A stretch of DNA of 64,000 bases from Ranitomeya imitator (lineage: Eukaryota), in NCBI RefSeq assembly GCF_032444005.1, contig NC_091291.1:16988001-17052000 (forward strand). Reading direction: 5' to 3'. Positions 1 to 64,000 of the stretch are shown piece by piece. The notes under the pieces are model-generated. The model saw only the letters and a program-made list of their open reading frames with translations, was not told where the DNA came from and ran no database searches. A program made the position numbers and the translations under genes. Position 1 is the stretch's first letter, and each line of letters opens with the position of its first letter.

Positions 1-3000
1 ATGGAGCAGCACATAAGGATCGGGAAGCAGGATGGAGCAGCACATAAGGATGGGGACGCAGGATGGAGCAGGACATAAGGATGGGGACGCAGGATGGAGC
101 AGCACATAAGGATGGGGACGCAGGATGGAGCAGCACATAAGGATGGGGACGCAGGATGGAGCAGCACATAAGAATGGGGACGCAGGATGGAGCAGCACAT
201 AAGGATGGGGAAGCAGGATGGAGCAGCACATAAGGATGGGGACGCAGGATGGAGCAGGACATAAGGATGGGGATGCAGGATGGAGCAGGACATAAGGATG
301 GGGACGCAGGATGGAGCAGCACATAAGGATGGGGACGCAGGATGGAGCAGCACATAAGGATGGGGACGCAGTATGGAGCAGCACATAAGGATGGGGAAGC
401 AGGATGGAGCAGCACATAAGGATGGGGACGCAGGATGGAGCAGGACATAAGGATGGGGACGCAGGATGGAGCAGGACATAAGGATGGGGACGCAGGATGG
501 AGCAGCACATAAGGATGGGGACGCAGGATGGAGCAGCACATAAGGATGGGGACGCAGGATGGAGCAGCACATAAGGATGGGGACGCAGGATGGAGCAGGA
601 CATAAGGATGGGGACGCAGGATGGAGCAGCACATAAGGATGGGGACGCAGAATGGAGCAGCACATAAGGATGGGGACGCAGGATGGAGCAGCACATAAGG
701 ATGGGGACGCAGGATGGAGCAGGACATAAGGATGGGGACGCAGGATGGAGCAGCACATAAGGATGGGGACGCAGGATGGAGCAGCACATAAGGATGGGGA
801 CGCAGGATGGGAGCAGCACATAAGGATGGGGACGCAGGATGGAGCAGCACATAAGGATGGGGATGCAGGATGGAGCAGCACATAAGGATGGGGACGCAGG
901 ATGGAGCAGCACATAAGGATGGGGACGCAGGATGGAGCAGCACATAAGGATGGGGACGCAGGATGGAGCAGCACATAAGGATGGGGACGCAGGATGGAGC
1001 AGGACATAAGGATGGGGACGCAGGATGGAGCAGCACATAAGGATGGGGACGCAGGATGGAGCAGCACATAAGGATGGGGACGCAGGATGGAGCAGCACAT
1101 AAGGATGGGGACGCAGGATGGAGCAGCACATAAGGATGGGGACGCAGGATGGAGCAGCACATAAGGATGGGGACGCAGGATGGAGCAGCACATAAGGATG
1201 GGGACGCAGGATGCAGCAGCACATAACAGGATGGGGACGCAGGATGGAGCAGCACATAAGGATGGGGACGCAGGATGGAGCAGCACATAAGGATGGGGAC
1301 GCAGGATGGAGCAGCACATAAGGATGGGGACGCAGGATGGAGCAGCACATAAGGATGGGGACGCAGGATGGAGCAGCACATAAGGATGGGGACGCAGGAT
1401 GGAGCAGCACATAAGGATGGGGACGCAGGATGGAGCAGCACATAAGGATGGGGACGCAGGATGGAGCAGCACATAAGGATGGGGACGCAGGATGGAGCAG
1501 CACATAAGGATGGGGACGCAGGATGGAGCAGCACATAAGGATGGGGACGCAGGATGGAGCAGCACATAAGGATGGGGACGCAGGATGGAGCAGCACATAA
1601 CAGGATGGGGACGCAGGATGGAGCAGCACATAAGGATGGGGACGCAGGATGGGAGCAGCACATAAGGATGGGGACGCAGGATGGAGCAGCACATAACAAG
1701 ATGGGGACGCAGGATGGAGCAGCACATAAGGATGGGGACGCAGGATGGGAGCAGCACATAAGGATGGGGACGCAGGATGGAGCAGCACATAAGGATGGGG
1801 ACGCAGGATGGAGCAGCACATAAGGATGGGGACGCAGGATGCAGCATGAACATAAGGATGGGGACGCAGGATGCAGCATGAACATAAGGATGGGGACGCA
1901 GGATGCAGCAGCACATAAGGATGGGGACGCAGGATGCAGCATGAACATAAGGATGGGGACGCAGGATGCAGCAAGAACATAAGGATGGGGACGCAGGATG
2001 CAGCATGAACATAAGGATGGGGACGCAGGATGCAGCAGCACATAAGGATAGGGACACAGGATGCAGCATGAACATAAGGATGGGGACGCAGGATGGGAGC
2101 AGCACATAAGGATGGGGACGCAGGATGCAGCAGCACATAAGGATGGGGACGCAGGATGCAGCATGAACATAAGGATGGGGACGCAGGATGCAGCATGAAC
2201 ATAAGGATGGTGACGCAGGATGCAGCATGAACATAAGGATGGGGACGCAGGATGGGAGCAGCACATAAGGATGGGGATGCAGGATGCAGCAGCACATAAG
2301 GATGGGGACGCAGGATGGAGCAGCACATAAGAATGGGGATGCAGCATGAACATAAGGATGGGGACGCAGAATGCAGCATGAACATAAGGATGGGGACGCA
2401 AGATGCAGCATGAACATAAGGATGGGGACGCAGGATGCAGCAGCACATAAGGATGGGGACGCAGGATGCAGCAGTACATAAGGATGGGGACCCAGGATGC
2501 AGCAGCACATAAGGATGGGGACGCAGGATCGAGCAGCACATAAGGATGGGGACGCAGGATGCAGCAGCACATAAGGATGGGGACGCAGGATGCAGCAGCA
2601 CATAAGGATGGGGACGCAGGATGCAGCATGAACATAAGGATGGGGACGCAGGATGCAGCAGCACATAAGGATGGGGACGCAGGATGCAGCAGTACATAAG
2701 GATGGGGACGCAGGATGGAGCAGCACATAAGGATGGGGACGCAGGATGCAGCAGCACATAAGGATGGGGACGCAGGATGCAGCAGCACATAAGGATGGGG
2801 ACGCAGGATGGAGCAGCACATAACAGGATGGGGACGCAGGATGGAGCAGCACATAACAGGATGGGGACGCAGGATGGAGCATGAACATAAGGATGGGGAC
2901 GCAGGATGCAGCAGCACATAAGGATGGGGACGCAGGATGCAGCAGCACATAAGGATGGGGACGCAGGATGGAGCAGCACATAAGGATGGGGACGCAGGAT

Positions 3001-3570
3001 GGAGCAGCACATAAGGATGGGGACGCAGGATGGAGCAGCACATAAGGATGGGGACACAGGATGGAGCAGCACATAAGGATGGGGACGCAGGATGGGAGCA
3101 GCACATAAGGATGGGGACGCAGGATGGAGCAGCACATAAGGATGGGGACGCAGGATGGAGCAGCACATAAGGATGGGGACGCAGGATGGGAGCAGCACAT
3201 AAGGATGGGGACGCAGGATGCAGCAGCACATAAGGATGGGGACGCAGGATGGAGCAGCACATAAGGATGGGGACGCAGGATGGAGCAGCACATAAGGATG
3301 GGGACGCAGGATGCAGCAGCACATAAGGATGGGGACGCAGGATGGAGCAGCGCATGACAGGATGGGGACGCATGATGGAGCAGCGCATGACAGGATGGGG
3401 ACGCAGGATGCAGCAGCACATGACAGGATGGGGACGCAGGATGGGAGCAGCGCATCACAGGATGGGGACGCAGGATGGGAGCAGCGCATGACAGGATGGG
3501 GACGCTGGATGGGAGCAGCACATGACAGGATGGGGACGCAGGATGGAGCAGCACATACCAGGATGGAGAC
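1..3570 (+). repeat. 31-bp minisatellite array (GGATGGGGACGCAGGATGGAGCAGCACATAA)n, running off the window start
   Basis: Unit recurs with a 31-bp period for about 3.5 kb. Variant units (GATGCAGCATGAAC) cluster at about 1840-2900, and degenerate units occur at 3350-3570. Confidence 0.97.
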
Positions 3571-3624
3571 AATATACCAATATAAATGCTCGCCACCCGG
3601 GCGTAGAACGGGTTCAATAGCTAG
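1..3624 (+). mobile_element. Non-autonomous Helitron-like element, 3' end, carrying the 31-bp minisatellite
   Basis: After the array: ACCCG(3595-3599)-loop-CGGGT(3609-3613) hairpin, then CTAG at 3621-3624 followed by T. This is the canonical Helitron 3' signature. The 5' TC end is outside the window. Confidence 0.6.
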
Positions 3625-3845
3625 TATATGTATATAGATATATAAATATATATATACATAAATATATATCTATATATATAAATATATGTAGTAGAAATAT
3701 ATAACATATTATAAAAATATATAAATATATATAAATAAATATAATTATATAATTACAAATATATCAAATATATAATATATTATAAATATATAGTATATAT
3801 ATATATATAAATTATATATATATGTATGTGTGTATATATCATATA
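3625..3845. repeat. AT-rich, (TA)n-like low-complexity tract
   Basis: Almost pure A/T with degenerate TA dinucleotide runs. Confidence 0.9.
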
Positions 3846-5429
3846 TTTCTTTATTTTTTAATTGAGAAAAAGAGGGTTATTTGAATTTTTATGCTTTTAC
3901 ATTTTAGAAAACTTTTATTTTTCACTTTCTTATTTGGTGACTTAAGTGACATGAATTTGTGATGGTCTGTTCTGTACACTGCAATGCTATAGTATTGTAA
4001 TATATAGACAAAAATGACGTTCTCCTATATAGCCCAGCCATAGCATGTACCAATCTGATCTGTTCTATAGGCTAGTGTGCGTCATTAGTCGGCTGGCGCC
4101 GTTCTCCTCCTTTGCTGTATGCACACAGAGACTGTCACGTCTGTAATGTGCGGACACGACTGGCTCTTCTGACCAGACTTGTTCACTGTGACTCCAGGGC
4201 ACAGGAGACACTTGTCCTCTGTCCCTTTGTAAGCTGGTCGCGGGATGCAGTGATGCAAGGGAGGCAGTGCAGGGGTTAACAATATAACAGTTTAATTATA
4301 ACAAAGGAGAAAACTCATCTCAGGGAGATAAACAGTTAAACTTGAAAAAAACAAATAGCAAATGTAAGATGACAGCAGTCCAAGTATCCAACTTATCGTG
4401 TCCTTATGGTCAACCACTGCAGATGATCCGTTGGGGGTTGTAGTACTGGCAGCGGCCGGAGTAGTGTCCACAGATGGGGATCCCACAGACGGCAATCCAG
4501 CTTCTGGCGACAACGGGCGGTCTCCAGTTTTACCCGTTGAGCCCCTAGTCGATGACCCTGTGCAACCAAAGCAATGAGGGCTGCACCAATCCCAGAATCA
4601 AGTGTGAGCTCAGATGTGCTGTCCAGCATACGGTACCGCGGCCTAATGTCCTGCAACCGGCCCACACTTCTTTGCACGTGCGCAGCCTTTACTGCCTCTG
4701 GATGCGCAGCGCTCTCTTCATGCATTGTCCCACTGATGTTACCCGTAGGTGTCGGCTGCCGTGCGTCGCAGCGCCAGGGCTCGGGGTGCGGAGCGCGATT
4801 CTCACCCTGCTGCGCTCTCTCTGATGGCGGGAAACTGCTCACTACTTTGCGTGCTTTTCCCTTAACCTCCGGTTCACATGCACCCTCCCTTTCCGGGTCA
4901 AGGAACCTGTCCGGTCCCCTATTCCTTCCCCCGGGCAACATGGGACGCAACCTCGACAGTTCCAGAGCTGGCTCACCACACAGCCCGGTCTTCCGCCTTA
5001 CACTTTGACAGCCAATTATAGATGTGCTCATAAAGCAGAGTCTGTGATTGGCTGAAAGGATGAGACCCCGAGGTGTGCGGTGCCTGTTACTGCATAAGCA
5101 ATGGTGTACCACCAATGGTGGCAGGCCACCCGGCCTCTATGTGGCCCGTGAGATTCAGGGCCCCGCCACGTGTCCTTGCACATTCAACTGTATCAGCATC
5201 CTGGATTCTGATACAGTTGATATAAATGATGGAGGAGGGAACATCAGCTGACACTTCTTCCTCCATCATTCTTCCTCGGCATCTGACTCCTCAGCGCAGC
5301 GGGCGTGATGACGTCTCTACATGATGTCTGTTGCACTGAAAAATGCAGCACTTCAGAACAAGGAGGAGAGGTGAGTGTTGTATATTTTTTTTTTAAATGT
5401 GAGAACATTGTTGTGGCCAGATTACTTCA

Positions 5430-6376
5430 TTCAGGACTATGGGGAGTACAGCATACTGTATGGAGGACTATGGGGAGCACAGCATACTGTATGGAGGACA
5501 ATAGGCAGTACAGCATACTGTATGTAGGACTATGGGGAGTATAGTATACTGTGGAGGACTATGAGGATTACAGTATACTGTATGGAGGACTATGGGGAGT
5601 ACAGCATACTGTATGGAGGACTATGGGGAGTGTATTATATGATATGGAGGACTATGGGAAGTACAGTATACTGTATGGAGGACTATGGGGAGTACAGCAT
5701 ACTGTATGGAGGACTATGGGGAGTACAGCATACTGTATGGAGGACTATGGGGAGTACAGCATACTGTATGGAGGACTATGGGGAATACAGCATACTGTAT
5801 GGAGGACTATGGGAAGTATAGTATACTGTATGGAGGACTATGGGGAGTACAGTATACTGTATGGAGGACTATGGGGAGTACAGCATACTGTATGGAGGAC
5901 TATGGGGAGTACAGCATACTGTATGGAGGACTATGGGGAGTACAGCATACTGTATGGAGGACTATGGGGAGTACAGCATACTGTATGGAGGACTATGGGA
6001 AGTATAGTATACTGTATGGAGGACTATGGGGAGTACAGTATACTGTATGGATTACTATTGGGAGTGCAGTATACTGTATGGAGGACTATGGGAAGTACAG
6101 TATACTGTATGGATGACTATGGGGAGTGCAGTATACTATATGGATTACTATGGGGAGTACAGTATACTGCATGGTGAACTATTGGGAGTGAAGTATACTA
6201 TATGGAGGACTGTGGGGCGTGCAGCGTACTGTATGGAGGACTATTGGGAGTGCAGTATACTATATGGAGGACGATGGGGAGTACAGTATACTGTATGGAG
6301 GACTATGGTAAATACAGAATACTGTATGGATGACTATTTGGAATGCAGTATACTATATGGAGTATTATGGGGAGTC
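5430..6376 (+). repeat. 31-bp minisatellite (GGAGGACTATGGGGAGTACAGCATACTGTAT)n
   Basis: 31-bp period, about 30 copies, degenerating toward both ends. Confidence 0.95.
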
Positions 6377-8046
6377 ATGAAGAAAAACAAAAAGCCAGCT
6401 CACCAGGCAGCTTGTAGCAGGTGCACGGAACTTCCACGTTGATCCACGTAGTGTTGCATAGGAAGACGAAAAAAGCTTTGTTCCAGCTCCAAAATTTAAA
6501 ATTGAGTCCTTTATTAGTACATGATAAAAGCACAAGCTGAATAACTCTCCACAGCACAATAGGAAATGAGCTACGCGTTTCGATCTTTGCAGAGCTTTGT
6601 CAGAGCTACAACTGAATAAAACTAGTAATACTATATAGCCACCACCAGCCAATAGACAACAATCTCCAAATCACATGACAGGAAAGAATCCCACTGGCAA
6701 ATTACAATATAAAGCGAAGAAGGAAAAATATTGCACATAAGCATTAAAAGTTTGTATAAACACATTAGACACATAAAAAAACACATTAATTTCAAATACT
6801 CATGACAGAGACACTAATAATGATACATTAATTCATTGCTCTTATTGAGACCAACAGGGGAACGAGTGCTCAGGTGATAAATCCAAAATGCCTCACGCAT
6901 CAGTAGACAGCGTCTGGAATCACCTCCCCGCAATGGTTTGTTAACACGTTCTATCCCATAAGCACGGAAACTTTTAGTGCTGCCAGAATGCTGGGTAATG
7001 AAATGCCTGGAGGCTGCCAACACTGAACGAACAGACTCACCTGACTTCTCTATATCGTGTAAGTGTTCACTGATCCGTGTTTTTAACTTACGAGAGGTGC
7101 AGCCGACATAAGACAGGTATGACATATGCAGCCAACATATGACAGGTATGACATATGCAGCCAACATATGACAGGTATGACATATGCAGTCAATCTTATA
7201 AACCACTGACACAGTGTTACAATTAATATATTGCTTTATGTTGAAGTGCTTGGAAGCACTGGAGTCATCAAATGTCTTAGTGACTAATGCATGATCACAC
7301 GTCTTGCACCTATTACTGCCGCATTTATAGAAACCCGTATAATTCAACCAGGTTTTACTCTTATTTGTACTGGAGCGGAACATACTTGGTGAAACCCTAT
7401 CACCAATGGTCAGGGCTTTTCTTGATACTACATTAACTCCTGTATCCAAAATTTTAGCCAAACTAGCATCCTCATACAATATAGGTAAAAATTTGTTGAC
7501 TATATTCTTTATTTGATTAAACTGAGAACTAAACTGGAAACAGATGTATGGTTTCTTATTTACTTTGGCAGAAATAGGTACAGGAGATATTGATGTTTTT
7601 GGTATAATTAAATTGTCACGATCTTTTCGTGCGACAATTTTCTGTGCCCTGTTCAGCATCCAAAATGGATAATTGCGGCTTTTCAATTTACCGGATGCTA
7701 TATTTATTTCATTTTTTTAAATGTTCTCATTACTGCAATTTCGTTTGATTCTGGTAAATTCCCCGACGGGGATGGATTGAATAGTGTGCAGAGGGTGGCT
7801 ACTATCAGCATGGAGTATAGTATTGCCACCAAGAGATTTATGGTGAGTTCTTGTTTCTATCACCTGGTCAACATCACCAGCTAAACTCAGATCCAAAAAA
7901 TTGATCTGTTTCTGATCATATCTATATGTAAAGCGTAAATTATATTCATTTGAATTGAGATAACTAATGAAGTCAGGTATGGCAGATACATCGGCGGTCC
8001 AAATAATGAGTAAATCGTCGATGTATCTACCATACCAACCAATCTG
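6377..8046 (-). mobile_element. Penelope-like retroelement (PLE), 5'-truncated: RT C-terminus + GIY-YIG endonuclease + 3' terminal region
   Basis: 7717-8046 encodes WYGRYIDDLLIIW...INFLDL...HADSSHP (PLE RT). 6814-7686 encodes CxxxxCxxC...VVYKIDC...YVGCTSRKLKTRISEH...REAFWIYHL...GLN (PLE GIY-YIG). There is a frameshift between the two ORFs. Confidence 0.9.
6568..6610 (-). ncRNA. Degenerate minimal hammerhead ribozyme in the PLE 3' region
   Basis: Minus strand reads agct-CTGACAA-a-gctct(gcaa)agatc-GAAA-cgcg-TA-gctc. Stem II has one mismatch, and the core and stem I are imperfect. Confidence 0.55.
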
Positions 8047-8345
8047 AAAACACAATAGATTATCATTCAAAAATTATGGAACTTTTATCGGATGTGACAA
8101 CGTATACAGAACTTAAGGTTAATCCATCTAATGACTTTAAAGATAAAGCGGACAGAATAATAGAGGAAGGCTACAGACTTGGTATCCTTCAAAGCACTCA
8201 CTGTGCGAAACGGCCGTCGTCCTCTCTCCACTCCCGCACCCTCCTGTATACCTGATGTCCTAATGGATGTATGAACATGCTATAATTTTATTCCAATAAA
8301 GAGCACGAATACACAGCAAAAGAAGGGTGAGTGCCGCATATTTTC
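8047..8345 (+). mobile_element. Inverted PLE RT fragment fused to a PLE-type terminal repeat with a half hammerhead
   Basis: Plus frame reads NTIDYHSKIMELLSDVTTYTELKVNPSNDFKDKADRIIEEGYRLGIL (pre-RT region of PLE ORFs). It is followed by gcac-tcact-gtgc GAAA cggccg TC (8194-8218), AATAAA and GTGAGTGCCG. Confidence 0.65.
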
Positions 8346-8539
8346 TTTTTCTCTGTTTTTACAAAAATTCAGCTACACGCTAGAAGTGCAGAGCACCATA
8401 TACCCAGAGATTTCGTGACACCTGCAAATCGGTTTCTCCTAGGAGTCCAAGTCCATAAGAGTTTGTACTCCTCTGGTGCCGTCCCTTTCTCTATTTCTTT
8501 ACCGTTGGAACTACTATGTCTGTGAAATATGCGCATCAA

Positions 8540-11500
8540 CTAGAGAGGTCCGCCTCCTGATCTGGGATGGCGGGGAGAATAAAAGGAACCTCCCAATAAG
8601 ACGGGCGTGGTGCAGCAAAACCACGGGAAGCAACGCCGAGGAGGCAGAACCGGAAATCAACACGGCAGAGGGAGGTGAGTGGACCCCGGAGCATGGGATG
8701 GAGCAAGAGGACTCTCCCGGCCAGGACACGCAAGAACTTTACCCGTCGCAGATGATGAAACCGGACCTCCTGTGGAGAGAAGCGGAGGAGCTGACCCGAC
8801 AACTTACGCGGTTGCTGCTGGAAACCATGACCGGGTGGAGAGAGGCCTTGATCGGAAGTCTCGCCGGACGACCGCTGAATACCCTGACTGGTTCGGTGCC
8901 GAAAAGAAGATCCAGCTCTCCGGAAGCAGAGGTAAGGGGCACGACCCTGATGACCCCAACAGCGAAAGGCCCGACGGACACCGCTGACTCACCTCCACCG
9001 TGATATGCACCACCCGTCCAGGGGTACGAGGCCCTTGATGACACAACACTGTACCTAGAGGATATCCCGGCCAACAGCTCGACACCATCTTCTGGGCCCG
9101 ACGACACCTGGACGGACATGCCGCTGACTACCGCGGGACGACAGCATCTGGAGACAGCTGACATCTCCACTTATCCCCGCAAGTGAATCCCAGGCTAGCT
9201 CCCCAGAGCCCATGGTGTTTGCAGGGGGACCACGGGGGAGGACCTGATCGTGCTCCAGGGAGAGATCCCCATGATTACCTGGCAGGAGCACTGCAGGCGT
9301 CGGGAGGAGAGGGAGTGACAGGAATCTTTGGCCCGTGCAGCTGCATTTGAAGAGAAAAATCTGGCAGGGAAGGCCCGTGTACGTAAGATCCCATGGTCAG
9401 AGAGAGGACCACTGCAGCTGGGGGAAGTTGCAGTCTTTAACAAACAGCATGGCTGGGGCTTTATAAAAGAAGCTGGCATGATCAACGAAATCTTCGTCAA
9501 TTGCAGGGATGTGGAGTCACACCTAATTGAGAGACATCCTGACAGGGATCTGAATACTGGAGACCGTGTGACTTACACCCGTCACATTGGAGAAAAAGGA
9601 TGGTATGCACTAGACTGCAAAAAGCGTGTACCACCCTCAGCCCCTGTAAAAGTCACAGCCCAGGCCAGGCCAACGCCCAAAAGTGACCAGTCCACTCAGA
9701 CACCGGTGGTGCAACTAGCCAGCAGGCCCTGGTGTGCAGTACCTATGGAGAGGTATGATCCAGAGTGTTCCCGACCAGGGGGTGACAGTGCTTCTCAGCC
9801 CTGGAAAAGGAAGTAAAGAAACTGTTTTTCAAAATTTGAAAATGACTGTTGATTTAACCCTGTTGGAATATTCCTTAGTTGTTCCAGTTTGAAATTTTTA
9901 TTAAACCTGATCAGGTTTCCAGTTATGGAGTTCATTTGTTTAAAAAGACAATAGGATCATGAAGAATGAATGGTTCACAAACTGTACTGTAAATAGTTGG
10001 CACTTCCTTAGGTGCTTTCTACTGGTTTTATGTGGAACCCTTAAAGGGACAGTTCCAAAGTTGCCTTTAATTGTTGATTGTTTACATAGAGACCTGAAGC
10101 AAAACCCGTTGGTGTGGCAGAACCCTGGGCCTGGATAAGCCTTGTAGCCCTCCCCAGACCTACGTTGGGGGTTGATAACGGGTGCCTCGCTTCATTGCTG
10201 CTGTTCAAGAATGTGATTGTTGGACTTGAATATTGATTTAAATAATAAAATTGCACTACCTCAGAGTTGAGAAAAGTTAGAATTGATTTTGATGTGCTAG
10301 AGAGTTTTGTAGACTAAATTATGCACTGTTTGACCAGCTAAAGTATTGCACTTTGAATAAAATATATATATTTATGATGTAGAATACCTGAAAAGGTGGT
10401 TGTTAGCTATGAGAGTAGTTATGCACTTTAATTGTGAAGATAGTATACCCTTAGAGGGTAATTGCACTGTATTAAAGAGATAGTAAATGAAAATGCACTT
10501 TGAAGACTTAAAGATATAATACCCGTAAGGGTAGTTACCGTGCATAGCGTAGGAGTTGTTTACATTAGTGTAAATATGTTTGGTAACGTTAAAGAAATTA
10601 ATTCCTTCCGAATAGGGATGCCACAGTTACTATTAATTTGCTTTATACCTGTTATTAAGCATTCAAAAATGTTCTTCATGTCTTTTAACACCTGTTTGTT
10701 TATGTTTTCCTTTCCCAGTCTGGGAGTACTGAAGTTAACGGGGGGAGTGCAGCACCCGCAGGTAACCGGTTGCTGCAGTGATGTTGCCTTCCCTTCGGGG
10801 AGGGTGATGTCACACTTGGAGGCAAGGGGGGGTTGTTTCTATCAGGTACGGCACTTACATTCAACACATCTGAATCTAGGCCAGGAGGGGGAGCTCAGAA
10901 CCCGGATTCAGGGGAGCGTCCCTTAGCCATACTATATGCATCTTGGTTTGGAGGAGGAGTCAGTCAGTCTGAGAGAGGAGAGTAGAAGGACATCTGGAGG
11001 AAACGTGGGGGCCGAGCATCCAAGAGGGAGCTGCTACCCCTGGAAAGAGAAGCTGAAGGAGACTTGAATTGTGGAAGAGCTTAGAGGAAAGAAGTATAGA
11101 GGAGGAAAGGGCTCAGGAGGGGAACAGCGGAATGACACCCTCAGAGTCAGAGCGCAGAAGCCGGGTACCGGGAGCCCGAGGTCGTGTTGTTCTCCAGGAC
11201 GCGTTACAGAACCGGAGGGAAAAGCAATATATGTCAATTGCCCGTAGCAAGTCTGAGGTGAAGCAGTGACCGTGAGAGCTGGGTCATCTAAGAGATCCTA
11301 TAAGCAGGCTCAAACTGCCTATCGTACAGACATCTGTCTTAGAACAGGAGGAAGGGGACTTGCACTGAGCTTCAAGCAGCAGGGACCTAATTAACTACAT
11401 GGCGCCAGCAGGAAAGGCTTACAGACCTCACCTGGTAATGGGATCTCTTATTGCCTCCAAGCCAGCCGGACCACAGCTACCCTGTACTTGGTACCCTGGA

Positions 11501-11870
11501 CTGAGGACTACTACTACCATCAGTAAACCAGTTAAAGACTTGCAAACCTGTGTCATCGCTCTTTGTGCATTTTTTGGCTTACACCATCTTGCCATACACC
11601 TGGGAAGCCCTAGGGACCCCGCTTCACCTGTGGGAAACGTTACCATCTTGCTGCAACAACATCACCCCAGAAGACCCCTTTTAGCAGCATCGGTCCCTAC
11701 TGACCAAACACCACAGGTGGCGTCACGAACATAGACATTACAAATTCCCCTAAAAGACCTTTTTCTTTAATTGCACATCCAGAGCCACAGACCGGGTCGC
11801 AGCCACCGTGACATCCCCTTTAAGACCGGACCCAGTACCGAGTACCCCACTGCCCAGGCGGGGCGATCCA
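8540..11870 (+). mobile_element. 5'-truncated LTR retroelement: internal ORF remnant with cold-shock domain, PPT and 3' LTR
   Basis: Polypurine tract GGGGGGAG (10740-10747) abuts an LTR TGCAGCACCC...GGGCGATCCA (10748-11870, TG..CA with imperfect inverted ends). A related LTR occurs at 33281-34444. The 5' boundary is approximate. Confidence 0.75.
9328..9816 (+). pseudogene. Cold-shock-domain (CSD/OB-fold) ORF, the C-terminal part of a longer disrupted ORF within the LTR element
   Basis: GEVAVFNKQHGWGFIKEAGMINEIFVNCRDVESHLIERHPDRDLNTGDRVTYTRHIGEKGWYALDC (9421-9618) matches the CSD pattern: RNP1-like GWGFI, RNP2-like EIFV, L..GD.V.Y, KG..A. The frame continues upstream through TGA at 9316 and 9001. 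Confidence 0.75.
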
Positions 11871-12270
11871 GAACCGTTGCCCCTTGGATCCCGGCTGCTC
11901 CATGACAACATATCAGCTCTTGTTCTTCCAGGCTCCTCTGTTGATGGGGCGTGACTGCCGACGTCATGCTAAGCGACAGCTGGCTCCCCCCAGCTAGGAA
12001 GCGGGGAGCCGTCAGTCACTAGGAATGATGTCAACAGTTACACCCTGTCAGCAGAGTAGAACAGATGAGAAGCCACTGTGGAAGCTGCTGAATCGCCAGC
12101 AGGAGCAGTCTGTGACCACTCTGCGCCGGCAGAATATGGCAGTTACCTTCCTGTTTAGTTCTGTGAGTCCATAGTCATGAAATGTAATAGTCCCATATAA
12201 CCCCTTAATGTTTTTCTATATGTATGAGAAAAGTGGTGAATAAAAAAGCAATCAGTAATTTGAAAATATC

Positions 12271-12276
12271 TTTATT
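12271..12276 (-). promoter_or_regulatory. Candidate polyadenylation signal for lectin gene A
   Basis: AATAAA on the minus strand about 230 bp past the stop codon. Confidence 0.5.
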
Positions 12277-12502
12277 TGTTATCCAAACATAAAAAAAGAC
12301 AGAAAATATTCTCTTTTTACTGAAAAGATATTTGAATAATGATTTCTACTTGTTAAAAAAAAATGCCTCTCCAAAAATATTGCATATTGCCAAATTCTAA
12401 TGCCGCTGCAGCCTTGCGTTGACTAGTGAGCGGGCACATGATGCGCAAGATCATCAGATCAGTGGATGGATGTTTTTCACTTTTAGTTTCATCGTGATGG
12501 TT

Positions 12503-15422
12503 TTAGTTTTGATTATTGCACCTATAAATGTCTCCAGCCCGAGACAGAAGCCAAAGGAATCCGGAATCGTAAGTGACATGCTTGAAGGTTGCGCAAAAAT
12601 CTAGACGAGTCCACACTGTGCCAGTTGGGTTATTGGCAGAGATACCATCCCTAAAAAAAAAAAAGAGAGAATCAGTGGTGATACAGATATGGAGCAATGC
12701 AACACAGTTCAATATGTACACGGAAGAGAAATTCTAACGGGTTTCACGTCAATAACATGTATGAATTCTACAGAGCTCCCCTAGGATAAAACATATTTGT
12801 GAGACCAATGGACAACTTTATGGTCCTCTCCATCTTTCCTATTATCAGTGGAGGTCTGAACAGAAGTATCACGTCCTCTATAAATGGGGCACATGTGGTA
12901 AGAGAGGAAAGACCATTGTAAGCTCTTGGTGTTCTCTTATACGGTTTCGGCCTCTGTTATGTTCAAAAAGTTGTGAAAGTTTACTGCAAAAAATAGGGTA
13001 GTGCCAAATGACTAGAATGCTCCACATGGAAGCATGATATGGTTCTCGGTGATATCAGTAGGTATCAATTTTAATGGATATCTGTACTCCTCTGAGAAAG
13101 AAGAATACGAATAGAGGAGAGCGTTCCAAATTGTATTGGTTAGTACAGTAAGAGAGTCAAGCACTCACCTTCTGAAAGCATTTCCAGCCTCGTTGACCCC
13201 ATAGACAAATCCATCGGTGCTGACTTCCAACATGAGGAGTCTGCCATCAACCTGCTGCCATTGACTTCCTACACACGCTTCTGGGCTCACATTTTGACGG
13301 AAAAAGATATTGTTGTCGCCGTTAACACCCCAGCAACCGGCAGAACCGCAGCTGTAATATTTCAGTTTTCCATCCACAAGGCTAAATGACACCAATGAAG
13401 CCTTTGAAGTTACACAACTCTGTTTCAAGCAATAAATGCTGTTGTCAGCGCTTACTCCAACCAGGAACTGATTACCACCGGCGTCCACCTGCTTCAAGAG
13501 TCCTGTAGATGTCAAGAACAGAAAGAACACTTGTTACATAGAGGATTCAAGACAACTATGGTTTCGCACGTAAATCATTCCTCAAGCGTTGTCACCCTTT
13601 GTTACTACGCACAAATTAGACCCAATGACCTAAAGCCCTTGTCCTGTTGAGAAAACCCATTGTCACATACTTTATTAAGAAATGTTGGGGTTTAGAGGGT
13701 TCCTCCATTCAGAATCCCAATCTCTTGGCCATGGTGAAAAGTGGATTCTAAAAGTTTCTCTTGCCCTTGTCCAACATTACATACCCAACCTTCGGCTTCT
13801 TTTCTCTTTGACACTGGGTTTTAGTACAGATTACATCATTGAAAATACATGGACGCTCAGTCAAGATGACTGTTGGCCAACTAAGCATTAGGCAGACACC
13901 CATCTAGGAAGCATTGCCACTAGACACATAGACATCTTGACAATGTAACGTGAACCCATCTCACCTGTCACAGACTGCCATTGATTGTTTTGAAGTTTGA
14001 AGACAACACTGGCATTATTGACTCCCCAGACTCCAGCCGGTCCTACCGACACATGGATAAGTTGCCCAGGAACTTGTTGTAAGCTACTGGTCACCAAGAA
14101 GATGTTTCCATCATCATTCACACCATACACTTGTCCAGCACCAGCATCGATCTGTTTTAGTTTTCCAGGTATTTGAGTACATTGAAAATCTGGAGACAAA
14201 AAAAGATCACAAAAAGTTCAATTAATTTGTATGTTTACTCTCCTGTAGTGTGAACACTAGTCATCATTTAGACAAGTTTTCGGAACACAGACTAGGATGT
14301 CCAAGGTAAAACACATTTCCTAATTTCTTGACTATTTGCTCACAACCTCCTTTCCCCCAATTGGCTTCAGCCACAGTCTACAAGATTAACCCTCAGGGAC
14401 AAAATAATGACAGTGAGGTACAATAGCACTTTTTGTTATCTGGTAATTGACCTTTAATTATGTCGGATGCAATAAATGAAGACAATATCATTTAGCTAAG
14501 ACTAGCAAAAACAAACAAACATGAAATTCAAGAAAAATACATTAATTGGGTAATAACTTCATCATCGTTGCTCATTATTCCATATTTTATTAATAGGTGG
14601 ATCTCATCAGCTTGCGGCAACCACAAAAAGTTAGGATGGTTTCTCACATCCGTAAAACATTGACCTGCTCTGATTGGAAGACATCTACTGACCACTAAAC
14701 CGTCCACCGAAATGACCACTGGGCTAACCACTGGGTTGACCACTGGGCCAACCACCAAGCTTCCCGAGTTGAGATAACTGACTCAAATATGCCTACTAAG
14801 CATTTAGCTCAGAGCGTCGGGCAGGGTCTTCAGATCTGAGCATGGTCAGTGTTTCATGGACAGTACAATGGATAAAAACCCTAAAAGTGTCAGATGCAAA
14901 CTTTTGACATCTATAGGACCTTTTTTGGGGGGCTGTGAACCATATAAATCAACAAGGATCTTATCCAAACTTATATATAGGAACCTTCTGGATATTACGG
15001 GCTACCAAGATCCAAAGGATCCATCTACAGTTGCCTACAAACTAGCTGGGGAAAGCCACAGCCAAAGGATCCCACCTGTATGGTGTTGAATATTATTTAG
15101 CTCTTGGTTAGCCCAACTGCATATATATGAACTTGCATATGGTTCCTATCAATTCTAGATGGACCACAGCCTCCACGAAAAAGTCCTTTCTCTATTATGG
15201 ATTACCGGTCTAAATTACATAAACTATTAAATAACTAATCATTTTTTTATAAATAAAAAAAAGGATCATTAGTGCACATGTCATATAAATGGTCAATACT
15301 CTTCTACATCAATGGGAGTCAGACATGGAGGTAGAGAAGTGGTCAAAGGAGAAGAAGGTCTTACCGGCAGCTATATAGGAGGCTCCTGAGCAGAACAGGA
15401 TCAGTCCGAGGATGAAGCTCAT
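12503..15422 (-). CDS. Fish-egg lectin-like / tectonin-repeat beta-propeller lectin, paralog A (254 aa, secreted)
   Basis: Exons 15365-15422, 13965-14189, 13169-13502 and 12503-12650, all GT-AG, phases 1/1/2, 765 nt, no stops. Signal peptide MSFILGLILFCSGASYIAA. Repeated LKQIDAG/VWGVN tectonin motifs, YYSCGxxGCWGVN, KHVTYDSG. Confidence 0.93.
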
Positions 15423-15471
15423 GGTGGCTGGAGATGGAGTCAGGGAATGTCATAAGCTACAAACTCCATCC

Positions 15472-15479
15472 TATTTATA
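15472..15479 (-). promoter_or_regulatory. TATA box of lectin gene A
   Basis: TATAAATA on the minus strand about 50 bp upstream of the ATG. Confidence 0.7.
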
Positions 15480-16508
15480 CAGGACCCCAGCTCCTCCTTA
15501 CACTACAACCACCTTACTAATGGTCAGAATTTCAGGGAAGGAGATAATGATCTGCTCCTTAACTGAGTCTGTGTTGATTTCATGGTAAACATCATGAAGA
15601 ATGGAAAAACTTATTTCTCTATCCATAGAACACCAGAATAAAGACCCTAATACACATTGACATTTTTTTAAAAATTAGTTTTATGTGTGTTTATACGTGT
15701 AATAGGCTTTGACTTTTTTTTTTTAGAACTTCATAAAATTAGGATTTTATTTTGTACCCTATGATTTTTTTTTTCATTTATTTTACAAATTATGTCATTT
15801 ATTGAATGTTTTATGGAAATGCAAAAAAAAGTGTTTAAAAAACTGCAACAAAGTTTGCCCTTAGAGGTTGAACTTTTTGGTGCAGTGTAAAAACTGATAT
15901 TAAAATCTGTAGGAGGAAACCTTCCTAAAATGGATTGCATTTGTTTGTAAAATAAATTCCTGAACCAATGAAAAACACATCAACGTCAGACTAGCCTAAT
16001 TAGAGTATCCAACATTCCCCGGGAAGTCTAGCTCCTGGCACAAAAATGGACCCCAATTTGGAGGTGACTTTGGAGCAATCACTGGCCACTAGACTCTGTT
16101 TTTCTATGGGATGTTTCACAAATAATGATTAGATCTTATTGATGAAATATCCTGTGTCCTGTGTATACAATGTTCCCCAAAAACTTTTTTAAAAACTAAC
16201 CGAATAATTTCCCAATTTCCCAAAAATTTACGGATTCTATCAAATCCAAAAGATTGGATATTCAAGTCTTCTGAATCAAGTAAAAAGGTGTCCACAGCCA
16301 GGACCATTCTGCTAGTTCTAAATTGGACTTGTAGGGAAAAAATATATATCATACTTACCTCCCTCCTCAGTTCCTCTCTGGAGCTTGCTGGCTTGCTAAC
16401 ATACCTACTACCTCCATTTCGGCTCTGGTCTCCTCTTCACTACACGTTGCTCCATGTAAACAAATGATGAGGCACATCTTATGATATCAGAACATTCATA
16501 GAAACCTA

Positions 16509-17600
16509 ACCGGTGCTGGAGGCATTGGTCAAGAGGAGACCAGAGTGTACAGTGAGTCTCAGTAAGCCATCACTGGAAGCATTAGTAAAGAGGAGACGAG
16601 AGTGCGGATTGACACACTGGGTCTAAGAAAGCCATCGCTGGAGGCATTGGTGAAAAGAGGTCCAGAATGCGAAGCCATCGCTGGAGGCATTGGTGAAGAG
16701 GAGACCAGAGTGCGAAGCCATCGCTGGAGGCATTGGTGAAAAGGGGAACAGAGTGCAAAGCCATCGCTGGAGGCATTGGTGAAAAGGGGACCAGAGTGCG
16801 AAGCCATCGCTGGAGGCATTGGTCAAGAGGAGACCAGAGTGTACAGTGAGTCTCAGTAAGCCATCACTGGAAGCATTGGTAAAGAGGAGACGAGAGTGCG
16901 GATTGACACACTGGGTCTAAGAAAGCCATCGCCGCAGGCATTGGTGAAAAGGGGACCAGAGTGCGAAGCCATCGCTGGAGGCATTGGTGAAGAGGAGACC
17001 AGAGTGGGGAATGGGTTTAAGAAAGCAATCACTGGAAATGTTGATGAAAAGGCTACCAAAGTATGGACTGGTTCTAAAAAGGCCATCACTGGAGGCCTTG
17101 GTGAAGAGGGGACCACAGTGCAGAATGGAACTAAGAAAGCCATCGCTGGAAGCATTGGTGAAGAGGAGACCAGAGTGAAGAGTGGGTCTAAGAAATCCAT
17201 CGCTGGAGGCATTGTTGAGGAGAAGACTAGAGTGCGGAGTGGGTCTAAGAAAGCCATCACTAGAGGCATTGGTGAATAGGAGACCAGAGTGGGGAATGGG
17301 TTTAAAATAGTAATCAATGGAGATATTGGTGAAGAGGATATCAAAATATGGACTGGTTCTAAGAAAGTCATCACTAGAGGCATTAATGAAGAGAGGACCA
17401 AAGTGCAAGAGTGACCAACTGGGTGTAAGAAAACCATCATGGAGGTGAACATGAAACCAGAATGCATAGTGGATCTAAGAAAGCCATTGCTGGTGGCATT
17501 GATGAAGAGCAGATCAAAGTGCAGATTGGATCTAAGAAAGCCATTACTGGAGGCATTTGTGAAGAGGAGACCAGAGTATGGAGTGGGTCTAAGAAAGCCA
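16509..17600 (+). repeat. 57-bp (and shortened about 43-bp) tandem repeat with an internal about 295-bp block duplication
   Basis: CTAAGAAAGCCATCGCTGGAGGCATTGGTGAAGAGGAGACCAGAGTG... recurs at 57-bp spacing (17131, 17188). Block 16528-16640 is repeated at about 16823-16935. Confidence 0.9.
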
Positions 17601-20600
17601 TAGGAGAAACGGCAGAAGAGACAAATGAGGGAATGGTGATTATGATAGTTTATTGTCTTTTAAGCCCTTTCCTGGTCCATTCATTTATTAATCTTCGCGG
17701 TCGGAAGACTTCAGAACATAGTAAACAATTTTTTTCTGCTATTAGGGCAATTTCAGTTGTATCGAATAAATTTGATGCAAATTACATTTCCTAGTTGAAT
17801 CATGAGATTCTATGAATTAAAATTTTGGCAGATTTGATCATCTCTAATTACAATTATGAAATTAAAGTGACCATGCAGAAGTTCTGTGCCAATGAACGGT
17901 CGTGCCTGACGCAGGTGTAATGAAGGCCCTTAGTCGGCAATCCTTGTATATAGATTTGACTCTAATGGGATACCTTTCAGCATTATGTTATGTGTGATTA
18001 CATGGTCAAGTCCTTAGCGGAACAAGGAAAAAAATACTGTATATGAAAAAGTTAAATTAAATATTTTAAAATCTAAAAAAGCCTCTTCATAATTAAAAAA
18101 AAATATCAAAATCAATAAAGAAAAAATGTATGAAATAGATATCAGTGACCGTTGACTCAAACTCTATAACTTTAACCAATCAACAGAAAATAGAAGAGTT
18201 ACGACCATCAGAAATTGCTCACCCAAAATTGAAAAGCGTTTGGTATTGACAAAATAATCGCAATAAAAACAAAATGCAAAAAAAAAACAGTAACATTGTA
18301 GAATTGCTGTTTTTCTAAAGTCCCCTAAAAAATAAAAATGTAAAATATCTTCGATCTATAATGGGCCTAATTCATCATTTGCTGTTTTTTACTAATCACT
18401 TTTCTTTTTTTTATCTTGTAGTATTCAATGACATTTTTGGACCAAATTCTTCAAAATAGTTCATGTGGTTAATTATTACTGTATAATATATATATACAGC
18501 ATATAGATTTGTTTTTACTTATTTGCACTTTTTTAAAGAATAAAAAGTTGTCTGTAAAGCTAAAACGCCACGACATTTGTGCATAAATTACCAACATAAC
18601 TAAAATCACTCCATGGGAGAGGTTTGCGCAAAAAATTTAGGACCTTTTTTAAAATTTTTAAACTAGACACAAACATCTGGAAAACAAAATTCACGTCGAC
18701 ATTTAAAAACCTTAAAAAAACCCAAATAAGCAAATGCTTCAGAAAACAGCAATTTTGCATTTTTTTTTCGGAAGTTTCTTTTTGTGCTTTCTTTCTGGCG
18801 CATTTTGAAGCAATTTAAATTTTTGTTTGACTTTTTTTTAAGTACATTAAGCAATGAGTAAAACTCATTTATTTTTTTAAGGCAAACAAAGATTTTTGTG
18901 AAAACATCAGACAAAAGAAACCTTTCTCTATTATCCATCAATGTTGACCCCCACAAACAAACTTTATTTTTCACATACGTGATATACTGATTGATAAAAC
19001 TGGATAAATCCAAATTTTTCACCAGATTCTGTTTTTTTTTTTTTGCTTTATTGATAAGATGTAATGATGCGTTTTATCTCTTGGATCTTAAGGGATCAAT
19101 GTAGGAGTCACCGAAGTGTTTGTAGAGGGATGTCATCCATCTCTCTTGCCTTTTGTTCCTTACCTGATAAGATGACTTTAGAAGTTATTATCTCAGGGGC
19201 AAATATTTAAAACCTTCTTATTGTTGACCTTACAGTATTCCTCCTAATCTGTCATCTCGGCAGCTTTGCCTCTGGATATTGCTCTTCTATCCCACCTTGA
19301 TGTGAAGGTCCATCCTTGAAGGCACACAATCCATTAGTGATGTCAGATGTCACACATGGATGACGCATTTCGAACCAAGCTGGATAAGATGTGATTAAGA
19401 ACCGGTTTGGTTTGAAGCGCGTCATCCATGTGATTTTATTCACTCCCTCCTTCATTTTTCTATTATGTTTTTAAAGTTTTGGGAATAAATGTGAAATTTT
19501 AATCCTTCATTGGGATTGCAGGATTTACATATTTTGGATGTGACATCACGATCCCTCCTTAAAAAGGGGTCTACAGAACCAAACCTTCAGGGCCATCAAC
19601 CCAATTGGTCCACAAGTTCATTTTTTGTTGACCCATGGAATATCCCTAATTTGTACAGTTACATCCCTGGTACAAAATGCTCCTCTGAATTAGACCTTAC
19701 CGGTACGAATAGGTATATCCAATCTAACCATATTTAATGAATGCTCGTTGGTCATTAATGAGCGGAAAATGTAAAGTGAACCTGTCATCAGCTTTTCCCA
19801 GTCTATACTGAAGCCACCACGTTTAATGACTCTTTTACCAAGGTTCTTCAACCTGTATAAAAGCCCCCAACTCCCTCTGCATATCCCCGAAAAATACATT
19901 TTAGAATTTCATCATAAGGCACGGTCCGATGGGCATCGCTGGTCTTGCTCCGCGTCTACTTTACCGGCACAAACAGCTTCCTCCTGCCTTGACTGATGTA
20001 GATGATACCATGCACACAATGCCACCAATCTCCCTTCTGCGTAGAAAAGCACAGACCTGCGCAGATGAACGTTGCCCTACCCTGTAATGTGCATGTGCCC
20101 AGGAGAAGACAGAGAAAGCGCCGATGGCTCGGAAAAGCAGACGCTTCGACGTTACAGAACTTTGCTCTTCCTTAGCTAGGCAAAGTGAAACGTGCCTCCA
20201 CAGGTCTGTGCCCCAACTGTGCAGAAGGCAGATTGGCGTCGCTGTATGGATGATGTAGGATGCGTCATCCACATCAACCAAGGCTGGGGAACGGCGACTG
20301 TAGGGATAGAGGAGGCACCAAGGAAGACCAACAAAGCCCATCGGAACGGACCTCGCCATATGGTGGAATTATAAAGAGTATTATTTGGATATGACTGACA
20401 GCTGAGCCCGTCCTTATTGGGAAGTTTGGCTGACATTAATTAATGGGCGGCTTTGATAGGACAACTTGATCTAACACAAGCACATTCTCCGGATCACCGG
20501 AGCCCAACTTGTGTTCTGTTTTATTCAAAGACCAATGTTCCTGGATTCATGTTTTACAATTTTTCTATTTTTGACTTGCCATTTATTGCACCTAATTCAT

Positions 20601-21419
20601 CAAAATGGCTAGTTTCGTTCAAGAATTTGGCGCAAAGTCAAAAATGGGCTTTTTTTTTTGCTGTCACTTATCATTTTTTTGCAACTTTTCGAGCAATTTA
20701 TTTTCAAAACGTCGCAACTTTTTGATCTCAGTGAGGAAAGTCTCCCCAGGCGTGGGGAACTGGAGGGGAGTTGAGTCAAATTTTGCCACTTTTTAAAAAG
20801 TCACAATTGTTTAATCAGCTGAAAAATATCTGGAATTGCTAAACTCTGGCAGGTAGGCACATGTAAAATAGATTTTTTTAAAAAGTTCAATAAAAATAAT
20901 GAATTGTGAGCAAAAAAAGGTGCAAAATATACAAACTAGACGAAAAACAGCAGCAATGGCAATGATGAATCAAAACCCAAATGTTTTACTTTCTAAAGCT
21001 TCCTGACGTCAACCTATGATTTTTTGCAATGTACATGGCCACTAACTGGAACTAGTACAATGCGGTCCATGTATGAACTGATGCGTAGAGACTCCGGTCA
21101 TGCAGACAACAAAGGAAAGCTGCACATGGAGATCGAAAAGATAATGATGTTGGGTAGTAGAAGACAAAGGTGATCTGATAATTGACTCATCACAAGAAAC
21201 ACTTTGGAGATATCCACATTTCTGTCCCATTCATGTAATTTCTGTGTCTGCTGTCACGTATCTAATGATGTTTTTGTGGTAAGAAACAAGGGAATGTGAT
21301 AAGGGCACAGGTAAAATGAAGATCAAAAACCAGCAGATAAATGCAAAAGAGATAAGGTTCTGATCACAAGTCCAATTGTTGTTTCCATTTTTGGATCATA
21401 AAAACGGAAACACAATGAT

Positions 21420-22560
21420 CAGACACCAGATCCGAGTAAAGAAGTCTAGAGGCCAGATTTGAGTAAAGGGGTTGAGAGATCAGATTCGAATAAAGGAGCC
21501 AAGCGACTAAATCTGAGTAAAGGAATAGAGAGACCAGATCTGAGTAAAGTAGTCAGGATGCCAGATCTGGGTAAAGGAGCCGAGAGACCAGATCTGAATA
21601 AAGGAGCCAAGAGACCAGATCCAAATAAAGGAGCCAAGAGACCAGATCCACATAAAGGAGCTAAGAGACCAGATCCGAGTAAAGTAGTCAGGAGGCCAGA
21701 TCTGGGTAAACGAGCTGAAAGATCAGATCTGAATAAAGGAGTGTAGAGACCAGACCCGATTAAAGTAGTCAGGAGGCCAGATCTGGGTAAACGAGTCGAG
21801 AGACCAGATCCAAGTAAAGAAATCGAGAGACAAGATCTGAGTAAAGGAATTGTGAGACCAGATGCAAGTAAAGGAGTCCAGTTGCCAGATCAGAGTACAG
21901 GATCTGACAGACCAGATCTGTGAAAAGGAGTCAAGAGGCCAGATCTGAGTAAAGGAGTCGAGAGACCAGATCTGAGTAAAGGAGTCGAGAGACCAAATCC
22001 GGGAAAATGAGTCAAGAGCCAGATCCGGGAAAATAAGTCGAGAGGCCTGATCTGAGTAAAGGAGTCAAGAGACCAGATCAGAGTAAAGGAGTCGAGAGAC
22101 CAGATCCACGTAAAGGAGTTGAGAGATCAGATCCAGGTAAAAGAATCGAGAGACCAAATACGGGTAATGGAATTGAGAGAACAGATCCGGTAAAGGAGTC
22201 AAGAGACCAGAATCCGAGTAAAGAAATTGAGAGGCCAGATTCAGGTAAAGGAGTCAAGAGACCAGAATCCGTGTAAAGAAATTGAGAGGCCAGATTCAGG
22301 TAAAGGAGTCAAGAGACCAGATCCAAGTAAAAGGGTCGAGAGACCAGATCACAGTGAAAAGGGTTGAGACCAGATCAGAGTTAAGGAGCCAAGAGACCAG
22401 ATTCGGGTAAAATAATTGAGAGACCAAATCCAGGTAAAGGAATCGAGAGAACAGATCCGAGTAAAGAAATTGAGAGACCAGATTTGGGTAAAAGAGTTGA
22501 AAGACCAGATCCGAGTAAAGAAGTCGAGAGGCCAGATCCACGTACAGGATCTGACAGACA
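21420..22560 (+). repeat. 27-bp minisatellite (CCAGATCTGAGTAAAGGAGTCGAGAGA)n
   Basis: 27-bp period (for example 21965 and 21992), about 40 diverged copies. Confidence 0.93.
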
Positions 22561-22619
22561 GATCCTAGGTCCGCAGCAGACCTAAGGTTTATCCAAAAGA
22601 ACACAAATAAGGACCATAT

Positions 22620-23190
22620 GGAACCTGTCATGTGCAAAAATGCTATTTACCTGCAGGTATGGGGAAAATCCAGAGGTAAATAGCATTAAAGTGCTTCCTG
22701 CTGAGGCACAGATACCGGGAGGAGATGAGTTTATATCCTCCCAGGAATCTTTATTTTTATATAGCGCTAACATATTCCTCAGCACTTTACAGTTTGCACA
22801 AATTATCATCGCTGTGCCCAATGGGGCTCACAATCTAAATTCCCTATCAGTATGTCTTTGGAATGTGGGAGGAAACCGGAGAACCCGGAGGAAACACACG
22901 CAAACACGGAGAGAACATACAAAATCTTTGCAGATGTTGTCCTGAGCTGCAAGGCTGCTGTGCTAACCACTGAGCCACCGTGCTGCCCAAGTATGTGCAG
23001 ACCGAACTGTCAATCAAAGTGCCAGTGAGTGATTACATCCGTGCACCAACCAGTGATTGAAAGCGATCGTCTCCTGGGTGGATATAAGTTCATTGCCTAC
23101 CAGTAGTCGCACTTTTGGAGGCCAGGTGGCATTTTAATGCTATTTACCTGTGGATTAACCCTATATCTGCAGGTAATTAAAGTTTTTGTA
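22620..23190. mobile_element. MITE remnant with inverted arms, interrupted by a SINE
   Basis: AATGCTATTTACCTG / CAGAGGTAAATAGCATT motifs near both ends, and GAACCTGTCA at the left end. Confidence 0.45.
22747..22988 (-). mobile_element. tRNA-derived SINE (V-SINE-like) with a LINE-derived 3' tail
   Basis: Reverse complement begins GGGCAGCACGGTGGCTCAGTGGTTAGC (A box), has a central GTTTCCTCCGGGTTCTCCGGTTTCCTCCCACA domain, and ends TAGATTGTGAGCCCC...GCGCTATATAAAAATAAA. Confidence 0.8.
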
Positions 23191-24099
23191 TATGAGTGGC
23201 TGCAATGATACCCATGGGACTGCTCCCTTACAAGAGCCCTGCCCAAGGCACCTTCTCCTCCCGCAATAAGAAACCTGTTCTCCCACCCTAATGATATGTA
23301 CTAATTAACATAGCAAAAAAAGAGTCTGTGGCTAGAATGACCCGGATTAACAAGTGTTCCAACCTTTTGCCTAGATGGCTGTCTTTGTAGGACAGGGGCT
23401 GCTATTGATTGGCAATAGTTATGCACTTGGTCAGGGAAGGGAATGCTGAGCAGGAGAAAAAGAGGAAAAAACAAATATATCCATATGCTCCAAGATCCTA
23501 CATTTTCTCCATCTTCTTACAAATACATTGTGTTCCTTAAAACCCGGCTGTTGTCTTCGGTCAAAAACGACCGACCTTGAACTTCAATATTCTTTCAAAT
23601 ATTCAAGATGCGGCTCTGAAACCCGTGGCCGACCGACCCATCCTCATTTAAGTCAATCAACCACAAGTTTCAGAACCGCATCTTGAACACCCCCAAAAAA
23701 TACCAAAGTTCAAAATCGGTCTCCCCAGACCGAAGACAACAGCAGGGTTAAACTTCCACTACATGGTTCCTCGGTGTCAAACCGATAGGAAAAGACGGGT
23801 AAACTTCACCCCAAAGTAAACTTTCAGAATTTTCTCTTTGTAGGTATATTTTTGAGAAAAATGTAAATTGTTATTTTATTCTCTAAATTCTGAAATTCCT
23901 ACTAATAATTTTTGTAGTTTTTTTCTGACAAAGAAAAATGGTCAAAATTAAAAAAAAAAAACAGTACTTTCAGACCTCAAAAAATGCAAAGAAAACAAGT
24001 TTATAATCATTTAAAAACAACAATACTAATGTTTTAACTCAGAAAGAGTTCAGAAATCAATATTTGGTGGAATAACCACTATGGTTGTCAGTGCCGGCT

Positions 24100-25034
24100 T
24101 GCTGTGAGCGCCACCCTGTGGTTGGCGCTTATAGCAATGCATTAATTCTGCTACATAGAGGTGATCTGATCATCACCTCTATGAAGCAGAGCCGATCAGG
24201 CTATGGCAGTTTCTAGTCACCCATGGAGACTATTGAAGCATGCCAAAAGTAAAAAAAAAAAAAGTTTTAAAATTTTTTAAAACAATATAAAAGTTCAAAT
24301 CACCCCCCTTTTGCCCCAATCAAAATAATACAATAAAAATAAAATCAAACCCACACATATTTGGTATCGCCGCGTTCAGAATCGCCCGATCTATCAATAA
24401 AAAAAAGGATTAACCTGATCACTAAATGGCATAGCAAGAAAAAAGTAAAAACGCCAAAATTACATTTTTTTGGTCGCCGCAACATTTCAATAAAATGCAA
24501 TAACGGGCGATCAAAAGAACGTATCTGCACCAAAATGATATCATTAAAAACGTCAGCTTAGCACGCAAAAAATAAACCCTCAACCGACCCCAGATCACGA
24601 AAAATGGAGACGTTACTGGTATCGGAAAATGGCGCCATTTTTTAAACAAAGTTTGGATTTTTTTTTCACCACTTAAATAAAAAATAACCTAGACATGTTT
24701 GGTGTCTATGAACTCGTAATGAGCTGGAGCATCATAATGGCAGGTCAGTTTTAGCATTTAGGGAACCTAGCAAAAAAAGCCAAACAAAAAACAAGTGTGG
24801 GATTGCACTTTATTTTTGCAATTTCACCGCACTTGGAATTTTTATTTCCCATTTTCCAGTACACGACATGGTAAAACCAATAGCGTCGTTCAAAAATACA
24901 ACTCGTCCCGCAAAACATAATCCCTCACATGGCCATTTTGACGGAAAAATAAACAAGTTATGGCTCTGGGAAGGAGGGGAGCGAAAAACGAAAACGCAAA
25001 ACCGAAAAAAAAGCTCCGGGGGTTAAAGGGTTAA
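24100..25034 (+). mobile_element. Right part of a non-autonomous TTAA-type (piggyBac-like) DNA element
   Basis: Ends ...AAAGGG|TTAA at 25027-25034. The left terminus was not identified, so the start is approximate. Confidence 0.45.
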
Positions 25035-25254
25035 AATCTACTTAAAAGCTTTTCCATGTCTTGGATTCCATTTTTCTTTAGCAAGTCTTATAACGTATTT
25101 AATAAACTTTATACATGTCATTTTAAAAAAAAAAAACAACAACCAAAAACGCAATACACAAAATAAAAATAGTAAATTAGTAAAGGCAAGGAAATTCACC
25201 TAAGTAATTAAATTTATAGCGCTAATGTAACAAAAATTAATTAAGGGGGCATTG

Positions 25255-25412
25255 TAGATTGTGAGCCCTCGCGGGCAGGGTCCTCTCAACTCCCCTACCA
25301 GTCGTGACTTCTATTGCTTAAGATTATTGTACCTGTTTTATTATGTATACCCCTTTTCACTTGTAATGCGCCATGGAATATATGGCGCTATAATAATAAA
25401 TAATAATAATAT
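25255..25412 (+). mobile_element. 3' tail of an L2/CR1-clade LINE or of the related SINE
   Basis: TAGATTGTGAGCCCTCGCGGGCAGGG...GGCGCTATAATAATAAATAATAATAAT. Same tail motif as the SINEs at 22747 and 28516. Confidence 0.6.
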
Positions 25413-25734
25413 TTTGATTCTCTAGAAACAAAGAAAACAAATCTACCTTTTCCGTCACTCGTATTGCAGAGGTTTTTTTTGTAGCATTTTTTTTAATGGA
25501 TTTATTTTGATATAATGCATTCAATAAACTTTATATAAGAACGTATAATAAGAATAAAACCAAGACAAAAATAAATACAGTAAATACAACAGGTTAAACT
25601 AATACTAGATTAAAGGTAAATTAATATATTGACATAATAAAACACTAATGTAAAAAAAATGAGTTGCTGAAATTAAGTAAAAATAAAGTAAAAAAAAAAT
25701 TACTCTAAAAATCACTTTGACTATGAAGACAGAA

Positions 25735-25884
25735 AGGACCGATTCAAGGAGCAGATCGTTATCTCCTTCCCTGTCCTTTTGATCATTAGTGAGGTGGTTG
25801 TAGTTTAAGGAGGAGTCGGGGGTCTTATACAAATAGGATTGAGTTTACAGCCCAGGACATTCCCTGACTCCATCTCCGGTCACC
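25735..25884 (+). promoter_or_regulatory. Proximal promoter/5'UTR of gene B, homologous to that of gene A (15423-15570)
   Basis: Shared blocks AAGGAGCAGATC.TTATCTCCTTCCCTG (GATA core), GGTGGTTGTAGT.TAAGGAGGAG and GACATTCCCTGACTCCATCTCC. The TATA equivalent is altered (TATACAAATAGG). Confidence 0.7.
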
Positions 25885-28800
25885 ATGAGCTTCATCCTCA
25901 GCCTGATCCTGTTGTGCGCAGGAGCCACTACTTTCGCCCTTGGTAAGACCTTCTTCATCCTTTGCTCGATCTTATTCTTTTTTCCATTATTAACCAAACT
26001 TGAGGTTGCATTTGTTATACCCTTGTGTTTTTGGATTGTATCTTTTCTCCTATCTACCCCTGTAATAGTTGGGATCATCTCATGATAATTTTAAAACCTC
26101 TCTTAAGTCCCTCCATACACATTAGAGTAAGGTCGGGTGAACCTGCCGATATTAGTGGTTTGGCTGGAAGTCTAATACCGTTGGGGTCCAACCGACGTTC
26201 CCCCGACAGGTTGGCAGAGATAATGATCCAACATGTCCAATTTTGGATTGTCGATCCCTTAGTTCTTGGTGGGATAAGTTGTCGCCGGAGGAGACTCAGA
26301 ACGTAGAAAATATAGGAACGCTCCGGTGTATGAAAGAGTTAGAAGAGATGGCTGTCGGCCAAATGAATGGTTGAACCATTGTTTGTCCAACAACTCTCTC
26401 TCCCGAGTTCCCCATACCCTGGAACATTCAACTCGATTGAGCACCTGTGTTCTCTACGAGGCTCTCCTGGCAGCGACTTATCTCTTGGAGAGGATTGATC
26501 CATTGGAAATCCGATGTGTCGAATCCTTCTCTCCCTCAATATAATCAAATAACCACCAGACCCATCACACTGTTGGCCAATCTTAATGGATATAGGGGCC
26601 TTTAGAGTACCATAAGACCTTTCCTGTCCTTTCCAGACACTGGCGTACTCCAAGGACTATAGTGTGACCGTCCCAACATACAGCTCCACATACCTGTTAT
26701 CTAGACTGGGTCATACTTGAGCCCACCAGAAGAAATTATTCAGTAGGGCCCAACTTCTATCCATACGGAACAGGAGTGCGTAATTTGTATGATATTTATG
26801 ATTTTTTTCAAAATATTTTTGATTTCTAGATTACCAATGTGTCCTGATACCAGGAAACCTAAAACAGATCGATGCCGGTGCCGGACAAGTGTGGGGAGTT
26901 AATGATGCCGGACAGATCTTCAACTATGTCAATGGCATTTGGCAGCAAGTTCCCGGGCAGCTCATTCATGTGTCTGTCGGACCAGCTGGAGTCTGGGGGG
27001 TCAATAGCGACAGTACCGTCTTCAGATATCAGGACAACAGGTGGCAGCCTGTGACAGGTAATAAAAAAAAACCAAAATGCCAAATTTTTTTATAAGGTTT
27101 TATTGTCAGATCTAAGAAATAAATGGTGGTTGGCAATAGATGGTTATGGTCAAAACGTAGGAAAAATGACTCAACAGGTTGCTGATCATATAGGGACACA
27201 TAGCATAGAGGTCCTCACTGATCAAAATTATTTTCTCCATCAAAAATTGTTCTTACTTTTGGTTTAGTGAACAAATCAGATGGAGGGCAATTGAATTTTT
27301 TGGAATATTTTGCCATTTTACTCAAATTAGAGGATCGAATGGGCTTAAAAAAAGAAATTGAAATTCAATTTGACAGTCACCTGTTCCTTTGCCACAGTCC
27401 TTAAACTGGTCCTCCATCAGGCTCCAGCTGTTGTCACCTTGAGGTGACACCTTAGCTCTGTGCAGGGCCTTCCAGTGCTGAGTAGTCCTCCTCTGATGTC
27501 TTGGTGTGTTCTTCACCTGACTAAACCACGAGTAATGAATGTTGTGATGTTGGAAGTCAACTCAACACCGGAAACACCGACACAGAGTGAAAGTCCAGTA
27601 GAGAACTTCAGGCACTGAAGGACGACCCCGGACGGTGCTGTGAAAAGGACAGGAGGGGTCATTGGTGGCGAGATCGGTTTATTATGCATTGGGGGTAAGG
27701 AACATCATATATTGATGTGAATCAAATTTCCTGACCAAATTCGAGCAAACTGCTGAAATCAAATTGTTTGCGTTCCCATTTTTTTCATGAAGTGGCTTTT
27801 TTCCCCAATCAGCTGCAGCGTGATTTCAACTGGCGTCCAAGAACAAGTCAACAGAACTTTTGGGGGGTTACAAAAATGCTGAGGATGATCAAAACTCTGT
27901 CTTTCCGTCTTGGGGGCTTTTTTGTATTATGCATTACCCAATATATTATAACTCTTCTAATACACCTCCCCATTTATCTACAGGTTCCTTGAGGCAGGTG
28001 GATGCCGGTGGCAATCAGTACCTTGGTGGAGTGAATGCCCAGAACAACATCTTTTGCCTGATGCAGAATTGCACCGTCTCAAGGTCTTCGATCGTGACAT
28101 TCTATCCTCTTGAAGGCTCTCTGAAATATTACAGCTGTGGACCATATGGCTGTTGGGGTGTCAACAGCAATGAAAATGTCTTTTACCGTGAATTTGTGAC
28201 CCCCGATTCATGCCAGGGTGTTAAATGGCAGCCTCTGGATGGTAGTCTGAGCATGCTTGAGGTTGGACCTGATGGCTCCGTCTTTGGTGTCAACTCAGCT
28301 GGAGTTATATACAAGAGGTAAGGAAAGGATCACATGCTAGATAATGGGTTAACATCCTACCACTCCACGTGGAAGCGGAGATCTGGGAAGCTGTTTGGTA
28401 GGAAAGTATCACACAAAGCTTTCCTGTACAATGTGTTGTGTCCACCACACCTTTTGCAGAGATCCCCTTCTCCCACTCCATAATCAGGTCTATGACCCCC
28501 GTTGTCCCATCATTTGCTCAGTGGTTAGCACTGCTGCTTTGTAGTGTTTGGTTCCTGAGTTCAGAACCCACCAAGGAGAATATCTACAAGGAGTTTGTAT
28601 GGTCTCCCAGAGTTTGGTGGGTATCCTCCGAGTTTGGTGGGTTTCCTCCTAGTTTGGTGAGTTTCCTCTGAGTTTGGTGGGTTTCCTCCGAGAGTTTGGC
28701 GAGTTTCCTCTGGGTTTTGTGGGTTTCCTCCGAGTTTTGTAGGTTTCCTCCGAGTTTGGCGAGTTTCCTCTGAGTTTTGGGGGGTTTCCTCCGAGTTAGG

Positions 28801-29339
28801 TGGGTTTCCTCCGAGTTTGGTGGGTTACCTCTGAGAGTTTGGCGAGTTTTCTCTGGGTTTTGCAGGTTTCCTCCCAGTTTGGTGGGTTTCCTACGATTTT
28901 GGTGAGTTTCCTCCAAGTTTGGTGGGTTTCCTCCGAGTTTGGTGGGTTACCTCCGAGTTTGGTGGGTTTCCTATGGGTTCTCCGATTCCTCCCAACACTC
29001 GAAAGACTGGTAGGGAATGTAGATTATGAGCCCCGATGTGGGCATTGATGATGATGCCTGTACAGCGCTGCGGAATATCATGGCGCTATATAAGCAAGTG
29101 AAATAATAAATGGAAGATTTTAGCAATAACATTTGAACCCTTTGTTCCATATCGCCACAAATCCTAACAATTTATTTGTTCTTTTTTCCAGGATCGGCGT
29201 CTTTGATAAGGCCCCCCATGGCACAGCTTGGTACCGCGTGGACGAGTGTGCCAAAGTAAAACATGTCACCTATGACGCCGGATTTCTTTGGGCCTTGTCT
29301 CAAAACGGAGATATTTATAAATGCACTGAAGAAAATTAG
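25885..29339 (+). CDS. Fish-egg lectin-like / tectonin-repeat beta-propeller lectin, paralog B (255 aa, secreted)
   Basis: Exons 25885-25942, 26830-27057, 27984-28317 and 29192-29339, all GT-AG, 768 nt, intact. Signal peptide MSFILSLILLCAGATTFAL. Same tectonin motifs and intron phases as A. AATAAA at 29404-29409. Confidence 0.93.
28516..29110 (+). mobile_element. V-SINE-like SINE in intron 3 of gene B with an internal 20-bp minisatellite expansion
   Basis: Starts GCTCAGTGGTTAGC, has a central (GGTGGGTTTCCTCCGAGTTT)n array at about 28595-28980, then the normal tail TAGATTATGAGCCCC...GGCGCTATATAAG. Confidence 0.8.
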
Positions 29340-29891
29340 TCCAATTTATTTTTTTTACGAACATGCAATGATTCTACGAGAGTCACAGAAGGAATTGGTG
29401 AACAATAAAGTTTTTGCTTTTTTGTTAGTAACTTTTTACACCTTTTGTTTGATCGTCAACTATATAATGATTTGCTGGAGATATTAAAACCTGCTGCTTT
29501 TTTCATCAAACAGCGCCACTCTCACCCGTGGGCCGTGTCTGGTATTGCAGCACAGCTCCATTCACGTCAAGCGGGATGAGCTGCAATGCTAGACACAACA
29601 TATCTGCTTCTAGAAAAAAAAAACACTTTTATAAATAAATCCCTTTTAGGTAAGCAATCAGAGACGACCAAATTTTTTTTTTAACACTTTGCTCAGAGAA
29701 AATTTCTGATCACCACCTTTGAGAAACATTTTACATTTTTTTTTTTTTACTTAAATGTAAGTATTTGGGGTTAAAAATAATTTTTCGATTTTATAAAAAT
29801 AAAAAAGTCACCTGTTTACTTTAAAAGACTCTTTTTTTGCTACGCATTTAACTTTGACGTGTTCTGCGGTCATAAATCAGCTGAGAGCGTC

Positions 29892-29896
<5 letters not shown>

Positions 29897-29944
<48 letters not shown>
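29897..29944. repeat. (TA)n microsatellite
   Basis: Pure TA run of about 24 units. Confidence 0.95.
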
Positions 29945-29948
<4 letters not shown>

Positions 29949-30465
29949 CTGGCATTGGACCGTCAGTCCTGAGCTCACTGACTTATAATACTTTTATTTT
30001 AGGTTGTTTTTTGACTGTAGAGTTTTTGTGTTTTATTTTTTTTTCATTCTCTTTGTATTGTTCATTTTTCTTACCGACTGGATCCGCCTGTAAAGTACAC
30101 ACGATCTGCACTAGAAGGCGAAGGGGTTTGGTTGTCCGTGCAAACTAATCGTATATTGACATAAGTAGAATAATTGCTGGGATAAAAGAAAAGAATATCT
30201 GAGGTGGGGATTTGCAAAGCCCTAATCTGATCATTCTTGAGATAAAAACAAAACAAACAAGCTCTATACATATACAGTATTTTTCATTTATGCTACAAAA
30301 ACTGCTGAAATCTGTCTTTCTCAAAACAAGAAATTCTTCCAGCTCAGTGAGAGATCAGATTACAGCTACCCAGGGGTGTAACGTCCGCGGTGGCAGAGGT
30401 TGAGGACCACTGAGACGCCATTCCAAACTTCAACTGGATGTGCGTCCTCAGACATAAACATAAAA

Positions 30466-30975
30466 TGGCGTTTCTGCTCTCTAGTAAGTGTTTTATCTCA
30501 CTCCAAAGCTAGATTAACAGCTACACTGCTCAGTACTGCAGTATAATGTCCTCAATGCTGCTTTTGCCCATGAGGTACATAGAGACAGGAGAGCAGGAAT
30601 CTGTCATGTCGGTTTATGCTACGTATGGGAAACATCCTGGCGTTTCTGCTTTCTAGTGTTTTATCTCACTCCAAAGCTAGATTAACAGCTACACTGCTCA
30701 GTACTGCAGTATAATGTCCTCAATGCTGCTTTTGCCCATGAGGTACATAGAGACAGGAGAGCAGGAATCTGTCATGTCGGTTTATGCTACGTATGGGAAA
30801 CATCCTGGCGTTTCTGCTTTCTAGTGTTTTATCTCACTCCAAAGCTAGATTAACAGCTACACTGCTCAGTACTGCAGTATAATGTCCTCAATGCTGCTTT
30901 GGCACATGAGGTACATAGAGACAGGAGAGCAGGAATCCGTCATGTCGGTTTATGCTACGTATGGGAGACATCCTA
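30466..30975 (+). repeat. Three tandem copies of a 168-bp unit
   Basis: CTGGCGTTTCTGCTTTCTAGTGTTTTATCTCACTCC... at about 30467, 30637 and 30805, near-identical. Confidence 0.92.
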
Positions 30976-32869
30976 GCAGGTAGTCTCTAACCAGTAGTTC
31001 AGAGACAGCTGAAAATTAGATATAAAGCCAGCAGGATGAGTCACATTATGTAATTCCTCATGGACTCAGTTTGTCTAAATCACATAAAATGCTGCCATTT
31101 TACAAATTGCAGAAGGTTGCGCCAGACACAGAAGGGTCACGTGACCACAGGCGTAGCATCACAGGCTTCTCCATGTTGCCTTGCATGTATGGCATCTCAT
31201 TGTATAGCACAGCCAATCAGGAGGGACTATCATAGCCCGTATGAAAGCAGAGGCAGGGAATGCAGCAGCCATCTGATGGTGAATCTGGACAGTGAGAGGA
31301 CGTCACAGCTCACAGCTTAGCCATGGAGATAAGGAAAGAAAGCCATGAAACGCTAAAGAAACCGTAGAGATAGTGTGTGACAGCAAAACAGTGAAAATCA
31401 GCTTTTACCTACAACCAGATATGTTGAAATCAATTAGATATTACTAAGGTTGTGCTTGCATTAAGGAATTTGGTTGGGATACAGGCCTAGGAGTCCTCAG
31501 GGTGTTACACACATCTTTTAAGGGCAATAGAGATTTTGCAGCACTTTTGATTTTTGGAAAAAAAATTGAATTTTAATTTAAAAAGATTCACACGTCTCTA
31601 ATTACAATGCACTATCATTTTTTTGCATCGATTGCGGAGTGCTGCTTTTTGTTTTCTTTAGGTCTTGTTTACACGTTGTGTTTTTGATGTCTTTTTCCAT
31701 GCGCAAAATGAGCAAAATGAATGAGATTGTTGAGCTTTTTTTTTTAAAGTTAATTCTTTCAGTGCTTTTACCGCAGTTTTTTCCCCAATTGAGATAAAAA
31801 TGAATTAGCAACATATAAAAAAAATGCAATAAAAAAGGCAAGTTTTTTTGGCAATAGTCTGTTATCAACGCAAAAAAAAAAAAATATGCTTACTCTCAAA
31901 AATAACAGAAAAAAAAAAAAGAAAGAAACATAATTTGCAATGGTAGTTTCAAAAATGGGCCACGAGGTGGCAAAAGTAAAGGAAGACTACGGTATTAATA
32001 CTGGAACTCGAGAGTCAATAACAGAGACAATAGCAAAGATTATACGGAATGAATAGAGGTATGTCCCAGGTAAGATGATCAAGCGTAAAAAAATAAAATT
32101 AAACGTGAGAAGTTGACTGCCGCGACCAAAGCGGAAGCCCAAACTTTACAGCTGGGAGGCCACAGAGAGCAAACACCATAAACACTGAGACTACTCGTCT
32201 TATGGCAGAAGTATTATGGGCGGATCAAGAAACACCTTGTAAGTGACTGCAATAATAGTAAAAATATGGCAGGAAAAACTTAAAATTTACACCCGAACTA
32301 GAAATATGTTCAGCCTTTCATGATGGGGCAATTTTCCGTTTTTTTTCCTTTTTGAATTCCCTTCTTGCACAAAGAATTTTTTTTTTCCGATTTGGCGTGT
32401 GAGGACTTGTGTGTTGTAGCAATGAACAACGTAATTCATTTAACATGGAAAAACTAAGCAAAAAATCCAAGTGCGATAAATTAGCAAAAAAACTCTCAAT
32501 TCTACCAATTTTTGGGAAGATTCGTTATAACTTTGCAGTCAAAACTAAACTGGCAATAGGATAGTTCAGGTCAATACGATTCCAGGGATGCGAAAACTTG
32601 TAGGTTGGGTTGGCGGATTGCGCCAAATAAATAAATAATAAAGCGCAATCGCAACCCGGGGTCCACCGTGCAGTGATGGAATACTGCTGCTAGTAAAGAA
32701 TGAGGGAACACACGGCGAGCGATCACCCATACACACTTGGTTAACACCACTCACTGTGGACAGGACACTGAGTTCTAAACTCTGTTATTCCACAGGAAGG
32801 AACAGTGCAAACGAGTACTGAGTGCTTTGTCCTGTTAAACGGCACAGGACAAGTACGTGAACTGAAGTT

Positions 32870-33280
32870 GCATACAGAAACTAAACAGATGCTCTGCAAC
32901 TGAGATGTGTCACTCGCACACAGAAATGAAACAGATGCTCTGCAACTGAGCTGTGTCACTCGCACACAGAAACAAAAGAGATGCTCTGCAACTGAGCTGT
33001 GTCACTCGCACACAGAAACTAAACAGATGCTCTGCAACTGAGCTGTGTCACTCGCACACAGAAACTAAGCAGATGCTCTGCAACCGAGCCGTGTCACTCG
33101 CACACAGAAATGAAACAGATGCTCTGCAACTGAGCTGTGTCACTCGCATACAGAAATGGAACAGATGCTCTGCAATTGAGCTGTGTCACTCACACAAAGA
33201 AACGAAAGAGATGCTCTGCAACTGAGATGTGTCACTCGCACACAGAAACGGAACAGATGCTCTGCAACTGAGCTGTGTCA
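32870..33280 (+). repeat. 46-bp minisatellite, cut off by an LTR insertion
   Basis: CAGAAACTAAACAGATGCTCTGCAACTGAGCTGTGTCACTCGCACA with a 46-bp period. The last unit breaks at TGTCA|TGGAGCGCCC. Confidence 0.92.
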
Positions 33281-34444
33281 TGGAGCGCCCCCACGTAAGG
33301 GCAATGGGGTACTCAGTACCGGGTCCTTCGGTTCTTTAGCGAGGATGTCATGGTGGCCCGACCCAGCCCGTGGCCCTATGAGGGGTATCTAATAAAAGGC
33401 AGAGTTCGTATGGAATGGTAGTATTCGTGACGCCACCTGTGGTATTCGGTCAGAGTGACCGACGCTGCTCAGGGGTCCGCTGGGGTGATGTGATGGCAGC
33501 TAGATGGTATTCCTTCCCACAGGTGAAGTGTTCCCCCAGGGCTTCCCAGAAGTGTAGATGGTGATGGTGGATGATGTAAGGCGCAGTGAATAACGAGGAC
33601 ACAATGGGTGCAGTCTCTTTACCTTTACTGAAGGCTTCAGCATCTACAGTCCCGGATGCCGGATGACAGGGTAGGCAGGGTCCGGCCAGTCTGATGGCAA
33701 TTCCAGAGTCCCCTTATCCAGGTGGAAATCAGTAGCCTTCCTATAGGGCTCATGCGTTGTAGTACCTCCCTGCTGAGCAACTCAGTAAGGTCCTCACAAC
33801 TTTTGTAGATGTTATGTCTTCCTCTCTGTCCCCCAGATGGTATGGATAGGACAAACCCGTATGACGGGGTGGCCTGAGGCTTTTTACAGGAACTCTAGAA
33901 ACGCCCCGGCCTCCACAATTTGCCACCTGTGTCTTCTTAGGTATTAAGGTCGGGCAGTCAACTTGGAATTGACTGTCCTGCCAGTCTCTGAAGTAAAGCA
34001 TAGAGTCTATTACTCCCTCGGTGTTCTGGCCACCGGTCCGCGCTCCAGAAGGAGGCAGCCTCTCCCAGGACAAGAATCCTTCTGGTTTTGTTCTCCTTGT
34101 GCTATGACTTAGTTTCTCACTCCTTACAATACAATTCCTTTCTTGGGATGCTGCCGCACGTGGGGCAGGCGCAGCTCCGTGTCTTTCTGTCTTGCTAGAC
34201 CTCTGTCAGGATCCCACCCCTGACAGGGACCCTATGTCTTCAGCTTCGATGTTCCTCCTTTTCCCTCTGTCTGCCTGACAGGTGTTGTCTGGGCAAAGCC
34301 CAGTCATCTTCTCTCTGACTTTCTATCCAACCCACCAGTTTTACCCTAATGTGAGGAGCGCCATAGTAGATAGGAGCAAGGCTCCCCCTGGTGGACTGGA
34401 GTGTGAAGTGTGTTGTGTGTTTTGTGATACCTGGTAAGGTGAAC
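33281..34444 (-). mobile_element. Truncated solo LTR, same family as the LTR at 10748-11870
   Basis: Collinear with the reverse complement of 10850-11870: GGGGTACTC.GTAC.GGGTCC, TTCGTGACGCCACCTGTGGT, TTCCCACAGGTGAAG. Confidence 0.75.
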
Positions 34445-35140
34445 GGACATCCTTCCTGTGATCTCTACCTGGAGCTGGTAATTACAGATGTTCGATGCCC
34501 TCATGGTCCTTGCCTTTGCAGGTTAATGTAGCAGTACTGTATACTTACCTATTATGTCTCCTCTCTTCCCTCTAGCCTTTATGGACTCTCCCTCTATACT
34601 TCTTTTTCCCTATTTACTCCTGCACAAGGTCAGTATATCATTATGGCGGCTTGATCCGTTTTTATCTGTATCCACGTGAACCTAGAACTAAATATTTGCT
34701 CCATTATAAGTGCGTGCTTTATCCTGGTCCTTCTTCTAGCCTGGTCCCATAGGACCTCATTTTGGTCCGTGACGTACTATGAAAAGAGTTGTTTTGGACT
34801 TAGATTAGTCCTTATGTAATATATGGTAAGCTGTATATATTCTCTATTTACCTTGTGACTGGAAGTTATAGATGTTCTTCCTTTTATGTATGTATGTATA
34901 TATGTACGCTACTTGTTCACCTGTATCTCAACACGTGTAGATTTGTACAGCACACTTATACAGTTTATTTGTTTTGCAGTGAGGTTTTGAGAAAGACCGT
35001 GCCTGGTCGAAAACGTTAACCCTGTTGTCCGCAATCACCCTTCTTTATCTTTGAAATTATTTGGTGGTGTCTGTACATGTGAATAAAAGCAACAAAAAAA
35101 TTTTTCTACGTAAACATAAAGACTTGAGTGCGGCTGTTTT
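34445..35140 (+). mobile_element. PLE-type terminal repeat / retrozyme-like fragment
   Basis: T-rich segment containing a hammerhead (34983-35021), AATAAA and a GAGTGCGGCTGTTTTT end typical of PLE termini. Boundaries are inferred from the interrupted LTR on the left and the interrupted MITE on the right. Confidence 0.55.
34983..35021 (+). ncRNA. Minimal hammerhead ribozyme, U3/A8 core variant
   Basis: ggtt-TTGAGAA-a-gacc(gtgcct)ggtc-GAAA-a-cg-TT-aacc. Stems I and II are perfect 4-bp helices, with one extra A after GAAA. Confidence 0.7.
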
Positions 35141-35396
35141 TCTCCGAGTATTTATGACTGCTCGGAGATTTAGTTTTCATCACGGCAGCTGAATGATTTA
35201 CAGCAACTAGGCTGCTTGATTACATGTGGGGATTCCCTAGCAACCAGGCAACCCCCACATGTACTCAGCCTGGCTAGTAGCTGTAAATCATTCAGCTGCC
35301 GTGATGAAACCTTATTTCCGAGCACTGACAAGTACTCGGAGGTCACCCGAGCGTGCTCTGGAAAACCCAAGCAACGAGTACACTCGCTCATCACTA
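35141..35396. mobile_element. Palindromic MITE lacking its left terminus
   Basis: TTTCATCACGGCAGCTGAATGATTTACAGC...GCTGTAAATCATTCAGCTGCCGTGATGAAA inverted repeat. Right end is CTCGCTCATCACTA. Confidence 0.7.
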
Positions 35397-35893
35397 GTTA
35401 CTATAGGTTTGTCTGCAGAGCCAGAAGTAAGCAAGAGTACACCACGAGCCTGAGCTAGACACTGGGACCGACATATACTGTATGCTGAGCAGCAGCCAAA
35501 CCTGAGCGCAGAGGCAGATAAGGCTTGGGATGCTACCATGTGCAGTGGGAGAATCCTGACGCCTAACACTTGTATACTTTTTATTTTCAATTCTGAACTT
35601 TGTAAATATAAAGATTTGCTTTGTGTCACCATATTTTGAGACCCCCTACGTTTTTTTTTTCCTCTGATGTGAAATCAATGACGTGACGTCAGGAAAAACT
35701 TTGCAATGTCTCTTATCAGGCATATCTGTTTCTTTGTCCTCCTGAACTGATCTTTCATTCTCAAAATGCTCAATTTTCCCAGGACAAAGATAACACATGA
35801 CAGTTGGTGCTCATAAAGTTCCATGGAGAACTGTAAGTGTTATTTCAGGGGCACTTGCAGCAGAATGTCTGTGTCTGCCTCTAGCTCCTCATC

Positions 35894-36680
35894 TGTTGTG
35901 AATTCTGTTGTCGAGCTCCCTCCTGTGGTCATGAATGGTACTTCGGTGAGTTCGGTCCGTGGGCTCCCTCTGGTGGCTGTGAGTGGAGCTGCTGCTTCTG
36001 AGGTTCCTTACACAGGTGACGTGGTTTATTCTTTGGTTGGCTTCTCTATTTAACTCCACTCAGATCGTTTCTCCATGCCAGCTGTCAATGTTTTAGCATT
36101 GGTTCAGTTCGTTCCTGGATCTGTCTGGTGTCCTGTCTTCTCCTGCAGAAGCTAAGCTCCTGATTGTTATTATTGTTCTTGTTTCTTTGTCCAGCTGGTT
36201 ATCTTGATTTTGTCTTGCTAGCTGGAAGCTCTGGGATGCAGAGTGGCACCCCCCGCACCGTGAGTCGGTGCGGAGGACCCTTTTGCACACTCTGCGTGGT
36301 CTTTTGTAGGTTTTTGTGCTGACCGCAAAGATTTATTTCCTATCCTCTGTCTATTTAGTAAGTCGTGCCTCCCTTTGCTGAAACCTATCTCATTTCTGCG
36401 TTTGTGACTTTCATCTTTACTCACAGTCATTACATGTGGGGGGCTGCCTATTCCTTTGGGGAATTTCTCTGAGGCAAGGTAGGCTTTATTTTCTTCTCTA
36501 GGGCTAGCTAGCTCTTAGGCTGTGACGAGGCGCCTAGGGAGCGTCAGGAGCGCTCCACGGCTATTTCTAGTGTGTGCGATAGGATTAGGGCTTGCGGTCA
36601 GCAGAGCTCCCACATTCCAGAACTCGTCCTGCATGAGTTTAACTATCAGGTCGGGTGCTCCTAACCACCAGGTCACAACA
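35894..36680 (+). mobile_element. Solo LTR of the gypsy family at 55253-60962
   Basis: TGTTGTGAATTC...CAGGTCACAACA, collinear with the LTRs of the full element. 6-bp TSD CTCATC (35888-35893 / 36681-36686). Confidence 0.93.
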
Positions 36681-36699
36681 CTCATCCCCCTCTATAGAG

Positions 36700-37130
36700 A
36701 TAACTATAACTGTTGATTTATGAGAACTTGCAGCAGAATGTCTGTCTGCCCCTTCCATAGAGATAACTGTAACTGTCTATTAGGGAGAACTTGCAGCAGA
36801 ATGTCTCTGTGTGCCTTTAGCTCTTCCCCCTCCCCCTCCATAAAGAAAACTGTAACTGTCAATTTAGGAGAACTTGCAGCAGAATGTCTCTGCGTGCCTT
36901 TAGCTCTTCCCCTTTGCCCCTCCATAGAGAAAACCGTAACTGTCAATTCAGCTGAACTTGCAGCAGAATGTCTGTGTCTGCCTCTGGCTCTTTTTTCTCA
37001 CCTTCTATAAAGATAACTGTAAGTGTCGACTCCGGAGAACTTGCAGCAGAATGTCTGTGTCTTCCTCTAGCTCCTCCCTCCTCTAGCTCTTCCCTCCTCT
37101 AGCTCCTCCCTCCCCTAGTTCCTCCCTTCT
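36700..37130 (+). repeat. Irregular 64-85-bp tandem repeat (host of the solo LTR)
   Basis: GAGAACTTGCAGCAGAATGTCTGTGT recurs 5 times here and once just left of the LTR (about 35855). Confidence 0.75.
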
Positions 37131-40100
37131 CCATAGAGTTTTAAAAGCACCAACTGTCGTCTCCCATCACAGTAATGGGAAAATCTGTCTTCACTGAACA
37201 CAGATTTTTCTCACAATTTGAGAGTAAAAGATCAGTCCGGAAGGAGAAAGATGTCAATTTCTCTGATAAGATATATTACAGGGTAGCTTCTTTTTATGTG
37301 TACTATTGATTTATGAAAAATAAATACATTTTTCAGACTCCTATACATTGTGAAACCAAACAGGTTGTTGTCTGATAATAAACACTGTAGCTCTAGTGAT
37401 ATATACTGTGGAGTTGAGCTTTTCATTCAAGTCACTTCTGTTTGCCTTTTTTTTCTTTCGATGATGTTCCATTCGAAACTTTCATCATGCCTAGCACCGA
37501 ATAAATTGTTGAATGGTGAGGTGGATCCTCAAACCATATGGTCTGGATGAGCAGTTGTGATGCAGCAGGGACGGAGGATGTTGGTGCAACGGGGAGATCA
37601 AGAAGGAACAACGGGAGCAGCGGTGGTAAAAGGGCAACAGGAGGAGCTCACAGAAAAGATGGGATCTACAAAGGCATAACAGTGTCATAGGGGACAAAGA
37701 AGCACAGGCGCTGATGTGGCAGGACTGGACTAGTCGTGTAACAAATTAAATTCGGTGATAAAGCAAAGCTAAGCTTGTCGTAGAGTCCAATTAATAGCTG
37801 ACAGTGGTACGGTAGAGCCAAATTTGTCACAGAGTCCAATGCAGAGCTGTCACCGGTATGGCAGAGTTGCAGCACAGCTGATTTTGTTACAGAGTCTAGT
37901 AGAGAAAGCTGGTCAGCTGTATTGTGCAGCTGGCCTCTTCACAAAGTTTATTATAACAGAGCCAGCAGTGTACAAAGCAAAAAGCTGGGCAGTGAAACAG
38001 CCCACAGTAGTGACATGAGTCACGATTCTACCTATCGGTGTCGTGAGTGACAGTTCAGCCATCCAATCTAGGACAGGAGCATGCTTAGCTGACAGTATGG
38101 TGATGGATAGCTCAGCCGTCCAATCAGAGGCTGGGCTGTGTTGAGCTCTCAGTGTGTTGAGTGCCAGTTTAACCATCCAATCAGGGCTGGGGAGTGCCGG
38201 GGCTTCCTCCATGTGTCTCCTGTTCGGAGTGATTACCTGGCTATTTAGGTGTCTCTTGCTTCCAATTATGCCAGTTGTAGCTTAGCTCAAGTAGCGTCCT
38301 CTTGCTTTGTTCTCTGTGTTCCTGTATTTGATCTTTGTTGCCTGACCTTGGACCTTGCCTCCGACCATCCATTTGTCTTGGCCCTTTGTCTTGATCCGCT
38401 ACCTTCCTGGAATTTTGACCTTGGACTGTGACCTACACCTTTGCCTTACCCCATTGTTTACGATGAGCCCTCTCGGTATCAGACCCCAGGCCTCTTGACT
38501 ACCCGAGCCTCACGGCTTGTCCGTGAGCAGTGATTAGTGTCACAGTATGAACTCCTACTACCTGAATACTCAGGGGGAGTTCCACTTCTTTGGTTGCCTA
38601 TAGGACCGCGGGACATGGCAATAGAGTTGCAATGGCAATTCAACATAACAAAGAACAGGGAGAGATGGTGGCAAGAAGAGGAAACAGCACCTGATGGATT
38701 CAGGAGAGTCAAGGAACATTAGCATAAAGCAATAAGACTGGGGCTACACCGCGATGTTGATGGCCAAAGTTTGTTCGGTCACGCTGTAACATTGCAGCGC
38801 AATACAAGTAAATGGAGTCACAATGCAACATTGAGTATACTGCGACCATGATGAGCATAAAGCAAAAAGTCCAAGCAGGCTGGATTTTTTGCAACTTACT
38901 TGTTTCCGTCTTAGGGTACCGTCACACTATACGATTTACCAACGATCACGACCAGCGATACGACCTGGCCGTGATCGTTGGTAAGTCGTAGTGTGGTTAG
39001 TACACTCTGGGTCACAATGTGACCCCATTCACTTGTAGTGCATTGTGATGTTGTAACGACTTCTAACAATGTCGACCTGAGGCAACTTGGGCAACCTCGT
39101 GGAATTTACCAAAGCAGAAATCTCTTGAACCTCACAGCGATGTCCTCGTAATGCTTGATTTTTTTTGTAAGACGGTGGCAGATTCTTTTTTTTTACCTCC
39201 TTACAAGCTGTAATAAATAAGTTATGAAATTACTTAGAAAGTTTTAGATTAATCCAATATAAACATTTACTTCTCAGGGTGTTTCCCCATTATTCACAGT
39301 TACAAGGCCGAAATCAATGAATGTCTCCAGATTAATGGTTCGGGGCTCGGCCATGTGTAAAAAGTCGATAAAACTGTGTACAAAAGCCTCTTTGTGCTGC
39401 TAGACAGACATATTTTCCCCAGAAATAGATCATGTGTGTGATTTTTTTTCTTGCTGGATTCGTATAGTTATGCACCATCTGGGCACCCTCCATACCAAAT
39501 TGTCATCGACTGGTAGCTCTCAAAAAGCCCAGGTGGCCCTGACGCGCGTTGTTGGAGAAAGAGCCAACATCAGTGCGGACCCTGAAAAGGCACAGGACTG
39601 ATATTATCGTTGTAGGTCTTCAGTGGCAAAACATTCACACTGTTGTACAAGGGCAAAGGCAAAACTTTATCGAGCAATTTTTTGGATAGAGGTTTGAGAG
39701 GGAAGGGTGCAATATTATACATGATGTGCCGGAAAAACTTGTCATTGACCTATGTGATGGTTAGAACTTAGACCTGAGCTGTCTGTTGTGAGAATGTCTG
39801 CTGTAATGCTGCTGCAGTGCAGTAAACCTCCACCAGGGGATGTTGGTGATGGTAGAGAGGTTGCACACCCAGCGGAACACCACTGAGCAGCAGCACAAGC
39901 GCCACCAAGTGGCAAAAGAGTGGTCAGACGAGCCGAGTCAGAAACCATCAGGATAAAAAGTACCAGAGGTCACAGCAACACACGTGGTCAAATACAAGCC
40001 AGAAGTCAGAGCCAGATGGGAGCAGATATAACCCAGACGAGAGACAGTAAACAGGTCAGAAGACAAGCCGGGTTACATAGCAAGAGGTCCAAGCACAGGG

Positions 40101-40753
40101 AGCGAACACTAAGACAAAGCGGGGTGGCAGGAAAGGGAAGTCATGGGAACAGAGTACACGGGCAGAGGACAAAACACGGTATCAAGGGGTCAGCTGCTCT
40201 AGCCTGGGAGTATGAACTATCACTGACATTGGTCTGCAGGCCACAGCAAACTGAAATAGCAACACAGAAGCCAAAATGAGGCAAAGAAGGTAAACCTCCG
40301 CATGACCAGACCAGAGAGAAAATAACAAGAAACAAACCCCGGCCTGGATCATGACATCTGCAGCCTGGAACCCAGGTGTTGGTGAATGGAGGGGGCTGTG
40401 AAGCTGAGTAAGCCTCACACATGGTGGATGCTGGCTGTATTATACAGCCAAGATTTCTCTGTAAAAGCAGCGACCAGAGTTGCTGTTATAAAGGCACAGA
40501 TGATTGGCCTCGGGGAGACCAAAACATCAAACACCGCGGAGACACCATCACGTGTTTCTCAACGCAGTGATTCCAGAACACTGCCCCCATCCCTTATGGG
40601 AAATATGCAGATGCAAGTAAAGAAGCTGCGGAGACACCATCACGTGTTTCTCGACGCAAGCAGTGAATAGCCAGGCCTTTCCCCGGGAAGGAACAACCAC
40701 GGGAAGGGCAGCATCCTATGAAGGAAAGCCACCTATGCCAAGCATGGTATCCA

Positions 40754-40798
40754 TCCACAGACAGCTGTTTCGGGGTTTTTGCCCCTCATCAGTGTGGA
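40754..40798 (-). ncRNA. Type I minimal hammerhead ribozyme, copy 1
   Basis: tccaca-CTGATGA-gggg(caaaaa)cccc-GAAA-cagctg-TC^-tgtgga. Intact core, 6-bp stem I, 4-bp stem II, palindromic mini stem III. Confidence 0.92.
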
Positions 40799-41106
40799 GT
40801 AGGAATCTGGCTATTAGGAGCAGTGCCTAGTAAAAAGGCTATAAAGGCACAGATGATTGGCCTCGGGGAGACCAAAACATCAAACACCGCGGAGACACCA
40901 TCACGTGTTTCTCAACGCAGTGATTCCAGAACACTGCCCCCATCCCTTATGGGAAATATGCAGATGCAAGTAAAGAAGCTGCGGAGACACCATCACGTGT
41001 TTCTCGACGCAAGCAGTGAATAGCCAGGCCTTTCCCCGGGAAGGAACAACCACGGGAAGGGCAGCATCCTATGAAGGAAAGCCACCTATGCCAAGCATGG
41101 TATCCA

Positions 41107-41151
41107 TCCACAGACAGCTGTTTCGGGGTTTTTGCCCCTCATCAGTGTGGA
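41107..41151 (-). ncRNA. Type I minimal hammerhead ribozyme, copy 2
   Basis: Same sequence as copy 1, 353 bp away. Confidence 0.92.
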
Positions 41152-42263
41152 GTAGGAATCTGGCTATTAGGAGCTGTTAGCTCATTAAATCCCACTGTCA
41201 AAGTCTGACTCCAGTATTCGAGTGGAGGAAACACATTAGCGCACTGTTTTGGGAACCCTTTACTTCCCCCATGATGTAATCGCAAGGTTTCGATGGGTTG
41301 ACAATGCAGCTGGGGGGCATGGATGCCATCTTCATATTTCTCGTAAGCACAACAACACCCTAGGCTTCATCGGAGACCTTCACTTTACCTATATACTGCA
41401 ATACTCCATGTTTTCCTGCTTTTCAGCACAAAACTACAACTTGTCTCACAAAAAAAACAAAAAAACAACAAACCCTCATAGAGCGATGTTGGAAAAAAAC
41501 GTTATGGCTACTGAAAAGAAAAAATTGGCCATGACGGGAAGTTGGCTAGACGTGGTCGTCTTTGGATTACACTGTGCGGTTTATCTTTATATTACATATT
41601 GACAGAGAAGATTCACTTTTCTGGAGAAAACCACAAAAGCAAGGTGTGAGGTTACTTGGAAAGGTGTGGGTTTACCTACTTTAAATATTTATCTGATAAG
41701 GCTGTAACAAAGCGAAAACGCCCTAGGATTAGTGAATGTTACGAGAGCCGTGGAATGTTTACGGAGGTGCCCGGGGGCTGTATACTACGGCGCTGAGTCC
41801 GGTCGGGTGCTACATATTCAGAATGGTCGACCCCTTGAAATGCCTTTAATTTGACCTGTGAGTCTCTGGATCGAGTGCTAATGAATTGTGCCGCTTCTGT
41901 AGTTTTTGGTGCCATTCCCATGTAAGAATTTGGACGGTGCGGCACGTGGGGTGGTGGACCTGGGATCCTTTAAAGTAGAGATTTGGAGATTTGTGCTTTG
42001 GATGGGGCATTTTAATAGGCGGTTACTTTGCAGACAAGATGACTTTATTAGGCACTGGGTAGAAGAAAATAGAGCGAATTAACACCATGTCGCTCTCCTA
42101 GGCAGGACAGGCTGAGGTTAGTAGGCACCTGAGGTCTTACAGCAGCACTGATGGAGGAAAAGAGCTCCAGGTACATCCCGGCTGTCTGTGGTCCAATCAA
42201 ATATTTCTATTGACCTTGTAACAAACTCCTCAAGATAATTTGAGTTAAGAAATATTCAATTCA

Positions 42264-42437
42264 TGTGCAACTATCAAGTGTACTGTACCATCCTGTGCAA
42301 ACTGCAACCATCCAGTGTATTGTACCATCCTGTGCAAACTGCAACCATCCAGTGTACTGTACCATCCTGTGCAAACTGCAATCATCCAGTATACTGTACC
42401 ATTCTGTGCAAACTGCAATCATCCAGTGTACTGTACC
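42264..42437 (+). repeat. 37-bp tandem repeat
   Basis: GTGCAAACTGCAACCATCCAGTGTACTGTACCATCCT, about 4.5 copies. Confidence 0.9.
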
Positions 42438-43864
42438 ATGACCACGGACATCTCCAAACACCATGAAGACCAAGGAGACCTCCAAACACCATGAAGGCCA
42501 AGGAGACCTCCAAAAAACACCAGGAAGACCAAGGAGACCTCCAAACAACACCAAGGAGATCTCCAAACAACACCATGAAGACCAATGAGACCTCCAAATA
42601 ACACCATAAAGACCAAGGAGACCTCCAAACAACACCAAGGAGATCTCCAAACAACACTATGAAGACCAAGGACATCTCCAAACACCATGAAGACTAAGGA
42701 GATCTCCAAACAAGCCAAGGACAAAGTTGTTGAGAAATACAAGTCAGGTTTGGGTTATAAAAAATATCCCAATCTCTGATGATCCCCTGGAGCACCTTCA
42801 AATCCATTATTATCAAATGGAAAGAACATGGTACCACAACAAACCTGCCAAGAGAGGGCCGCCCACCAAAACTATCAGCCTGGGCAAGGAGGACATTAAT
42901 CACAGAGGCAGCACAGAGACCAAAGGTAACACTGAAGGAGCTGAAGAGTTCTCAGGTAGAGACTGGAGAATCTGTTCATACAACCACAATAAGCCATACA
43001 CTCCATAGATTTGTCCTTTAAGGAAGAATGGGCAGAAAAAAATCCTTTACTTACACACAAATTGTAAGGCTCATTTTGAGTTTACAAAAATACATTTGGG
43101 AGACTCCCCAAATGTATGGAGGAAGGTGCTGTGGTCAAATGATACCAAAATTGAACTTTTTGGCCACCAAGATAAATGCTATGTCTTACACCAAACCAAC
43201 ACAACTCATCACCTCAAGAACACCATCCCCACAGTGAAACATGGTGGTGGCAACATCATGATGGGATGTTTTTCAGTAGCAGGGATAGGGAAAATGGTCA
43301 GAGTTGAGGAGAAAAAGGATGGTGTGAAAAGTAAAACCTGTTTCAGTCTGTCAGTGATTTGAGACTAGGACGGAGGTTCACCTTCCAATAAGACAATGAA
43401 CCAAAGCTAAAGCAACATTTAAGTTTTTTAAGGGGAAGCGTGTGAATGTTTTGGAGAGGCCTATTCACAGCCCAGACCTTAATCCAATTGAGAATCTGTG
43501 GTCTGACTTGAAGATCGCTGTCCACCAGAGAAAACCATCAAACTTGAAGTAGTTGGAGCATGAGCAATGGTCAAAAATGCCAGTGGCAAGATGTGGAAAG
43601 CTCATAAAGTGACATGCAGCTGCAAATGCCGTAAAAGGAGGCTCTACAAAGTACTGACTTTAGGGGGGGTGAATAGTTATGCACACTGAAGTTCTCAGTT
43701 TTTTGTCCTATTTGTTGTTTGCTTTGCAATAAAAAGAAAAATAAATGTTCACAGCTGTCGGTATGTTCTGTACATGAACGGTTGCAGACCCTTAAAAAAA
43801 AAACGTGAAATTCTAGGTTGTGAGGTCGCAAATGTCAAGGGTGTGAATACTTTGCAAACCACTG
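42438..43864 (+). mobile_element. Tc1/mariner transposon with decayed transposase and intact right end
   Basis: Pseudo-ORF at about 42687-43657 (MKTKEISKQAKDKVVEKYKSGLGYKK / IPWSTFKSIIIKWKEHGTTTNLPREGRPPKL / KVLWSNDTKIELFG / TVKHGGGNIM / SPDLNPIENLW) with frameshifts. It ends ...AACCACTG|TA at 43864-43866. Confidence 0.9.
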
Positions 43865-43955
43865 TATATAGTTACTTTAGAAATATTTTGAAGTCTTGAG
43901 TCATTACTAGTCCCTGCCGGTTTTACAAGTGCCTTGGGGAGGAGTTCGAGCGGCT

Positions 43956-43962
43956 TATAAAT
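43956..43962 (+). promoter_or_regulatory. TATA box of lectin gene C
   Basis: TATAAAT 44 bp upstream of the ATG. Confidence 0.7.
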
Positions 43963-43999
43963 GGTGAAGAACCTGCTGCTCTTCACACAAGGAGTCATC

Positions 44000-46900
44000 A
44001 TGCACCTGATCCTTGGTCTACTGCTGTGCATCGGTGCGGCCACTTCTGCAGGTAACATCTGTCTATACATGAAGCTTAGATATGGTAGAACTTTGTACAT
44101 TATTACTTTTGCTTTTCTCTTACTGTGATCTTCTGCGTTCCTTTTGCCGTTATCATATCTTCTCTTCTCAGAGCTGCAGTGCACCGCGATACCTGGAGTT
44201 CTGAAGCAGATCGATGCTAGCAACGGTCAGGTTTACGGCGTAAATTTTGGTGACGACATCTACAAATGGGAGAACAATAACTGGATACAGTTGCCTGGAA
44301 AATTGATCCATGTGACGTTCGGTCCAGCCGGACTCTGGGGAGTCAACAGGGCAAACAATATCTATAAGTGGCAAGACAACCTCTGGCAGAACGTAGCAGG
44401 TAAGAAGACCCCTTAGATGCCTTGCAGCTCCGAATTTCGACCCTCTCCATGTTAGTTCAGCGAGGGGCTACTGCAGTTTTCTACTTTCTTCCCCATAAGA
44501 AGCTAAGATATGGGGAGATGTTTGCTTGAAGCTCCTCATGGTCAAAAAGTCTTCTCACTAGACCATAGTGTCTTCTCCAGGTGGCAGGACAGAACGGCAC
44601 AGCTAGAAAATCTCTAGGGGGTCTCACCAAACATCTCCTGATCTATCAGCTTTATGAACCCATAACCTTTATGGCATCAGTATATAACGTGCATCTTCTG
44701 GGATTGATTCCATAGCTGATCCCTGGAGGGTCCGGCAGTCAAATACCTTATACCTTGCTTGTAATTGGGGACAACTGCCATCATCTGTACTCCAAATGAG
44801 TATGCTCTACTATCAATGTAGTTAAAGGTTGGATCATTGGCTTCCAACCCCCAGATTTTCCGCAATCTATTTGTCTTTAGCTGTTTTGATATCAGAGCAT
44901 ACTCATTTGGAGTACAGATGATGGCAGTGATAAGTCAGACCCTGTTTCCTCCTTTAAGCATTGTGCTTATCATAACAACCTTCTGCAGCAGCTTCCGGAG
45001 AGAATTAGTGACACAGATGCTGAGCTGACCCATCACTGCCATCATCTGCACTCCAGATGAGTATGTTCTGATTTCAAAGTAGCTAAAGGTGGGATCATTG
45101 GCTCCCAACCCCCAGCTTTTCCGCAATCTATTTGTCTTTAGCTGTGTTTATATCAGAACATACTATTTTGGAGTACAGATGATGGCAGTGATAAGTCAGA
45201 CCCTGTTTCCTCCTTTAAGTGTTGTGCTTTTCAGAACAACCTCGGAGAAAATTAGTGACACAGATGCCGAGCTGAATCATCACTGTCATCATCTGTACTC
45301 CAAATGAGCACATTCTGATATCCATCCAGCTGAAGGCTTCCAACCCCCTGCTTTTCTCCAGTCTATTTACTTCCAGATACATTGATATCAGAACTTAGGA
45401 ATTTGGAGTACAGATGATGGCAGTGATAGGTCGTTGCCTGTATTCTCTTACCAGAACAGTATCTTGCAACAGTTTTTCCCTTGAATTAGTGACCCATCCC
45501 TGCCATCATCTGTACTGCAAGTGAACACGCTCTGAAATCAATGCAACTTAAGGCCCGCAGCGTTTCTGCAATCTATTTATCTTTAGCTGTATTGATATCA
45601 GAGCATACTCTTTTGGAGTACAGATGGTAGCAGTGATAAGTCAGCTCCTGTTTCCTCTTTTAAGTGTTGTGCTCATCATAACAACCTCCTGCTGCAGCTT
45701 CCGGAGAGAATTGATGACACTGATGCCGAGCTGACCCATCACTGCAATCATCTGTACTCCAAATGAGTATGCTCTACTATCAATGTAGCTAAATGCAGGA
45801 TCATTGGCTCCAATCCCTTGCTTTTCCCCAGTCTATTTGTCTTTAGCTGTATTGATATCAGAGCATACTTATTTGGAGTACAGATGATGGCAGTGATAAG
45901 TCAGCTCCTGTCTCCTCCTTTAAGTGTTGTGCTTTTCAGAACAATTTCCTGGAGAGAATTATGGAGAGAATTAGTGACACAGATGCCAAGCTGAGCCATC
46001 ACTGCCATCATGTGTACTCCAAATGAGCACATTCTGATACCAATGCAGCTGAAGGCGGGGGTCATTGCTTTTCAAATCCAGTCTTTTCCTCAGTCTATTT
46101 GTTTTCAGCTTCATTGATATCAGTATGTACTCATTTAGAGTACAGATGATGGCAGTGATGGATCATTGCCTGTCTCCTCTTATTAGAACAATCTTCCGCA
46201 ACAGTTTTTCCTTAGAATTAGTGACACAGGCACTGAGCTGACCCATCACTGCCATCATCTGTACTCCAAAGGGGTATGTTCTGATACCAATGCAGCTGAA
46301 GGGAAGGACATTGCTTTCCATCCCACAGTTTGCCTCCAGTATATTTGTCTTCAGCTGCATTGATATCAAAATGCACTCATTTGGAGTACAGATGATGTTA
46401 GTTACGGCTAAGCTCTTTCTCATCTTATCAGAACAATCTCCTGCAGCAACTTTTCTCCAGAATTAATGGCACAGCTACTGAGCTGACCCATCACTGCCAT
46501 CATCTGTACTCTAAATGAGTTTGTTCCAATATCAATGCAGCAGAAGGCAGGAACATTGGCTTCCAACCTTCTACGTTTCCCCTGTCTATTTGCCTTCAGC
46601 TGACTGATATCAACACATATTCATTTGGAGTACAGATGATGGCAGTGATGGGTCAGATCAGCACCTGTCTCAATAATTCTGGGGAGAATCTGCTGCAGAA
46701 AATTGTTCTAATAAGAGAAGGAGTCAGGTGCTGACGGATCACTGCCATCATTCGTACTCCAAAAGAGTACACTCTGATATCAGTGCAGATGAAGGCAGGG
46801 ACATTGGCTTCCAACCTCCTGCTTTTTCCCCAGTCTATTTCCCTTCAGCTGCATTGATATCAATGCATACTCATTTGGAGTACAGATGATGGTAGTGATG

Positions 46901-49900
46901 GGTCAGCTCAGCTCCTGTCTCCTCCTTTGACTGTTCTGCTTATGAAAACAATCTCCTGCAGCAGCTTTCCCCTAGAATTGGAGACACAGGAGCTGAGCTG
47001 ACTCATCACTGCCATCATCTGTACTCCAGCTGATTCCAGGAAAACAGGCTGGGAAAAACAAACTGAAGTTTAGAAGCCATTTATATGTGTCTATTTACAA
47101 GAAAAAATATAAATCATTAAGCAATTTGCAAAGTTTCATAACTTATTTTGCTGAAGGAGTGAAAGAATGGCTGCTTTCTTTCCTCAGTACAGGGGGATCA
47201 CTGCCTTCCATGCGGCTTCAGCCACCACTGTCATTTACTTCCTGCTTACAGCCTCTTTTTATAGTCAACAGTACTACAGTGCCCTCTAATGGTGGTAACT
47301 TGTTAATGCAGGCATATATTGGTGCAAAAAATTCCATTCCATTTATCTTTGATTTTGCTTCTATAGGTGCTCTGAAACAAATAGACGCAGGTGGAGAGAT
47401 ATTCGTGTCTGGAGTTAATGGATTGGATTGGATTTACTGCCTGAACCAAGTGGACACACTTTCTAAAGCTACAGTGCTGCCCTTTGTTCAACTAGATGGG
47501 GCTCTCAAATACTACTCTTGTGGCCTGAATGGCTGCTGGGGTGTGAACAGCATCAATAACATCTATTACCGCTATGACGTGCAGCCCAGTGCCTGCAGAG
47601 GAAGTCGTTGGCAGCAGGTAGAAGGCAGTTTGGTCATGGTGGAGGTCGCCACCGATGGTTCTGTATACGGCGTGAACTCTGGAGGAATGGTATATAAAAG
47701 GTACAAAAATTAGAATAATTAACTATAAATTCCATTATCGGACATTCTGCTCTTAGGTCAAAATTTTGTAGCTATGAATTTATGATGTATCTGGGAATAT
47801 TATTTGGGAAAATTATGGATACCTGCAGCCACCACTAGGGGGAGCTCACTGTATATAGAATTCAACTGCTCAATGAGAATCTGTAACAGTGGGCTCCCCC
47901 TAGTGGTGGCTGCTATGACAGCATCCAACAAGCAAGGGAATGAGTTTACTGCTGCTTACAGGGACCACGTCATCACTAGGAAGCCCAAACTGCCCAAGCT
48001 TCAACTGGCGACATCCGCCGCACACAGGGGTGGATTAAGGGTAGCCAGGGCCCCGGGCTGTTCACACACTGTGGGCCCCCCCGGTCATGTGACGGGGGTC
48101 ATGTGACGGGGGTCATGTGACGGGGGTCATGATATACCCGAACCAGATTATTCCAGAAAAATGGCCGGGCCCTACTCTACTGTAACCTATTAAATATTTG
48201 TTAAAATCTGCAATACAATTTAGGTATATCTTGACCAATAATATCACATACAAGGAACAAATACCACCGCACCATGACCAGACCACAAATTACAACCACA
48301 GTGATCGAATAATATCACATACAAGGAACAAATATCACTGCACCATTTCCAGACCACATATTACCACCACATAGTGACTGAGTACCACAATACTGATCAG
48401 TAATAAAAAAACAAAAAACACAATACTATCACCATAAGTGCCAGTATTCACAGGAGATCTGTACTTAGTATGCAGTGTCTGTGTAGAGGTAATACAGTGA
48501 TCACTGGTGGTATTATACACAGGAGCTCTGTATATAGTATACAGTGTATAGTGTCAGTGTATAGGCAACACTGACTCACCAGTGACGTCTCTAGGTGAAG
48601 TCCTTCATCTTTCATCCAGCACAGACCGCCATCATTCCTTCCAGCCAGGACTCGTTTCTGCAGGAAATAACACAGTAATCTCGAGCTCCACTTGCAGAAC
48701 ACATTACTTAATTTTTCACAACTTCTACATTACACCACATGAAGATAAAAAGGCGATATAGTGTCACTCTGCACAATAACAGGACCGCCCCCCCCCCCAT
48801 TTAAAACAGTATACTCAAAAAATAAAATAAATACATCACTGCAGTAATAATATCCCTTAATTAGCCCCTATGGTAATAATATTCCCCACCCTGGCCCCGT
48901 TTATCTCATTCCTCGCTCCAGCCATATGTTCTCCCATCCTGCACTCATGAGTATCCATTCTACCCCATATGATCTCCCCATCCTGCCCCATCTGTCTCCA
49001 TCGTATCCATTCTGCCCCATGATCCAATCCTGCCCCATGTCTCCAATCATGCCCCGTGTCTACATTCTGCCCATGCCTCCAGTCCTGCCCCCAGTGTGTC
49101 CAGCATATTACCACCAGTGTGTCCAGCAATCTGGCCCAGTGTCTCCAGCATTGCCCCAGTGTGTCCAGCAATAATCTGCCCCAGTGTATCCAGCATTGCC
49201 CCAGTGTGTCCAGCAATCATCTGCCCCAGTGTCTCCAGCATTGCCCCAGTGTGTCCAGCAATCATCTGCCCCAGTGTATCCAGCATTACCCCAGTGTGTC
49301 CAGCAATCATCTGCCCCAGTGTCTCCAGCAATCTGCCCCAGTGTCTCCAGCAATCTGCCCCAGTGTCTCCAGCAATCTGCCCCAGTGTCTCCAGCAATCT
49401 GCCCCCAGTGTCTCCAGCAATCTGCCCCCAGTGTCTCCAGCAATCTGCCCCAGTGTGTCCTCCAGCAATCTGCCCCCAGTGTGTCCTCCAGCAATCTGCC
49501 CCACTGTCTCCAGCAATCTGCCCCACTGTCTCCAGCAATCTGCCCCACTGTCTCCAGCAATCTGCCCCACTGTCTCCAGCATTGCCCCCAGTGTGTCCTC
49601 CAGCATTGCCCCCCAGTGTGTCCTCCAGCAATCTGGCCCACTGTCTCCAGCATTGCCCCACTGTCTCCAGCATTGCCCCACTGTCTCCAACATTGCCCCC
49701 AGTGTGTCCTCCAATCTGCCCCAGTGTCTCCAGCATTGCCCCCAGTGTGTCCTCCAATCTGCCACAGTGTCTCCAGCATTGCCCCCCCCAGTGTGTCCTC
49801 CAATCTGCCTCACTGTCTCCACCAATCTGCCCCACTGTCTCCAGCAATCTGCCCCACTGTCTGCAGCAATCTGCCCCACTGTCTCCAGCAATCTGCCCCA

Positions 49901-52183
49901 CTGTGTCCTCCAGCATTGCCCCCAGTGTCCTCCAATCTGCCTCACTGTCTCCAGCATTGCCCCCAGTGTGTCCTCCAATCTGCCCCAGTGTCTCCAGCAT
50001 TGCCCTTAGTGTGTCCTCCAATCTGCCCCAGTGTCTCCAGCATTGCCCCCCAGTGTGTCCTCCAATCTGCCCCACTGTCTCCAGCATTGCCCCCAGTGTG
50101 TCCTCCAATCTGCCCTAGTATGTCCTCCAGCATTGCCCCCCAGTGTGTCCACCGATAACTGATCCAAAAAAAAACAAAAAAAAACAAGCAGTCTCCTCAC
50201 CTGTCCGCGCTCCAGGCGGCGAGCTCCCTGCAGCAGCGCACACTCGCCGGCGACTGACAATGACGTCAGACGCCGGCGACGTGTGCGCGCTGCGGCCGAC
50301 ATCAGCTGCCAGCCTCCAATTGGCTGGCGGCTGTTGTTAACTATTGACGTGCGGGCGCGCGCCCGCACATCAATAGGAAACCGCCGCAGCGCCGGAAAGG
50401 GCCCGGTGAGCAGATTAGAAGGGGCCCAATGCGGGCCCCCTCTCTCTGCCCACCGGGTCCGGGGGCACACAAACGCCGCCAGGCGGGCAGTCACCTACGA
50501 TTATCAGAGGGTCAATCTGCGGTAGCCCAGGGCCCCCCCAGACCACTGGGCCCTGGGCTACCACCCATATTGACCCTCTGATAATCCGCCCCTGGCCGCA
50601 CACATGTGATCACTGCATGTATGGAGTAGACTCAGGAGCTGACCCAAATTCCATACCGCTCTAGTGTAAGCTGTTATGATAGGCAATTCAGTAACACAAT
50701 GTACATAGCGATCAGAGCACATACAGTGATCTGACAATAACCCAAAATAATAGAACGAGCTCTGAGACGTGGAAACTCTGTAGACCGCAATTCCTGATCC
50801 TCTCCAAACACAACTAGAGGCAGCCGTGGATTGCGCCTAACGCTCCCTATGCAACTCGGCACAGCCTGAGAAACTAACTAGCCTGAAGATAGAAAATCAG
50901 CCTACCTTGCCTCAGAGAAATACCCCAAAGGAAAAGGCAGCCCCCCACATATAATGACTGTGAGTAAGATGAAAAGACAAACGTAGGGATGAAATAGATT
51001 CAGCAAAGTGAGGCCCGATATTCTAGACAGAACGAGGATAGGAAAGATAACTTTGCGGTCTACACAAAACCCTAAAGAAAACCACGCAAAGGGGGCAAAA
51101 AGACCCTCCGTACCGAACTAACGGCACGGAGGTACACCCTCTGCGTCCCAGAGCTTCCAGCAAAACAAATAGACAAGCTGGACAGAAAAAATAGCAACAA
51201 ATAGCAAAGAAGCACTTAGCTATGCAGAGCAGCAGGCCACAGGAATGATCCAGAGAAACACAAGTCCAACACTGGAACATTGACAGGAAGCATGGATCAA
51301 AGCATCAGGTGGAGTTAAGTAGAGAAGCAGCTAACGACCTCACCAGATCACCTGAGGGAGGAAACTCAGAAGCTGCAGTACCACTTTCCTCCACAAACGG
51401 AAGCTCCCAGAGAGAATCAGCCGAAGTACCACTTGTGACCACAGGAGTGAACTCTGCCACAGAATTCACAACAGTAAGCTGTGTTACACAGTCAGCACCT
51501 TAGTCTAGCTGAAGTTCAGAACTGGTTCCAGCTGACCCAAATTCCATAACGCTCTAGTGCAAGCTGTGTTACACAGCCAGCACTTTAGTCTAGCTGAAGT
51601 TCAGAACTAGTTCCAGATGCAGAATTTTAACTGCTTTAATATACTTTTTTTTTAAAATTCTGACTACCTGCAGCCTCCACTAGGGGGAGCTCACTGCATA
51701 TGGATTTGTAATAAAGTCAACGAGAGCTATATTATACTATAAGCAGTGGGCTCCCCCTAGTGGTGAATGCAAGTTATAACTATGACAGCATCACGCGAGC
51801 AGGGTAAGCAGTTTAGTACTGATTAAATGGACAGTGACAGCAACAGGCAAGACTAGGAAGACCAATCTGATGAGATTCCAATTTCCGCCATACATGTGCG
51901 CATTGCATGTATTGAGTAGAGATGAGCGAACCCGAACTTAAAAATTTGGGGTACGGACCGGACAGTTAGTGTCTGTTGCTAAACGCTGAACATTGACTTC
52001 TTCTGGCTTTTCCATTTCAGGGATGGGATCTCGGCTGCCAATCCTGTTGGAACTTCTTGGACCCAGTTGATGGTCAATGGCAACTTCCGACATGTATCTT
52101 ATGATCAGGGAAACCTGTGGCTTCTCTCCCAGGAGGGATCCATCTATAAATGTGACTTCCGCACTCCCTCGCTCTGTTTTTAG
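44000..52183 (+). CDS. Fish-egg lectin-like / tectonin-repeat beta-propeller lectin, paralog C (258 aa, secreted)
   Basis: Exons 44000-44051, 44172-44399, 47367-47700 and 52021-52183, all GT-AG, 777 nt, intact. Signal peptide MHLILGLLLCIGAATSA. Tectonin motifs LKQIDA/WGVN and YYSCGLNGCWGVN. AATAAA at 52322-52327. Confidence 0.93.
44774..47028. repeat. Tandem array of about 250-bp units, each an inverted repeat (hairpin), in intron 2 of gene C
   Basis: The arm CCATCACTGCCATCATCTGTACTCCAAATGAGTATGCTCTGATATCAATGCAGCT alternates with its reverse complement. Unit starts at about 44774, 45030, 45278, 45495, 45738, 45996, 46244, 46488, 46738 and 47003. Confidence 0.92.
48025..50594 (+). mobile_element. 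Complete non-autonomous hAT-like DNA transposon in intron 3 of gene C
   Basis: TIRs CAGGGGTGGATTA / TAATCCGCCCCTG. Perfect 8-bp TSD GCCGCACA (48017-48024, 50595-50602). No transposase. Confidence 0.9.
49085..50150 (+). repeat. About 20-22-bp CCCCAGTGTCTCCAGCAATCTG minisatellite inside the hAT-like element
   Basis: About 50 variant units. It produces spurious ORFs in all frames. Confidence 0.95.
50672..51473 (-). mobile_element. Solo LTR, a diverged subfamily of the gypsy at 55253
   Basis: TGTTATGAT...GAATTCACAACA, the reverse complement of the family LTR ends. 6-bp TSD GTAAGC (50666-50671 / 51474-51479). Confidence 0.9.
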
Positions 52184-52528
52184 ATACCGTGACAGATCTC
52201 ATGTGAGGGATGGGGAGAGATAGTTGTAGGTACGGATAAAATTCGTTTTTAGACTGCAGTAAAAAAAATAATAAACGTAAAAAAAAGTTAAAAACGAAAT
52301 GTTCTAGTATCTTCCGCATGGAATAAAGATTGCCTTTTAATACTTTTATATTCTTTTTGTCTCCATGAATATTTCAAAGTAGTGGTCCATCAATGGCCTA
52401 GTGTGGCCGGCGGTGGGCAAAGGCTTGTGTCGTGCAAGGTAAAGCCGAAAGCAAAAGATCTACTGGGCACTGGTGAATTTCAACTGCCCACTCCAGGATT
52501 GAAGGAAAAAAATAAAAACATGACCAAC

Positions 52529-53120
52529 TGTCACGAGTGTGTCATGTCCTCCTGGGACATCTGGGGTTCGTATTGTGAATCACAGATTTTCCATTTAGCC
52601 TGTGTGTTTGTGTCTCATAGCAAATGGATTTGGCTTCCTTTGGTACTGAGGAGGTTAACGACCCTTTCTATGCTGGTGAGAAACTTGCAGCTCCATTTCA
52701 GCTGCTTCTGATCTGGTCATTACCTCTCCCTATAAAACCTGGCCAGACCGTCTCTGTCTTGCCAGTGAAAGCTTTTCTTCCTAGCTCCTTGGAGACGCTG
52801 TGCTGAATAGGAGATTGTTGCGTGCTGTTTTTGGATGTATGCTTTCCTTAATGTCCTATTTCCATTTGGTTGGTGCATTTCTATCCTTCCCTATAGATTT
52901 CTTTACCTCTAATGAGTGTTTGTTGCTTTCTGTTATCCCTGTTTTGTCGTGTGTCTTGTTTGCCTTATATTTCTATCATAGGCTTCATGGCGCAGGGGAG
53001 GGGACAGATCAGGGTTTGACAGGAGCATGGTAAGGTCGGAGACTCAGGCCTCTCTACCATCAAGAGTACCCCCGTGATAGAAATAGTTAGGGTCCCTGTT
53101 ACCGGGACAGTATGAGGCCC
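52529..53120 (+). mobile_element. Probable solo LTR of another family
   Basis: Starts TGTCACG, has an internal TATAAAA and a T-rich U5-like segment. The right end and TSD were not resolved. Confidence 0.35.
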
Positions 53121-55252
53121 CTGATTTCTTGTGAGTTTTTTTGAAAAAAAAAGTCATCGGAAAAGAAGAATTCTGCAGCCAATCACACGCTACAAAAATT
53201 CGCATTCGTCACTGTCATCACAGGAGGCCGCTAGGGTCCTAAATTATCAGGGGCACAAGCTCACAACGATATGTCTCCCTATGCATCCCACCACCAACTA
53301 GAATACCTATATTTATATAACATATGTACAGATTTTATAAGATGCTGTTCCAGGACTAAATAATCCCTGCATACTGTGATGGACAAAACATCTTATTACC
53401 AATAATACCACTATACTAAGCAAAAATAATAATGCCGCCACATCATGACCACTACTATTACCGCAACATAAACAATAGATAATATTTCTGCATCACTAAA
53501 CATTCTAGAAAGACCATTATTACCAATAATACTACTATAATAGGACCAAATTATATGGCCACACCGTGAATGGATAATATTACCATACTACTGCCGAACA
53601 AAACACATTGTACAAAATAAGTAATACCGCTACGACTAGAGAGTGACTGAATTGCTCCAAACTGTCACAAAATAATAAACACTATAAAATGACCAATATT
53701 ACCACCATACATTGACCATGTAGTAGCAGATCCCAACCATTCTGTCACCACGGCCTCCATTGTTCCGTCTGGATCTCCCCGCTGCACCAACGTCATCTGT
53801 CCATGCTGCATCACAACTGCTCATCCGGACCAAGGACTATGAGGATCCACCAGGTGAGACATAACACATCTCTAGTGCCACATACAGCAATCGTGGTGTT
53901 CTCATTTCCCCCAAACATTAAGTGCCCTCTCAAAAGTAATCATGACCCCTGTATGCCACATAGAAATGTTGCCCCCATGATGCTCCCTAGAAAGTAATAT
54001 GGTCCCATGTGTGCATGATAGAACGTAATAGTGCCTATAATTGTGACCCATTGCCATACCATCGACTCCCAGAGAACCCACCTTGAAGAGTCCCAAAACT
54101 CCACCATGCTAGTACAATTAGAGGGTACCATCTTCCAGATGAAACCACCACCCACCAGAATTTTGCCACCAACTCCAAGAACCCCCACTCAACCGCCAAA
54201 GCCAAAAAAAAAAAACAAAATTATCCCCTTAACACCCTAAGATTACAATACCTCCAAGATAGTGGCTGAGGAACACAAGTGTGACAAGTAGAACTTTATT
54301 GAAGAATCTCCAGACATCTCTTGGAGTAGACCTAGGATCTGGGTCAAAGGTAGACATATGAAGAGATAACAAACAGTTACACGATAAATGTCATCTGGGT
54401 GAAGGAAAGGAAAGTGACCGCTAGATGTCACTGCTGGAGAAGAAACTGAGCAAACTAAGACCAAAACATCTGCAGTCCAGGAAGGACGGTTTCCTGACAA
54501 TGGAGAGGACCAGGCAAAGGCCTGCAGATTAGATAAAGCTTTGAATGCAATGGTCGATGTCCACCATAACGAAGAATAGTCGACTAGTTTGGTGAAAGCA
54601 TGATTGTTTAATTAGACCTCAAAACACTTGTCAGGTTTGCTGGAATTTTTTCGATCTGGAATTTTTTTTCACTAATTATTTTGTCTTACGCTAAATAAAA
54701 TTTTTGAATTAAAAAAAAATATATATTTCTTTTTTTAATCTTCTGCAAATTTTTGATTTTATTCAGATTTCTGAGCATTTTTCCCAAAAATCGGCAAAAG
54801 TTGGCCAAAGTTTGGTAAATTACCGAGTTCACCAAGGGCTCTTTCAGACGTCAATGCTTCCGGTAGCAGCACAGGCCGCAAAATGTCCTGCAAACATGCA
54901 CACTGATGACACACGGATGACATCCCTGTGTCATCAGTGTGACACATACCGGCATAGCGGTACTGTTCACGCCTGGAACTCAAGAAGACAGCTCACATTA
55001 CTGTCTCCTGCTCACGCTGCGATCAGCGCTAGCAGGGAACAATGTTGAGATTGTATTCAATTGTTAACAGCGAGAGCAATTGGCGGATGATGGGAGTATT
55101 CATCAGCTGCCCCTGCACTACAAATAAATAATAATGAAAAAATGGCGTCGGTTTCCCCTGTATTTTTGATAACCAGCCAGGAAAAACTGACAGTTATGGG
55201 CTGCAATCATCAGCTGTCAGCTTCAGCAAGGCTGGTTATCAAAAATAAAGGC

Positions 55253-58200
55253 TGTTGTGAATTCTGTTGTCGAACTCCCTCCTGTGGTCGTGAATGGTAC
55301 TTCGGCGAGTTCTGTCTATGGGCTCCCTCTGGTGGCTATGAGTGAAGCTGCTGCTTCTGAGGTTCCTTACACAGGTGACGTGGTTTATCCTTTGGTTGGA
55401 TTCTCTATTTAACTCCTCTCAGATCGTTACTCCATGCCAGCTGTCAATGTTTTTGCATTCGTTCAGTTCGCTCCTGGATCTCTCTGGTGACCTGCCTTCT
55501 CCTGCAGAAGCTAAGTTCCTTATAGTCTTATTTTGTTCTCTGTTTTCTTGTCCAGCTGGTTTTCATGATTTTGTCTTGCTAGCTGGAAGCTCTGGGATGC
55601 AGAGTGGCCCCTCCGCACCGTGAGTCGGTGCGGAGGTCTTTTTTGCACACTCTGTGTGGTCTTTTGTAGGTTTTTGTGCTGATCGCAAAGTTACCTTTCC
55701 TATCCTCTGTCTATTTAGTAAGTCTGGCCTCCCTTTGCTGAAACCTGTTTCATTTCTGCGTTTGTGACTTTCATCTTTACTCACAGTCAATATATGTGGG
55801 GGGCTTCCTTTACCTTTGGGGAATTTCTCTGAGGCAAGGTAGGCTTTATTTTCTATCTCTAGGGCTAGATAGTTCTTAGGCTGTGACGAGGCGCCTAGGT
55901 CTGGTCAGGAGCGCTCCACGGCTATTTCTAGTGTGTGTGATAGGATTAGGGCTTGCGGTCAGCAGAGCTCCCACATCCCAGAGCTCGTCCTGTATGAGGT
56001 TTAATTATCAGGTCATTCTGGGTGCTCCTAACCACCAGGTCATAACAGTACAGCTGGCCCAAAGTATTAATGCATCTCAATAGAGGGATAAGAGAACTTC
56101 TGAGACCATTTTTTTTTCTTTGCACTGTGTTTTGTCTTTCTTTTCCCCTAGACCTTTGGGTGGTTCAGGACACAGGTGTAGGTATGGACATTCAAGGTCT
56201 GTCCTCTTGTGTGGATCATCTCACTGCAAGGATACAAAACATTCAAGATTTTGTGGTTCAGAATCCTATGTTGTAGCCTAGAATTCCTATTCCTGACTTA
56301 TTTTCTGGGGATAGATCTAGGTTCTTGAATTTCAAAAATAATTGTAAACTGTTTCTAGCTTTGAAACCCCGCTCCTCTGGTGACCCCGTTCAACAGGTAA
56401 AAATCATTATTTCTTTGTTACGTGGCGACCCTCAAGACTGGGCATTTTCCCTTGCGCCAGGAGATCCTGCATTGCGTGATGTTGATGCGTTTTTTCTGGC
56501 GCTTGGATTGCTTTATGATGAACCAAATTCAGTGGATCAGGCAGAGAAAATCTTGCTGGCTTTGTGTCAGGGTCAGGATGAAGCGGAGGTGTACTGTCAG
56601 AAGTTTAGAAAGTGGTCTGTGCTTACTCAGTGGAATGAATGTGCCCTGGCGGCAATTTTCAGAAACGGTCTTTCTGAAGCCCTTAAGGATGTCATGGTGG
56701 GATTTCCCACACCTGCTGGTCTGAATGAGTCTATGTCTTTGGCCATTCAGATCGATCGGCGCATGCGTGAGCGCAAAGCTGTGCACCATTTGGCGATATT
56801 CTCTGAGCATATGCCTGAGCCTATGCAGTGTGATAGGACTTTTACCAGAGCTGAACGGCAAGAACACAGACGTCGGAATGGGCTGTGTTTTTACTGTGGT
56901 GAATCCACTCATGCTATCTCCGATTGTCCTAAGCTCACTAAGCGGTTCGCTAGGGCTGCCACCATTGGTACGGTACAGTCGAAATTTCTTTTGTCCGTTA
57001 CTCTGATTTGCTCTCTGTCGTCCTATTCTGTAATGACATTTGTGGATTCAGGCGCTGCCCTGAATTTGATGGACTTGGAGTTTGCCAGGCGCTGTGTTTT
57101 TTTCTTGGAGCCCTTGCAGTATCCTATTCCATTGAGAGGAATTGATGCTACGCCTTTGGCCAAGAATAAGCCTCAGTACTGGACTCAATTGACCATGTGC
57201 ATGGCTCCTGCACATCAGGAGGATATCCGCTTTCTGGTGTTGCATAATCTGCATGATGTGGTCGTTTTGGGGTTGCCATGGCTACAGGTCCATAATCCAG
57301 TGTTGGATTGGAAATCTATGTCTGTGTCCAGCTGGGGTTGTCAGGGGGTACATGGTGATGTTCCATTGCTGTCAATTTTGCCATCCACTCCTTCTGAAGT
57401 CCCTGAGTTTTTATCAGATTACCGGGATGTATTTGAAGAGCCCAAATCTGGTGCCCTACCTCCTCATAGGGATTGCGACTGTGCTATTAATTTGATTCCT
57501 GGTAGTAAGTTTCCTAAAGGCCGTCTATTTAATTTATCTGTGCCAGAGCACGCCGCTATGCGAAGTTATATAAAGGAATCCTTGGAGAAGGGTCATATTC
57601 GTCCGTCGTCGTCACCATTGGGAGCAAGGTTCTTTTTTGTGGCCAAGAAGGTATTGATTACCGCCTTCTTAATAAGATCACAGTCAAATTTCAGTATCCT
57701 TTGCCGCTACTGTCTGATTTATTTGCTCGGATTAAGGGGGCTAGTTGGTTCACCAAGATAGATCTTCGTGGTGCGTATAATCTTGTGCGAATTAAACAGG
57801 GTGATGAATGGAAAACGGCATTTAATACGCCCGAGGGCCATTTTGAGTACCTGGTTATGCCATTCGGGCTTTCTAATGCTTCATCTGTGTTTCAGTCCTT
57901 TATGCATGACATCTTCCGAGAGTACCTGGATAGATTCATGATTGTATATTTGGATGGCATTTTGGTCTTTTCGGATGATTGGGAATCTCATGTGAAGCAG
58001 GTCAGAATGGTGTTCCAGGTCCTTCGTGCGAATTCCTTGTTTGTGAAGGGGTCAAAGTGTCTCTTTGGAGTTCAGAAGGTTTCATTTTTGGGTTTCATTT
58101 TTTCCCCTTCTACTATCGAGATGGACCCTGTTAAAGTTCAGGCCATTTACGATTGGACTCAGCCGACATCTGTGAAGAGCTTACAGAAGTTCCTGGGCTT

Positions 58201-60962
58201 TGCTAATTTTTATCGTCGCTTCATCGCTAATTTTTCCAGTATTGCTAAACCGTTGACTGATTTGACCAAGAAAGGTGCTGATGTGGTCAATTGGTCCTCT
58301 GCGGCTGTAGAGGCTTTTCAGGAGTTGAAGCGTCGTTTTGCTTCTGCCCCTGTGTTGTGCCAGCCAGATGTTTCGCTCCCTTTTCAGGTTGAGGTTGATG
58401 CTTCTGAAATTGGAGCAGGAGCTGTTTTGTCGCAAAGAAGTTCTGATGGCTCGGTGATGAAACCCTGTGCCTTCTTTTCTAGAAAATTCTCGCCTGCTGA
58501 GCGCAATTATGATGTGGGCAATCGGGAGTTGTTGGCCATGAAGTGGGCATTCGAGGAGTGGCGACATTGGCTTGCAGGAGCTAAACATCGTGTGGTGGTC
58601 TTGACGGATCACAAAAATTTGACTTATCTCGAGTCTGCCAAACGGTTTAATCCTAGACAGGCTCGATGGTCGCTCTTTTTCTCCCGTTTTGATTTTGTGG
58701 TTTCATACCTTCCGGGATCTAAGAATGTGAAGGCTGACGCCCTGTCAAGGAGTTTTGTGCCTGACTCTCCGGGTGTTCCGGAGCCGGCGGGTATTCTTAA
58801 AGAAGGGGTAATTTTGTCTGCCATTTCCCTTGATTTGCGGCGTGTGCTGCAAAAGTTTCAGACTGATAGACCTGACCGTTGTCCTACGGAGAAACTGTTT
58901 GTCCCTGATAGATGGACTAGTAGAGTTATCTCTGAGATTCATTGTTCTGTGTTGGCTGGTCATCCTGGAATCTTTGGTACCAGAGATTTGGTGGCTAGAT
59001 CCTTTTGGTGGCCTTCTTTGTCACGGGATGTGCGTTCTTTTGTGCAGTCCTGTGGGACTTGTGCTCGGGCTAAGCCCTGCTGTTCTCGTGCCAGTGGGTT
59101 GCTTTTGCCCTTGCCGATCCCGAAGAGGCCCTGGACGCATATCTCCATGGATTTTATTTCTGATCTCCCTGTTTCTCAAAAGATGTCGGTCATTTGGGTG
59201 GTTTGTGATCGCTTCTCTAAGATGGTCCATTTGGTACCGTTGTCTAAATTGCCTTCCTCCTCTGATTTGGTGCCATTGTTTTTCAAGCATGTGGTTCGTT
59301 TGCATGGCATTCCAGAGAACATCGTCTCGGACAGAGGTTCCCAGTTTGTTTTGAGGTTTTGGCGGTCCTTTTGCGCTAAGATGGGCATTGATTTGTCTTT
59401 TTCTTCGGCTTTCCATCCTCAGACTAATGGCCAAACCGAACGAACTAATCAGACTTTGGAGACATATCTGAGATGCTTTGTTCTGCTGATCAGGATGATT
59501 GGGTGTCCTTCTTGCCTTTGGCTGAGTTCGCCCTTAATAATCGGGCCAGCTCGGCTACTTTAGTTTCTCCTTTTTTCTGTAATTCTGGTTTCCATCCTCG
59601 TTTCTCTTCAGGGCAGGTTGAACCTTCGGACTGTCTTGGTGTGGATGCGGTGGTGGACAGGTTGCAGCAGATTTGGACTCATGTGGTGGACAATTTGACA
59701 TTGTCCCAGGAGAAGGCTCAACGCTTCACTAACCGCCGGCGTTGTGTTGGTCCCCGACTTCGTGTTGGGGATTTGGTTTGGTTGTCATCTCGTCACGTTC
59801 CTATGAAGGTTTCCTCTCCTAAGTTTAAGCCTCGTTTCATTGGGCCATACAAGATTTCTGAAGTTCTTAATCCTGTGTCATTTCGTTTGGACCTTCCAGC
59901 TTCTTTTGCCATCCATAATGTGTTCCATAGGTAGCTGTTGCGGAGATACGTGGCTCCTATGGTTCCCTCCATTGATCCTCCTGCCCCGGTGTTGGTCGAG
60001 GGGGAGTTGGAGTATGTGGTGGAGAAGATTTTGGATTCTCGTATTTCGAGACGGAAACTCCAGTACCTGGTCAAGTGGAAGGGTTATGGTCAGGAAGATA
60101 ATTCCTGGGTTTTTGCCTCTGATGTTCATGCTGCCGATCTGGTTCGTGCCTTTCATTTGGCTCATCCTGATTGGCCTGGGGGCTCTGGTGAGGGTTCGGT
60201 GACCCCTCCTCAAGGTGGGGGGTACTGTTGTGAATTCTGTTGTCGAACTCCCTCCTGTGGTCGTGAATGGTACTTCGGCGAGTTCTGTCTATGGGCTCCC
60301 TCTGGTGGCTATGAGTGAAGCTGCTGCTTCTGAGGTTCCTTACACAGGTGACGTGGTTTATCCTTTGGTTGGACTCTCTATTTAACTCCTCTCAGATCGT
60401 TACTCCATGCCAGCTGTCAATGTTTTTGCATTCGTTCAGTTCGCTCCTGGATCTCTCTGGTGACCTGCCTTCTCCTGCAGAAGCTAAGTTCCTTATAGTC
60501 TTATTTTGTTCTCTGTTTTCTTGTCCAGCTGGTTTTCATGATTTGTCTTGCTAGCTGGAAGCTCTGGGATGCAGAGTGGCCCCTCCGCACCGTGAGTCGG
60601 TGCGGAGGTCTTTTTTGCACACTCTGTGTGGTCTTTTGTAGGTTTTTGTGCTGATCGCAAAGTTACCTTTCCTATCCTCTGTCTATTTAGTAAGTCTGGC
60701 CTCCCTTTGCTGAAACCTGTTTCATTTCTGCGTTTGTGACTTTCATCTTTACTCACAGTCAATATATGTGGGGGGCTTCCTTTACCTTTCATAGGCTGTG
60801 ACGAGGCGCCTAGGTCTGGTCAGGAGCGCTCCACGGCTATTTCTAGTGTGTGTGATAGGATTAGGGCTTGCGGTCAGCAGAGCTCCCACATCCCAGAGCT
60901 CGTCCTGTATGAGGTTTAATTATCAGGTCATTCTGGGTGCTCCTAACCACCAGGTCATAACA
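55253..60962 (+). mobile_element. Near full-length Ty3/gypsy chromovirus (sushi-like) LTR retrotransposon, disabled
   Basis: 5' LTR 55253-56047, 3' LTR 60226-60962 (TG..CA), PPT 60212-60225, 6-bp TSD AAAGGC (55247-55252 / 60963-60968). Domain order is gag-PR-RT-RH-IN-chromodomain. Confidence 0.97.
56184..60225 (+). pseudogene. Gag-pol polyprotein pseudogene
   Basis: CFYCGESTHAISDC knuckle, FVDSGAA protease, RT MPFGL...YLDG, RNase H EVDASEIG...TDHKNL, integrase HHCC and SMDFI...SDRGSQF...GQTER, chromodomain EYVVEKILDSR...YLVKWKGYG. Lesions: TAG 56274, deletion/frameshift about 57650, frameshift about 59480, TAG 59932. Confidence 0.93.
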
Positions 60963-61342
60963 AAAGGCGTCCCCACGCCATTGCTAATACTGACAATTTG
61001 CCCGGCTCTTCCCACTTGCCCTGTGGCAGTGGCAAGTGGGTTTCATATTTGTGGAGTTGATGTCACCTTTGTATTATCTGGTGACATCAAGCCTACGGCT
61101 CAGTAATGGAGAGGCGTCTATAAGACATTGACAGAATGACACAGACTCCTGTAATGAATCTAAATTAAACTATACTTATGTCATCACCCAGTTCGCGGAA
61201 GCCAAAGTCTCCTGTAACAGAATTAAAATAATAAACAACAATATTCCTCACCTCTCTGCAGAGAAGATGATGGGTTTAGTTCTGCTACATCTAGTTGGCA
61301 GGCTACATCTAGATGGCAGGCTGCATTGTTGCATGATGTGAC

Positions 61343-64000
61343 CAGAGGCGTAGCTAGAGCTTTTGCCGCCCGGGGCTGTTCCCGAGTTTGGCGCCCCCCC
61401 GGCTCAATACACACAAAGGTTACCAAAAATGGTTTTCCTGTTTTGTAGAACTTAAACTGGGCCTAATGGTGTCACCCCCACATGCCACACCTGTGACTTA
61501 ATACCACCACACCATGACCAGGCCACATAGTGACCGAATAATACTACATACAAGGGACAAATACCACCGCACCATTTCCAGACCACATATTACCACCACA
61601 TAGTGACTGAATACTACAATACTGATCAGTAATAAAAAAAAAACCCACAATACTATCACCATAAGTGCCAGTATTCACAGGAGATCTGTACTTAGTATGC
61701 AGTGTCTGTGTAGAGGTAATACAGAGATCACTGGTGACATTATACACAGGACCTCTATATAGTATACAGTGTATAGTGTCAGTGTATAGGTAACACTGAC
61801 TCACCAGTGACGTCTCTAGGTGAAGTCCTTCATCTTTCATCCAGCACAGACCGCCATCATTCCTTCCAGCCAGGACTCGTTTCTGCAGGAAATAACACAG
61901 TTATCTCGAGCTCCGCTTGCAGAACACATTACTTAATTTTTCACAACTTCTACATTACATCACATGAAGAAAAAAAGGTGATATAGTGTCACTCTGCACA
62001 GTAACAGGCCTGCCCCCCATTTAAAACAGTATACTCAAAAAATAAAATAAATACATCACTGCAGTAATAATATCCCTTAATTATCACCTATGGTAACACT
62101 ATTCCCCACCCTGGCCCCGTTTATCTCATTCCTGGCTCCAGCCATATGTTCTCGCATCCTGCCCTCATGAGTATCCATTCTACCCCATATGATCTCCCCA
62201 TCCTGCCCCACCAGCCTCCATCGTATCCGTCCTGCCCCATGATCCAATCCTGCTCCGTGTCTCCAATCATGCCCCGTATCTACATTCTGCCCATGCCTCA
62301 AGTCCTGCCCCCAGTGTGTCCAGCATATTACCCCCATGTTGTCCAGCAATCTGCCCCAGTGTGTCCAGCATATTACCCCCATGTTGTCCAGCAATCTGCC
62401 CCAGTGTGTCCAGCATATTACCCCCAGTGTGTCCAGCAATCTGCCCCAGTATGTCCAGCAATCTGCCCCAGTGTCCAGCCTTTCCCCAGTGTGTCCAGCA
62501 GTCTGCCCCAGTGTGTCCAGCATATTACCCCCAGTGTCCAGCATTGCCCCAGTGTGTCCAGCATATTACCCCCAGTGTGTCCAGCAATCTGCCCCAGTGT
62601 CCAGCATTGCCCCAGTGTGTCCAGAAGTCTGCCCCAGGGTCTCCAGCATTGCCTCAATGTGTCCAGAAATCTGCCCCAGGGTCTCCAGTATTGCCCCAGT
62701 GTGTCCAGCAATCTGCCCCATGGTCTCCTGTATTGCCCCAGTGTGTCCAGCATTCTGCCCCATGGTCTCCAGTATTGCCCCAGTGTGTCCAGCAATCTGC
62801 CCCATGGTCTCCTGTATTGCCCCAGTGTGTCCAGCATTCTGCCCCATGGTCTCCAGTATTGCCCCGGTGTGTCCAGCAATCTGCCCCATGGTCTCCAGTA
62901 TTGCCCCGGTGTGTCCAGCAATCTGCCCCATGGTCTCCAGTATTGCCCCAGTATGTCCAGAAGTCTGCCCCAGGGTCTCCAGCATTGCCTCAATGTGTCC
63001 TGAAATCTGCCCCATGGTCTCCAGTATTCAATGTGTCCAGCAATCTGCCCCATAGTCTCCTGTATTGCCCCAGTGTGTCCAGCATTCTGCCCCATGGTCT
63101 CCAGTATTGCCCCAGTGTGTCCAGCATTCTGCCCCATGGTCTCCAGTATTGCCCCAGTGTGTCCAGCAATCTGCCCCATGGTCTCCAGTATTGCCCCAGT
63201 ATGTCCAGAAGTCTGCCCTAGGGTCTCCAGCATTGCCTCAATGTGTCCTGAAATCTGCCCCATGGTCTCCAGTATTCAGTGTGTCCAGCAATCTGCCCCA
63301 TAGTCTCCTGTATTGCCCCAGTGTGTCCAGCATTCTGCCCCATGGTCTCCAGTATTGCCCCAGTGTGTCCAGCATTCTGCCCCATGGTCTCCAGTATTGC
63401 CCCAGTGTGTCCAGCAATCTGCCCCATGGTCTCCAGTATTGCCCCAGTATGTCCAGAAGTCTGCCCCAGGGTCTCCAGCATTGCCTCAATGTGTCCTGAA
63501 ATCTGCCCCATGGTCTCCAGTATTCAGTGTGTCCAGCAATCTGCCCCATAGTCTCCTGTACTGCCCCAGTGTGTCCAGCATTCTGCCCCATGGTCTCCAG
63601 TATTGCCCCAGTTTGTCCAGCATTCTGCCCCATGGTCTCCAGTATTGCCCCAGTGTGTCCAGCAATCTGCCCCATAGTCTCCTGTATTGCCCCAGTGTGT
63701 CCAGCAATCTGCCCCCATGGTCTCCTGTATTGCCCCAGTGTGTCCAGCAATCTGCCCCATGGTCTCCTGTATTGCCCCAGTGTGTCCAGCATTCTGCCAC
63801 ATGGTCTCCTGTATTGCCCCAGTGTGTCCAGCATTCTGCCCCATGGTCTCCAGTATTGCCCCAGTGTGTCCAGCAATCTGCCCCATAGTCTCCTGTATTG
63901 CCCCAGTGTGTCCAGCAATCTGCCCCATGGTCTCCTGTATTGCCCCAGTGTGTCCAGCAATCTGCCCCATAGTCTCCTGTACTGCCCCAGTGTGTCCAGC
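61343..64000 (+). mobile_element. Non-autonomous hAT-like element sharing its interior with 48025-50594, running off the window
   Basis: Left end CAGAGGCGTAGCTAG. About 61500-62300 is collinear with about 48260-49100. Confidence 0.75.
62300..64000 (+). repeat. 42-bp (22+20) minisatellite with a 248-bp higher-order period
   Basis: CCCCAGTGTGTCCAGCAATCTGCCCCATGGTCTCCAGTATTG. The marker variant GTATGTCCAGAAG recurs at 62951, 63199 and 63447. Confidence 0.95.

What the first reader, a model, noticed from the sequence alone, without database searches (positions are those of the whole stretch)
40487..41174. Young retrozyme dimer: 353-nt monomers bounded by two perfect self-cleaving hammerheads
Seen: two apparently identical 353-bp units, each with an intact CUGAUGA/GAAA/GUC core, a 6-bp stem I, a 4-bp stem II and a palindromic ACAGCUGU stem III. 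GCTGTTA is duplicated at the flanks and there is no ORF. Predicted cleavage at 41113^41112 and 40760^40759 releases exactly one monomer (41112-40760). The monomer also carries two copies of a GAGACAC-catcac-GTGTTTC hairpin. Known: newt satellite 2 and metazoan non-LTR retrozymes yield monomeric/circular RNAs, cleave as hammerhead dimers, and are thought to be mobilised by Penelope-like RTs. Inference: an active anuran circular-RNA retrozyme family, with PLE helpers like the one at 6377-8046. The class is known, but this family may be undescribed.
Basis: partly seen in the sequence, partly recalled or inferred. Interest (0 to 1): 0.85.

Follow-up and report, generated by a model that had tools for sequence, protein, structure and literature searches.

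The report
Frog hammerhead retrozyme dimer insertion
This is a real, recently inserted, protein-free mobile element made of 1.95 copies of a 353-base unit, each with a complete hammerhead self-cleaving RNA motif; it is one ordinary copy of a very abundant family of an already described class (animal non-LTR retrozymes).

Summary
Window 40487-41174 is an exact 1.95-copy tandem of a 353-bp unit. On the minus strand each unit carries a complete type I hammerhead: CUGAUGA, a 4-bp helix II with a CAAAAA loop, GAAA, a 2-bp helix III with the palindromic loop AGCU, GUC, and an extended helix I. The predicted cuts at 41113^41112 and 40760^40759 release a 353-nt monomer. A 7-bp duplication (GCTGTTA) brackets a 684-bp insert (40489-41172).

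The motif fits a widespread animal hammerhead type, with compensatory changes in 13 of 17 pairs across 17 sequences. Helix III is too weak alone; two copies are predicted to form a double hammerhead, as in newt satellite 2.

Contig depth in a DNA run implies a very abundant family. Runs that may be RNA also hold it, but neither a circle nor a cut end could be shown.

The insert ends are not at the cut sites. The 3' end lies in a hairpin loop, and two other copies in public contigs end at the same place. This resembles the internal start of reverse transcription described for Penelope-like elements.

The nearby "PLE helper" is only a decayed endonuclease fragment. The class is known in amphibians, and this scan had already followed up the same 353-bp family elsewhere in this genome. 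Verdict: a new member of a known kind, of low to moderate interest.

The parts
40489..41172 (-). The inserted element: 684 bp, 1.94 units of the 353-bp retrozyme. In monomer coordinates counted from the cut site it runs from position 294 through one full unit to position 271.
40482..40488 (.). Target-site duplication GCTGTTA, left copy. Its last 2 nt also fit the monomer, giving a 2-nt microhomology.
41173..41179 (.). Target-site duplication GCTGTTA, right copy. Its first 2 nt also fit the monomer.
41101..41159 (-). Hammerhead 1: type I with extended helix I, cleavage after C41113 (41113^41112).
40748..40806 (-). Hammerhead 2, identical to hammerhead 1: cleavage after C40760 (40760^40759).
40760..41112 (-). 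Predicted 353-nt monomer released by double cleavage. As a circle it folds at -126.2 kcal/mol with 67% of bases paired (z = -3.9 against shuffles).
40820..40841 (-). The 22 nt (monomer 272-293) present only at the unit junction. It shows that the copy was templated by a multimer or a circle, not made by duplicating a shorter insert. It lies in and beside the hairpin GUGCCU/AGGCAC.
40981..41011 (-). Internal 31-nt repeat, copy a (holds CACGTG). The same repeat in unit 2 lies at 40628-40658.
40889..40919 (-). Internal 31-nt repeat, copy b. The same repeat in unit 2 lies at 40536-40566.

Best explanation
Window 40489-41172 is one recent insertion of a very abundant, non-coding hammerhead retroelement of a frog genome, that is, a metazoan non-LTR retrozyme.

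Shown:
- Two identical units, each with a complete type I hammerhead on the minus strand.
- A 7-bp target duplication.
- A junction segment that proves the copy was made from a template longer than one unit.

Inferred mechanism:
1. Transcripts of the minus strand that carry two or more units pair their two weak helices III (ACAGCUGU with ACAGCUGU) into a double hammerhead.
2. They cut after GUC and release 353-nt monomers with 5'-OH and 2',3'-cyclic phosphate ends.
3. A host tRNA ligase can close these monomers into highly paired circles.
4. New DNA copies are made by the reverse transcriptase/endonuclease of a Penelope-like element. It nicks the target and starts cDNA synthesis at an internal site of the RNA, around monomer position 271, in the loop of a hairpin.
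5. It then copies a circle or an uncut multimer for 1.94 rounds, which gives the partial tandem.

Whether this particular locus is itself transcribed is unknown. It is more likely a product than a source.
For: - Exact 1.95-unit repeat.
- Hammerhead core and stems occur twice, against 0 expected by chance. They are the best Rfam match in a clan-wide comparison: Hammerhead_HH9, E = 0.0022, full model length, conserved UAC bulge and CAAAAA loop.
- Across this element and 16 unrelated metagenome contigs that share only the core, 13 of 17 pairs show compensatory changes. The covariation score is 0.419 against 0.207 in shuffles (0 of 500 reach it) and at most 0.109 when the partners are slid. An unselected U in the helix I internal loop is invariant.
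- Helix III has probability about 2e-4 in a single motif. Two motifs have as their minimum-energy structure a double hammerhead with an 8-bp helix III (-43.9 against 2 x -19.2 kcal/mol). Newt and axolotl hammerheads likewise work as dimers (PMC7229834; PMC6155905).
- A 7-bp duplication lies directly at both ends.
- The 22-nt junction segment is covered as deeply as the rest of the family in public contigs, so the dimer was templated.
- Summed word depth in DNA run X1 is 3e5-1.3e6 over the element against about 6.8 in the unique flanks, with 7539 contigs laid. Many very small runs of several species labels hold 79% of its words.
- Two other contigs in X15 carry different flanks at 40488 and 40842, the same element 3' end.
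- Penelope-like reverse transcriptase starts internally in a stem-loop and yields partial tandems (PMC11167929).
- Retrozymes are proposed to be non-autonomous partners of Penelope-like elements (10.64898/2026.07.22.740005).
- A remnant resembling a Penelope-type GIY-YIG endonuclease lies in the same window.
Against: - No Rfam family reaches its gathering score (24.3 bits against 52).
- In the whole 684-nt transcript the minimum-energy fold has no double hammerhead. Forcing one costs +3.3 kcal/mol and disturbs helix I.
- In vitro, 8 of 9 Xenopus retrozyme dimers did not cleave (10.64898/2026.07.22.740005).
- Expression is not shown. The runs called 'RNA?' are guesses. Their depth over the element relative to a neighbouring repeat (40300-40373) is about the same as in DNA (about 84-127 against about 158).
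- No circle junction or cut end could be read from contigs.
- No contig spans the whole locus, so the unit number rests on the assembly.
- The resident Penelope-like fragment shares no sequence with the element.
- The evidence for a fixed 3' end is two contigs.
Confidence: 0.85

Rival explanations
1. The template was not a circle but an uncut multimeric transcript of a longer genomic array, and the hammerhead plays no part in making new copies. Self-cleavage would be dispensable or protein-assisted, as for the anole Penelope-like element.
For: - Neither insert end lies at a cut site.
- The double hammerhead is not favoured in the full transcript.
- Hammerhead mutants of the anole element still insert in vitro, and uncut RNA is the main substrate (PMC11167929).
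- 8 of 9 Xenopus dimers do not cleave (10.64898/2026.07.22.740005).
Against: - The hammerhead is fully intact in both units and conserved, with covariation, across unrelated elements. This argues for selection on cleavage.
- Axolotl retrozymes do form circles in vivo (PMC7229834).
- A 1.94-round product fits a circle equally well.
Confidence: 0.35
2. It is plain satellite DNA. A single unit was doubled at the DNA level by slippage or unequal crossing-over, with no RNA step.
For: Tandem repeats can expand at the DNA level. Multimers of Xenopus retrozymes cluster near centromeres and telomeres (10.64898/2026.07.22.740005).
Against: - A 7-bp duplication brackets the whole 684 bp.
- The unit junction holds 22 nt that are absent from both ends. 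Doubling a 331-bp insert could not create them.
- The locus is a dispersed, isolated copy among genes and other transposons.
Confidence: 0.05
3. The dimer is an assembly artefact: a mis-joined or wrongly counted repeat.
For: The family is extremely abundant, and no public contig spans the locus. Exact repeats are where assemblers err.
Against: - Both flank junctions are clean, and unique flanks have single-copy depth (about 6.8) in X1.
- The duplication matches at both ends.
- The 1.94-unit layout is what Penelope-type insertion gives (PMC11167929).
Confidence: 0.05

Closest known systems
Metazoan non-LTR retrozymes (Cervera and de la Pena 2020, PMC7229834; vertebrate survey by Li, Clavereau and Pollet 2026, bioRxiv 10.64898/2026.07.22.740005)
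   Same: - A non-coding tandem unit within the 170-450 bp range, with a type I hammerhead in every unit.
- No LTRs, and a target duplication longer than 4 bp.
- A highly paired predicted circle.
- Very high copy number, alongside Penelope-like elements.
- It would pass the survey's own rule for an 'active' element: two consecutive units with complete hammerheads.
   Different: - Outside the hammerhead it does not look like the two axolotl units printed in the paper's supplement (compared by eye). The equal length to axolotl Rtz353 is a coincidence.
- GC is 51%, slightly above the 'below 50%' given for the class.
- RNA circles and cleavage are not shown for this family.
Newt satellite 2 / axolotl HHR_Amex1 hammerhead
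   Same: - A unit of about 330-350 bp.
- An extended type I hammerhead with a CAAAAA-type loop II.
- A very weak helix III closed by a palindromic tetraloop, so that two motifs must pair to cut (PMC7229834; PMC6155905).
   Different: - Helix III has 2 bp plus an AGCU loop, rather than 1 bp plus CAUG.
- Helix II is GGGG/CCCC.
- The host is a frog, not a salamander.
- An snRNA-type internal promoter, as in the newt (cited in PMC2220036), is not evident. There are only two 7-of-8 octamer-like matches, about what chance gives.
Rfam Hammerhead_HH9 (RF02275), the conserved intronic hammerhead
   Same: Best-scoring Rfam model over its full length, with the same UAC bulge in helix I, the same CAAAAA loop II and the same core.
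   Different: - It scores 24.3 bits against a gathering score of 52.
- Helix III is much shorter.
- It is repeated and mobile, not a single conserved locus.
Penelope-like element pseudo-LTRs and their insertion signature (Frangieh et al. 2024, PMC11167929)
   Same: - A partial-tandem insert.
- A 3' end at a defined internal site in a stem-loop rather than at an RNA end or at the ribozyme cut.
- A target duplication, and a hammerhead in the repeated part.
   Different: - No ORF.
- A canonical rather than a minimal hammerhead.
- The 3' end lies 271 nt after the cut, not about 85-92 nt.
- No sequence similarity to the one Penelope-like fragment in this window.

Membership tests
Metazoan non-LTR retrozyme | Tandem units of about 170-450 bp, each with a type I hammerhead | tested here: met
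   Unit of 353 bp in 1.95 copies, with two complete hammerheads
Metazoan non-LTR retrozyme | Hammerhead with an intact catalytic core (CUGANGA / GAAA / RUH) and helices I-III | tested here: met
   Core read directly. Helices I and II are supported by covariation in 17 sequences. Helix III forms only between two motifs.
Metazoan non-LTR retrozyme | Non-coding, without LTRs | tested here: met
   The longest ORF is 101 aa and has no Pfam match. There are no terminal repeats other than the units themselves. PBS and PPT motifs were not searched for.
Metazoan non-LTR retrozyme | Target-site duplication longer than 4 bp, when one is present | tested here: met
   7-bp GCTGTTA at both ends
Metazoan non-LTR retrozyme | Expressed as monomer-size linear and circular RNA | tested here: inconclusive
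   Contigs of runs guessed to be RNA cover the unit, and one shows a run of A>G changes that is absent from the DNA run. However, depth tracks DNA copy number, and contigs cannot show ends or circles.
Metazoan non-LTR retrozyme | Self-cleavage of the transcript | not testable with these tools
   Only thermodynamic predictions are available. The double hammerhead is favoured for isolated motifs but not in the whole 684-nt RNA.
Metazoan non-LTR retrozyme | Host genome also holds Penelope-like elements | tested here: met
   The ORF at 6814-7686 (minus strand) is nearest to eukaryotic GIY-YIG / HTH_animal clusters (score 0.96) and has a YVG...R...EH motif. It is a decayed fragment only.
Rfam Hammerhead_HH9 (RF02275) | Score at or above the curated gathering threshold | tested here: not met
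   24.3 bits against 52. The element is filed as HH9-like in shape, not as a member.
Penelope-like element (autonomous) | Single ORF with reverse transcriptase and GIY-YIG endonuclease between pseudo-LTRs | tested here: not met
   There is no such ORF inside or next to the insert, and the duplication directly flanks the 684 non-coding bp.

The most novel reading that the evidence does not exclude
Insertions of this protein-free retrozyme family may share a fixed 3' end inside a hairpin loop 82 nt upstream of the ribozyme cut. The ends would then never be the ribozyme-made ends.

If so, the recently described internal initiation of reverse transcription by Penelope-like enzymes also operates on retrozyme RNA. 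Genomic copies would then record the enzyme's start site. That would give a direct, testable mechanistic link between retrozymes and one Penelope-like lineage.

In addition, RNAs of both polarities may form double strands that are edited A-to-I.
Probability: 0.35. Interest if true: 0.5.

Novelty: new member of a known kind. Interest (0 to 1): 0.3.

Why it matters
The copy adds nothing new in kind. Amphibian hammerhead repeats have been known since 1987, and frog retrozymes were surveyed in 2026. Its value is as a clean specimen: it has exact units, an intact duplication, and termini that can be read to the base.

Such young copies, collected genome-wide, could show where reverse transcription starts and stops on retrozyme RNA. 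They could also show which Penelope-like lineage does the copying. The papers name both as open questions.

Tried and rejected
- Rfam at gathering thresholds over the whole window gave nothing. Only the permissive search of the region gave HH9.
- A scan of viral contigs for the core gave 0.
- The metagenome scan gave 17 contigs that share only the 33-nt core and no other part of the unit. They show no tandem repeat of 100 bp or more and no long ORF, apart from two in L010. They served only as a comparative set for the ribozyme.
- Looking for the monomer elsewhere in the window gave only short chance matches, and none in the Penelope-like fragment.
- A search for a paralogous empty site within the window found none.
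- A loose scan for any other hammerhead in the 64 kb found none. A permissive Rfam search of 4500-9500 found no ribozyme.
- Octamer-type promoter motifs gave two 7-of-8 matches against about 0.3 expected, which is not convincing. The bacterial promoter/terminator scan is irrelevant here.
- The hairpin at the insert ends is not better than shuffles (z = -1.2).
- All runs offered were contigs, so no RNA ends, no strand and no circle junction could be read. No empty-site joint appeared in X1.
- The papers PMC2933863 and PMC308520 are not held.
- The scan's own index gave nothing when searched by sequence.

Full report
**What is there**

Tandem Repeats Finder reports one array at 40487-41174 with period 353, 1.9 copies, 100% matches and no indels. 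A direct comparison shows the second unit is identical to the first for 335 nt and then runs into the flank. The ribozyme lies on the minus strand.

Read, the first hammerhead has these parts:
- helix I, 5' strand UCCACA (41151-41146);
- CUGAUGA (41145-41139);
- helix II GGGG/CCCC closed by CAAAAA;
- GAAA (41124-41121);
- helix III of only A-U and C-G closed by AGCU, together the palindrome ACAGCUGU;
- GUC (41115-41113);
- helix I, 3' strand UGUGGA.

The 43-nt motif occurs twice, against 0 expected in shuffles. Neither a strict scan nor a loose one finds another hammerhead in the 64 kb.

**Is it a hammerhead?**

No Rfam family reaches its gathering score. A permissive search of the region gives Hammerhead_HH9 for both copies: full model length, 24.3 bits against a threshold of 52, E = 0.0022. 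The UAC bulge of helix I and the CAAAAA loop II match the consensus, and the loss of score lies in the very short helix III.

An independent test came from a metagenome scan. The pattern fixed the core and helix III but left helix II and everything outside free. It returned 17 contigs that share nothing else with the frog unit. I aligned 16 of them with the frog motif (alignment A1). On that alignment the proposed structure is paired in 81.7% of cells, against 69% in shuffles and 26-38% when the partners are slid. Thirteen of 17 pairs show changes on both sides. The covariation score is 0.419 against 0.207, and 0 of 500 shuffles reach it. A U in the internal loop of helix I, which the search did not select, is invariant. 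This fits the loop-loop contact of natural type I hammerheads (inference from PMC7229834).

**Monomer or dimer?**

Folded alone, the 67-nt motif forms helices I and II with probability above 0.93. Helix III forms with probability about 2e-4. Two motifs together have a double hammerhead with an 8-bp helix III as their minimum-energy structure, at -43.9 against 2 x -19.2 kcal/mol. This is the behaviour reported for newt and axolotl hammerheads, which cut poorly as single motifs and well as dimers (PMC7229834; PMC6155905).

A caution applies. In the whole 684-nt transcript the minimum-energy fold (-258.6 kcal/mol) lacks the double hammerhead, and forcing it costs +3.3 kcal/mol. Only 1 of 9 Xenopus retrozyme dimers cleaved in vitro (10.64898/2026.07.22.740005). 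So self-cleavage is plausible but not assured.

**The monomer**

- The released 353-nt RNA, closed into a circle, folds at -126.2 kcal/mol with 67% of bases paired. Shuffles give -106.7 +/- 5.0, so z = -3.9.
- It holds a 31-nt internal repeat, 30 of 31 bases identical, 92 nt apart, each copy with CACGTG and a weak hairpin.
- GC is 51%, against 45% for the window.
- The longest ORF is 101 aa, on the strand opposite the ribozyme, and has no Pfam match.

**The insertion**

GCTGTTA stands at 40482-40488 and at 41173-41179. The insert proper is therefore 40489-41172, 684 bp, with 2 nt of ambiguity (microhomology) at each end. A 7-nt match in a fixed register has a chance of about 6e-5.

In monomer coordinates counted from the cut site, the insert begins at position 294, only 13 nt before hammerhead 1. 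It runs through one whole unit and ends at position 271.

The 22 nt of positions 272-293 (window 40820-40841) occur only at the junction of the two units. Public contigs cover this segment as deeply as the rest of the unit, so it belongs to the family. A shorter insert doubled later could not contain it. The DNA was therefore copied from a template longer than one unit, either a circle or a multimer.

Zero differences over about 2 x 331 bp, together with the intact duplication, make the copy young. With a rate of 1-2e-9 per site per year (my assumption), the 95% upper bound is roughly 2-4.5 million years.

**Where the ends lie**

Neither end is at a ribozyme cut. The 3' end lies in the loop, and the 5' end just after the 3' arm, of a local hairpin GUGCCU/AGGCAC. 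That hairpin is the local minimum-energy fold at -9.1 kcal/mol, but it is no better than shuffles (z = -1.2).

In run X15, two contigs with other flanking sequences end at 40488 and at 40842. Both correspond to the same element 3' end, within a base or two (table 7). Only five long loose ends were shown for that run, so two at one position are unlikely under random ends. I estimate about 1e-3, but the sample is tiny.

Frangieh et al. showed that a Penelope-like enzyme starts reverse transcription at internal sites in a stem-loop of its RNA. The start does not depend on homology to the target, hammerhead cleavage is not required in vitro, and genomic copies end at those start sites (PMC11167929). 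The layout here has the same signature: a partial tandem, a defined internal 3' end, and a duplication. This is the best evidence in the window that a Penelope-type enzyme made this copy. It remains an inference.

**Abundance and expression**

The monomer's words are held by runs of several studies and several species labels. These include runs of only 7-24 million letters of contigs.

I laid four runs on 40300-41400:
- DNA run X1 gave 7539 contigs. Summed word depth was 3e5-1.3e6 over the element and about 6.8 in the unique flanks. The tool warns that this is not a copy number, so I take it only as 'tens of thousands of units or more'.
- Runs X15 and X17, guessed to be RNA, show depths of 500-6000 over the element and none on the unique flanks. 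However, the ratio to a neighbouring repeat (40300-40373) is about 84-127 in these runs and about 158 in DNA. Specific high expression is therefore not shown.
- One X17 contig (depth 13) carries 9 A>G changes between 41066 and 41102, out of 13 differences. None is seen in X1, except one contig at 41075. A contig present in both X15 and X17 carries T>C at 40717, 40719 and 40734.

Such one-type runs look like A-to-I hyper-editing of RNAs of both polarities. They would argue that the family is transcribed and forms double strands, but they rest on single contigs.

Both RNA-like runs also hold a contig in which only the hammerhead core (41112-41147) sits in a quite different sequence. The same ribozyme thus serves at least one other element.

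**The 'helper'**

At 6814-7686 on the minus strand there is a 290-aa ORF with a CxxxxCxxC...YVGxTxRxLxxRxxEH pattern. It has no Pfam hit, even at E = 10. In the protein atlas it lies nearest to eukaryotic GIY-YIG and HTH_animal clusters (score 0.96, 197 shared features). It is thus a Penelope-type endonuclease remnant. There is no reverse-transcriptase ORF beside it, no hammerhead within 4500-9500 and no similarity to the retrozyme. It shows that such elements live in this genome, but not that it helps.

**Comparison with what is known**

The class is described. Newt satellite 2 dates from 1987. Metazoan non-LTR retrozymes with circles in coral, mussel and axolotl were reported in PMC7229834. 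A 2026 survey covers 31 vertebrates, including seven amphibians and 57 Xenopus families, and argues that retrozymes derive from Penelope pseudo-LTRs (10.64898/2026.07.22.740005).

The two axolotl units printed in the supplement differ from this one, and the shared length of 353 nt is a coincidence. I found no paper on hammerheads of poison frogs.

The scan's own notes call this genome a poison frog and list hundreds of hammerhead notes. Among them is a followed-up insertion of the same 353-bp family in a TRIM exon. These are leads only, but they agree with the abundance I measured.

**Verdict**

This is a genuine, young, well-preserved copy of an abundant frog retrozyme family. It is a new member of a known kind. 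The only point beyond the ordinary is the position of its ends. If that position is general, it ties retrozyme insertion to the internal-initiation mechanism of Penelope-like enzymes.

Noticed in passing
window 27860-28321 (+) and 47087-47713 (+): Two ORFs with strong Tectonin-domain matches (E = 5.6e-39 and 4.7e-42) cover the same part of the profile. They are probably exons of two tandem paralogues of a tectonin / fish-egg-lectin-like gene. The retrozyme lies between them on the opposite strand.
   Followed up: no
window 56325-59563 (+): An LTR-retrotransposon gag-pol: weak gag and aspartyl protease matches, then RVT_1, RNase H and integrase, in two overlapping ORFs of 478 and 620 aa.
   Followed up: no
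window 6814-7686 (-): A 290-aa ORF resembling the GIY-YIG endonuclease part of a Penelope-like element. It has no Pfam hit and no reverse-transcriptase part beside it. Immediately downstream on that strand, at about 5900-6380, lies a tandem repeat of about 37 bp.
   Followed up: partly
window 9328-9816 (+): An ORF with a cold-shock domain (E = 1e-8) inside what another note of the scan calls an LTR retroelement.
   Followed up: no
window 40300-40373: The flank next to the insert is itself a repeat. Its summed word depth is about 4000 in DNA run X1, against about 6.8 for the unique flank.
   Followed up: no
window 41112-41147 (-), contigs of runs X15 and X17: Both runs hold a contig in which only the hammerhead core (2 bp of helix I through the cut site) is embedded in unrelated sequence on both sides. 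A second element or gene therefore carries the same ribozyme (table 7).
   Followed up: no
window 41066-41102 and 40717-40734, contigs of X17 and X15: Runs of A>G changes (plus strand) and of T>C changes appear in contigs of the RNA-like runs and are absent from the DNA run. The pattern looks like A-to-I hyper-editing of both polarities (table 3).
   Followed up: partly
L001-L017 (metagenome contigs ERZ1740055, ERZ1740069, Ga0126343, OFEN01, OFES01): Low-GC (33-49%) contigs, mostly without long ORFs, carry type I hammerheads with the very same helix III (ACAGCUGU) and CAAAAA loop II as the frog element, but with other helices I and II. They are presumably host DNA of animals in those samples.
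   Followed up: partly
window 42266-42721: Two adjacent minisatellites, with periods of 37 bp and of 31/53/84 bp, lie 1.1 kb from the insert.
   Followed up: no
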